Both the position numbers and the translations under genes were made by a program. The notes under the pieces were generated by a model. It saw nothing but the letters and a program-made list of their open reading frames with translations. It was not told where the DNA came from and made no database searches. DNA of 61,792 bases, the filler included, from Asterionella formosa (taxonomy: Eukaryota), in NCBI GenBank assembly GCA_002256025.1. It is 23 parts of 23 records of this genome, joined end to end, with 100 filler letters (N's around TTAATTAATTAA, not from the genome) between each part and the next. Parts side by side here need not be neighbours in the genome. Positions count along the whole stretch, not along the records: positions 8,106 to 10,704 come from NKIB01015076.1; 22 more parts are not named here. One strand, given 5' to 3'. Below are positions 1 through 61,792 of this stretch, piece after piece. The number at the start of each line of letters is the position of its first letter. Position 1 is the stretch's first letter.

Positions 1-570
1 TACAGAACTTAACCGAGCTCGATAGAAATCCTAAACATATAATAATAACTCTGCCTTCCGAGGGATTTCTAGTTAGTACAGCACCCGGAAGTATGGATAG
101 ATGGATCTGTTCGAAATCATCCACATGATGAGCTTTTCTGATGTCACACCTGTCACAACATTGATTCACTGATGTTCGTATTGATCGTTCTTCCTACCAC
201 TAATGATTTGTGTGATTTTCCTGGGAGAACGGCCGGAGACATTCCTCGTGGACTTCGAATTTTATCTACCGGTCCATGGAGCACAGGAAATCAAATATTC
301 ATGCATAGCTTAAACTAGTAAAGTTGCAAAGAACGGCATCATCGTCCTCCTTTCCTCTATTTCCGAGTTCCATTTGTCACGTTGACTGTGTGCGGCTGCT
401 ACCGTTTTCCCGTACAGTGACAAGCCAGCGTTCCGGTGAGCTGCTCCAGGTGCATCATGTCTTGTTCGCAGGTAGTCTCCTCAGAAAAGGTGATCAACGC
501 AGTGAGCGTTCATACTCTAGCAGTCAAAGGCGATGAACCAATACCTGACAAGTTCTTGCTTTCGGCTAGC

Positions 571-1272
571 ATGAAGCGTTCTCATCTGAAAGATGCAACG
601 GTAAGTTTAGAATTAAGTTGTAGGATTCGTACAATCTGTTTCTCGGACTTCTTTTTCCTAACTACCCGCAATCAAATCAATTCCAATGAGAAGTTGGTAT
701 CCATATCTGTCGACAAAGTTAAGGCGACCGCTACCGAAACTGACGTTGTGAAAGGCCGAACAGTATTAACGAGCCATGCAGGAAAATTAGGTACCATTGT
801 ACTTGCAGTCCGACGGCCTGGGTGCTTTTTTTGTCGCGAGCAAGCTCTTGCGTTGAGTGTGATTGATGCTCAACAAGATCTTGCGAAGGACTTTGGGATT
901 GTAGGGGTGGTGAAAGAGACAGTTGACCAACAAGGAGTTGTTGACTTTCTCGACAAATATTTTCCCTATCCACTCTATTGTGACAAGGCTTTTGCATTCT
1001 ATCAAGCTCTGGGAGACAGAAAGATTAGTGCAAGGCTTGTGTTGAACCCAAAGGCCATTGCAGGAATCATGTGCGAAACTTATCTTCGTATGACGTCGAC
1101 GGGCACATCAGCTGGGAATTTGAAGGGTGAGGGTTTCACATTAGGAGGGATTATTGTGTTCGATAATAACGCTAAGGCAATGTACGCATACGAAGAAGAA
1201 ACTGGTAAGGAATTTCCAGTCAAGGAATTTTTAGCCGTCGCGAATGCAATACGTCGTGAGAAAACGGCATAG
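571..1272 (+). CDS. Peroxiredoxin-like 2A (AhpC/TSA_2, FAM213A-type) thioredoxin-fold protein; probable intron 601-~690/693
   Basis: Family motif AVRRPGCFFCREQA (CxxC) and C-terminal GNLKGEGFTLGG. ATG at 571, GTAAGT donor at 601, CTAAC branch site near 658, in-frame AG acceptor at 690 or 693. Confidence 0.85.
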   Translation: MKRSHLKDATVSLELSCRIRTICFSDFFFLTTRNQINSNEKLVSISVDKVKATATETDVVKGRTVLTSHAGKLGTIVLAVRRPGCFFCREQALALSVIDAQQDLAKDFGIVGVVKETVDQQGVVDFLDKYFPYPLYCDKAFAFYQALGDRKISARLVLNPKAIAGIMCETYLRMTSTGTSAGNLKGEGFTLGGIIVFDNNAKAMYAYEEETGKEFPVKEFLAVANAIRREKTA

Positions 1273-1718
1273 ATACAAATGATCTTTTTTATGGGCCAAC
1301 CATCATGTCAATCATCGTACTTTTCAAACCAAGCTGAATGACTTATGCGTCAGTGAACCCCCTCCCCACGTAAGACTTGATCTGGTTGATTTTGAATAGC
1401 AGAATCACATCATCCTGGACCGCTCGCTACGCGCCCTGGGGGTACCGAGGCCAAGAGCACCCAAGAGGGAAGAAATGGAAGTTTTAACTTCACCAATACA
1501 CTACACAACTATGAAGACCCTCGATGTTGCGGCAACGTCGCCAGGATAGATCATCAGAAAACAAGAACATAAGGTGCCAGTACTAGAAGGGAAGTAGAAG
1601 GAAACATGAAACATTATTAAAAAATTCCAGACACAAAATCTATTCTTTCGCTGACAAATGAAGTCATCATTCCGCCCGCGTACGAACAATTACTGTGTAT
1701 GTGACGATATCGTTGCAT

Positions 1719-2508
1719 TTACTTGGTTTGGTTCTTGACCCCCTCAATACGAGCACGAATGGCATCTTGGTCTCCCAGGTAGCGTCCCTGAAGAGGGGCA
1801 ATGGCAGTAGCGCTAGGGATGACCTTGAGGTTCTCATCGAGTTCGTAAATAAGAGGGGTTCCTGTAGGAATATTGAGTTCGGAAATAGTTGCCTCATCGA
1901 TTCCGTCCAAATGCTTAACCAAGGCCCGCAAGGAATTCCCATGTGCAGCGACAAGGACAGTCTTACCAGCCTTCAACTGAGGGACGATCTCGTTTTCATA
2001 GTAAGGCACGACACGATCCAACGTTGTGGCAAGAGACTCGGTAAAATTTTCCGCGAACTCGAAACCAGCGTAACGAGGGTCATTCGCAGGGTGATGTTCG
2101 CTGGTCTTGTCAACAGTAGGTGGAGGAATATCATAGGAACGGCGCCACAACAATACTTGGTCCTTTCCATACTTATCAACAGTCGCCTGTTTGTCTAGTC
2201 CTTGAAGGGCACCATAGTGACGTTCATTGAGTTGCCATGTCTTTTGGATTGGAATCCACATGAGCTCTGTCTCTTCCAGAACGTGCCACAAAGTGCGAAT
2301 AGCTCTCTGTAGGAGAGATGTGTGTGCAACGTTCGCGATAATCCCTTCTTTCTTGATCAATCTTCCAGCTTCAATGACTTCTTCAGTACCCTTGGGAGAT
2401 AATGGGCAATCGTACCATCCTGTAAACTTGTTCTCCAAGTTCCAGGTGGACTCTCCGTGTCGCACTAGGACCAAGGTGTGCTTGTCAGCAGCTTGAAACG
2501 CAGCAAAG
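1719..2508 (-). CDS. gpmA: 2,3-bisphosphoglycerate-dependent phosphoglycerate mutase (dPGM), last exon; 5' part off contig
   Basis: Motifs LVRHGESTWN, LNERHYGALQG, WRRSYD, AAHGNSLRAL and LNIPTG. A TGTAG acceptor ends at 2509 on the minus strand. Confidence 0.95.
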
Positions 2509-2601
2509 CTACATAACGTTGGCAGTAATGATAATTGCAACCCAGAGTTTTGATGGTTACAAGAATGTGTCAGATCGTTGGGATACATAGACACAACACA
2601 A

Positions 2602-2701
2602 NNNNNNNNNNNNNNNNNNNNNNNNNNNNNNNNNNNNNNNNNNNNTTAATTAATTAANNNNNNNNNNNNNNNNNNNNNNNNNNNNNNNNNNNNNNNNNNN
2701 N
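2602..2701. other. Artificial contig linker (first of 22): N44-TTAATTAATTAA-N44
   Basis: The same 100-nt spacer, with stops in all six frames, recurs about every 2.69 kb (2602, 5306, 8006 ... 59113). ORFs ending in 'XXXLIN' are linker artefacts. Confidence 0.99.
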
Positions 2702-2781
2702 TATAAGGAAATCTACACTGGACTTTCACAAAAGAATCGATCTGAATATGAAAGGCAGGAATCCTAGTGGAATTGCTACTC

Positions 2782-3051
2782 CCACCACAAATATCATCTA
2801 CCCACACTCATACTTCTCATTTCCCAACGTAAGTGAAGAGGATATACATCAATATGTTGAATCACTTCAACCAAATGTTCCTGAAAGGAATATTGATTAT
2901 AATGACCGCATTAATCAACGGGACATTGATGACGATGTTGATTTTGAATGGATCTAATAGAATCCAATGCATACTTAGTAGTTACATAATAATTATAGTT
3001 AGTGTGAGACTTCTACAATGCAAGCCATATCATAGATGATAGGAAAACATT
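2782..3051 (+). repeat. Dispersed repeat (~270 bp), second copy at 53854-54125; carries the 3' end of an unknown ORF (...DDVDFEWI*)
   Basis: The two segments are near-identical by direct comparison. Both contigs also carry Plavaka-like transposase sequence. Confidence 0.9.
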
Positions 3052-4340
3052 TATTTTGCTCTATCCTGATGACTTCTTGAATGTCACTCTCCCATCTTGC
3101 AAAGCACTGCTTACATTCTTGGTGATCCAAGTCAATGTCACTTTGTACCATATGCATGCCATTGCTGATGAAATCTATGTCAACCCTCCTTGTCCCCAGC
3201 ATGGTCATCATGATGGCTTAACTTCAAATCACTTTACTTGTCATGGAGCTATCAGTTCATACAAACCTGGGTTTGGCACATTGGTCACATATGATGATTT
3301 ACCTGCTACCATGGTACTCAATTCAACTTGGAATAGGTTGCCTCCTTATGTTATGAATTCAATAGTACAGAAAATGGACGACTGCAAACTGAGCCTCTGC
3401 ATGATTTGCATTTACCAAATCAATGAAGTTGCCTACACCAAAAAAAAGATACTGACAATCACCACAATGTTCATCAATAGCATTCTGGATATTGCTACCT
3501 ACTTCCCATGTCACCACATGTCGTACCATACTAACATGTACCATGTCATACCCAATCTCCACTACTATCTATACCAATTTTTTTCTTGGTATCCACCATC
3601 TCTCATTGGGACATCTTCTTTGGTATAATCCAAATTGTTAGTGCAAATTCTACACTGGAAATGTTTAGGCATCCTATTGGCGAACTTATGATTTACAGAG
3701 TTGTCTTTGTTTTCCTGTATGAATCTCACTGGAAGGTTCATACCATGGCAGTTGTACCTCATGTAGATGATTGCTCAGCTCTTTGGATTGTTGGAAATCC
3801 TACTTTGATTGATATTGATGTTCACCTCCGTCTGCAAATAAAAACATCCATATTCCTATGATGCATCATAGGATTATGATCATCTGATCATAATTTTTCG
3901 TTATATCATCTAATAATTTTGATAAATGCCCTCGTAATTTAAATAGTAACCCTTTTGACTATGGAAATTTAATTATTATATGTATTGTTTCTTTTAGTTT
4001 CCTTTATTCAAATTTCTTGGTAGGATAATGTACCGGTTAGAGTAATGTTGTTTGGCTCATCATCCTCGCCAGTCCTCACTCTGATTCTTGCAACAACGAC
4101 AAAGCAGCCTTGTCGAGAGGAACGAATGTTTGTGATAAAATCTTCATTTGTCGTTCAAGTCATCATATGTCTTCGATGAATCATCATCTAGTACATTGCA
4201 CAGTATGTTCGTACTATGCAATCCGTTAAGAGCTTGAAAAGAAATCCAATGAAAACGAAATGGCTCATCACACAAGACGAATATTTAGTATGCGAAACTA
4301 TATTGTTACCAGTATCATTTATATTATTCTTATATATTTA

Positions 4341-5305
4341 TCAACGTTCGCTTGTTAGTTTTTGGTCCCATCCGATTGATTTCCATAAATTACGTGGAGG
4401 CATGGCAACATAAAAATTATCTTTCCGTATCTGTTTCAAAACTTCTTGCGGTTTCAGAGATTTCCTTGATTCCTGTGGTTTCAAAGCAGGAACAACAAAT
4501 GCTGCCGAAAGTATGTTATGAAATTCAACAACGCTCAATTCAGTTGTATCATTGCATAAGGTGTCTCCTCTTGCAAAAAACATACGTTTATGAATTTTCA
4601 TTTCAGTTGAACTTTTCAAGGAACAAATACACGCTAAAAGAATGATTGTTGAGTTGGAGAAAATAACATTTCCCCAAAGAAGAAGTTTTGCAGGAATTGT
4701 GTAGAAACTTGATCCATCTCCCTTTTCCCAGTTCACTTCGACCCAGTCAAACCATTCACGACCAGAGATTCCTGCCTTTGAATCATCATTCCATTTCGGA
4801 TGGCATCTGAAAATAGTAGTTTGGCTGGGAAAATTACTTTTAATTTTAACATGATAAAAAAAGTCAATCCTTACAATGGAAACAGGCCCAATCCCATCTT
4901 CAAGACTTTTGATTTTTGCTATTTCTATTGCTTAATTCGCAATGCTCTTTACGTAGTTGGCCCCCTTCGGTAAATCAGGATGAACCAATTGAGACAAGGG
5001 TGCATCCTTACTCCGTGATACATGCCCAATCTTATTAGGGACACCTGCTATAGTCCACTTTACGACGTTCACATCCAATATCAGGATTATCAGCATCCTC
5101 AGTTGAAACCAGGCAATCACGACAAACATATCGTCGATATAATCCATTACCACCCCTGAAGCCACAAATTTTATTGTGTTCTTCTGTATCACCAATGATC
5201 ATTCCAACTTGGAAATAAACTTTTGTCATACCAAGATCATGAACCCAAATATCGTATGACTTGTTTGGATCTTCGAAAGGCGACAATAGAAATCCTGTAA
5301 CAGAA
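4341..5305 (-). mobile_element. Plavaka-like DNA transposase relic with an internal deletion
   Basis: 5050-5305 encodes IIGDTEEHNKICG..CRDC, nearly identical to 55560-55820. It then jumps directly to C-terminal motifs IFRCHPKW..WFDWVEVNW..IPAKLL..AFVVP..PPRNLW. Stops and frameshifts are present. Confidence 0.7.
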
Positions 5306-5779
5306 NNNNNNNNNNNNNNNNNNNNNNNNNNNNNNNNNNNNNNNNNNNNTTAATTAATTAANNNNNNNNNNNNNNNNNNNNNNNNNNNNNNNNNNNNNNN
5401 NNNNNTAACTAGAAGTAGTAGTATTTGTTGAATATATGAGCTTATTTGTTAATCCTTGTGTGTAACTCGTTCTCCAAGTCGACACCAAAGTATACAATGA
5501 GGGTTAGTCGAGTTCTCTCATTATTGAGTTCTTATACATACATGATATAACACTAACCCTATATACATCTGTATTGATGCGCAAGATCGCTCACATGGGA
5601 CTTGCAGAAAATGAGAAATTTAGCCAATGTTTCTTTATAGTAAGAACTGTCTTCGAACGCAAATCCAATAGTATCGGGGATCGGGCGTACCAGGGTACCA
5701 GGTACCAGTATATATACAAGTAAAGGTAGCACTATTCCAACAAGGGCACTGTCAGTGTGCTCATGTTTCCAATTTGTAA

Positions 5780-7096
5780 CTACCTGGTATCGTTATAATG
5801 CTTCCCAATCAAAGTTGGAGTCTCTTTCAGTATCTCAAAAATAGTCGAAGTACCGTCTATACAGCTGTGCAATTTCTCTAGGAGTGTGGGATAAAACTGT
5901 TCTGCCAACCCCAGTCTTGCCAGTGCCACAGGATGGCGCTGCAAGACAAGATAAATAAATTTCCACGAGGCTTGATCTCGATTGTGCAGTATTTCTAGTG
6001 GGAAGTGACCGTTAACATCATGGATGGAAGCGCCCTTGGGGTATATTCGCAGCAAGGCATCCAAACGCTTCCACCAACCATCGGTGTTGCGTGCAAGTCG
6101 ACATGCAAGGTGAATGGGCAAACATTTGTCTTTAAGTTGACAAGCATAATGTGGATTCAAAGATAGGAGGCAAGGAAACAAAAGAGATAGGCAGTCTTCA
6201 TCATGTTCCATGCAAGTATGCAATACTGGATATGTAGATTTGCTATCATCCTGTGCTCCTAGCAAAACAAAGGCCTTGTGCAACCCTCGCCACAGTGACA
6301 AAGAGTTTTCAGGACGCCACAACCAAGACTTTTCAATACAGACTCGTCGTTCAGGGTTACAGAAATGCGTTGGATCGTCGAACGTTACTGGCGTTTTGGG
6401 AACAGGCTTTACGGAAAGAGCGGCCTGAAATAGTGTCTTGTAGGCACGGCCTAAGGCATCGAGTGTTGCCTTGACGAGCGATCTCGGCGTCGCTTCATAC
6501 AAAAGCATAAAGTCAGATTTGGAAATCCTGGAAGCTACATTGCAAGCTTGGATAACCGGTGTGTGACCCCATTTGTCACACGCCATAAGGGCAGTCTCTG
6601 AAATTGTTTGGCAAGAATTGCAAAGAATAGTTGATAAAACATCCTTTTGGTTGTCCCAATGAGGGTGAGCAATAATATGAAAAACGTTTCGCTGCGCACA
6701 ATCTTGCAAAGAAATAGATTCCGGGTCAGCAGCCACGAGGATATGAATAATCTCTGGAGACTTCTTCGTGAAGAGAGCATAATGTAAAGCAGATCGTAAA
6801 TCCCCAGTTAGGAGTCGTGTGGCACAAACATTGATGTCAACAAGTGCACGAAGGACTTGCGCAGGAGGGTCTTGTCTTGTCACAATTAAGTGGATAGGAG
6901 CGATACCCACAACATCGTATAGAAGACAGTCTTCTTCGCTAAATTCATCCAAGATCCCCGATTTCAGAAAGGGCTCGTTGTGTGTTTGTAGGAGGGCGTC
7001 TTCCGGATGATTGTGCAATCGTTCCAAAAAACCATCCCAGTTGGCCTTGTGCGCGTAGTGGTGTAACAGAGTCGGCGCTGCTAATCCCTCGACCAT
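5780..7096 (-). CDS. Ankyrin-repeat-like helical protein (diatom-type family)
   Basis: Complete 438-aa ORF with repeated ankyrin-like motifs: SALHYAL, GHTPVIQAC, LPIHLAC, YPKGA..D.NGHFPL. Confidence 0.7.
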   Translation of the reverse strand: MVEGLAAPTLLHHYAHKANWDGFLERLHNHPEDALLQTHNEPFLKSGILDEFSEEDCLLYDVVGIAPIHLIVTRQDPPAQVLRALVDINVCATRLLTGDLRSALHYALFTKKSPEIIHILVAADPESISLQDCAQRNVFHIIAHPHWDNQKDVLSTILCNSCQTISETALMACDKWGHTPVIQACNVASRISKSDFMLLYEATPRSLVKATLDALGRAYKTLFQAALSVKPVPKTPVTFDDPTHFCNPERRVCIEKSWLWRPENSLSLWRGLHKAFVLLGAQDDSKSTYPVLHTCMEHDEDCLSLLFPCLLSLNPHYACQLKDKCLPIHLACRLARNTDGWWKRLDALLRIYPKGASIHDVNGHFPLEILHNRDQASWKFIYLVLQRHPVALARLGLAEQFYPTLLEKLHSCIDGTSTIFEILKETPTLIGKHYNDTR

Positions 7097-7384
7097 CTTT
7101 AGAGCTTCTTGGGCTACAGATCAATTCCCTTGCACTGAACCAATAAAAGGCGACAGCACTTCAATCTTCATAATAATGCGAGAATAGGAAAAATCCTTGA
7201 CAGTTTAGCTTCAGAAGCCGAACCGAAAATACCAAAGAAATATATTGATTTTTGTCTTGTCGTTGTTTTGGCAATTATAGGTTGTACATACCAGGTACCA
7301 GTTCACCACTTTTACTTAGGAGTGTGTTCGTCTGCACCATGTCCTCGTTTGCTTTTAGCCTTGTTACGTACGTCTCACTAACAA

Positions 7385-7420
7385 GAATCAAGATTCCCTG
7401 GTCCCGCCTCAGTCATCATT
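7385..7420 (+). repeat. 36-bp dispersed motif with an inverted copy at 37302-37337; probable transposon terminus
   Basis: GAATCAAGATTCCCTGGTCCCGCCTCAGTCATCATT matches the reverse complement of 37302-37337 with 1 mismatch. Confidence 0.7.
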
Positions 7421-8105
7421 AAGAGCATCGCCACCGCATCGACCAAATACCAAGCCAATTGAAGTTGCGGGTCATTACACGTCATGATGCGTTGTTTTGG
7501 TCGAAAAAGCAAAAATATTTTAGCCACCGCATCGACCAAGACCAAATATGCTTTGGTCTTGATCGAGGATGACCCCCTTATCGACCAAATATCTGGTATT
7601 TGGTCGATTAGACTCCGACTGTAGCCAAATAAAAGGAGCATTTCTATTGGTTTAGATTGTGGTTCGCGCCGGCAACATAACGTCAACTGTTTCATTGATC
7701 CACAAACGCTTACAATACACATTTACCTTACTCTCTTGATGTAGACAAATAATAAACTTAAGTACAAAAACCTTTGAATAATACCGGCAGCTATCTATAA
7801 AATATTGTCCTTCGAGTCTTCGACGATCCCAGTAGGATATCGTCATCCATTGTTGTCAAAGCAGGATGCTACATGGGAAGGAGCAGCAGGAGCAGCAGGA
7901 GCAGCTGCCAACGAGGATGATTCATTGTCGGTTTCAGACAGAACCAAAGTTGGATTATTTTGGCGCTGTCAAGAGCAACAATCGATAGCGATATGCGAGT
8001 TTCGTNNNNNNNNNNNNNNNNNNNNNNNNNNNNNNNNNNNNNNNNNNNNTTAATTAATTAANNNNNNNNNNNNNNNNNNNNNNNNNNNNNNNNNNNNNNN
8101 NNNNN

Positions 8106-8465
8106 GAAAGTGGTATACCTTACATAGTGTTGGGGAAAATCTTTGGTTTTGTATTGCTTGGGCCTGAATTTGATTTTACTGATCCACGATTGTGTGCATC
8201 ACTCCGCAACGAAACAACTGGAATCTTTGCAATTGTGAACTCATGTAAGGATCCAAGTGAGAGTTTATTTAATAGCCGTCGTTCTAAAATGTTTGAGATA
8301 GCACACCTGATGGGTTATGAATCAGGAAAGAGAAAACAGCTCATGTTTGTTACAGTCGATTGTATTTCTGCTCCTGCTGTTGTTGTCCCTAATATTGGAG
8401 GAATACCTGGGTCGGTATTACAAGTTAAACCTCAGCATACTTGGCAATCTTTTTTCTCATTTTGA
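8106..8465 (+). mobile_element. 3' end of a Plavaka-like transposase
   Basis: GKIFGFV...FVTVDCISAPAVVVPNIGG..LQVKPQHTWQSFF has the same motif order as the C-terminus in contig 2 (PAKLLLW...VVEFHNILSAAFVVPAL..VAMPPRNLW). Confidence 0.55.
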
Positions 8466-8623
8466 GATTCTAGATATGCATGCACACAACACAGCATTAC
8501 TAGTTATTTCTTTTAATATACATATTAGCTACTGGTAGCTATATGTATGAACGTCATAACGTCAATACCCACATTAAATTTGTAGACTGTAATTTCTTCT
8601 GGATTCGTGCACCTTATTCAATC

Positions 8624-9103
8624 ATGAGTGCCTCCCGAACCCCCAACGCGTTGTCTGCTCGGAATGAAGATGAAGACCGATCTCTGCAGACGAGTGATCT
8701 CGTTTCCGTATGGAAGGGTAATTATTCTGGCGAAATTTGCCAGTTTGTGTGCTACACGAAGGCCAAAGCGTTGGTCAATGTGTACAACAGGGTCTCCAAT
8801 AAATCAGTTCTCGACCATGCCCGGAAGCCTTCCGAAATCAAGAAAATCGTTCCTTGAGACAATACTTCTCCTTTGTTACCTGAATACTTCGAATCAATTT
8901 TGGAGGATGAGGTCTGGATTAAGATCAAGATTGATCAGATTGCCGCACAGTTCGTTTCTTGTGGTCTAAATCACGAATCGCCCATTCTTCTCGATTATTT
9001 TCGTGATCGTCTGTATGCCGCACAACTTGAGTATACAGAAGTAAGCGACCGCGCATTAGCCGCGACTCTTGCTTCAGAAGAGCAGAATAGTATTAATAAT
9101 TAG
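8624..9103 (+). pseudogene. Small TE-associated ORF with a KOW-like motif, broken by one in-frame TGA (8855)
   Basis: ORFs 8543-8857 and 8873-9103 are in the same frame. DLVSVWKGNYSGEICQFV resembles a KOW motif. Confidence 0.4.
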
Positions 9104-9316
9104 TTGTCTTACTTCAAAATTGAATACCAATTCTTTGTTTGTAGTCAAAGAATATATTATATCGGTAAGTATAAAATATAACTCAATGCATTGAGTTACC
9201 GGTAATACATTTGCCCCATTTTACTGAATCCATTTCTTCTTAATAGTACCATAATAGCAGTGATATCTGTCATGTTGTAAATTATGTGACATATCATTAT
9301 GCAAAATAACTTACTG

Positions 9317-10310
9317 ATGAGCAACAATGGTGATCTCGAGCAGCCTACGTGCATCCCAACTTGGGAGAATGATCCCCATTCTTCCAGTCCCACTTCCTGA
9401 GAACACATATCGGGTTGTGGTTAAATGGAGACTTCGAGTACTGCTTGATCAGCATCGTGACCACACTCACCGTATTTTACTTCGTCATTTCCTACAAGGT
9501 CATGTCGAAGATACCGTGAATGCGGACCTTGATAGTTTATTGGACGTCATGTTTAGGAGACTGGAGTCAGTGAATTTTTCACCTTTCATTAAAAGAAGGG
9601 TGGAAAGAAGATTGGATGGCATGCACTTGTTATTGATCATAGCAATGTCAAGTTTGCTAGAAGCTTTGTTGATGAGGTTTGGCCTTCGAACCAATGTGAC
9701 CGCATTAAACATCTCAACATTTTCTTACCAAAAGTTGCAGACGCAATGAAAACTGTTCATTTGATTATTGATGATGATTTCATGCTACAGATTGAAGGAA
9801 AATATCTTCCAAGATATTTTTGTTGCATTTGTTTCTCCTCCCGGACCAATTTTTCGGAACAAAAGATTGTCCTTTTCTTGACCTGGGCTTTAAACAAATT
9901 TTGGGGCAACTCAGAAATGATGAGGCTACTAATTCACTCATCAAGAAAACATTCGGTTCTAAAACTATACTCTGTCGTGATTGCTATAGGCAAATGACAG
10001 GCAAGAATACATTACTTTCCAACAACATCGACATGTTTTGGAAAACTTTGTCTATGGTCATTCCCGGTTCTGTGCTGCAATCACTTGTAAATGACGCAAC
10101 ATATGTCAGGAAGAGTATGCCTCACACCTGTACATTTTTGCACACTGCTGTAAATCACTCTAATGTTCCTCAGGAGCCACATTTTGACTATCAGCATGCA
10201 TAATTGGTAGTCAATGACTTCGAAAAGTGCCTTCCTTGGGGATTGGATATGTCCCTAGGTGCTGATGGTTTCTCTATAAATGTCTGGGATGGCGAGTCTT
10301 TTGAGTCTAA
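9317..10310 (+). pseudogene. 2OG-Fe(II) dioxygenase-like gene, frameshifted and 3'-truncated; paralog of 56951-58140
   Basis: Motifs LPDQFFGTKDCPFL, PHTCTFL..PQEPHFDY (HxD) and PWGLDMSLGADGFSINVWD are collinear with the contig-22 copy. The distal His is absent. Confidence 0.6.
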
Positions 10311-11281
10311 CCTCATTTTAGATCTAAAAGGTAAATGACAAGCGGAATGAATGTTTGCGATAACGTCTTTAATTTGTTGGTCAAGTGATCTTTATATCTT
10401 CGAGTAATCGTCATGTGCAGTGAACCTTTGTTCATAATCAGCCATTCAATTAAGAGTTTACAGGAGAGAAGAAACCATTCGAACTCGTAATGTTTCCGCA
10501 CACAGCGCACAAAGATATCCGTTTCGTCCACTTCAGCATGATAATCTCGCCAATCAACCCGAAAACAAACACATTCTACTTGTTCTCGTTGACATTTTCA
10601 ATTCTCACATGATACTACATCTACTATTGAGATTCAGCATAGAAGGAGATACGAAAATGTGCGTAACAGACTACTGTCCACATAGCTATAGTTATAGAAT
10701 GATTNNNNNNNNNNNNNNNNNNNNNNNNNNNNNNNNNNNNNNNNNNNNTTAATTAATTAANNNNNNNNNNNNNNNNNNNNNNNNNNNNNNNNNNNNNNNN
10801 NNNNCAAGAGAGCGAAAGCGAGTGGCTCTTTTCATTGTTGTTTGCTCGTAGGAAGAATTTGATATCTGTATCGTCATTTGCTTGTTGGAATTGTCCGTTG
10901 CCTCAAACTTGCTTGGCGTGTGCGTGCACACACTGTCGACTTGTTTTCAATGGTATGTTGTTCTTGCATTCACTGTTGAACTTGTCCGTATCTTTGTTAC
11001 CATGAATAGAGCGACAAGTGGCAGACGGGGATACAACCTTCCTCGCTGCTTCCCAATTCAAATGGTACCACCAGAATGCAGCAAAGTTTTCTTCCCATTC
11101 ATGATCCTTGGGACTTTGTCAGGTTGTGGCGTTCTACCCCCTGCTCCATAACCACAGCCACCCTGTCGCGGGCCTTTGCAACGCACGATAATGGGTGATG
11201 CACCAAATTTTTCCGGTATAATAGAGGGGGGGGGNNNNNNNNNNCCCCCCCCCCCCCCCAGTGCTTTGACTTTCACAGTCT

Positions 11282-11404
11282 CTCTACAGAGCTGCAACAG
11301 AAAATAATAGGGAAAAACATAGTACCACCATAACCGTACATCGCAGCCTCTACAGAGCTGCGACAGAAAATAATAGGGAAAAACGTAGTACCACCATAAC
11401 CGTA
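11282..11404 (+). repeat. Two direct copies of a ~57-bp unit (period 66 bp)
   Basis: CTCTACAGAGCTGCRACAGAAAATAATAGGGAAAAACRTAGTACCACCATAACCGTA occurs twice, next to a poly-G/N/poly-C gap. Confidence 0.9.
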
Positions 11405-11668
11405 AGTGCTACTTAAAGGTGCTGATAAAAGATGTAGACGTACTACCTGATACCGGTAGTAACTCGTCAGCCTGGCTAATTATCGCGCCAGTTAAATTCA
11501 TAAAAGCAATATTATGATAACTACCGGGTAGGTATGCCGTGCATCAACACATCACGAGCATTGGATGTCTCCAATAGTACTTAGAAGTGCTGTCTCTAGT
11601 GGCAGATCACAATGATTTTGTTGTTTTAACAAACTACGTGTTAACTTAACTTTTGCTAAACAACAACC

Positions 11669-12794
11669 ATGTGGGCTAATCGACACAATTCTGCATCGTT
11701 GTCTGATACAGACTACATACCAGACAATCCTGCATCGGATGGATACGACGATTATCAACTTGAGGAGTATAATGAATCGGAAGAGAGAGTCAAAGAAGAT
11801 GGGAGGTTGACGGCTGAACAAGAAAGAGATAAACTCCAAATTCTATTGTCTGAGAGTACACAGGAAATCAAGCGCCTACGTGAATTAGCAGCTGAAAACA
11901 ACCGTTTAACAATTGGAGTAGTAGGTGGAATTGGCCGGTGCAAACATTGGACAAACCTTCTGGCTAGCTGGGTCAGAGAGGAATTGTTTCCAAAAGTTAA
12001 ATTCGTCACAGGTGATTATGATTTGGAAATGAGGGAACCCGACAGCATTGCTGGTGCTGTTCGTTATCATTTCCCATCACTCAGAAATGGTACTGACGAA
12101 GAGTTTGAATCATTTTGGTTCACATATAAGTGTGACATCAACAAAAATATGTCTGAAAAAAGGAATGCTGTTTCAACATCAATCAGAAAGGGTTTCAAAA
12201 GCAAGTTCAAAATGAGGTGTCGTGCTTGCTGTTGGCTTGTTCCTTTTCCAAACAATACTTAATTAGTATAAAAACAGGAATGGTTGAGGATGGAAAGTTA
12301 CAGTTCCTTTCCCGGAATACAATTGTTCAGTCCAGGACAGAACCACCAGATGTTGGTAAAGTTGAAGAGCATCCCTTCATTATTTTAGTGAATTACATTT
12401 TTTCTCGGGTAGTGAAGTATGGTGATTATGCTAGCCAAAAAAACAAAAAAATATGGCCTCCATCATGACTGTATCGGATGAAGCATATGCCTTGCTTGTC
12501 TTAGAAAATAGTTGGGATGTATGGACCCAGAACTATACAACTGGGGATACTGGTAATGAAATTGCTGGCAGTGATGGTGGTTCAGGTGTTTTGGTGAAAT
12601 GCCTCTATACAAACCATGGAGGAGTTGGCAAACGGTATGGAGGGTGGGAAACAAAGGGTTATGCAAGGTTCAATACAATTTATGATCAAGTCGAGCACCT
12701 ACATGAGTCTGCAAACAGCATTGCTTTGGAGTCTATGTTCATGAATATGCAAAAGAAGGATACAAATGTGACCAAAATGGGAGGTAAGAAATGA
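11669..12794 (+). pseudogene. Member of a repetitive 'SDEA(F/Y)ALLxLEN..GW' protein family, probably TE-borne; candidate intron ~12201-12278 and a frameshift near 12450
   Basis: WVREELFPKVKF, TVSDEAYALLVLENSWDVW and YT...RYGGWETKGYARFN are spread over three frames. Confidence 0.55.
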
Positions 12795-12881
12795 ATTGTT
12801 ATTATTAATATTAGTATTATTCTCATTTACTAGCTAACACTAATGTAATCACAATTCTAATGTGGGTAAGTTCTTGCTTAT

Positions 12882-13403
12882 ATGCCACCAGTGATTAGGG
12901 TACAAAACGACCTGGGGAAGGCAAAAACTCCAAGTACCGCTAGTATCCCTCCCACAGCCTCTTCAATTGGCGATCTTTCGGGCACTTCACCAGCAACTGA
13001 AAGAATCAGCACCCCCTTAAGAAATCCAATTCGTGTTGATGGTTCTTTCCCACGGCCACCCAATGTGGCCTCGCTACCAACAATGGAAGGAAATGTGACA
13101 CCATCAGAAAATGAACTTAATGGGATGTCAGGAAGTTCTATTAAAAGCTTATCAAATCGCTCACAAAGTTTGACTAAAACACCCACTACTTTAAACCAGG
13201 TGCAAGTTAACTGGAAATCATCGTTGGACAAGGATTTCATGAATTGTAAGCGCCAAGGAATGGCTATTCTGGTTATGGAAGCCATGACAAAACGTATGGA
13301 ACGTCATTACCTGACAGTTCCCAAAGAACACCAAGAGATGTTAAAGGCAAACAACAACTATAAAGCATTCTACCAGATGACTATGGAGGATCTCCATGAC
13401 AGT
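12882..13403 (+). CDS. 5' part of an unknown protein (Ser/Thr/Pro-rich N-terminus), runs off contig
   Basis: Open frame from ATG 12882 to the linker. Confidence 0.4.
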
Positions 13404-13504
13404 NNNNNNNNNNNNNNNNNNNNNNNNNNNNNNNNNNNNNNNNNNNNTTAATTAATTAANNNNNNNNNNNNNNNNNNNNNNNNNNNNNNNNNNNNNNNNN
13501 NNNG

Positions 13505-15715
13505 TCACAGGGGGCTTTCAATCACGACGACATTCCTTGGGACAAGTTTGTTCGTCGTCCAAGCTTTTGCAGGGAAGGTGCGAATGGTAAAATGGACGAT
13601 TCTCCACGTGACAAGTCTATGCGACATCCCGATGTTCGTGGAGAATTCTTGAAAATTACACGAGACCAGTTTCTTCCATTGTTGCCGTTTGGAAGTCAAG
13701 ACAACTTGCAGCGGGACAGGGATGTGAGATCAAGTGTCGGCAGTCCCAAGAAGGGGACTTGGAAATCGGACTCGTATCACGGCTATGTCTCGCGGTCATC
13801 TTCTCATACGCCTCGAGATAATCGCGGAACCTATCGAGGCGTTGGAACACCGAGAGTAGACAGAATAACACCCAGTAGCGATGAGCATACGTTGCCGAGG
13901 CAACTCTCTAACGTTGATTTTCAACTCCCGGCTTTGGACCATCCACAGCGACCATTGTTGAACAATCGACAGGATTCATTAAAGAATCGGTGGGTGCCTC
14001 CAAATAGGAATATAAGTTCTGCGCCTTCTATGAATAAGAATAAAGCAGCGCCTATTACAAACTTTGCCAATTCCGTTGAGGTCGACATCAACGAAAGAAG
14101 AAAAACTCCTTTTACGAAGAATGAATCGCCGCAAGAGGAAGTCAAACCAAGTTGCAATTTCAAGGTGGAAGACAAATTTTCTTCAGTTGAATCAAAGAAG
14201 GTACATGGTAACTCAATTTGTGATCCAAGTCCATTTGCTGCCACGAATGTTGCCACCCTTCGATCGTTTGATTCGACGAGTTCAGGTGTCAACATGGAAT
14301 CGAACGGTGAGAAAGTAGACAAATTCCTGACTCGGCGACGAACTCCTTTGGAAGAGTTACCGAATCCCGAACCAACAGACTCCTCATTGGACTCATCAAA
14401 GAACGAAACGCTTAAACCTTTCGGGCAAATACTGCCATCGGATCCTGTGGTGAGCGAATCGCCTCACTCTTCAAGCAACTCATTGGCTGATGCTCATATA
14501 ACTGAGGGAAAAAAGGAAACTTCCGAGCAGGTCAAACTGGATCCTCCCAATGACTCACGAGTTCCAAAAAGGAAGGAATCAAATGAATGTATGTCAAGTG
14601 ATTATGAGCACCGAAAAATTGCAAGTAGTGACGCCAGCTCAGATTCGGAAACTGACGAGGAAGAGCTGATGCAATGGGCAAGAACTATGTTTGGAATTCA
14701 GGGACCATCCAATCAGATTCGTACACCGCAATATGATGTGGAAACTACTGATTTTAGCTCTGACGATTCAGACGATGAGCACAAATTTATCCCTCCTCCT
14801 ATCCACAATGAATCGAAATTCCGTAGCAAGTCTCGTCCGAGGTCAGAAGCACGACCGATAAAGGCAGTCAAAACGGCAAAAGCCGTTGAAACTTTAGCGG
14901 CGAAAAAAAAGGGCAACCCTTCCGCTGCTCGAATGAAGAAGGTCAAGGAAACCGAGGAGGAACAACTTAAAAGAGTAGCAGAGGCTAAAATCAAGAAAGC
15001 ACAAGCCAAGCCTCCGACAGCAGCTGAACTCAAGGCCATTCTTGGCGATGACGAGTTCATTTCTCCTTCGACGAACTGGGTGCGCCGCTCTGTTCGACAA
15101 CCTGCTTTGTCAACTTTGACTTCCACGACTGTGAAAAATCTAGTAGACAAACTCAAGAATAATGACAGTGATATGGTCGTTTTGAAAATGAAGAAATACA
15201 TCAATGATCCAGATGCCCCATCGGTTGTGATTGATGCTGCCTTGGATGCTCTAGGGGATAACTCAAATTGTGAGGCACTTTATATTCAAAATTTCAACAA
15301 GGGAATGAGAGATGAACAAGTTCTTCGTCTTCTTGAAGTATTGATGCTTCCAACGTGCAATATATGGTGCCTGAATATTGGCGAGACTTATAACGTGAAG
15401 ACAAAAACGTGGAAGCGGTTTGCAATGGGATTGAGAAAGACAAAAGTGACACATATGTACGCCAGTGAACATACCATCAGTGGGGAACTGAAGGATCGAA
15501 TAAAGGAGACAATTCGAAATAATCGGAAGAAGCACGATAAGCATTGCAATCCCAACAATTTGGAAATCATCGTACAATGTACACATTGTTGGTGGAATCC
15601 AATGAATACAAAATCTTTGCGGCCGTATTTGAAGAATAAGGGTTACGAACAACTTCTGTTGGACAAGGAGGCGCAAGGTTTACGGGGGTCTACATCAGGG
15701 GCAGCTCTAAACTGA
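13505..15715 (+). CDS. Protein with a long disordered region and a C-terminal RNI/tropomodulin-like LRR domain; probably 5'-truncated
   Basis: The frame is open from the contig start. Globular C-terminus: LKNNDSDMVVL..ALGDNSNCEALYIQN..IWCLNIGE..TKVTHMY..WWNP. Confidence 0.75.
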   Translation, partial: SQGAFNHDDIPWDKFVRRPSFCREGANGKMDDSPRDKSMRHPDVRGEFLKITRDQFLPLLPFGSQDNLQRDRDVRSSVGSPKKGTWKSDSYHGYVSRSSSHTPRDNRGTYRGVGTPRVDRITPSSDEHTLPRQLSNVDFQLPALDHPQRPLLNNRQDSLKNRWVPPNRNISSAPSMNKNKAAPITNFANSVEVDINERRKTPFTKNESPQEEVKPSCNFKVEDKFSSVESKKVHGNSICDPSPFAATNVATLRSFDSTSSGVNMESNGEKVDKFLTRRRTPLEELPNPEPTDSSLDSSKNETLKPFGQILPSDPVVSESPHSSSNSLADAHITEGKKETSEQVKLDPPNDSRVPKRKESNECMSSDYEHRKIASSDASSDSETDEEELMQWARTMFGIQGPSNQIRTPQYDVETTDFSSDDSDDEHKFIPPPIHNESKFRSKSRPRSEARPIKAVKTAKAVETLAAKKKGNPSAARMKKVKETEEEQLKRVAEAKIKKAQAKPPTAAELKAILGDDEFISPSTNWVRRSVRQPALSTLTSTTVKNLVDKLKNNDSDMVVLKMKKYINDPDAPSVVIDAALDALGDNSNCEALYIQNFNKGMRDEQVLRLLEVLMLPTCNIWCLNIGETYNVKTKTWKRFAMGLRKTKVTHMYASEHTISGELKDRIKETIRNNRKKHDKHCNPNNLEIIVQCTHCWWNPMNTKSLRPYLKNKGYEQLLLDKEAQGLRGSTSGAALN

Positions 15716-16200
15716 TCTTTATCAGAATTATGCTTCAGGGGAACAAGAACAGCGTCGATTACCTCATGTTCTTAGTTTTTGGTCGTTTTATGGTACTCCC
15801 TTGTTAATAATCACTGAATTATTGTGCATGGGTTCTGTACTTCAAACTGATTCTAGTAACAGGCATGAGCTGGCAACAACTGCTGAATGTTATTTACAAT
15901 TGAACCTTAAAATGTTTAAGTTGATGAATTACTACTTCACTTCCTTTCAGGTTTAGTTATTTTTTGTAGGACTAGCTAGTATGTTGGGGAAATTCCATTC
16001 ATTTTAGTATCCGAGATATTTCGTCTTTACATATTTGGTTACCGGTAACTTACACCATACCGGCAGTTGACCAAACAAGAAATGACCATCAGCGGGGGTA
16101 NNNNNNNNNNNNNNNNNNNNNNNNNNNNNNNNNNNNNNNNNNNNTTAATTAATTAANNNNNNNNNNNNNNNNNNNNNNNNNNNNNNNNNNNNNNNNNNNN

Positions 16201-17661
16201 TCATTCAATGAACCCTTTTCCAAGTGATGAATGGTCGTGCAGTCCGCGTCAATAACAAACTCTCTACGTCCTCCCTTGCTCATGCGAAGTTCTGTCGTGA
16301 TATCCTCTATTGACAAGCCTTTTTCGCATATTTTCTCGGATATCGTAGCTAGCATGCCAGGCCTACACATGGTGAAACAGCATAGAGGAGTGTAAACGAC
16401 CATGGAGATATCCAACAACATTGAATGACCAATTCATACATCGGGCGATATTGTCCACGTACCTGTCTTCGCCGACACAATGCATTCGAAGTCCCATGAC
16501 AGCTTGTTGGTAGTTTCCTGTTCCTCTTCGAGTAAGACCACTTGTGCGTATATTGAGTGGTTTGAGGTCCTTATTGCGATTCAAGCTGGACAGCAACTTC
16601 GTTTGTTGCTCTGGGGGAATGGAAATATGCATCATGACAATAAAGTCTTGGCCCAATCGAACCATTTTGGAGTGTGTTACATTCCCGCCTTGTTCCGCAA
16701 CAGCACGTGCCAGCGTAGCAACCAACCCAACCTTGTCTGGTCCAGTTGCGGAGAGGACAATATGACTCATGCTTCTATCCAAATCTACAGGGCAACTGTA
16801 AAAAAGCTCTTCAAATCCTTCTTCCACTATACGGAGAGTAGCTCCAGTGACGGCCCCACCAACCATGTCGTCCCCGTGAACAACGTCGCCCCCTCGCATG
16901 GCCGAGAGTACCATTGTCCACAACAGCGAGACACCGGCAGTAAAGGGGATACGGGCATACATTGGCATAAATGCAAAGTTAATGAGAGTTGCCGGCACTT
17001 TTGGTTGTTGTCAAGTGATGATGTATGTGAGCTTGAGAACACGAGGAAAGTATCATTGCAGGTATCAAACAAACAATTGGTGAAACGCACCCCAAATCTT
17101 CCACAAGGCAATCATATCTTCCTTCATATTGGATCTATAGTTCGTTATAGCCTTACTGAGATCCGGCTTCTCACTCATGACAAGCTCTTTGGTACAATAG
17201 AAGGCTGGAAAGTACATCAAGGGGTGATGAAGGCATTGATCAAGAAGGACCTGAAGTACAGAAGGAAGTTGGTCAGTGAGCATGAAGCATCCTAAGCGGG
17301 TTCGCAAACTAGTCGTGGTAGCACAACACACCTGTGCCCCGACATTAAACATCCCCTTGGTATCCTTCAGCTTTTCTCTGATAGGCTTGGAAGCAAATTT
17401 TCCAGCGTTGGGGAACATCCGCCCGAACAATTGCACATATATCCCATACTGCACCCCTCCCAGGTAGAAGAAACCGAATGCGGCGAAGGCAGCATTTCTC
17501 TTCCAGTCAACTTTCTCCTTTCGCTCCACGAGCTTTTGAACCAGATAATCCGAGAACGATGTTTTGACACAGGAAATGCCCACCCCAAAATAGAACGGGT
17601 ATTTCGCAGGCACTGCGGTGAGTCGAGAAAGAAGCGACTTGCCGGTTAGTGCAGATGCCAT
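16201..17661 (-). CDS. Mpv17/PMP22-family membrane protein fused to two ACT (GcvR-like) domains; introns 17251-17331, 16998-17090, 16363-16462; 3'-truncated
   Basis: Splicing at GT-AG sites restores Mpv17 motifs (SDYLVQ, DWKRN, LDQ..H.P..YFP, W-VPATLINF..MP..R) followed by ACT motifs GPDKVGLVA..GGNV..SKM and GEDRPGMLA..GLSIEDI. Confidence 0.85.
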
Positions 17662-18157
17662 GGAGCTGCCCTGCTTCGCTCGGTCTGCTCTGGAGAATCA
17701 AAGAAGCTGCTCACGGAACTCTGGTAAATACTCTGGTCGCACCTGTGTTGGCCTCAGTGAGTTCCACCAACTAGCATCGTGCAAGCAATGATGATGTGGC
17801 TCGTTCGTTGGTATCATACATATCAGTATGAAATTTCATTACAGCTAGCTGCTACTGGGGTCCCGGTATGTGCCCTGTACGGCACACCGTACCAGGTAGT
17901 ATCTATTTTGTTTGCCGGAGCTTTTTCGTCAGTTCTTCCTCCTGTTTTTTCATCAAAAGCAAGCAAAGAAACGCCTCGTGGATGATTATCCTTATTTATG
18001 TAGGATGATGGATCTGCATCTATTTGCATTTGGGATAAATCCTTGGTTCAGGTACTTGGAGTACCGGTACCATGTAACACCTAAAAACTGAGAGTCTTCC
18101 TTTATTTACCCTGTGTTTCGGCTCGAATTATTTTTGTCCAATTATATGGTAATGTTG

Positions 18158-18334
18158 AAGCAATTCCCGCTCCAGCTATCGTCTTGCCATTCGGGTACTT
18201 AGAAGTAATTTTTCGGCTCTAAGTAATTAATATGGGGCACACGAATTTTTCGGCAATAAAATTGCCGATTTTAGCATGACAACCAGATGACGGTAATATG
18301 CATAGAGATGGTACAACAAGCGTAAAACACACGA
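18158..18334 (+). repeat. Dispersed non-coding repeat (~180 bp), inverted copy at 36825-37010; likely non-autonomous TE
   Basis: AAGCAATTCCCGCTCCAG...GGTACAACAAGCGTAAAACACACGA is shared, with small indels. Confidence 0.85.
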
Positions 18335-20474
18335 GAATGATTGTAACATGCAACATCAATGAAAATTGAACATGATGTTTGGAGCAACCAAAGTATGAAA
18401 TGCGATGTAATAAGCAGCATCAAATGAAAAATAGAAAAAATTGTTTTGGGTTAGAAATGAAATAAAAAATAAGAGTTCCAATGGAGATGTATGCATTGTG
18501 AATCATTGTAGTACTTACACAGGCAACATTGACTTTCCATCACCATACAATTGAAGCCCGAAAGAAGAAAAAAAAGCTCAACCCAATGCAGACCTGCATC
18601 GTTATCTAGCATCAATGGTCTGAAAGCTGCAACCATGCGCATCGCTGTAGTAGTAGCCTGACACCAGTAGCAGTATTTCCGCCACAGTCATTCCTCTCCG
18701 CTGCCCACCAAACAAGCAAGAACCCTGATCATTCCATTCTGAGCAAGCGTGATCGCCACGCTGCTCCAGAACTATTGACTCTCTCTAGCTGAGTATTNNN
18801 NNNNNNNNNNNNNNNNNNNNNNNNNNNNNNNNNNNNNNNNNTTAATTAATTAANNNNNNNNNNNNNNNNNNNNNNNNNNNNNNNNNNNNNNNNNNNNTTA
18901 CTGGTAGTTTATAATGGTAGCGTCATTCAATTTCCGCCACAAAAATCAGAATTATAACACGTTACTTTGTCTATGTCTAGAAAATTATTGGGTGTTTGGT
19001 GCCACCTCGAAAAAAATGTACAGGGGGGTCCAGCAACCTCAGGGGGGTCCAGGACAATGAAGTATATGGTATATATATTTAGCGATTTTGACAAGGAATC
19101 TATGTACGTATTCGCAAATTTCCACTGATTCAAATATTTCAAATGGAATCACGTCATTCAAAAATAGCTAATTAAATTCTTAATTCCAGGGAATTTTCGC
19201 AACCCTAAGCAATATTTTAATTTTTGCCTAGGGGTTCAAGTGCAGCAACCTTAAAATGTTATGCACGTCATATATATAATTCGCATTCGCGGGTGCTTCT
19301 TGAATGACATGGTGGAGTGGAAATATTCGTTATTACTTTTTGGTATGGTTTCGCAATTCGAGCAGCAGCGAGACTGAGATCACGGTGACCAAGCCATGCT
19401 TGCATAGCTTGGTCTTTTCTAATAAATGAGGTCGCCTCCAAGTCAGGAACAATACAGGTAGTTTCACTCGTCGCTGGATCCAACTCAAGTGTTGTTGTCT
19501 TCTGATTCTAATGATGAATCAGGATTTGACTGTCCCTTGCTCCTGCAAGTAATGGCAGTGGCAGTAGCAGCTGAACTGCTGGTTCACAACGCTGCAGTTG
19601 TGTGAAGAGATACCCAAGACAAGCCAAGCCAACCCAGCAGCATACAAAGCCTTGATGAATGCATACAAAGCCTTGATGAGTTCTGGAAATGGAAGCATCT
19701 AGAGTACTGTACTATGTAAAGCCTAATCCAAACGAACTGCTGGCTGGCTGCAGTCACGAGGAATGCCAAGCACTTCTGCAATTAAAATGCACAACGATGA
19801 TCTCATATCAGTTCATACATGGGCAGGAGTAGTCGAGTACTGGTAATACTAGAGGGATGAACAGACATGGCTGGTCAACTCTGTTCTCAACACAAGCAGT
19901 GTACCGGTAGTTGTACTGTAGTACTGTAGCAGCTTCTTACTGGAGTGTTGAATGTGTAGTTCATTCGGTTCCATGTCATTCATTGATGACTTTATGTCGT
20001 CGTTGTTTCTCCGTCATGAGCGAGCTTGTTACGGAGAAAGTCTCAATCAAGTAAGGTAAGGTAAGGCAAGGTAACAGGGGAACTTGTTCTAGAAACGATA
20101 CCAAGATCGATGAGGGAATCAAATGAAAGTAAGTTGTGAGTACGAGGAAGTGATCGTCACAACAGCAACAAGCAAATCAGCTTTTCGAAGCAGACAGAGA
20201 TGAGTGAGGGAGTACCTGGTACCTTACACAGCACTGTACCTTTCCTATCCGTATTGGTGTACAGCGAAGTGTACGCTGAGGAGTGTATCAATTTCGTTCA
20301 TACCACTACTACATTTTTATTATGTACATACTTTTAACTCACCTTATTATATATAAAATAAATGTATTTATGTATATTCATAGTTAAATTGTCATGCAAG
20401 TTAACATTAATCCAAATATGGTAATGTCATACTTACATTGTTTGATTCTGTCCCTCACACGTGCACCACGAATA

Positions 20475-21492
20475 TTAGATAGGACCAAAGTCTAGGGGAA
20501 CTGAACCAGTAAATGAATTGTTACTCAATCCTAGTCCTCTGAGACTTGTTGTCAAAAGACCAATCTGAGTTGGCACTGGTCCTGTGAATCTATTGTTCTT
20601 TAGAGTAAGACCATAGAGTCTTGTCAAGAGTCCAATCTCTGTGGGAAGTGTGCCAGTGAAAGTATTGAAGGACAAATCTAGATAATTGAGACTTGTCAAG
20701 AGTCCAATTTCTGTGGGAAGTGTGCCATTAAAAGTATTGTTCTTTAGAATAGGACCATAGAGTCTTGTCAAGTTTCCAATCACAGGAGGAAGTGTGCCAC
20801 TGAAAGAATTGCTGTCCAAAGATAGAAACGTGAGACTTGTCAATAGTCCAATCTGTGAGGGAAGTGTTCCAGTGAGTGTAGTGGAGGACAAATCTAGATA
20901 ATTGAGACTTGTCAAGAGTCCAATCTGTGAGGGAAGTGTTCCAGTGAAAGTATTGGAGTCCAAGTATAAACCAGTGAGACTTGTTAAGAGACCAATCTCA
21001 GTCGGAAGTGTGCCAGTGAAAGTATTATAGGACATATATAATTCATCGAGACTTGTCAAGAGTCCAATCTCTGTGGGAAGTGTGCCAGTGAATATATTGG
21101 TGTCCAAATAAAGAACAGTGAGACTTTTCAAGTTTCCAATCTCAGTCGGAAGTGTGCCAGTGAAATAATTGTCATACAAATATAGAGAAGTGACAATTTT
21201 CAAGAGCCCAATCTCGGGCGGAAGGGATCCAACAAGTTGAGAAGAAATAGGTTGCAAATTAGTGATTTCTTTCCCACCTTCGCAATCTTTCTCAGCTTCG
21301 CAATTAATATTATTCCAATAACAAAAATCGTATTGAGAAGCAGTTCCATTATCTTGCAACCATGTATTTTTTGAAAGTGTATCACCAGTCGCATAATTAA
21401 ACACTGCCAAAGCATAGAATTGCAACAAAGTATAGTCTCTGGGCATATTATCTAGTGTCGACTGCTGCAACCATGACATTGCCAATTGTTGT
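20475..21492 (-). CDS. Leucine-rich-repeat (24-aa, plant-type) receptor-like protein, 5'-truncated
   Basis: N-cap (LQFYALAVF...W...FCYW..I.C) followed by about 10 repeats of NxFTGTLPTEIGLLTSLxxLxL, encoded as 72-bp tandem units. Confidence 0.92.
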
Positions 21493-21592
21493 NNNNNNNN
21501 NNNNNNNNNNNNNNNNNNNNNNNNNNNNNNNNNNNNTTAATTAATTAANNNNNNNNNNNNNNNNNNNNNNNNNNNNNNNNNNNNNNNNNNNN

Positions 21593-23023
21593 CTTATGCC
21601 AAGGCCTCGGGTCTCAAAACCTGGCTTCAGGAATTGGTCCTAAGACCATTCCGAAGTCAGAAATGGACATGGTGCTCAGGGGTTCCGCGCTGGCTGAAAC
21701 GCTATGCGCTCCCCCATGCGCCAGTGTCTATTGTGGAGAGGTACTTGGGTGCTGGATGGCAGAGCCTGGAACCAAAGGTACTGGCTGAGGTAGTGAAAGC
21801 ATGCATTTTGGAGAGAGAGTGTGGGATCCGACGGAACTTGACTCGTCCGTCGGGGGCCCGCACAGTGTGGTATGAGGGAGCCGGATTTGACAAGCATCCA
21901 CTCACACGGTCACGTGTGGGGGGCAGTCCCAAAGACCAAGCAGGACTGGCTTTGATAGTTCGGTGTCGGATTGGGGCATTTGTAACTGTCCCCACCTTGG
22001 TGGGGTGGAAGCGAATGCCTCATAGGTATTTGAGGAAGTGTCCATTCTGTGGTATGGATGAACCAGAAACGCTGGAACACTTAGTGTTCACGTGTGGTCG
22101 GTGGCGTGTTCTACGTACCGAGCCACACATGGCAGAATTGATCGCGAAAGTTCGGACGTTAGGGCCGAATTTCGCCCTCGGTTTTGACCAACAACGGTTG
22201 GCATGGCTCCTCGGAGGGAGTTGTGACAACCGCTGGGTACATGGATGGATGATGGGTGAACCAACCGGAGTCACAGCACAGCAAAACTGTGACTCTTCGG
22301 TTGACAGCTCATCATCCAATGGGGACGGTAGCCAGATGGAACGGAACCCGGCAGGGGCCACCACCCTTGCCAGGTTCCTGATGAGCGTTGTTAGCCTTCG
22401 TGCTAACATAATCAGGTCCCGTTGGGGGTCTTACGCAAGTGAGGCATTTGACGGGGTCCCACACACCTCCACGGGCCAACGCCCCGACGGGTAGGGCAGA
22501 CCGCGTACTGGTCAAGACTGGGGCTGCACACAGGTTTTTGGTGAGTGAAAGTCTCACACTACCTCGCCCAGGTGAGAGGGGCGGGGTGCCTCACCGGACA
22601 CTGGGACATGATTGGATGACGGGGTGCCTCAAACACATTCCTGAACACGTGAACTGGTGGGAGGAGTTCGAATCCTCCCATGATGCCCCCCAAGCACCCC
22701 ACATCGATGGGGCAGGCGGGCAAAGCGGCCGGATAGGTTTTCTCCTGGCGCCTTGGAACAGCCAAAAAAAAATGGAGGGCAGTGGATATGCCATCAGTAG
22801 GCCTGTGGAAGGAGGCACGGATGTTGCCAATGTGTGCCTTGCCATACTTCAACTTGGCCCCCCTCTCCTCACGTGGTTAAACTATCTCACCAAAATGTGG
22901 CAAAACTAGGTGGGTGCCTGGGGCGCCAAGCCACCGGAAATGTGGTTCATCAACTTTCTCACCGAAATGTGGTTAAACTAGGTGGAAGCCTAGCCTGGGG
23001 CGAAGAAGATTGGGTACAAATGC
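21593..23023 (+). mobile_element. 3' end of a non-LTR retrotransposon (C-terminal CCHC zinc knuckle; ORF ends 22494) plus GC-rich 3' region
   Basis: RCRIG..CPFCGMDEPETLEHLVFTCGRW..LR is a typical LINE ORF2 C-terminal knuckle. The frame is open from the contig start. Confidence 0.75.
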
Positions 23024-23044
23024 AACCCTAACCCTAACCCTAAC
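23024..23044 (+). repeat. Interstitial telomere-type repeat (AACCCT)3.5
   Basis: AACCCTAACCCTAACCCTAAC, followed about 20 bp later by an A-rich tract. Confidence 0.85.
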
Positions 23045-23632
23045 AATGGGTGCGAAAAGAGTTATAAAAAAATAGGAAAAAAAAAATAAAAATTGAAAAA
23101 ATAAGTTAAAAAATAAAATAAAAAAGAGGGAAGAAAAGGAACCCGGCCCTGGGAGGGAAATGGCAAGTAACAACACAACTTAGTACTGTTTGGTGCTCAA
23201 CAGTGAAGTGATTGCCACTACCTCCCCCACCGAACAACGGAGAGGGGATAGGATTCTTGATGCTATGGGTGGCATGCACTGGAGTTCTGTCTCCTACCCC
23301 ACTCCCACCTGAGTATTCACTATCATGACTACTTGCGGGACCTCTCTCTAAGCCTGGCAGGTCGAGATGCGGTTCCGGGCAAAGGGAGACCAAAAAAGTG
23401 CCAAAACAAACACGTGCTTCGACAAATTATAGGAATCGACGGAGTGTCGTTCCACCTGCAGCTCCTCGGGGGCTGAACCAAGAAATTGGGACAGCTGAAT
23501 TTGTGCAGGAGACTGGAGATTCTGCCAGAAACGCTCACAGCACAGCAAAACTTTGACTCTTCGGTTGAAAGCTCATCATCCGATGGGGACGGTAGCCAGA
23601 TGGAACGGAACCCGGCAGGGGCCAGCACCCTT

Positions 23633-24186
23633 CATCTAAGACGCGAAATACGCCACTTTTCGAAATTTCGTCTACGTATGAGTGTTAATTATGTGGTACT
23701 TCACATGCATAAATGCCACTCTTCACGTAAAAAAGATTACTTTTAACGGTTTCATGTGAAGTTTTAACTGTTTCATGTGAAGTTTTCACAATGAATTTTG
23801 AACGCGAGACTGAATTAGTTGATGTTTCAAATAATTCATTTGACTTTTCGAAATTTCGTTTACGTACGAGTGTTAATTATGTGGTACTTCACATGCATTA
23901 ATGCCACTCTTCACGTAAAAAGGTTACTTTTAACGGTTTCATGTGAAGTTTTAACTGTTTCATGTGAAGTTTTCACAATGAATTTTGAACGCGAGACTGA
24001 ATTAGTTGATGTTTCAAATAATTCATTTGAAAGTTCAACTAAGATCCTGCTCTTGAGGCTAATACATTCGCAACACGCATTTTACTTAATGAAATAGTAA
24101 GGATATTTGTGGTGTCTAATGTCATCCATCTGAGATCAAAGTTTTACGGTTGTACACATCACATGAAGAACTCACACTTACCGGTA
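23633..24186 (+). mobile_element. 'CATCTAAG' dispersed repeat family with an internal 188-bp tandem duplication
   Basis: Same sharp 5' boundary in copies at 40042-40330 (+) and ~28596-28904 (-). Units start at 23655 and 23843. Confidence 0.8.
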
Positions 24187-24287
24187 NNNNNNNNNNNNNN
24201 NNNNNNNNNNNNNNNNNNNNNNNNNNNNNNTTAATTAATTAANNNNNNNNNNNNNNNNNNNNNNNNNNNNNNNNNNNNNNNNNNNNC

Positions 24288-24470
24288 AATTGTTTAACTA
24301 TCCTTCAAATAGGTCGAATGGCGGAATTTGTTTTTTGTACCAAATGTGAAGAAGTTTCTCCTATCGTTCAAGTTGATGGCAAGAGCACAAGTGATGACGG
24401 ACAAATCGCTCGAGTCATGCAGCAGCAAGAAAATGACGTGGCTTTGACAAGGAAAGTGGGTAGAAGATGA
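24288..24470 (+). CDS. 3' end of a gene with a probable zinc-ribbon C-terminus
   Basis: Open frame from the contig start: NCLTILQIGRMAEFVFCTKCEEVSPI...*. Not in the ORF track. Confidence 0.4.
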   Translation, partial: NCLTILQIGRMAEFVFCTKCEEVSPIVQVDGKSTSDDGQIARVMQQQENDVALTRKVGRR

Positions 24471-25526
24471 TGTGCATCCAACTCCTGAATTCGGTTGTGT
24501 TTAAGCTAACATTTCTACATTATTGATGTTAAAAATCTAAACTTTGTGATTTGATATCTATTTCTTGTAGTGATCTGGGAACTGTTATTTTCACATTTAA
24601 CGTTGCTAAATTCGGGGTGATGTCGCTACAATTGGACTTTAGAGAGATCAAGGAGTCGCACAACATGTTGCGCTTGGGATGGCAGCAATTTTTCATTTCT
24701 TTAACTCAATCTATGCTTGTTTCTTGCTTCGCTCTCATGATCTTTGCTGTAAATATACTTTTATTCACTATTATACATAATAATAGATGATTCATTATTC
24801 ACTCTTGATGGTCATTATTACGCACGCTTGATTTCAAAATAGCAATATCAGTTGACTGCCAACTAAATATTTCGGATTATTTTTGGACTAATATGGTGCC
24901 CTGGAACCTCCTCTCCTTCTGCCAAGAATAGTTGGTTTATTCATACGAGGAATAAAAATGCATCACCGATGACCAGTTCAACGATTGTCATCGCTTTTGC
25001 TTGGATACGATCTGAGTGACCACGCCAAAATACAAGCATTGGCCCCCAATCACACTTGCATCATGATACATATTAATTTAGACTCTGAGTATAATGTACC
25101 GGTAGTAGTACTGCCTATATTGTTGTATATTATGCATGGTCGTGTGATGCACCTCATTATAGAAATCTGCCAGGCCAGTGTCATTTCATTGCAGCCTAAA
25201 CTACATCTATGATAGTGCACGGCAAGGAAAGAATCCGAGAAAAAAGTGTGACTAGCAACTTGCTTGGCTGTTGGTCATGTTCCAGAAAAAGGAAAGGGAC
25301 ATTCTTATTTATTATCCGATTATAATCTATTAGCTGCGGCTAGAGGAGTTATAGTCTAGGCTACGTATACTTGGTTTGTTATGGGATACCAGTACCTCTT
25401 TCACAGCTGTACGATAAAAGCGTGGGATAAACTGTGTGCTTTGGTAGGGAATATGCTAAATGAGAACTTACCGGGCCTTTTTCATGTGAAACTAATTCTT
25501 GTACATTGGCGTAAACGGGAATGGGC

Positions 25527-25622
25527 TGCCATGCCATGCCATGCCATGCCATGCCATGCCATGCCATGCCATGCCATGCCATGCCATGCCATGCCATGCC
25601 ATGTCATGCCATGTCATGCCAT
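25527..25622 (+). repeat. Pentanucleotide microsatellite (TGCCA)n
   Basis: About 19 units; two TGTCA variants near the 3' end. Confidence 0.97.
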
Positions 25623-26085
25623 TTCTCAGAGGTTCACCTCATGTACCTAGAGCCTCTCCACGAGTATTGACACGCTCCTTGTATGTTTTGGATCTCAGTG
25701 TTGTAGGCAAGATTCTCGTGGCCATTCTATGATTAAACATGCAATCTGATTCGAATTGGTACAGTACAACATTTCCAAACAACGCTTCTTGCCACTAGTC
25801 TAAAATGACGTCTTTACGAGGGCTGTTTCTACTGTCAAGCCTCGACCGACGATTCTATACTAGGAAGAAAATGTATCCCCTTTTTGAACATTTAACCTCA
25901 AATGGATTCTAAAAATCGCACATGAATGTGTCTCCCCTGGTCGATATACTCTAGTCTACACCTCTTGAGAAATTGTAAACGACGCCATTTTATAATTCAG
26001 CAAAAGAGGAACTTTATTATTGGTGTGAGGGCGACAATACGAGACTTTAGCATCTTGCATTGTACGAAGCCTTCCCAAAACTATT

Positions 26086-26879
26086 TCATCGTTGGTCATC
26101 ATAGATTCGCTTGCCCTTGTAATAAGTTTTGGCAGTGTTGCGCGACCGAAACGCATTCTTCATTCCACTCCGCTTCTTTCTGTCCTCCAAATGCTGCTGC
26201 ACTCTGCGCCTGGCAATGATTTCCGCTTGCGATCGACTCTGTGCAGTGAACACTGAAATTTCATCTTCATTGAGAAGTATGTCACGGGCATGATCTTCGG
26301 CAGCATCATCGGAATAGTAGTTGTAATCACCATTCTCAACAGCTTCATCGTCTGGAATAGCAGGCACGCTGTGGTGGACTGCTTGTTCTGGCTCGAAATG
26401 AGCAATTTCAGGAGATTCAGTGTTGGAGCCTTCGTTATTTTCCTCATCACTTTCGTCCTGTTCGTCGTGCTCATCTGGCGCATCCCATCCACCCTTATTG
26501 ACTACGGCCGTGTCTGTGAAGTAAAACAACTCCATCTTTCGAGAAGCATCCCGATCGGAAAACCCGCTGGCTTGCAATTCTTCGTCCAATCGTAGCTGTG
26601 CACGACTTGCCAGGCACGTTGATTGATCGTCGGGAACTGCATTTTCTGAAGGTTTCGTTACATCTTCCCATTGCGGAATCATGTCTTCCCAACCATCTTC
26701 AGGGATGCACTTGAGTTTCATGACAAAGAATCGTTTCAAGCACTCGCAATCGCGTTCATACAAATCCTTGGCGTTGGGATGTCGGGTTGATACCATTTGA
26801 GGAAAGTCAATCAGAGTTACAATGGGTCGCGGTTCACCGTTCGCCAATACTTGAGCAGGTTTGGGAGCTTCTTCAGTGA
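26086..26879 (-). CDS. RIO2: RIO2 atypical Ser/Thr kinase, C-terminal part
   Basis: IDFPQMVSTRHPNA..YERD..C..RFF, RLDEELQASGF, an acidic linker and a basic tail (RSRNTAK). Confidence 0.9.
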
Positions 26880-26984
26880 NNNNNNNNNNNNNNNNNNNNN
26901 NNNNNNNNNNNNNNNNNNNNNNNTTAATTAATTAANNNNNNNNNNNNNNNNNNNNNNNNNNNNNNNNNNNNNNNNNNNNAAAAA

Positions 26985-27645
26985 ATAAACCTCAAGATAT
27001 TATTATTCTGATGCCAACTATTTTTAGCTTCTACTCTGTCTACTGCATACGCCACTTTACATGGTGCTGATGACAACGACTCTCGCTGCCATGTCTTTTT
27101 TCACGCAAACTCTCTTGTCGCCAGCAGCTCCTCTCATCGCCCGCCAATACATATTGCAGTTGTCGTCCCCCTTTTTCTAGCTATGAATTAGGCAGCATTC
27201 AATTCTGTTTCTGGAAGGTAACAAAATGGATATATGTATCATTTTTCTGTATACATGACATATTCTCCATCATTCATACCTAATCACAACGATATGGTAT
27301 CCGGCCGGCTGCAAGGATGATGCTTAACATTTCCTTTTGATCTGCTGGTAGCTCCATTTTTGACAGTTGTTATCTATCTTTCTATTTATATATATAGTAA
27401 ACCTTTTTTTAGAGAAAAGTTTTTTATTTTAATCAGCCCTAAAGAAATGAACCTCAAGAGATTATTATTCTGATGCCACCAATTTTTAGCTTCTACTCTG
27501 TCTACTCACGCCACTTTACATACTCTTGACAAAGACTCTCACTGCCATGTCTGTTTTTAACACAAACTCTCTTGTCGCCAGCAGCTCCTCTCATCGCCTG
27601 CCGATACTTATTTCAGTTTTCGCCTTCCTTTCTCTAGCACTGAAT
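26985..27645 (+). repeat. Diverged direct repeat (~200 bp): 26985-27190 and 27445-27645
   Basis: AACCTCAAGA..ATTATTCTGATGCC..CTTCTACTCTGTCTACT..AACTCTCTTGTCGCCAGCAGCTCCTCTCATCGCC appears twice. Confidence 0.85.
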
Positions 27646-28595
27646 CAAAAACAAGAACTTGCTAATTCATCGAAAAGTGCACTTAAACAGTCGAAAAATA
27701 ATATTCAACCATCATCTAGTGCATTTTCTAAGCCCACTCCCCTTACCACTGATGATAATCCCTCCCCATCCCCACCAGACTCTTGCACACTTAATGACCC
27801 ACAAGGCAAGAGCAAGAAATGGTTTCTTCAACAAATGGCGATAAAGAGGACCAATCAGCAACATCAGTATCTTCTGCAAATAAAAAGTATCATGCATATA
27901 GGATCAAGGGTATTTTACACTTAGTGGCACAGTATTTTCATACTATGTAAGTCAATTAGCCAAATCATAAATGAAATTATTGGAAATTCGATTCTAATAT
28001 GGAACACTTAAACCCAAGAATAGTTATTGCTATCCCCTATGATAACCGTTTTTTGAACTCCGAGAAGGCTTTTAGGCCTAAGAAGGGGAACATCGGACCT
28101 TAGCTATTGGAGGTAAAAATCAGCTAAATTTATCGCAACCCTAATCCAAGAAATCGAAAACGTCTATGGCCAATAAGCTGAAATGACATGATTGGTAAAC
28201 ATCAATCTTCGAAAATGTTGTCAAAATGATCCTCCAATAGGGGGTCAAAAAATTCCAATAAGGTAAAAATTGGTCCCTGTGTTAACCCATCAATAAACCA
28301 ATAGAGGAGGCTTGTTGGGACATCGACACACACCATAAATATTTGTACTTCTCCTAAATTGAAGTTGTCTTTCGCAATGAATTGCTTACCCTCTAAAAAG
28401 TGTATCTTGAACTTTTAGAGTAATTAGTTATAATATCAACTACCGGTAGTTCCGTCTTGGAAATCACTATATGATTGTGAAAAATCACATGAAAACAGGA
28501 AGATTAATATTGTTCACTACAATAAGTGCACATGACATGATACGTGAAGAGCACAGCAACCAGAAACTGTTGATTTTCCAGCATGCCTGAAATAA

Positions 28596-28904
28596 GACAC
28601 CACAAATATCCTTACTATTTCATAAATGAAGATGCATGTCGTAAGTGACAAATCATCCATGATTTTGAAATGAATTATTTGAAACATCAAGCAACTAATG
28701 CAGTCTTGAGTTTTAAGTTCATTGTGAAAGAAACCTTACATGATGAACGCGGTAAAACTTCACATGAAATCGTTAAAAGTTACCTGCTTATTTATGGGAA
28801 GAGTGGCATTAATTCATGTGAAGTACCACATTTAATCAAAACTCCTATGTACTGGAGTAGATGAAATTTCGAAAAGAAAAGTGGCCTATTTTGTGGCTTA
28901 GATG
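28596..28904 (-). mobile_element. Diverged copy of the CATCTAAG repeat family, without the internal duplication
   Basis: The reverse complement begins CATCTAAGCCACAAAATAGGCCACTTTT and contains ATGAAATAGTAAGGATATTTGTGGTGTC, as at ~24090. Confidence 0.75.
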
Positions 28905-31900
28905 GTGTGCGTGGAGAAACCACAATAATAGTCTACAAGATAATATATACTACACATGTGTTTATGGCCTTAATGAGTACAATTATATGTAAACATATTC
29001 GTATATAAATACAATCATCTGTATTCATCTATTTATCATTGCTTCATACCTCAAAAATACCAATTTTGTTCAGTTTTTCAAATGTCTTCCCTATCAGGGA
29101 ACCCAGATAAAATAATAACCAGCTCTGGCTACACCCAGATAAAAAATGTACTTAACGGTAACCGCATGCGGGAAACCCTCGTACTCCAGTACAGTACTCT
29201 ACCGGTACCAGGTATACTAAATCATAATCGCTGCGTGGAATCCGACATAGTGACTAACTTAGGTAAAGATGTATTAAAAGAATTATTTGTAAAAAGAGTG
29301 AGCAAGATCGAGCACTCACTTCTTGCTTTCGCTATCGCTAACTAACAGACACTTCCACTCTATCGCCAATGTCTGCGTGATATAATGACTAGTCACTGCT
29401 GTACCGTACTCCTACGTATTGCTACGTACTAAGCGCCAACCTTAATTATTCAGTCCGCTCGAGCAATATGGAGGTGACCGAGATGTTGCTTGCCACAAAT
29501 CTATGACCTGGTTTTCAAAGCCACATGTCTTGCATGTCCAGGAGGTAACCAAGCATCTTATGACGCTTGATGAACNNNNNNNNNNNNNNNNNNNNNNNNN
29601 NNNNNNNNNNNNNNNNNNNTTAATTAATTAANNNNNNNNNNNNNNNNNNNNNNNNNNNNNNNNNNNNNNNNNNNNTTGACAAATAGGTACCTACGGGAAA
29701 AGGAAGCAATGCTTTCAGCATCATCAATCTAGCTATACACAAGCCTGCGCCACCTGATGTCGTCAATATAGCTAACTCGACTTCATCAATGAAGAAGTCA
29801 ATAGGTGGAGCATGTGAGGAAAATCGGGGTTGAGGTTTTCTTGACGCCAACGTGGACCTGCTTGGCTGAACTCCTTGCAGATGAAGGCATTGAGTAACCT
29901 GGGCCTGTGAAGCCAAAGGATGAAGAAAAATCTACGACAAGGGTGATGAGATAGTGTTTAGGAGGAGGGGGGAGCAAAAGATATCATAGCTGAATGCATT
30001 TGAAACTTGTATAGACAATAAATGGTGGAATACCATGGCTGCTCTTGCTTGGCTGACAGCTGCCAAGTCAAGTACAAACACAACAAGAGAGGGTGCACAA
30101 AATTAAAAAATCAACAGCAGGGAATATATGCTGATGCACTGCTCCTTGTATAGACTAGCTACATTTGATCATTTCCATATTTCATACTATACAGGTGCAT
30201 GGATGACTCCTCCCACCCTTTCATTAGATATGCAGCCATATTGCGATAATTCTACAGGACCTATAGGATTGGTAGTCTGGTGGTCATCATTTCCGCATTG
30301 TATATACCAGTAGGAGTCATGTATGCTTGCATGCTGCGATAATTCTTACAAGACATAAAAATTTGGTAGCTTGGGATTTATCACTTCCGGACTGTACACA
30401 GGGGGGAAGGGGTTGCATGCATGAGCATCGAATACTATGGTATAAAATATGATCTTTAATCAATGAATTTAGATTCGTTTATCCTATAACTTTGATCATA
30501 ACATATTGATCATATGATGAACGGTCTCGTTGATGAGAAAATGAATGATCAACATTTATTTTCAAGGATCAGGATCAATTGATCTTAGAAATATGATCAA
30601 ATGATCCTATACACATGAGCATATTCAGTTTTTCTCTGCACTATTGTGGTATTTCCATGATGGAAGTAATTACCAGCAATTATACAGTACTACCGGTAGG
30701 CCATATGAATTTTGGCCAATATGTCTAAATACATGAATGTATGATTTCGACCATTTGAAAAATTTGTGATGACTCCCGTTTATTAAGGGGCTTAATTTAA
30801 TCAGCCACTGACTTGTAGGTACAAGAATTGACACAACAAAAATTGAAAAAACTCAACAGGTCGTCGAACACTATGAGCTCATCATGCATTGTATATATTT
30901 GAATTATGTATAATCAAAATTGATGAAACTGTGCAAATGTTCAACTTTATATACATTTAAACTTCTTACAAATCTTTATATATATGTATTCATGGCTGAA
31001 ACATTTGAAATCATGTTTTCATGTTCCTTGTCATGCATACCCTTTGCTCCTGAATTGAAGGATTAACACAGATGATGACGCCGAAAACGAAAGTGATAAT
31101 ACAGCACAATGATTCTTGCGGCTTAGAAGAGAAGGGCGGAATCAATTGATGGTAAGTCAAGAGCAAATGCCTTTCATGTCGTTCCTTGCCATGCTGCATC
31201 CACTTCCTCAAATGAAGGATCTCAAGCAACACATGATGCGAAAAACTGAAGTGACAATACAGCACGATAAGAATGAGTGGATATGATGGAGAAGGGCGGA
31301 ATCAACAAGCTGTGCATAGCATCACGGTTTGTGAAGAGCAAATGCCAAGATGATCAATTTCTGGGATTACAATCACGGAATGACTCGTCCCCTTTCAGTG
31401 ATTCAATAGCTCCTTTTCGATTTGGTAACTGGCCAACCATCAATGGCTGTGGACAAAAGAAATCGGTATGTGCTGCCTATCAGCCATCTTTGGATCAATC
31501 TACAACTGTTAGAAAAACTGACACATATGTGTTGCTTCTTTTAGGATAATGGTAGACAATCAGTAGTATTTGTAAGTTACAAACAGCAGTGTTGGAGCCC
31601 ATTTATTGATCGATACTTTGCTTCTCATTCAATCTTCGACCGACACATTCTTCTACAGAAATATGCATCAGTTACTTCCTCAATTTGTGGTGAGTGGAGG
31701 CAGATAGAAGCGACATGAATGTTGTTGTGTAAGCAAAACATGAACAGCTAACAATGAATTGCTTCTCTTTGTTAGTATGGCTGATAGGAACAATGTAACG
31801 GATTCATAAAACCATTCTTATATATAGTTCTAAATTTCGATCAATTTCATCCTATTTTAGACAGTGATATCGATGAGTATTACGATCATGCTAAGATAGA

Positions 31901-32365
31901 TGTATGACAAAAGTATACACATCATATGACCATGTTTAACTGATTAAATGATGCAATGGTATTATATCTATGATAGTCTCATCATACTTCAAGCTTGGTA
32001 AAAGTTTGATGCATGATCATAATTATACGATACATTGATCATATTTTCGATCGAACAACTATCATATATTTGAAAATCCTTTGCCACTTAGCGTATGATA
32101 CCCTTGATCATATTTTCATGATATTTTTTGCTTATTTGCAGACGTAGTCTAGGTGAATTACTACTACCACTACCACTAGCTAGATGATATCACATGACAA
32201 TCACAAAATTTTCGACCATCATGACCCCGATTTCCACTTCTTATCAGCCTCTTCCATTTATCTTTNNNNNNNNNNNNNNNNNNNNNNNNNNNNNNNNNNN
32301 NNNNNNNNNTTAATTAATTAANNNNNNNNNNNNNNNNNNNNNNNNNNNNNNNNNNNNNNNNNNNN

Positions 32366-34955
32366 GCTAAGAAGGCTAACAATGGTGGAAAAATGCCTTA
32401 TGGTGCTATTTCTAGGACAGTATCAGCTAAGCAATGCATTTTCCCTTGGATATCTGTTAACCAAGTGAAGAATGAACTAAAACGAAGTGCTAAACTAGAA
32501 GTTAAGTCTAGTACTACTATGTATACTACTTCTGGTTCGTCCCTCTTTCAACCATCAACTGCAACCATGGTGTCTACATTGACACCTGACCATTGTGGCC
32601 CTACTAAAACCCAATTCTTGAATGCTGATGGCAGCTTTGCCTTGTTATTTCCCAGCAATCTCATTCATAATTCATATGAAATTGTCGAGGAGGAAGAAGA
32701 TGACAACAATGAAGGTGTGAGTGAGCATTATGATAGTCAGTTTACAATGGGCACTTTGGCATATGAAACTGGAAACAATGGTGTGCTTACCTGGGGAAGT
32801 TTGGAGGCAAATACAAACACAACGAAAACAAACAAGGAGGACATGAGTAATACAACTGTTGGTGGACGGCCCAAAGGTGCCACCATTGCTGCCACCATTA
32901 GCAACAAATCCCAGATGCAAAAAGCATTGAGTGAAGCAACAGATGAGTACATGAATAAAATGCTAGACAGCAAAAATAACAACAAACGTACCTCCAAAGG
33001 AACAATTTCTTTGATCATTGATGCTGCCAAGGAAAGGAATGGAATACCTGCTAATGTGAAGGTTAGTTTTGAAACAGTCAGAAGCAGAGCAGCAATCAAA
33101 ATAAAGAAGAGTGGTGAGGTTCAGAATGGTCAGCATCATATTAGCAAACATGGACATCAATCACCAATGAACGAGATTGAACCTTACCTTGTTGGACTCA
33201 TTCAACAACTTGCAAAAATGAGGGTCCCAATCTCTGTTTCTGAAGGACTGATGCTTGCCAACTCTTTGATTGCTGGTACTGAAACTATGGCAAAGGTGAA
33301 CAATAGGAGAGAAACAAATTGCATTCCATTCCAAATCAACAAAAAACCTGAACTTGGGAAATCCTATTGGAAAGGATTTATGAAAAGAAATGCACAGTTA
33401 GTTACAGCAAAGAAGGGAGTTAAGGCTTGAGAGCAAACGTGCAGATTGGTGTACGTACCAGTCCTTCTTGTCAATGTATAAAGACGTCTATAAAGAAATG
33501 GTGGCTGGAGGAGTTACTAGACGAAACCAAAGCAAACAATGGTACTCAAAAGAAGGGTTAGTTGTTGAGGAGCAGGAAGCGTTTGGGTTAGCAAGTGAAT
33601 ATGAGCTAATCAGACCTGACCGTCTCCTCTTTGTGGACGAAGTTGGTTCCAATACATCCCAAACAAAAGATGGCAACGTTGGTGGCGAAAAATTTCTTTG
33701 CATTGCAGGTGGCCGTCCTCAAATCCGGGCCTCGACCAAAGATGCACACTTTACTGTCCTAGGATTCACTGCAGCCAATGGTCAACCAATCATGTGCGCA
33801 ATTATTTTTGCCGCAAAAGCCCCGGAAGACGATTGGGTGTTTGGCCTAGCTCCGTTTGCTGCTTGGGAAGGAGAAGATGAAAACATACATGGCAACAGCG
33901 GAAAGGGAAAACGATATCCACAAGGACCAGTCTGTGATGTGGAAGGGAAACAGTTGCCTACATACTGCTGTGTGTCGGAAAACGGCTCAATCACTGCAGA
34001 GCTTCTGGTTGGCATGCTAAAGCACATGGATGACGCTGGCATCTTTCCTCGAAACAACGGGCCCCCACCATTCCTAATACTTGATGGACATGGGTCTCGA
34101 TCTGACATTTTGTTCCTTGAATACATAAACAACCCAGTACACAATTGGACAGTCTGTATTGGTGTTCCTTATGGTACAAGCTACTGGCAGGTTGGAGACA
34201 GTAGTGAGCAAAACTGTTGTTTCAAAATGAACGTCACAAAAGCAAAACGCAAATTGCTCACCTTAAAAGCAGATCACAGGCAAGAGCTTACAATTAACAA
34301 GCAAGGTCGACATTGTTGGACTGGGAATACGGCATGGGACAATTCCTTTGCAAATATTGCCACAAACAAGAAAGCAATTTATGAACGAGGATGGTATCCC
34401 CTGAACTATAATGTCTTGCTTCACCCTGAAATTCAACTAACCCAACCACAACAGAACATCAATGCGCCCACAGAGACTGCCACTCTCCCTCCTGATGAGT
34501 TAAACCTCCAAACTGGCTTTGCTGGAACAATTGTTGGAAGAATTAACGAGTTTTGCAAATGCGAGGATGTGCGAAATGGAATCGACCGGGAGGCCCAAGC
34601 TAGAAAGAGAAAGGAGACAGCGGATTCACACATTGAGGGACACAAGAAGAGGATAACAGCAGGACTACTGGCCTCTGCACAAACCTTTGCTCTTGGGCCA
34701 AATATTCTTGCTGCTACACTGGAACGGAAGCGAATTTCAGACATTGTCATTAGTACAAAAGAAACAAAAAAGCAACAAGAATTCAATACACTTCGCGGAA
34801 AAGTACTTACATTGAAGGAACAGAACAAAACAAAACAAAAGAACAGATGTCTGTGCCAGAATTGAAATTAATGGTGCGTTGGTACAAACGATCAGGTGAT
34901 TTGCCGGTTCCACAAACAAGGCAAGCTCTGATTACAAGATTCGACGACACCAATC
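32366..34955 (+). mobile_element. Pogo-like (Tc1/mariner superfamily, DDE_1) transposase, frameshifted near 33425
   Basis: CENP-B-type HTH (IEPYLV..MRVPIS..G..YWKGFMKRN) and DDE motifs LFVDEVG, FLILDGHGSR, YWQVGDSSEQN. Confidence 0.85.
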
Positions 34956-36133
34956 NNNNNNNNNNNNNNNNNNNNNNNNNNNNNNNNNNNNNNNNNNNNT
35001 TAATTAATTAANNNNNNNNNNNNNNNNNNNNNNNNNNNNNNNNNNNNNNNNNNNNAGAACCGCCGAGTTGTCGTAATACCCGTCGTCATGATAGTGCTCA
35101 ACACATTATTATATGAGGCGGATCTAAACGGGCGAAATTTTGCATCTTTCGTCGAATTTTGTTGCTGCTCATCAATCCAATTATTTTTAACTCTTTCTTC
35201 CGGGTTTTGTGTATGCGCGACGAGCAAACCTCCTCTTGTATCACGGAAATGTGTTTCTATATACCAACTTCATTTTGCTGAAAATTTGAAATATTCGCTG
35301 ACTGATGCTGACTTCAATAGGTAAGTGAATAGCAAGACGAGAATAGCTATGAAATAGGTTGTGAACTGGTGAAGGCAAGACAAGCCCGAGGTGGTCTCTT
35401 GCCTGCGAGTATACATGTGTTCGAGGCTGGGTGGTACAAGTAGGTTGACCGTTCGAGTGGCGCCCCCAGCGCTGTCAGAAGGTCACCCTACGAATGGCTG
35501 CCATCCCAGCAGAGTACACATGTAAACGAGAAGGCAAGTAGGAGCCACCGAGAAGGGTATTTTTGAGGTAGCTAATTCACAAGAAGCTAGCAATTATCGC
35601 GCCATTCGCTTACCTACTGCCCACTCATTGAGAGTAAATGTCATTTTTGCTTCTTGCTATAGCCCATCAGATAAAATATATTTGTAGATGTCCTATTGTC
35701 ACATAAAATCTTGCCAAAGGCCCGATATTGCCCATCATTAAAACATATTTTGTATTTTTCGTATGTTCGCATTTCGAAATGACAATTTACGCCAATTGCC
35801 CCTCGGTTTTCCAGCCCTGGGATTGCCGAAATCGGCAAGGGGTATACTTATGGAAACCATTTTAAATACTCTACAGATTTGTAGTATTCACCTAGGTTTT
35901 TCGTCGTCGCCTGAAAACTGACTCCGGCAATTCACCTTTCACCATGCTGATCATCGTCCATCATGCTGCCCAGTCTGAAGCGAAATGATTTCATTGATGA
36001 TTCCAGTAGCAATTCGTTGTCAAACGGATGCGGTTGGTTGCTAGATTGCTTGTCTTCTCGTGGGATTCATATAGTCACATGGTCCATAATTCTTTGGAGG
36101 ATCAATGATACCGGTATATATCTGATGTTGGTG

Positions 36134-36353
36134 TCGGGGGAATAGCTTAGTGGGTCAGCTCACCTTACGAGGTGGCGGCTTTGTTTCCCGCATTCTCCGC
36201 CTGCTTTGTTTATGTAGGAGTCCCTTGGGTTCCGGGTGGTGAGGCAGACAACAAGCAGGTCAAAGGCCCTCTGGGGGGCCAAGTGCGACTTCACAACCTC
36301 CACAAATGTCGAGTTCTTTAACAAAAGCATACTCTAAAATTTACTTAATAATT
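36134..36353 (+). mobile_element. 220-bp SINE-like or retroposed insertion with a 15-bp target-site duplication
   Basis: TATCTGATGTTGGTG flanks both sides (36119-36133 and 36354-36368). tRNA-like head GGGGGAATAGCTTAGTGG, GC-rich stems, AT-rich tail. Confidence 0.7.
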
Positions 36354-37504
36354 TATCTGATGTTGGTGGCAAGTTTTTGCTCCGATCATGCATGTGATGA
36401 TGCTTAACGGATATTCTACCTGTAGTCATCTAGCCTACATACGTACATGGTACTAAAAAAACCATGCATGGTTTAAGCTAAACTTTAACGCTTACTTTGA
36501 ACACGTTATAATATTATCGCTGTAGACTCGGTATTATTTTTACGAGACCTGAAATGTTGAATTATATCGTTCACCTATTCATTGATTTCACGTACCGTAT
36601 GCCCGATTTCGTCCTCACAAATATAGTTCTCACTCTATCCTGCCTGCCATTGCTCAATTCGGGCTTGCAACAGGAACTTTCGACTTTCTTATGAGCCCAT
36701 CGTCTGCTGTGTGTTACGCTTGTTAAAGCGGATCGGTGAGTACAACAATGAAACACTGAATGTGATCATAGATACAAAATTGTCGAACAAGTTCCGATTT
36801 GATTGCTTCCATGGTCCGTTTTGATCGTGTGTTTTACGCTTGTTGTACCATCTTCATGCATATTACCGTTATTCTGGTTGTCATGCTAAAATCGGCAATT
36901 TTAATATCGAAAAATTCGATGTGCCCCATATTGCCCATAAATAAAAATTACTTAGGCAAATACTTTGAAGTACCCGAATGGCGAGACGATATCTGGAGCG
37001 GGAATTGCTTGTTGGTGAGACGTAAGGCAATGAAAACGAGGACATAAGTGCAGATGAGCACTTTACTAAGTAGACGAGCCATGCGTCACATCTAAGTCCC
37101 ACCCACCCGGTCAGAACAGTGCGAACTAATCATTCCCTCACCGGGGTACCGGTACCGGTACTTGGAACACAAATACAGGTAGTAAGTCACACTTTGCAAC
37201 TAAGGTACACTTATTACAAAAATATACGAGAATATTTTGTTCTACGCAGCATGAGTACTAAAAATTCAATGCTGTGCATGTCTGACCACTTTGACGCAGT
37301 CAATGATGAATGAGGCGGGACCAGGGAATCTTGATTCCTTCAGGAGGATCGGTCTGTCTGACAACTTCGACTAATGCATCCAGGTATTTTCTCGCCCAAA
37401 ATTAGCAATGCTACTTACTGTGGACCTTTACTTCACCCAGTCCTCTGCTGTTGTTGTCTAGCTGTTAGAGCCTTGACCTACAGGTATCCTTCAGTCAACT
37501 CAAG

Positions 37505-37644
37505 ATGGCGAGAATCAAATCATTGACGAAGAAGAAACCAAAGAACGTCAGCATCACGTTGATTCTAGTGATTTTTATTTCCCTGTGCTTTGCCATGCTT
37601 GCCACTGCCATCTATATGCTTCATGCACAGATGTCCACTCATGA
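37505..37644 (+). CDS. 5' end of a type II membrane protein
   Basis: Basic N-terminus followed by a hydrophobic helix (ITLILVIFISLCFAMLATAIYML). Runs into the linker. Confidence 0.5.
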
Positions 37645-37744
37645 NNNNNNNNNNNNNNNNNNNNNNNNNNNNNNNNNNNNNNNNNNNNTTAATTAATTAA
37701 NNNNNNNNNNNNNNNNNNNNNNNNNNNNNNNNNNNNNNNNNNNN

Positions 37745-39700
37745 AGTCCAATCTCTGTGGGAAGTGTGCCAGTGAAAGTATTGAAAGACAAATCTTGATT
37801 ATTGAGACTTGTCAAGAAACCAATCTCTGTGGGAAGTGTGCCAGTGAAAGTATTGAAATACAAACTTAGATCAGTGAGACTTGTCAAGAGTCCAATCTCT
37901 TTGGGAAGTGTGCCATTGAAAGTATTGGAATACAAATCTAGATAATTGAGACTTGTCAAGAATCCAATCTCTGTGGGAAGTGTGCCAGTGAAAGTATTGG
38001 AATACAAGCCTAGATCAGTGAGACTTGTCAAGAGTCCAATCTCTGTGGGTAGTGTGACAGTAAAAGTATTGGAATACAAATATAGATAATTGAGACTTGT
38101 CAACTTCCAAGTTTCTGTTGGAAGTGTTCCAGTGAATTTATTGTTGGAAAAAGATAGAGAAAAGAAATTTTATCAAGAATCCAAACTCGGTGGGGAGTTT
38201 ACCAGTTAATCGATTAGGACCCAATGATAAGAATGTTAAGCTTGACAAGAGTCCTAGCTCAGTTGGAATTTTTTCAGTTAGATCATTTCCATTTCGAATT
38301 TGGTGACCTCCATGTCCAAAGTTCAAATGTCCTGTAATCATTAAGTTTTTACAAAATATGAAAAAACAATGATTTGCTGGATTCTTTTGCCGCAATTTTT
38401 ACTCTTCAATTTTTTCATTTACTTACGTAGTTTTGTCAACTGAGGCCAATTTGAACTGATATTTCCAGATAATAAAACATTGTCGCCAAAGTCCATAACA
38501 ACTGTGTCACAACAAAATTTTGTTAGTATTTAATCACACTTTTCTATCACAATTGTTATTGCCTGTACTTACAAAGATTGGTCATATTTCCAAAAATGGA
38601 TGGTAATTCTTCAATGAAGTTAGCTGAGCAGTTTAAGTTGTATCAGAAATTAAAAATCATCAAAACCTTTATTATCATTTTTTTGGTCACTCACCTATGT
38701 TTTGAAAGATGACTGAAGCTCAAAGGTAAGTTAAAAATTGTATTGTTGCTCAAGTCAATGTGATCTGATTTAAATGACAAAGGCGAAATCAAATAGTTAG
38801 ATTGCATAATTTTTTTAAAGCAAAACATTTTTATCGCAATGCACTTACTCATTCTTTCACTTAGAACTGCTAATTCTGGAGGAATGGATCCAACAAGACC
38901 TTCACCACTGAGTTGCAGTGATGTTATAAATGTTCCGTTGCAACCAATTCCTTTCCAATCACAAAAGTTGTAGTCGCCATATTCATTTGGTTCTAGCCAT
39001 TTTTCATAAGTATCTGATTGAGACAGAGTACTAAGCCACGTTTTTCCAACTGCTTCAAAATAGATTACCGCCAAAACATAGTGTTGGAGCAAGTTGAAAT
39101 CAATTTCAGGGCTTTGCTGTGGTATTAGCTTCTCTTCTAACCATGACATGGCCCTATATTGAGATGTGCCAGCAGTTTCAAGTGCTGCACCATCATCAAA
39201 TGAATTGTCATCCAAGTATCCAAACAAATTTGAAGAAGGGCTTTGTGATGGAATATCTGTTGGAGTCATTGTTGGAATATTGCTTGTTGTTGGAGAACCT
39301 GTTGGTGCTAATGTGGGGTTAGGGGTTTGTTCAGGTCTTGTGAGCTGAATGGGAGTTGCAATGATTGTGACTAACAAGCCAATTACCAAGAAAAGCACCA
39401 AGGCCGTCCGCATTTGACGTTTACATTGAGCTTTTTCTTCAGCTTCAATGTCAACAACAGAGGCTCTTGCAAGTTCTGGATCAACCACTATCTCAGCATT
39501 GAATAGTGTTGTATGTTCCAGCTGGCCATTGTTGGTGTCAATAGCAACATTCTCATTTACATAAGAATTGTTCTGTGAAGATGTCACTAATCCCTGTACA
39601 GGAAATGCACCAGGAAGTGTCTGCTGTGGTGGTGGTGGTATTGCCACAACTTCTTGAGCCGGAACTATTGATGAGATATGGACCACTATTATGTCATCAG
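37745..39700 (-). pseudogene. Type II membrane LRR receptor-like gene, multi-exon, probably inactivated
   Basis: PGAF motif, TM helix, PTxxP stalk, N-cap, several single-LRR exons, then a 72-bp tandem array. No ATG, one degenerate acceptor (~38640) and a frameshift (~38150). Confidence 0.75.
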
Positions 39701-40041
39701 TACTTAGAAATCTTGAGGAACTGATCCATTGAATGCATCTAGATAATTGAGACTTGTCAAGAGTCCAATCTCTGTGGGAAGTGTGCCATTGAAAGTATTG
39801 TCAGACAACATTTACATGTCACAGCCCGGATTTTTTCACCTACACCCTACACGGTGATGATTGTTACCACTGCTGATTTGTCAATAACTTCATCAATATT
39901 GGAGAAATCAATACCTAAGAACCACTCATCTCATTGGAAGATAGTACCGAATAAGATGGTATTCCGTTGATTCATAATGGATCAATGCTTCTAATCATTT
40001 ACATGTCACAGCCAGGATTTTTTCACCTACACCCTACACGG

Positions 40042-40330
40042 CATCTAAGACGCGAAATACGCCACTTTTCGAAATTTCGTCTACGTATGAGGGTTAATAA
40101 TGTGGTACTTCACATGCAATTATGCCACTCTTCACGTAAAAAAGATTACTTTTAACGGTTTCATGTGAAGTTTTAACTGCTTCATGTGAGTTTTCACAAT
40201 GACTTTTGAACGCGAGACTGAATTAGTTGATGTTTCAAATAATTCATTTGACTTTTCGAAATTTCGTTTACGTACGAGTGTTAATTATGTGGTACTTCAC
40301 ATGCATTAATGCCACTCTTCACGTAAAAAG
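40042..40330 (+). mobile_element. CATCTAAG repeat family copy
   Basis: Near-identical to 23633-23920. Confidence 0.85.
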
Positions 40331-40430
40331 NNNNNNNNNNNNNNNNNNNNNNNNNNNNNNNNNNNNNNNNNNNNTTAATTAATTAANNNNNNNNNNNNNN
40401 NNNNNNNNNNNNNNNNNNNNNNNNNNNNNN

Positions 40431-43016
40431 ACATTATGTATAGGACAGCGCAATGGGTCAAGAATCAGACAGCTGAAGTCTATCGAGATGCTTTGATTCA
40501 AGTATTCCGTGTTTATAATACCGGAGGATTTAAAATTACAACAATCCACTGTGACAATGAGTTTCGACCTTTGATGGAACAATTTTCCAATGAATTTCAA
40601 GTCACTATGAACTACGCAAACCCACAAGAACATGTTCCCGAAGCGGAGCAAAATAATCGAGTGATTAAAGGACGCGTGCGCGCAGCTTGTCATCGATTAC
40701 CTTTCAAACATTTGCCGCGACTGATGATTAAGATTCTAGTGACAGAATCTGCAAGGAAACTGAATTTCTTTCTGGCAAAGAATGGGATATCCCCGTATTA
40801 CAGTCCTCATATGATTTTACATCAACGAAACCTGGACTATCATGCTCGACATTGCCAGTATACATTTGGCACTTATGTCCAAGCACATGAAGAACCTGTG
40901 TTTTCAAACACAGGTTCACCTCGCAGCCTAGATTGCATTTTTCTACGCTACAATGACAATGTGCAAGGAGGTCATGAATTGTTACACCTACCTACAAATT
41001 CATTGATCACTAGACGAACAATTACTCCTCTACCACTTACCCCAGCAATCATGAATCAAGTACACGCCCTTGCTGTGCAGGAAAATATGCCAGATGGTCT
41101 CAAGATAGCAAATCGAACGGGGCAACTATTTTATGATAGTGCTTGGATTGCAGGAGTGGATTATGATAATGAAGCATTTGAAGATGCACAAGATGAAGAT
41201 TATGAAGATCAAGATGCTAGTGACAACGAAAGCAATGATGAAATTCTCGGAGAAGAAGACTATGATGAAATGACTCCGGATGAAATATATGAAGCAGAAC
41301 AGCTCGAATTAAACGACAATACTCAAGAGGATGACCCTGAACCTGACGAGGGCAACAATGAGAATAATATCGAAATGAATGCAGATGATATCCAAGATGA
41401 GGATGAAGAGCCAGCAAATGAAACTGAAAATGAAGAGGCAATGTTAGAAGTCAATCCAAGCACTCAGGATGACTCAGACCCAAATGTTAGAACTACAAGG
41501 TCTGGAAGAGTCTCAAGACCACCATCAAAACTAACTATGGTCCAAAATCATTTGCATACCCAAGCACACTGTCGAGAAGAATACACAACTGATAATGCGA
41601 AAGTGATCGCAAAGACAATGTGTTATATGAATGAGATGTGTATCGATAAAGAAGCATTTCACTTTGTTCAGTCATACAGCTTAAAGAAAGGCCTCAAGAA
41701 ATTTGGCCAGAAAGGAAGAGACGCTGCTTATAAGGAAATGAAACAACTACATGATAGAGTTGTGTTTGAACCGATTAGGATTGAAGACCTAACCGATATT
41801 GGAAAACGACGTGCAATGGAAAGTCTAATTTTTTTGGTTGAAAAGAGAGACAAGAGCATTAAAGGCAGAGCATGTGCCAATGGCAGTTCGCAACGTGAAT
41901 ACATGGAAAGAGATGAAGCAGCTAGTCCAACTACCATGACTGAATCTGTTATGATAACAGCAACAATTGATGCGAAGCAAAATCGCGATGTTATGACTGC
42001 AGATATACCCAATGCATTTGTGCAAGTGGATATCGATGAGAAAGAAAAAGGGGAGCAAATCATTATGAAGATTAGAGGTTTACTTGCCAATATGTTGACA
42101 GAACTCAGCCCCGAGACTTATGAAAAATATGTTGTTTATGAAGGGAACAACAAGGTCCTATATGTTAGGATGATCAAGGCATTATATGGCATGTTACAGT
42201 CATCATTATTATATTACAAGAAATTTCGGAAGGATATTGAGTCAATTGGATTCAAGGTAAACCCATATGATCCATGTGTTGCAAATCGCATTGTTAATGG
42301 CAAACAGCACACAGTTACTTGGCACGTAGACGATTTGAAATCAAGTCACGTGGACAGGAAAGTGAATGATCAATTTTTGGAATGGCTCAAACAGAAATAC
42401 GCTTCTGACGAAATTGGTGAAGTCAAGGTCATGCGTGGAAAGAAGCATGATTATTTGACTATGACGCTAGATTACTCTATTCCAGGAGTGTTAAGGGTGG
42501 ACATGACCAAATATGTCAAATCAATGATTGATGATTTTCCAGTGAAACTTGAAGGTGTTGGAAAATTTCCTTGGACAGATAAATTGTTCACAGTTGATAC
42601 AAAATCAAAGAAGCTTGAATATGAAAAAGCAAAAATATTTCATACTTTTGTTATGAAAGGAATGTTCCTATGTAAGCGAGGAAGACAGGACATTCAACCA
42701 GGAATTGCATTTCTGGCAACCCGAACTATCGAACCGAATGAAGGCGATTGGGCAAAATTAGTCAAGATCATGAATTTCTTGAAAGCAACTCAGAACGAGG
42801 TTGCATCTATGAGTGCTGATGACACTCAGAGCATTAAATGGTACGTTGATGCGGCGTTTGCAGTGCACAAAGATTTTAAAAGTCACACTGGAGCTACAAT
42901 GTCACTTGGAAACGGAATTATTTGTTCTATGTCCACGAAACAGAAAGTGAACACTAGAAGTTCGACTGAAGCAGAATTGGTTGGTGTCGATGACATCATA
43001 TCAAAGGTGTTGTGGA
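40431..43016 (+). mobile_element. Ty1/copia (CoDi-like) LTR retrotransposon pol: integrase, RT, RNase H; uninterrupted
   Basis: Integrase IHCDNEF and EHVPEAE; RT ADIPNAF, KALYGMLQS, TWHVDD; RNase H WYVDAAFA, RSSTEAE. Domain order is INT-RT-RH. Confidence 0.96.
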
Positions 43017-43116
43017 NNNNNNNNNNNNNNNNNNNNNNNNNNNNNNNNNNNNNNNNNNNNTTAATTAATTAANNNNNNNNNNNNNNNNNNNNNNNNNNNN
43101 NNNNNNNNNNNNNNNN

Positions 43117-43195
43117 GCACTATTGCTGGAGGCGTGGATGAAACAACTTTCAGACAGTGGTCTTGGATTCTAGTTGAGGCCCTTTCGGAATTGCA
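43117..43195 (+). mobile_element. Short PIF/Harbinger-like transposase fragment abutting the ARM gene
   Basis: Translates to AGGVDETTFRQWSWILVEALSEL, resembling the HTH region of DDE_Tnp_4-type transposases. The match is short. Confidence 0.4.
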
Positions 43196-45701
43196 CTATT
43201 GCAGACAGCATCGTAATGATCCATCCTGCTTCAGCAATAAACACCCTGTTGCTATCATTCTTAGCCAATCTCGAAAGTGCTCCACAACCATACTCTTGCA
43301 CATTAGCATTGTCTAAATGAAACTCCATCGCAGACAGAATCTTAATGATCCCTCCTTTTGCAGCGATCGTCACCTTGTTCCTGTCATTATTCAAAGCCAA
43401 TTTCTGAAGTGCTGCACAACCAGACTCTTGCACATTAGCATTGTTAAAATGATTATTCATTGCAGAAAGAATCGTAGTGATACCTCCTTCTGCAGCAATC
43501 GTCACCCTGTTGCTATCATTCTCAGCCAAGCTCTGAAGTGCTGCACAACCAGACTCTTGCACATAAGCATAGTCTAAATGAAACTCCATCGCAGACAGAA
43601 TCGCAGTGATACCTCCTACTGCAGCAATCGTCACCTTGTTCTTGTCATTATTCAAAGCCAAGTTCATAAGTGCTGCACAACCAGACTCTTGCACATTAGC
43701 ATTGGTAGAATGATTATTCATTGCAGAAAGAATCGAAGTGATACCTCCTTCTTCAGCAATTGTCACCCTGTTGCTATCATTCTCAGCCAAGCTCGAAAGT
43801 GCTCCACAACCATTCTCTTGCACATTTGCATTGTCTAAATGAATATTCATCGGAAAAAGAATCGCAGTGATACCTCCTATTGCAGCAATCGTCACCTTAT
43901 TCTTGTCATTATTCAAAGCCAAGTTCATAAGTGCTCCACAACCAAACTCTTGCATTTTAGCATTGAAAGTAAGAGTCTTCATCGCAGAAGCCAAGTTCAT
44001 AAGTGCTCCACAACCAGACTCTTGCATTTTAGCATTGAAAGTAAGAGTCTTCATCGCAGACAGAATCGTAGTGATACCTCCTGCTTCAGCAATCGTCACT
44101 TTGTTCTTGTTATTATTCAAAGCCAAGTTCATAAGTGCTCCACAACCAAACTCTTTCACATTAGCATTGGAAGAATAAATATTCATTGCAGACAGAATGG
44201 TAGTGATACCTCCTGCTTTATTAATCCACCCCCTGTTGTTGTCATTCAAAGCCAAGTTCCCAATTGTTGCACAACCATAGAGCTGCACTTTATCATTGAC
44301 CAAATGATTCTTCATCGCAGATACAATCGTAGGGATACCTCCTGTTCCTGCAATAAACACCCTGTTGCTATCATTCTCAGCCAAGCTCGAGAGTGCTCGA
44401 CAACCATACTCTTGCAAATTAGCATTGTCTAAATGAAACTTCATCGCAGACAGAATCGTAGTGATACCTCCTTCTTCAGCAATCGTCACCTTGTTCTTGT
44501 CATTATTCAAAGCCAATTTCTGAAGTGCTACACAACCAGACTCTTGCACATTAGCATTATCATTCGTAGAATGAATATTCATTGCAGACAAAATCGTAGT
44601 GATACCTCCTTCTACAGCAATCGTCACCCTGTTGCTATCATTCTCAGCCAAGCTCGAAAGTGCTCCACAACCATACTCTTGCACATTAGCATTGGTAGAA
44701 TGCATATTCATTGCAGACAGAATCATAGTGATACCTTCTGTTGCAGCAATCGTCACCTTGTTGTAGTCACTAACAACAGCCAAGTTCATAAGTGCTCCAC
44801 AACCATACTCTTGTACATTAGAATTGTCTAAATTAAACTTCATTGCGGACAGAATCGTAGTGATACCTCCTTCTGCAGCAATAGTCACCTTGTTTTTATT
44901 ATTACGCGCCAAGGTCCAAAGTTCTGCACAACCATAGAGTTGCACTTTATCATTGCTTAAATGATTCTTCATCGCAGATACAATCGTAGTGATACCTCCT
45001 TGTGCAGCAATTGTCACCTTGTTCTTGTCATTATTCAAAGCCAAGTTCATAAGTGCTGCACAACCATACTCTTGCAGATTAGCATTAGTAGAATGCATAT
45101 TCATTGCAGACAGAATCGTAGTGATACCTCCTTCTTCGGCAATCATCACCTTGTTCTTGTCATTATTCAAAACCAATTTCTGAAGTGCTGCACAACCAGA
45201 CTCTTGCACATTAGCATTAGTAGAATGATTTTTCATTGCAGACAGAATCGTAGTGATACCTTCTTCTGCTGCAATCGTCACCCTGTTGCTATCGTTCTCA
45301 GCCAAGCTCGAAAGTGCTCCACAACCATACTCTTGCACATTACCATTGGAAGAATAAATATTCATTGCAGACAGAATCGCAGTGATACCTTCTTTTGCAG
45401 CAATCGTCACCTTGTTGTAGTCACTAACAACAGCCAAGTTCATAAGTGCTGCACAACCACGTTCTTGCACATTAGTATCGGATTCATCAGTCTTCATCGC
45501 AGACAGAATCTTAGTAATACGTCCTGGGTTAGCATTTGTCAAGTGGACAGAGATAAATGTGACTTGCTTTTCATAATTTGCCAAATGAATAAGCACATGC
45601 TTTTTGAGCGCAAACTGCCAAGAGCTGGATTTCAGCGCTTCCTTGTCAAACTCTTCCAAGCAATGGCACATCTTACCATTACGTTCCAGAGCTTCAACAA
45701 A
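43170..45701 (-). CDS. Armadillo-repeat (aardvark-like) protein with a long near-identical tandem array; both ends incomplete
   Basis: About 18 repeats of 42-43 aa, GITTILSAM....NANVQEYGCGAL.NLA....NKVTIA. Confidence 0.92.
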   Translation of the reverse strand, partial: FVEALERNGKMCHCLEEFDKEALKSSSWQFALKKHVLIHLANYEKQVTFISVHLTNANPGRITKILSAMKTDESDTNVQERGCAALMNLAVVSDYNKVTIAAKEGITAILSAMNIYSSNGNVQEYGCGALSSLAENDSNRVTIAAEEGITTILSAMKNHSTNANVQESGCAALQKLVLNNDKNKVMIAEEGGITTILSAMNMHSTNANLQEYGCAALMNLALNNDKNKVTIAAQGGITTIVSAMKNHLSNDKVQLYGCAELWTLARNNKNKVTIAAEGGITTILSAMKFNLDNSNVQEYGCGALMNLAVVSDYNKVTIAATEGITMILSAMNMHSTNANVQEYGCGALSSLAENDSNRVTIAVEGGITTILSAMNIHSTNDNANVQESGCVALQKLALNNDKNKVTIAEEGGITTILSAMKFHLDNANLQEYGCRALSSLAENDSNRVFIAGTGGIPTIVSAMKNHLVNDKVQLYGCATIGNLALNDNNRGWINKAGGITTILSAMNIYSSNANVKEFGCGALMNLALNNNKNKVTIAEAGGITTILSAMKTLTFNAKMQESGCGALMNLASAMKTLTFNAKMQEFGCGALMNLALNNDKNKVTIAAIGGITAILFPMNIHLDNANVQENGCGALSSLAENDSNRVTIAEEGGITSILSAMNNHSTNANVQESGCAALMNLALNNDKNKVTIAAVGGITAILSAMEFHLDYAYVQESGCAALQSLAENDSNRVTIAAEGGITTILSAMNNHFNNANVQESGCAALQKLALNNDRNKVTIAAKGGIIKILSAMEFHLDNANVQEYGCGALSRLAKNDSNRVFIAEAGWIITMLSAIVQFRKGLN

Positions 45702-46491
45702 NNNNNNNNNNNNNNNNNNNNNNNNNNNNNNNNNNNNNNNNNNNNTTAATTAATTAANNNNNNNNNNNNNNNNNNNNNNNNNNNNNNNNNNNNNNNNNNN
45801 NGGTGTGCAAACCAGTAGTACCTGGTAGTAAAGTGCTGCTCCAGCAGTATGGTGCTGCCGTCATTGACAGGGCAGAACCGATTTAGCGCTACTGTTGGTA
45901 ATATACCAGCATTGCTCCTAGTAGCTACTACTAGTATACAAATGACCAGTATACTGACTGGTACCTCGTACTAATGTATATATATTCCGGTATAGATATA
46001 GTGGATCATATCTTTCGAACCACGCAACTTGATGACGATCTGTTAGCCGTGCACCTTCTTCATCTTGTCGCAACGCACACGACACATCATTAAAACATGC
46101 ATTATGCCATGATCATATAGCGCTATGTATGTAGAAATTGCTACCAGTACTGTGCGTAAAAGACAGTTCTTATTATAAAAGGGAAAGGTGGCTAAATTTC
46201 TAATTCACTCCAACGTGACCACGGGTGCCAGTACTTACTACATGGTACCTGTGACCGGTTCATGTTAGCTAATCTTCAGCACGCATGATTGGCATGCAGA
46301 AGGCGGAACGCCGTGCAGGTACCGGCAGCCATGATGCAAATTCATCCGTCGTCCATCACTACTTGTCGCTGCATTTCTGTTTGCACAGGCCCCGCTAGGT
46401 AATACCAATACATACCGGTAGTCCGTTGTGCACAGCCCACGGAGGTGGATGGGCCCTAGTCATAGACCTTGCCCAAGCTTCAGTTAATGTC

Positions 46492-48206
46492 ATGAAGAGC
46501 ATTTCTTCGCTCAATGTTTACAAGAAGGTTGCAATTGTAAGACGAGCTAGTGACAGTTTGAGCTACGAAGACATCGATGGAACAATCAAAACAATTTCAG
46601 ACCTCGGTGAAGCTGCAGCCACATCGGTAAGATCATGACAGCACCTAGTTTCGCCGATCGGATGTATAAATCAATTCATCGCAACTCACATTTCAACCTC
46701 TCATAGACACCATCTCTTCTTGCACCAAGGCCGAAATTAGAAATTCCAGTTCCACGCATCGATGAAGTGGAAGGGTACGACGAGTTTGTGTCTCCAACCT
46801 TTGCTATACCCACTTCCTATGTGCGCTATCGTCGGCGAACTCCTGAGGAAGTCGAGTCCGGCTTGGAGTACACCGCAGACGCCGAAGACGAAGTGTGGAT
46901 TCTCAACAATGCCAAGTTTGGAGGGAACGCCAAGGGCAAGGGAGTCAGCGACGATGGGCACGTACGACCTCAGCTTCCGCTTAGCATGATGGAGCGCATG
47001 ATGGACACCATGGAAAAGGCAACCGGATTTGAGACGATTATTACTGTCAACCAAGCAGAGATATTGGTTCTCAAGAGAATGCCATCGCTGATGCACATGT
47101 TCCCGTCCAAGGCTAGAGCTGGTGTTGTCACTCTCAAACATGTGATTCAAGACATCTACTCGTACTGGGTCCAGAAGCGATCCAAACTCAAGAGACCTTT
47201 GATACGAAGATTTTGGCCAGTTACGGCTTGTGATGATACGAATCCGCATTTGGTCTTTCGGCCCAGGGAAAAGGAGAAGTACAAGCTTCGAAAGAAGCGA
47301 CAAAACGACATGGACGCATATCGCAAGATGAAGACACTTCGGAATGATTTTGACAGGGTGCGGACTTTGTTGGAACTCGTAAAACGACGAGAGCTGTTGA
47401 ATCGCACAATGATTCGAATGCAGGCTGACTGGCTCGATCAACGAATTTACGATCTCGTGGACACTAGCGGCCTTCCACGAGTGAGTGAGCGTGTAACGAA
47501 GGACGATATTGAATACTCGATGGACATACCAACACACTTCGAAATCGGGGCCATGGGGACCATGGTGGCAAAAAAGAAGAAGCGCCGACGTGGAGGGGAA
47601 TCTGGGAGGACATCACCAATGCCGGGTGTCATGGACTCAGGCCTTGACGACAGCCGAGTAAACTCGAATGCTCCCCCTGTCAACGTTGCTGGGAAAAATG
47701 GAGGAGAACCAGCGCCAAACTTTCTTGATCCTTTGACAACACGAGAACGTTACGCTACATCTTGGGATAATGCTGTTCCTCATATTACAACGTGGGTAGA
47801 CAGCCGACCATTGCCAACCTTTCGATTTCGTCACCGACCGCGTGTAGGCCGAGGAGGACGATTGGTGATTGATCGAATACCACACCAACCGTTTCCAGAG
47901 ATTAATCCAATGACTACCTATACGGCTGGTTTTGGAATGAAACATTCTCTGAAACCAAAGGAGCGACTACTTGATCTGCTTCCCGAACCTGTGGATCATA
48001 TTTGTGTCAGCAGAAAGATTGAGGAAGTTTGCGCAATGGCAATCAAGGAAGATCATGACGCTGCTATCGCCGCCATAAACGGTCAAACTGCCAGTGCTGA
48101 TCTTGAGGGAAATGACTGTGACGAAGTGCTTGTCAAGGTAGATGATTGGCTCAACACAGACGACCAACTTTGGGGTGAGGAACGCTATGCCATTGGGCCA
48201 ATCTAG
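46492..48206 (+). CDS. EPC1: Enhancer of Polycomb-like (EPC/Epl1) NuA4 subunit; intron 46627-46706
   Basis: Splicing restores LEIPVPRI. Further motifs EYTADAEDEVW, YSYWVQKR..LKRPLIR, DTNPHLVFRPRE, RVGRGGRLVIDR. Confidence 0.9.
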
Positions 48207-49017
48207 TTTACTGTTGCCCACAATCGGCTTCAATTGACCAGACAAATCAAAATAAATCAAAGAAGTTTTACAGCTTGTTTATCCCTATTTTTACTTATTC
48301 TCATTTTCTTCCCTTCCTTTCCTCGAGTGCCTCTGAATGGAATGTTACAAAAATCTTCCATTGGGTACTCTTCTTTTTATTTATCNNNNNNNNNNNNNNN
48401 NNNNNNNNNNNNNNNNNNNNNNNNNNNNNTTAATTAATTAANNNNNNNNNNNNNNNNNNNNNNNNNNNNNNNNNNNNNNNNNNNNGCTTCACAAAAATCC
48501 ATGTACAGGTGATTGATGTAATATACCCGGTAGCAGGGAACAACAGCCTGTTAGAGTCCAGAGTTCATTTGGTGGTGGGTTACCTTTATAAAGCATCATC
48601 TGGCCCATCATTAGATATTCAACGAGTGCATATGATGAGCAAGCGAGTTCAAGCAAAATACCGGTATTATTCTGTTTCCACCTCCTACTAGAGGATCAGA
48701 CTGCAGACCAGCCATTTCTAGTTATCCATTCATCAATACTCCAGAATACCTGGTATGGTACTTTTCTTTATGTATGGAGCCAAGCTACCAGGTACCGGCA
48801 CTGGTACCTGGTACCCTGCCTGGTACCAGTAGTTTCTTCGTCTATGGAAGGGTTTACAGGCATAGGTACCTGGTGGCATGGTAGTCTACCGGCACCTGGT
48901 CCGGAGTAAAATACCGGTATACAAGTCCATATACCGGTAACCATGAAACGAAGAATATAGAACAATATGCCTACCTTTACACTACTGGTAAGCAAATTAG
49001 GTAAAATACACCGCCAA

Positions 49018-50756
49018 GTAAAAAACTGCATTGACCCACAGGGAAAATTTTCGAACTGCATCATTTTCTATTTCTTAGTATGCTCCAGAATGTATCTTGA
49101 GCATACTGTATACCAGATGGAGTCATACTGTTAGTTCTCAGCCGATTGGACGTCGATCTTTCGATTTAATTTAGGTCAAAAGTGGCGATCGAAAAAAAGG
49201 TGAAAAGCACGGATTATCCCAAGTTTGGAGTTCTCATCTTGTATGTCTTTTCCATAACCTTGTCAATAATGATTCTATTAAAATTTTTAATGAAACCCGG
49301 GTCGGCCGTGTAATACCGGTATCTGGTATGTATGTAGTCAGACCATCATAAGTAATGGTACCTGGTACCTACCCGTGGGGACAAAACTGGTACATCTATG
49401 ATAGTATCAGGAATGGTACCTGGTACTGGTATGAACGGGTTTAATGTATGGAGCATCATCTATTTTATGTCTTTTCGCTTTGAACCAAACAGGATAATCC
49501 GTATTGACCAACGAATATAAAATTACTTTCAGGTTTGTTAAAAATTTCATATACTCCATTGACCAGTGAGACTGAATTTTACGTCTATGTTGATGAATAT
49601 AAATATCTTCTGAACCAGATGTTCAATTTTTAGCTATGGCTGGATGCATGATGAACTACATTGGGTAGCCATCGTAGCTACCCGTACAAAATAATACCAG
49701 TACAACATAATTTTATCTTAAGTAAAATGTTCTATAAATATATAACATACATATGTGTAAAGTTTATGTACACATGCATCCGTAATCTCGTTGTTGTCGT
49801 CGTTGCATTCATTCATGACAAACATGAAATCACAGTCCATTGCTCAGTGATGGGTGTGAAATCGTTATTGTATCTTCATTGCAACTTCTACATGATCTTA
49901 TTTGAGACATTCCTGTACAGTTTCAACTCCAGCTTGCCCATTATCAAGCTCAAGAGTGTGAAACCATTGGTCATGTAGGCGTGGATCTCCGTGCCCAACA
50001 AAAAATAGTTCATATAAAAAGCAAAATGTGTCGTCCCATGCCGCTTCCGGTGTGTAATAGTAACGCTACTCATAGCTTTAGTCGTTGCTGTAACAAATCG
50101 ATAGTTCTATTTGCAATCCTATAAATTGACGCATGTTCTTCTCAATTGTAGATTCGTAATTTCTTATGCAATTTTAAGATATCTCTATATTTCCTTTTCT
50201 ATTGCATCGTTCATACAATGATATCTTAGAACTCAAAGGCGCAGCGACTCCTTTGCCATTTTGATGGAGAAATAGCTGATCATCAACATGGTCAATGTGT
50301 TGATGACAACATGTTGACGAGTCTCTCAATACCTGGTACCAGGGTGCTAGTAGCATGTACATACAGGCTCCGTAAGATGATATGATATTTGTTATTATAT
50401 TCCGGTCATTTTTATTTAGGCTACGCATATGCATATTACTGCTCACATATATCTAGATGTTCGTAGCTGGCCTGTCACCGTTGACAATCCTTGTTACTCC
50501 ATGATACACTTTGAACAAATTAGTGATACAGTGTCAAGTTTGGAATGAACGAAATTCAGTTCAAATCGAGTTACCATTGCTGATACATTTTCAAAAAATT
50601 TCAAATTCCGTGATACACGAAAAAAATGATAAGAACGGCCCTTAAAATATGACATCAATACTTCCGAACAAATTTCAGAGAGGCATAGGCAAGCTAAGAG
50701 CTAGTCGAATTAGTCAAACGAATAGGATAAAACAGTGGGTCAATGCAGTTTTTTAC
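49018..50756. mobile_element. Complete non-autonomous DNA transposon (~1.74 kb) with perfect 22-bp TIRs
   Basis: GTAAAAAACTGCATTGACCCAC (49018-49039) is the exact reverse complement of 50735-50756. No credible internal ORF. TSD not resolved. Confidence 0.75.
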
Positions 50757-51395
50757 AGGTACCCTGGTACCTGGAAGGTGCAGTAGCACACGTTTATGTG
50801 CACCTTTTCAGTTTCGATGCACTCCCACCAATGGATCATCTCATGCCTGCCAACCAAGATAGGCCAGCTTTCGATGAAAATAATATACCTTAAGCAATTC
50901 AGGAAAATTTTACTCTTACTGACTGATGACGATTTGCCGACTGATGAACGGGTTCAAGAAACTGTAGTTCTTGTGCGTAGCTAGAGAATCCTGCATGATG
51001 CTGTCTCCGCCTTGACCATGTCGAAATTAACAAATTTCTCTATGGAAAATGAAAACGATGCTATGCTGNNNNNNNNNNNNNNNNNNNNNNNNNNNNNNNN
51101 NNNNNNNNNNNNTTAATTAATTAANNNNNNNNNNNNNNNNNNNNNNNNNNNNNNNNNNNNNNNNNNNNCATCACGCGTGTACCGGTGTCCGAATGGAAAC
51201 GAAGCAAAGCGTTGAGGCATTTCACGATCAATCAGCTTGATATTTATAACAACAGAACTTAGCAGCTGACATTTATATCCCAGCGGTGCCAACAGTCCAA
51301 GTCCTCCGCCGCCTTCACCATTGACCATCCTTCATTCATCTCAGAGTTCAATACGAGCCGTCCCTCTGCACCGCGAACTATCCTAGACGATCAAC

Positions 51396-52145
51396 ATGAG
51401 ATTCTCCGCCTTTGGTTTCCTCCTTCTGTCCGCTTTTTGCCAAGCTTTTCAAGATTCAGATTCCGGCAAGCGCTTTAACCAAGCGGTATATCCAGCCGGG
51501 GATGAAGTGGTAGAAATGGTTCCAGGGTTTATTGACCCAGAGCAGCGTGCAGCTACCACCGATGATTCTCTCATGCAAGAGAGTAAACCTCTCCCCATGC
51601 AACTGGCTCCTGAGATCGAGGATGAAACAGACATTGAATTACTCCCAATTCAGCTTGCTCCGGATACTGACGACGACAATTTAACAGAAAATAAACCACT
51701 TCCCATGCAACTTGCTCCGGATACTGACGATGACAATTTAACAGAAAATAAACCACTTCCCATGCAACTTGCTCCGGATATTGACGATGACAATTTAACA
51801 GAAAATAAACCACTTCCCATTCAACTTGCTCCGGATACTGACGATGACAATTTAACAGAAAATAAATCACCTCCCATGAAGTTTTTTCCTGAAAATGAAG
51901 ATGGCGAAGTATCGACTCCCATTGAAAAAGCTTTTGTGGAAGGATTTGTTGAAATGCCGGATGACAAAGAAGTCCAGGGTGACGCAAGCTCAACTAGTAT
52001 TCACATGGCAATTGATGGCGAAGAAACAGACAATGCATCTGAGCAAGCTAAGTGGACACAAATGACTGTTGATGGGGAGGTGGGAACTAGGCATTTACGG
52101 GGAAACGGAAAATACTATATCTCACCGGTGGTGGTTGAAGATTGA
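51396..52145 (+). CDS. Secreted acidic protein with 19-aa tandem repeats and an RXL motif; 3' end uncertain
   Basis: Signal peptide MRFSAFGFLLLSAFCQA, repeats of PLPMQLAPDTDDDNLTENK, and RHLRG near the ORF end. Confidence 0.75.
   Translation: MRFSAFGFLLLSAFCQAFQDSDSGKRFNQAVYPAGDEVVEMVPGFIDPEQRAATTDDSLMQESKPLPMQLAPEIEDETDIELLPIQLAPDTDDDNLTENKPLPMQLAPDTDDDNLTENKPLPMQLAPDIDDDNLTENKPLPIQLAPDTDDDNLTENKSPPMKFFPENEDGEVSTPIEKAFVEGFVEMPDDKEVQGDASSTSIHMAIDGEETDNASEQAKWTQMTVDGEVGTRHLRGNGKYYISPVVVED
51654..51880 (+). repeat. Coding minisatellite, 57-bp unit, about 4 copies
   Basis: CTTGCTCCGGATACTGACGAYGACAATTTAACAGAAAATAAACCACTTCCCATGCAA repeated. Confidence 0.95.
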
Positions 52146-54129
52146 TAATATCCCCTGGTATAATCAAAAATTCATAGAGCAGACAGAGGGATTGTGCGTC
52201 ACATTGGTTAGACTTTTCCTCCTATTATTACAGTGGACTACTCAAATATCAGATGCAAGTAAATGACATTTTTTAGGTAGACTGCAACCTTAGTTTGAAG
52301 TGCCTTTCCTTCATCTTCTATGTGTGTCCTGTAAACTGGGGAATTGGTCTAATGTGATTAACTGCTGTAAATAATTCAGTACATTATACATTCCCATCAT
52401 ATCATGTAGACTATCACATGGAACACTTGTTCTGTGCAGGTAGACATTTGGATGTTGTGGCACTTCCATAATGTTTTGGCCTGCACTTCAGACAGTTAGG
52501 GTTAAAAGAAATTGGGCTTCTAGATGTTATGTAACTTGTTGGCACCAGTGCAGCACAAACTTCCAACATTGTTGTGATATCATCCCAATAGAGGTAATGT
52601 GTTAAATTTGGATAAAGGTGTATCATTTTCAGTGATAGCACTTTGATAGATGGCTGAGATGAAACTATTTTGTAGAGAACATTTGCATGATAGTGTGGCT
52701 GGTGAGATACTTGGTGGGCAGGTGACCAGCAGGGAAAGTAAGTAAGGGATAGATGCCATACTATGAATATAGGAGTATTCTTTATTAACTAGCTACTTCA
52801 GATTCTAGGATTGCTACAATGTCTAGCAGCCCACCATCCACCTGGAATTGACTGTCTACTCCAGTTACAATAATTCCCTCCAGGATACTAGCTAGCCATT
52901 ATAGTTCATCATACAATGCAACCATCATGGTGGTGCGTGATCATTAGTCAAACACACCACCACATTGCTCCTCTACTAATAATATCACATAATATTTAAC
53001 TATATTTGTAGGAAAAGACGGTCTAATTCCAGTTGAAATACACGTTCCAAGTAAGCAACATAGTGCTAGACTAGAGCATGCAATCTTTATTTACAGTGAA
53101 TGTGTTCAATGCAATTACGGTAGTCGTGTATGCCACCACCTTGCATACCAATACCTCCTAGTAATTATCTGGTGCTATGTTGTTAAAGTATTACCTTTTT
53201 AGATAGATCTATATCGTTAGATAAAGAAGGATATAGATAGAGATGTTCGTTTCTCTTTCGTTTCTATTTTCTTATTGTGAGTTACTAAACTAGTTTAGGT
53301 TGTTCGGTTTGAAAAAACAAATGAACTGTTCTCCAAATGCTGTTTGTATTTCTAGAAAGATACATTCTTAGATAGACCCATGTCTATCTCACACTTACTG
53401 ATCATAGATTTATAACCATTGATCATTTATTTCAAACTATCGGTCTTCCGAAATAGCTTAAATTGTCAGGCTCATTATGGCCAGAGTAACGATGTTGAAT
53501 GTGTTGTTGATGAGAGCTTGGTACATCAAAGTCGACTCATTCGAATCGTTTGACTCATTTGACCATGAGTCATAACTACCGGTACGTTCACTTTTATACC
53601 ACCAGGTACATATTGTCGGGATGAACGTATCAAATGACCTCCCCCTTCGTCCGAACACAGATACAGACATAGCAGGTGATACTTCATGTTGTCAAAAATA
53701 TAATACACATAAGTATTATGTGCATCCTGCAGAAACGAGGACACTACCTGGNNNNNNNNNNNNNNNNNNNNNNNNNNNNNNNNNNNNNNNNNNNNTTAAT
53801 TAATTAANNNNNNNNNNNNNNNNNNNNNNNNNNNNNNNNNNNNNNNNNNNNTTCCACAACAAATATCATCTACCCACACTCATACTTCTCATTTCCCAAT
53901 GTAAGTGAAGAGGATATGTATCAATATGTTGAACCACTTCAACCAAATGTTCCTGAGAAGAATATTGATTACAATGAACGCATTAATCAATGGGACATTG
54001 ATGACGACGTTGATTTTGAATGGATCTAATAGAATCCAATGCATGCTTATTAGTTACATAATAAATATAGTTAGTGTGAGACTTCTACAATGCACAAACC
54101 ATATCATAGATGTTAGGAAAACATTGATG

Positions 54130-56432
54130 TTGCTCTATACTACTAGTAGTGGCGCCTGTACTGTATGTAGCGGTATACCTCCATTTTTACTACTATGGTG
54201 GAATGATAATTTCATGACTCTGTATTGTCCAGCACAGCATGATCGGAGTGATGCTCAATTTATTATTAATAATTCATTTTCATTCTATCCTGTTCATATC
54301 CTAACTTGGTCATCATTTGAAATTTGCAATGTCTTTGTGGACATTCCAATGGTGCGTGTTATCTGTGTAACTACAAATTTCGGAAGAACAAATCCCCATC
54401 TGAGTCTCACAATCGAAATTGTAGCAACCGTGTTTTTTATGCATATGGTCACTGTCGACATTGCATGCAAGATCATCGAGTTCCTGGAATACATAATGAA
54501 ACTATGTATTGCGGTAGTGCATCGAATCATTCAAAGAAAGAAGTTAATGGCAGTGTAACTGCTGCAGCATTTAGGGACGAGAGTAGACAACAAGAAGAGA
54601 TTATGTGTCCTTTCCTTGAATCAAGTGACCACAATCATCCATTTCATGAAGACAGCGACGATTCAGTTTATAACAATATTCAGTCACAACAAGACGAACA
54701 ATTGAGACTAAAAACTATGCAAGGATTGAATTCAGAGACCATGCAATATTCAGATTTCCAAGATCACACCGGCTTTCTCTCTGAAAATGCAATGGAAATG
54801 CCCCTTACTCCTCAATTTCAACTTCCAACAAGTAAACATTCCTAAACATGCATCCAATCGAATTAGAACTCATGTTATTCCTTGACGAGAATTACCTTCC
54901 ACCAGTTTACTTTGATCATCTAATGAAATGGCTGTTGAAGGCCAAAGCAATGAAATATTTTGATGGAAGCAAGGTATCAAGCTCCATCCTACCAAACTTT
55001 GAAAAAACGCATGGATGTGAATTTCATTTCCACCAACATTAGCTGGTGGTCAACTGTTGACCAAACAAATACAGATTGATAACAATTCAAACATGATCAT
55101 CCCACGCACACTCCATTATTTCGAACCAGTACAGCTCATTGCAGGAATTGTTACGTGATTCCGATATCATGCAACATTTTGTATGTCACCCACAAGTGAA
55201 ACTTACAACTTGTGGAGAATGCATGCATATATGACAAAGTAATATCCGCGACTTGGTTTGAAAATGCATTCAACAATTGTCCTGAATCAGAAAATGGAGT
55301 GTTGAAGACAGGGTGTTTATTTGTTGCCCTAGCAGTTTTCAGTGATGGGATGGTTCACCTATTGATAAACAAATGAAACATTCCGAGAATCCATTTTTGT
55401 TGACAATGTCAAAATTAACGTTAGAAGGAGGGAAAAAAGTTGATGGATGGCAATTGGTATCTCTTTTGCCAGACCCCCACATTGAAGTCAGTGATCTGGA
55501 GAAACAAATGAATAATAAGTTATCTGGTGACGACTTGTCCTTATGTAGACTCAAATTATACCATTCTGTTACAGGATTTCTTTTGTCGCCTTTCGAAGAG
55601 CGATCCAAACAAGTCATACGATATTTGGGTTCATGGTCTCGGTATGACAAAAGTTTATTTCCAGATTGGAATTATCATTGGTGGCTGATACAAAAGAGCA
55701 CAACAAAATTTGTGGTTTCAGGGGTGGTAATGGATTATATCGACGATATGTTTGTCGTGATTGCCTGGTTTCAACTGATTATGCTGATAATCCCGATATT
55801 GCATGTGAACATCATAAAGTGTCAGATGTTAAAAAGTTTTTAAACAAATTTCTTGACAAAAATGCATATCCTGATGGAAAATTACCATGTATTCCACCTG
55901 TGTATTGTGTCTCCCAATCTAATGGCAAATATGCAACAGCAAACGAGTGGTGCCGTGTTATATCGCATAATCCTACTATGCCTGCACTAAAAAATACATT
56001 TTTTGGTGGTGACTTAGAAGGATTATTTGGTGCAACTCCATTTGAGGTTCTTCATCAATTACTACTTGGAATATTTAAGTACATTTTGGGATGATTGAAC
56101 AATTATCGGACTATCCCTGAAGAATGGACATGTTTTTTTAAAGAAAGAAAATCTCCAGATATTCCAGAGAAAATCTCTGATCAGAAACGTATCACTGAAA
56201 CAACAGACACTGCTTTTCTTGACCAAGAGCAACCGAAAAAAAAGAAACGGGCAAAGACCAAAAAGGACACACGCACCAGTTACCAAGAATATCTACACTG
56301 GCGAAAATCAAGACCCAACACTTGTACCAGCACCAGGAATGTATTTTCGAAACTATACTTCGAACAAAGTGCTAGATATATCAATAATCATTTGGAAAGG
56401 CAAAGCGATCATGATATTCCAAAATTGTCATA
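54130..56432 (+). mobile_element. Plavaka-like DNA transposase pseudogene (N-terminal to central part)
   Basis: Ordered motifs across frameshifts: Cys/His-rich N-terminus, LMLFLDE..LPPVYFDHLMKW, DGSPIDK..SENPFLLT, WQLVSLLPD, LKLYHSV, DTKEHNKICG, CRDC, PFEVLHQLLLGIFKY. Confidence 0.72.
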
Positions 56433-56532
56433 NNNNNNNNNNNNNNNNNNNNNNNNNNNNNNNNNNNNNNNNNNNNTTAATTAATTAANNNNNNNNNNNN
56501 NNNNNNNNNNNNNNNNNNNNNNNNNNNNNNNN

Positions 56533-56747
56533 TCCCTTCTTCCTCTTGTTTCAATACCCGGTCGGAACATGATGTGCTACTGTGAAACTGTACCTATTGC
56601 TACGTTAGTACTGTGAGACTGTAGGTTTGACCTACCAGCATTCCCTTCTTCCCCTTGTTTCAATACCCGGTCGGAACATGACACATGTACTAAGAAACTA
56701 TACCTATTACTACGCTGGTACTATGAAACTGTAGCTTTGCGCTACCA
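56533..56747 (+). repeat. Tandem repeat, ~109-bp unit, 2 copies
   Basis: TCCCTTCTTCCYCTTGTTTCAATACCCGGTCGGAACATGA starts at 56533 and 56642. Confidence 0.88.
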
Positions 56748-56950
56748 ATCTAATGTATATTACTGAGTATGTCGGTGCTGCATTGCTTCTGCACTCGCCC
56801 ACTGTTTAATGCATCCTTTGTTGACAGACCATTATCCCTTTCTGCTTCCTTGTTTCTCTTGACATTCGCATGCTATCGATAGTGCAATATATCTTTTGTT
56901 ATCTGGGCGGAATGGCAAATGTTCCGAGTGCTACATAGAATGGAACGATA

Positions 56951-58140
56951 ATGGTTGTGAAGGGGGTACCGATTGCAGATTGTTCAATCAGGAAAAACGT
57001 GTTTCTATGGCGCATTTTATGTCTGTTCAAGAGACAACGGAAAAGTAAGGAACGACTCTTACTGGTTAGATACTTTGATCATGATGACAAAGGCAAGGAG
57101 ACGAGGCTAGATGACAGTGTCCTGGATTTTGTTCTCAACCAGTTCTATTTAGTCCTAGAGTCTGGCTTGTTTAACAAAACATCATTTGGAACTTCAAGGA
57201 AATTTCGGAATCATATAGGACCAGCGATGAATTATGGAAGACTCACTTTCCTCGAGATTTTAGACTACATCAGAAAGACAACAATATGCCGCCAAATGCA
57301 GCAGAGATAAAAGACTTCCTATGTTTCATCACTGATTCATTACAACTAATCAAAACAGTTCTGAGAACAGATAACTTCCTTTATGTTATCGACGGAATTG
57401 AACAAGAACGCGTGTTTTTCCTCAATCTATCTTTCCTTCCAGATGAGTTTTTTGGAACAGAAGAAAAAGACGATCCATTTTTACATGTGGCAAAATCTTT
57501 TTGTACTTCCGAGAAAATCTATAACCTTCCTCTTCATTTGTTGAAACAAACATTCAAAACAACTGCATAATACAAAGAACTTGCAAATACTATGGAAGGA
57601 AAAGCCATGCAAGTCAGTGTTTCCTTTCAAGAATTATACTGACAGCTTAAAATATTCAAAGCTGGATCTGCCAAATGTATAACCATTTTGGCATATGATA
57701 AAGTCATTGTTACTACCAGGTTCCAATGATGTCTCCAGCAATAATGACAGAGTTATACCGCACACTGCCACTGTGTTGTTCACCAATTCTGGAAAGAATG
57801 GCTACCCAAAACCTCAGAAACCACATCAAGATTATACACCAACAGAATGCGAAAGGGAAACACCTATGTCTTGGGGAATGATAATGTCGTTGTCTTTAGG
57901 AGGGAATTGATTAAATATATGGGATAACTGTGCAGATGAGAAACATGCAATACATTTGTCCACACCATTCAAATTCATCTTTCTCATTCATGGAGATATA
58001 GTCCATGGAGGAGCTTTGGATAATAGTAAAAAAAATGGTGCTCTTCGGATTCATTTCTATTTATCGCCAGCTATAAAACAAAGAAATGGACACACTGTCG
58101 CCAAACTGAAACGACAAGATAACAACATACACCCTGATGG
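56951..58140 (+). pseudogene. 2OG-Fe(II) dioxygenase-like (DSBH) gene with frameshifts and stops
   Basis: PQKPHQDY (HxD), SWGMIMSL..G*LNIWD, LIHGDIVHGG (distal H), GALRIHFYL (R). ORFs 57695 and 57956 are in frame across one TGA. Confidence 0.72.
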
Positions 58141-58141
58141 A

Positions 58142-59112
58142 TCAATTCTGGCACAGACATCTGTTCTTTGTTTTGTTCTGTTCTGTTCCTTCAATGTAAG
58201 TACTTTTCCGTGAAGTGTATTGAATTCTTGTTGCCTTTTTGTTTCTTTTGTACTAATGACAATGCCTGAAATTCACTTCCGTTCCAGTGTAGCAGTAAGA
58301 ATATTTGGCCCAAGGGCAAAGGTTTGTGCAGAGGCCAGTAGTCCTGCTGTTATCCTCTTCTTGTGTCCCTCAATGTGTGAATCCGCTATCTCCTTTCTCT
58401 TTATAGCTTGGGCCTCCTGCTGGTTGATTCCATTTCGCACATACTCGCGTTTACAAAACTCGTTAATTCTTCCAACAATTGTTCCAGCAAAGCCAGTTTG
58501 GAGGTTTAACTCATCAGGAGGGAGAGTGGCAGTCTCTGTGGGCGCATTGATGTTCTGTTGTGTCGTGGTTGGGTTAGTTGAATCTCAGGGTGAAGCAAGA
58601 CATTATAGTTCAGGAGATACCATCCTTGTTCATAAATTGCTTTCTTGTTTGGCGTGGCAGAATTTGCAGGTATTCCATTCCTTTCCTTGACAGCATTAAT
58701 GATCAAAGAAAATGTTCCTTTGGAGGTACGTTTGTTGTTATTTTTGCTGTCTAGCATTTTATTCATGTACTCATCTGTTGCTTCAATCAATGCATTTTGC
58801 ATCTGGGGTTTGTTGCTATTGGTGGCAGCAATGGTGGCACCTTTGGGCCGTCCACCAACAGTTGTATAGTTGTACTACTCATGTCCTCCTTGTTTGTTTT
58901 CGTTGTGTTTGTATTTGCCTCCAAACTTCCCCAGGTAAACACACCATTGTTTCCAGTTTCATATGCCAAAGTGCCCATCATTGTAAACTGACTATCATAA
59001 TGCTCACTCACACCTTCATTGTTGTCATCTTCTTCCTCCTCGACAATTTCATATGAATTATGAATGAGATTACTGGGAAATAGCAAGGCAAAGCTGCCAT
59101 CAGCAGTCAAGA
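58142..59112 (-). mobile_element. Internally deleted copy of the pogo-like element at 32366-34955
   Basis: The reverse complement matches ~32617-33052 joined directly to ~34352-34865. Confidence 0.9.
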
Positions 59113-59400
59113 NNNNNNNNNNNNNNNNNNNNNNNNNNNNNNNNNNNNNNNNNNNNTTAATTAATTAANNNNNNNNNNNNNNNNNNNNNNNNNNNNNNNN
59201 NNNNNNNNNNNNGGTACCAGGTACCAGGTAGTTCAATGACAAGACAGCAACATCGCTCAAATTGCGGGAAAAACTAACTAATTCCCAAATGGGAATCATA
59301 ATATTTCATTTATATAACTAGTCTAATAGAAATATTTTACTTTTTTTATAATGGTTTTGTCATCCTACGTCACAGTAGATGGGTGGTTGACAGCATTTAG

Positions 59401-61792
59401 GATTTCCCAAAAACCGATAGCATCGTTTTTTCGTCAGTTGACCAAAACCAAAACCAATCCAAAAAAAAAGTTTTTGGGTTTTGGTTTGGGTCAACGGTTA
59501 GCAACGGCCTTATTTTTTACAGAGGTATGTGCGATAATAGCGATGCTATTTATAATGACTCGTTGAGTATATCTCACGTTAGTCATCACCTGAATAATAT
59601 TGTTTATTTACAGGTTGAATACACTATGGATACCGCTGTTAATGTAACGCGGGATATATATAACTGTATTGATGGACATGATGTTCCACATACATATCAG
59701 GGACCAATTCCGGTTTCTTGTTTTACTTCTAAGGATATATTAACATCAATTGATTTGATTCCGATGTCCCTTTTAGCGCCAAAATTGGTGGATAATATAC
59801 CGATACATAAAATACTACGAGTATTATTCGATAGTGGAGGATCATTATCCTTAATACATGAACGGGTTATGCCTCAAGGTATTTCTTTGTCTGACGAGAC
59901 TTCCCAATTAATACATACCATAGCTGGTACTTATTCATCTCATGCCAGTGTCATGCTATATGACCTGATTTTACCAGAATTTAATCGATCCGCTCATATT
60001 TTACAACAAAAGTGTCAAGTCTTTAATGGTCTATGCACATTTGATGTTATTTTTGGACGTGATTTCCTCCGTCAAGTTGGTTTAACCATTGATTTCGTAA
60101 ATAACACCATGTCCTGTATGGATATGATCGTTCCTATGCATCCGCTCACATTCTTTGATGATAGAGAACGTTTACAAGATGTATTATTATATTTCGATGC
60201 ACCTATGATTGTGGAATCTTCATATGCGCTGGAAATTAAAGCTGCTGAATATAATTATATAAATATTGATACAGTGGTGGATAAACAAATACATTTGACA
60301 ACAATACAACGATCATGTTTACGATCTATATTGGTTAAATATCAAACATTATTTGATGGCAAATTAAAAGTCTATCCTCACAAACAGGTACATTTGGAAT
60401 TATTATCAAATGCTGTCCCTCGTCATCAACGAGCATATCCGGTCGCTCATATTCATTTAGAAGTTTTCAAAACTGAATTACAACGATTATGTGATATTGG
60501 AGTCCTACAAAAATGTGGTGCTTCTAAATGGGCATCTCCCACTTTTATTATTCCAAAAAAGGATGGAAGTGTCCGATGGGTATCAGATTTTCGTGAACTT
60601 AATAAAGTCATCAATCGCAATATATATCCTTTGCCTCGAATACAAACTATTCTCACTAAACGTGCTGGATATGTATTTTTCACCAAATTGGATGTTTCCA
60701 TGCAATACTATACTTTTGCATTGGATGTGGAGAGTCAAAACTTGTGTGTTATTTCAACTCCATTTGGTTTATATAAATATTTACGCCTGCCTATGGGGGT
60801 GAAACAATCATCTGACATTGCACAAGAAACTATGGAACAGATCCTTAGTGATTTAGATGATGTGGAAATTTATATTGATGATGTGGGTTGTTTTTCAATG
60901 AATTTTTCAGATCACCTTCATTTATTGGACACTATTTTACATCGTTTACAGATAAATGGTTTTACAATTAATCCATCTAAGTGTGAATGGGCCGTCCAAG
61001 AGACAGATTGGTTAGGCTATTGGTTAACTCCTAATGGACTGAAACCTTGGTCTAAAAAAGTCCGAGCATTGATTAATATGTCTTCACCTACCAATCTTAA
61101 ACAAGTTCGATCATTTCTCGGTGCTGTTACTTACTATCGAGACATGTTTCCTAGACGATCGCATGTTCTTGGACCACTTACGGATTTAATTGGAACTAGT
61201 CCCTTTGTCTGGTTACCTATCCATCAACAAGCTTTTGAAGAAATGAAAGCATTGTTAGTTGCAGATACACTCATGCGTTATCCTGACCATAATCTCCCTT
61301 TTCATATCTTTACTGATGCCTCTGATTATCAATTAGGGTCGGTCATTATGCAAAATGATCTCCCAGTTGCTTATTATTCTCGCAAATTATCTGCTGCTCA
61401 AAAGAATTATACTACTATTGAAAAAGAATTACTTTCTGTGGTAGAAACTTTCAAAGAATTTCGCTCTATGTTATTGGGCGCAGTTCTACATGTTCACACT
61501 GATCATCGAAATCTTATTTATAATACATTACATACACAACGTGTTCTACGATGGCGACTTTACATTGAAGAATACCATCCTACTTTTCATTATGTGAAAG
61601 GGACTGACAATGCTATTGCAGATTCCATCTCTCGCCTCCCGAGGCTTGAGTCTTTGGTGGAGGATGATATTGATATTGGACCGAAATCTCCAACATCAAC
61701 TTCCACTTCTACTTTTTCAATTGAATTAGATGATGAACCTCTGCTTACATGTTTCCTTAATCATCCCATCTTGACAGACAATATTCAATATC
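59401..61792 (+). mobile_element. Ty3/gypsy LTR retrotransposon pol: protease, RT, RNase H; uninterrupted, runs off window
   Basis: Manual translation gives VLFDSGG (59821), WASPTFIIPKKDG..DFRELNK, RLPMG, YIDD (60871), FTDASD, EKELL, TDHRNL, ADSISR. No stop from 59401 to the end. Confidence 0.96.

What the first reader, a model, noticed from the sequence alone, without database searches (positions are those of the whole stretch)
8106..10310. Plavaka-like transposon carrying a 2OG-Fe(II) dioxygenase-like gene in a probable diatom
Seen: within one contig, a transposase C-terminus, a KOW-like ORF and an HxD dioxygenase-like ORF lie compactly on the same strand, and the two downstream ORFs are disrupted. 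A divergent paralog at 56951-58140 retains the full HxD..H..R set. Established: in fungi, Plavaka and KDZ transposons are linked to TET/JBP 2OG-Fe(II) dioxygenases that oxidise 5mC, and diatoms methylate TEs at CpG. Inference: this may be an analogous but distinct TE-encoded base-modifying or anti-silencing module. The motifs (QxPHxDY, VHGG, RIHFY) look more PhyH-like than TET/JBP-like, so the substrate is unknown.
Basis: partly seen in the sequence, partly recalled or inferred. Interest (0 to 1): 0.75.

Follow-up and report, generated by a model that had tools for sequence, protein, structure and literature searches.

The report
Decayed Plavaka transposon carrying a dioxygenase gene
This stretch is a broken copy of a very abundant jumping gene of an unidentified freshwater alga that carries, next to its transposase, an iron-dependent oxygenase gene of a family with no database name, a cargo type already seen on related elements in fungi and red algae.

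Summary
The window is 23 unrelated ~2.6 kb contigs joined by N/TTAATTAATTAA linkers; 8106-10704 is one of them.

- **Transposase:** 8106-8462 is letter for letter the last 119 residues of a 930-aa protein with a Plavaka domain (PF18759, E 1e-10).
- **Downstream genes, same strand:** a ~160-aa ORF with 31 relatives, and a gene whose intact form is 457 aa.
- **Fold:** a modelled relative gives a Fe(II)/2-oxoglutarate dioxygenase fold. The nearest structures are PhyH-type (FtmOx1, Z 12.0). H-x-D, the distal H and R are conserved.
- **Linkage:** an independent 8.5 kb metagenome contig (L001) has an intact transposase followed 385 nt later by the intact dioxygenase gene. The element's 5' end (CATCTAAG...) lies on two other window contigs.
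- **Decay:** the window copy has two frameshifts, a 51-nt deletion and two nonsense codons, and is truncated at 10348. The paralog at 56951-58141 is also broken.

Not supported or untested: the KOW label, the diatom origin, the 3' end and target-site duplication (TSD), and any anti-silencing activity. The gene also occurs in other upstream contexts.

Precedents exist: TET/JBP on fungal Plavaka, and PAG3 on red-algal Plavaka. I rate it a new variant of a known kind.

The parts
8106..8465 (+). C-terminal 119 codons plus stop of a Plavaka-type transposase gene. The contig starts inside the gene.
   Evidence: 100% identity over 119 of 119 residues to residues 812-930 of P0075. P0075 and the L001 ORF carry PF18759. 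98.7% nt identity to L001 3073-3533.
8466..8623 (+). Variable spacer between the transposase and ORF2. Other copies carry deletions here.
   Evidence: Joints that skip about 191-196 nt (8548/8553/8554 to 8745-8750) in X1 and X10 contigs. L001 lacks window 8567-8680.
8624..9103 (+). ORF2: accessory gene of about 160 aa, function unknown, with an in-frame TGA at 8855-8857.
   Evidence: Translation. 31 relatives at 51-95% identity. Alignment A2 has W at the TGA position. At 8857, G replaces A in about 96% of X1 depth and in all of X10. No Pfam family.
9327..10348 (+). Pseudogene of a 457-aa Fe(II)/2OG dioxygenase-like accessory protein (codons 1-358). It keeps the PHFDY (HxD) motif and lacks the distal His and the Arg.
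   Evidence: P0076 and P0077 at 82-83% identity. Lesions mapped against L001 and against reads. Fold evidence on relative P0017.
10349..10704 (.). A different repeat that abuts the truncated gene. It is not part of the intact gene.
   Evidence: X10, X15 and X17 contigs leave the window at 10348 and continue with the rest of the gene. 10443-10704 lies upstream of the gene in an X17 contig. No match in L001.
11028..13403 (+). Separate contig that matches the module lying downstream of the dioxygenase gene in L001. Its ORFs have no Pfam family.
   Evidence: 97.8% identity over 2057 nt to L001 5758-7808, and 89% to L001 5527-5814. L004 also joins the dioxygenase tail to this module. No Pfam hits.
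23633..24186 (+). 5' terminus of the element (CATCTAAGACGC...) with a 187-nt subterminal tandem repeat. It runs into the start of L001.
   Evidence: Similarity to 40042-40330 starts exactly here and the upstream flanks are unrelated. TRF finds period 187 x 2.0. Window 23928-24186 is 98.5% identical to L001 1-263.
40042..40330 (+). Second copy of the same 5' terminus, in a different flank.
28564..28904 (-). Diverged copy (74-77% identity) of the terminal region in the opposite orientation. It is either a related element's end or a 3' TIR region.
   Evidence: 3 mismatches in the first 16 nt.
56951..58141 (+). Copy B: a divergent paralog of the dioxygenase-like gene that keeps HxD, H and R but is also a pseudogene. 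It lies on another contig.
   Evidence: 34% identity, E 4e-12. tblastn with P0076 over residues 110-449. Relatives P0003 and P0046 at 79-90% identity. Stops seen.

Best explanation
Contig 8106-10704 is a decayed, 5'-cut copy of a high-copy cut-and-paste DNA transposon of the Plavaka lineage (related to EnSpm/CACTA) in an unidentified eukaryotic alga.

Shown, element layout: a 5' terminus CATCTAAG..., 187-nt subterminal repeats, a transposase of about 930-1006 aa, a variable spacer with ORF2 (about 160 aa, unknown function), a 457-aa accessory protein, and a further module of unnamed ORFs.

Shown, accessory protein: it has the double-stranded beta-helix fold of Fe(II)/2-oxoglutarate dioxygenases. 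H-x-D, the distal His and the Arg are conserved. It is nearest to PhyH-type enzymes, although no Pfam model detects it.

Inferred, mechanism: the intact protein binds Fe(II) and 2-oxoglutarate and hydroxylates or demethylates a substrate for the element's benefit. My best single guess is a chromatin-associated substrate (DNA base or chromatin protein) at or near the element, so that host silencing is weakened. This would parallel TET/JBP on fungal Plavaka and PAG3 on red-algal Plavaka. I put about 0.3 on that specific function, against about 0.7 on 'element-borne active 2OG dioxygenase'.

The window copy cannot make the enzyme.
For: Transposase:
- Exact C-terminus of P0075, which carries PF18759.

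Recurring linkage:
- L001 holds an intact transposase ORF (412-3432, 99% to P0075) and the intact dioxygenase ORF (3817-5190) on the same strand, 385 nt apart.
- Independent contigs bridge the window's own ORF2-to-dioxygenase junction at 9325 (X10 record 13, X15 record 21).
- The L001-type junction appears as loose ends in X10 and X15.

Repetitiveness:
- 37,565 contig pieces of run X1 lie on the 2.6 kb at 90-100% likeness.
- The 90%-identity clusters hold 118 sequences (transposase) and 116 (dioxygenase).

Terminus:
- Two copies have identical ends and unrelated flanks, and the terminal region continues into L001.
- CATC... resembles the PlavakaB termini CATCA..TGATG (PMC12730594, passages).

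Fold (AF2 model of relative P0017, pLDDT 57.5 overall and 67-89 in the core strands):
- Foldseek gives FtmOx1 at E 2.1e-5; 114 matches have E<=1e-3, and the top rows shown are Fe/2OG enzymes.
- VIA gives Z 12.0, 203 residues aligned, rmsd 4.2.
- Q264 and D269 are invariant; H267, H342, R356 and H358 are present in at least 90% of 21 sequences.
- H342 and R356 fall in predicted strands 341-346 and 354-361.
- The Atlas leads point the same way.

Expression hint:
- RNA-library contigs in X15 and X17 (the latter polyA-selected) carry the frame-restoring letters.
Against: - The 3' terminus and TSD were not found, so 'inside the element' rests on recurrence, not on boundaries.
- The dioxygenase gene also occurs with other upstream sequence: L002 and L003 have 706 and 310 nt upstream without the transposase end, and the X17 RNA contig has yet another arrangement. 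Breakpoints sit within about 25 nt of the start codon.
- The contigs are short-read assemblies of repeats, which can be mosaic.
- In run X1, the likely source sample, only about 1% of depth has the frame-restoring A at 9590 (983.9 of 113,170) and very little has the G at 9796. Most copies there share the frameshifts, so the enzyme is not needed in cis for amplification.
- dN/dS between copies is only mildly below 1, on small counts: 0.46, 0.42 and 0.72.
- No Pfam 2OG family hits any of 21 members, and no PDB sequence match was found.
- The model's confidence is moderate, and prolyl hydroxylases score within about 1.5 Z of the PhyH-type hits.
- Nothing here bears on the substrate.
Confidence: 0.7

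Rival explanations
1. Passenger capture. The dioxygenase gene is a host-derived gene that the transposon, or a recombinant of it, picked up. It is multi-copy only because it rides along, and it does nothing for the element.
For: Most copies in run X1 share the two frameshifts, yet they are abundant. dN/dS between copies is 0.42-0.72 on few changes. The gene is found in several contexts.
Against: The family keeps its catalytic residues across subfamilies that are only 14-36% identical. Intact 457-aa forms dominate in three other runs and in L001-L003. Only 42 relatives turned up among 1.84 billion representatives. The 10 looked up carry either no name or 'hypothetical protein', and none came from a named-genome source. 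That is not what a widespread host enzyme looks like.
Confidence: 0.15
2. Separate mobile cassette. The dioxygenase gene, perhaps together with the downstream module, belongs to a different element or a free-moving accessory cassette. It sits next to the Plavaka transposase through nested insertion or recombination.
For: Upstream breakpoints cluster at L001 3794-3815, just before the start codon, with at least three different upstream sequences. The downstream module also has variable neighbours. An 82-nt tail of the gene recurs 3.3 kb downstream in L001. Red-algal Plavaka accessory genes are reported to move between TE families (bioRxiv 10.1101/2025.02.11.637652, passages).
Against: The same order and strand (transposase, ORF2 piece, dioxygenase) occurs in two independent assemblies. 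No second transposase or recombinase was found next to the gene in L001.
Confidence: 0.12
3. Assembly chimera. The adjacency of transposase, ORF2 and dioxygenase in the window is an artefact of assembling repeats.
For: All sequences are short contigs from repeat-rich samples. The window contig switches to another repeat at 10348, and contigs from other runs do not follow that junction.
Against: L001, from another assembly, has the same order with intact genes. Contigs of runs X10 and X15 bridge 9325. The transposase-to-ORF2 junction is shared by the window and L001.
Confidence: 0.03

Closest known systems
Giant Plavaka elements of red algae with accessory genes PAG1-3 (Bostrychia moritziana; bioRxiv 10.1101/2025.02.11.637652, passages read)
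   Same: A Plavaka transposase plus accessory genes on one element. PAG3 is a putative 2OG-dependent oxygenase with no Pfam domain, and its best HHpred hit is 2OPW_A (E 0.016). By my recollection, from no call, that entry is a PhyH-domain protein. The authors also note that the accessory genes are mobile between contexts.
   Different: PAG3 is described with a ParB-like N-terminal domain and adjacent arrays of inverted repeats. Here the N-terminal ~128 residues are only predicted helical and of unknown fold. No PAG2-like methylase or SET gene was found: no Pfam hit on the downstream ORFs. The element seen here is at least 8.8 kb, against 17-19 kb. Homology to PAG3 could not be tested because no PAG3 sequence was at hand.
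TET/JBP-carrying Plavaka (PlavakaB) and KDZ transposons of fungi (PMC12730594, passages read; Iyer et al. 2014 known only as cited there)
   Same: A DNA transposon of the same lineage carrying a Fe(II)/2OG dioxygenase as its accessory gene. PlavakaB termini begin CATCA, and here the terminus begins CATCT. The proposed role there is escape from methylation-based silencing.
   Different: The enzyme here is not TET/JBP by sequence (0 of 21 members hit any Pfam 2OG family). Its nearest structures are PhyH-type small-molecule oxygenases and prolyl hydroxylases. The host is an alga from freshwater samples, not a fungus.
PhyH-type Fe(II)/2OG dioxygenases (FtmOx1, AsqJ, PrhA, AndA, SnoN, KanJ)
   Same: The fold match covers model residues 129-373 (Z 10.6-12.0). 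H-x-D, H and R appear in the canonical order.
   Different: PF05721 does not detect the family. There is an extra N-terminal region and a long insert between the HxD and the distal His in some members. The genomic setting is a transposon, not a biosynthetic cluster.
VANDAL transposons of Arabidopsis with the anti-silencing protein VANC (as cited in the Bostrychia preprint)
   Same: The concept: a DNA transposon that encodes a factor acting on its own chromatin state.
   Different: The proteins are unrelated. No evidence here of sequence-specific binding or hypomethylation.

Membership tests
Plavaka DNA transposon (CMCT / EnSpm-related) | Transposase matching PF18759 above the gathering score | tested here: met
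   P0075: E 1e-10, 41.8 bits against a cut-off of 26.3. L001 ORF: 41.6 bits. The window holds only the last 119 residues, outside the domain, but they are identical to P0075.
Plavaka DNA transposon (CMCT / EnSpm-related) | Terminal inverted repeats 5'-CA..TG-3' (PlavakaB: CATCA..TGATG) and a 2-3 bp target-site duplication | tested here: inconclusive
   The 5' end CATCTAAG... is defined by two copies with unrelated flanks. A diverged inverted copy lies at 28889-28904. No 3' end of the same element and no TSD were found.
Plavaka DNA transposon (CMCT / EnSpm-related) | Many dispersed copies | tested here: met
   37,565 contig pieces at 90-100% likeness in run X1. The transposase cluster holds 118 sequences. 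Terminal pieces lie on three window contigs.
Plavaka DNA transposon (CMCT / EnSpm-related) | [quoted passage not shown] | not tested
   No alignment to reference transposases was made. By eye, P0075 has a CRECDC stretch.
Fe(II)/2-oxoglutarate dioxygenase superfamily (DSBH fold) | Double-stranded beta-helix fold | tested here: met
   Tested on relative P0017, not on the window copy. Foldseek: E 2.1e-5, probability 1.00. VIA: Z 12.0 over 203 residues. Model pLDDT is 57.5 overall.
Fe(II)/2-oxoglutarate dioxygenase superfamily (DSBH fold) | H-x-D/E ... H metal triad and a basic residue for the 2OG C5 carboxylate | tested here: met
   D269 is invariant; H267, H342 and R356 are present in at least 90% of 21 sequences. 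Copy B has all of them. Copy A has only HxD, because it is truncated at 10348.
Fe(II)/2-oxoglutarate dioxygenase superfamily (DSBH fold) | 2OG-dependent oxidation activity | not testable with these tools
   Needs purified protein.
PhyH (PF05721) | Match to the Pfam model | tested here: not met
   0 of 21 members at E<=10. P0076 has none at E<=0.1. Only fold neighbours and an Atlas lead (score 0.91) point to PhyH.
TET/JBP (PF12851) | Match to the Pfam model, or TET/JBP as nearest fold | tested here: inconclusive
   No Pfam hit in 21 members. TET/JBP is not among the rows shown, which does not exclude a distant relation.
KOW motif (PF00467), for ORF2 | Match to the Pfam model | tested here: not met
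   No hit for the window halves at E<=1. 0 of 22 family members at E<=10.
KOW motif (PF00467), for ORF2 | SH3-like beta-barrel fold | tested here: inconclusive
   In the AF2 model, residues 1-90 have pLDDT below 50 or close to it and are drawn as helices. Only the C-terminal helices are confident.
Red-algal PAG3 | Sequence homology to PAG3; ParB-like N-terminal domain | not testable with these tools
The profile search of PDB sequences gave no ParB hit.

The most novel reading that the evidence does not exclude
This unnamed PhyH-like family is a transposon-specific enzyme, possibly the same family as red-algal PAG3. Plavaka-type elements of distant eukaryotes would then have recruited it, as fungi recruited TET/JBP, to oxidise a silencing mark (a DNA base or a chromatin protein) on their own copies. 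That would be a second, TET-independent class of transposon-borne oxidative anti-silencing enzyme with a substrate not yet described.
Probability: 0.18. Interest if true: 0.8.

Novelty: new variant of a known kind. Interest (0 to 1): 0.5.

Why it matters
Accessory genes on DNA transposons are rare, and the few known ones (TET/JBP in fungi, VANC in Arabidopsis, PAG1-3 in red algae) point to elements that edit their own chromatin.

This finding adds a third host group in which a Plavaka-type element carries a 2OG oxygenase. It also supplies a compact, intact, apparently expressed 457-aa protein (P0076 type) that could be assayed directly.

If the family proves homologous to PAG3, the two observations become one widespread transposon enzyme family that no database names. 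If not, it is a further independent recruitment of a 2OG oxygenase by this transposon lineage. Either outcome bears on why these elements need an oxidase.

Tried and rejected
- **Pfam on the window's own pieces:** 11 pieces gave nothing meaningful (after a frame slip).
- **Pfam on family members:** 21 relatives of the dioxygenase gave no 2OG family. Two long hits of the representative search (P0022, P0042: fn3/Kelch/LRR proteins) look like chance matches; I left them out of alignment A1.
- **Profile of A1 against PDB sequences:** only a peptidase M16 chain at E 0.54.
- **Own genome:** none is held.
- **Viral contigs:** no relative of the transposase or of the dioxygenase family.
- **ORF2 fold:** the AF2 model was too poor to search.
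- **Selection test between copies:** dN/dS 0.46 (31 changes), 0.42 (10) and 0.72 (18). The counts are too few to decide.
- **Taxonomy from a RIO kinase fragment:** eukaryote only. The nearest clusters are labelled Basidiomycota and Bacillariophyta, so 'diatom' is neither shown nor excluded.
- **Transposase in the rest of the window:** tblastn with P0075 found nothing on contig B or elsewhere, the best other hit being E 0.27.
- **Depth profile along the contig in run X1:** not used as a copy number, as the tool warns.
- **Earlier notes of this scan:** nothing on this genome or this sequence.
- **Paper searches:** 'diatom + EnSpm + dioxygenase + transposase' returned 0 papers. 'transposon + phytanoyl-CoA dioxygenase + accessory gene' returned 2 unrelated bacterial papers. 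These cover only the held library.
Full report
**What the window is.** The 61,792 bases are 23 contigs of about 2.6 kb, joined by N44-TTAATTAATTAA-N44 linkers. Only what lies on one contig is physically linked. The finding lies on contig A (8106-10704). The 'paralog' lies on contig B (56533-59112). No whole genome is held. Long standard-code ORFs with ankyrin, ARM, LRR, RIO, copia and gypsy domains show a eukaryote. An Atlas look at the RIO fragment could not place it further. Runs holding the stretch are labelled algae, freshwater or lake metagenomes. 'Diatom' stays untested.

**The three ORFs on contig A.**

- *Transposase.* 8106-8462 is 100% identical over all 119 residues to the C-terminus of P0075 (930 aa; its 90% cluster holds 118 sequences). 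P0075 matches PF18759 Plavaka at E 1e-10.
- *ORF2.* 8624-9103 is one 159-codon frame broken by a TGA at 8855-8857. It has 31 relatives of about 90-190 aa at 51-95% identity. Full-length ones go down to 56% identity, and W stands where the window has the stop. It is a real gene. KOW is not supported: no Pfam hit in 22 members, and the model is poor and mostly helical.
- *Dioxygenase-like gene.* 9327-10348 corresponds to residues 1-358 of the intact 457-aa P0076 (its cluster holds 116 sequences). Against the intact gene in L001, the window copy has 1-nt deletions after 9590 and near 9800, a 51-nt deletion after 10004, a TAA at 10201-10203, and no similarity after 10348. It therefore lacks the distal His and the Arg.

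**What the third gene encodes.** A phmmer search of 1.84 billion representatives with copy B's C-terminal domain gave 42 hits (11 at E<=1e-10). All 10 that I looked up come from metagenome-type sources. None carries a name beyond 'hypothetical protein', and none of the 21 scanned has a 2OG-related Pfam domain.

In an alignment of 21 sequences, Q264, D269, G294 and W300 are invariant. H267, H342, R356 and H358 are present in at least 90% (P0017 numbering). This is the order H-x-D ... H ... R that defines Fe(II)/2OG dioxygenases (established knowledge).

The AF2 model of P0017 has pLDDT 57.5 and pTM 0.62, with core strands at 67-89. Foldseek matched Fe/2OG enzymes of the PhyH type: FtmOx1 at E 2.1e-5, then SnoN, TlxI, KanJ and PrhA. 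VIA-align gave Z 12.0 over 203 residues (model 129-373) for FtmOx1, and about 10.3-10.8 for prolyl hydroxylases. The Atlas independently pointed to '2OG-Fe(II) oxygenase' (0.93) and PhyH (0.91) clusters. PF05721 and Tet_JBP do not detect the family.

So the fold and the catalytic motif are supported. 'PhyH-like' is a resemblance, not membership.

**Is it carried by the transposon?** A scan of metagenome contigs with P0076 returned 4 loci.

- *L001 (8,552 bp).* On one strand it holds an intact transposase ORF (412-3432, 99% to P0075), a shortened ORF2 remnant, and the intact dioxygenase ORF (3817-5190). A 3.3 kb module follows that is 97.8% identical to the neighbouring window contig 10805-13403.
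- *L004.* It independently joins the dioxygenase tail to that module.
- *5' end.* The first 263 nt of L001 overlap window 23928-24186 at 98.5%. There and at 40042, the same sequence (CATCTAAGACGCGAAATACGCCAC...) begins abruptly after unrelated flanks. It is followed by a 187-nt tandem repeat. This is the element's 5' end, and it resembles the PlavakaB terminus CATCA (PMC12730594).
- *Diverged copy.* An inverted, diverged copy of the terminus ends at 28904.
- *Not found.* The 3' end and the TSD.

**Copies in sequencing runs (all Logan contigs).**

- 37,565 pieces of run X1, the likely source (0.84 of the sampled words), lie on the contig at 90-100% likeness.
- In X10, X15 and X17, the contigs carry the frame-restoring A at 9590, a G at 9796 or a C at 9802, G at 10201 (GAA, not TAA) and 51 extra letters at 10005. 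They continue past 10348 with the rest of the gene.
- In X1, G at 10201 (about 99% of depth) and G at 8857 (about 96%) are the rule. The two frame-restoring insertions are rare (about 1% at 9590). The copies amplified in that sample therefore mostly carry an already frameshifted dioxygenase gene, and the window's two stop codons are private.
- Contigs of X10 and X15 bridge the window's junction at 9325. The L001-type junction also appears in X10 and X15.
- A 2,856-nt contig of the polyA RNA run X17 holds the intact gene in yet another upstream context. L002 and L003 show a further one without the transposase end.
- The gene is thus a module found in several arrangements, one of which is next to the transposase.

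**Copy B.** It is 34% identical to A in the C-terminal domain (E 4e-12) and 31-34% identical to P0076 over residues 110-449. It keeps PHQDY, GDIVHGG and LRIHFY. It has two frameshifts and two in-frame stops. Its closest relatives are mostly fragments. No transposase lies on its 2.6 kb. From 58142 on, it runs into a repeat shared at 94% with contig 32366-34955.

**How it most likely works.**

- *Shown:* a multi-copy Plavaka-type element whose intact copies encode, downstream of the transposase, a protein with the fold and metal/2OG-binding residues of a 2OG dioxygenase.
- *Inferred:* the protein is an active oxygenase made by the element. By analogy with TET/JBP on fungal elements and with PAG3, it acts on a chromatin-associated substrate to blunt silencing.
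- *Open:* nothing here identifies the substrate. PhyH-type and prolyl-hydroxylase neighbours would fit a protein or small-molecule substrate at least as well as DNA. The abundance of frameshifted copies in X1 means the enzyme is dispensable in cis. Supply in trans from a few intact copies, or no role at all, both remain open.

**Comparison and novelty.** Plavaka was described in fungi with TET/JBP neighbours (Iyer 2014, as cited in PMC12730594). TET-carrying PlavakaB families are documented (PMC12730594, passages). Plavaka is reported across Archaeplastida (PMC13519894, passages) and as giant repeats in Amoebidium (bioRxiv 10.1101/2024.01.08.574619, passages). Red-algal giant Plavaka carry PAG1-3, and PAG3 is a putative 2OG oxygenase with best hit 2OPW_A (bioRxiv 10.1101/2025.02.11.637652, passages). 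Its supplements are closed, so I could not compare sequences.

My two targeted searches found no paper on such an element in diatoms. I therefore rate this a new variant of a known kind: real, well supported as an observation, moderately interesting, with the functional claim untested.

Noticed in passing
whole window (linkers at 2602-2701, 5306-5405, 8006-8105 and so on): The window is a chain of 23 unrelated contigs of about 2.6 kb, in roughly descending length, joined by N44-TTAATTAATTAA-N44. Features on different contigs are not linked.
   Followed up: yes
window 11028-13403; L001 5527-8470: The neighbouring contig is the module that follows the dioxygenase gene in L001. Its ORFs of about 204, 194 and 261 aa have no Pfam family. 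Its first 223 nt differ from L001, so this module too has variable neighbours.
   Followed up: partly
L001 5145-5226 and 8471-8552: The last 46 nt of the dioxygenase ORF plus 36 nt after it recur at 99% identity 3.3 kb downstream, at the very end of the contig. A different frame there also ends in ...SFLLDSYGERWK. This could be a shared last segment, a recombination scar or an assembly loop.
   Followed up: partly
L001 5294-5527: Two copies of a unit of about 144 nt (about 81% alike) lie directly downstream of the dioxygenase gene. This recalls the repeat arrays reported next to PAG3 in red algae, but there are only two copies and they are direct, not inverted.
   Followed up: no
window 58142-59112 and 32616-34865: The 3' flank of copy B is a 94% repeat of contig 32366-34955, which has 1.3 kb more. 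That contig carries two long ORFs (354 and 487 aa) with no Pfam family. It may be another uncharacterised element.
   Followed up: partly
window 56533-56747: Two direct repeats of about 105 nt (84% alike) lie at the 5' end of contig B.
   Followed up: no
window 40433-43015 and 59401-61791: Long intact ORFs of LTR retrotransposons: a copia-type RT (RVT_2), and a gypsy-type protease-RT-RNase H.
   Followed up: no
window 20540-21231 and 37745-38287: Many offset matches with a period of about 72 nt between two contigs. One of these contigs carries an LRR-domain ORF at 20478-21491, which overlaps its match region (20484-21231), so this is probably a repeat-protein gene family.
   Followed up: no
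L001 3724-3816: Just upstream of the dioxygenase start codon and in frame with it, L001 reads ...VGVRVILINRETSSFVGKIGTVSYLGLKKS. This is a second G-x-x-V...G-K-x-G-x-V pattern like the one in ORF2, separated from the ORF2 remnant by a single TAA. Whether these belong to one protein in some copies is open.
   Followed up: no
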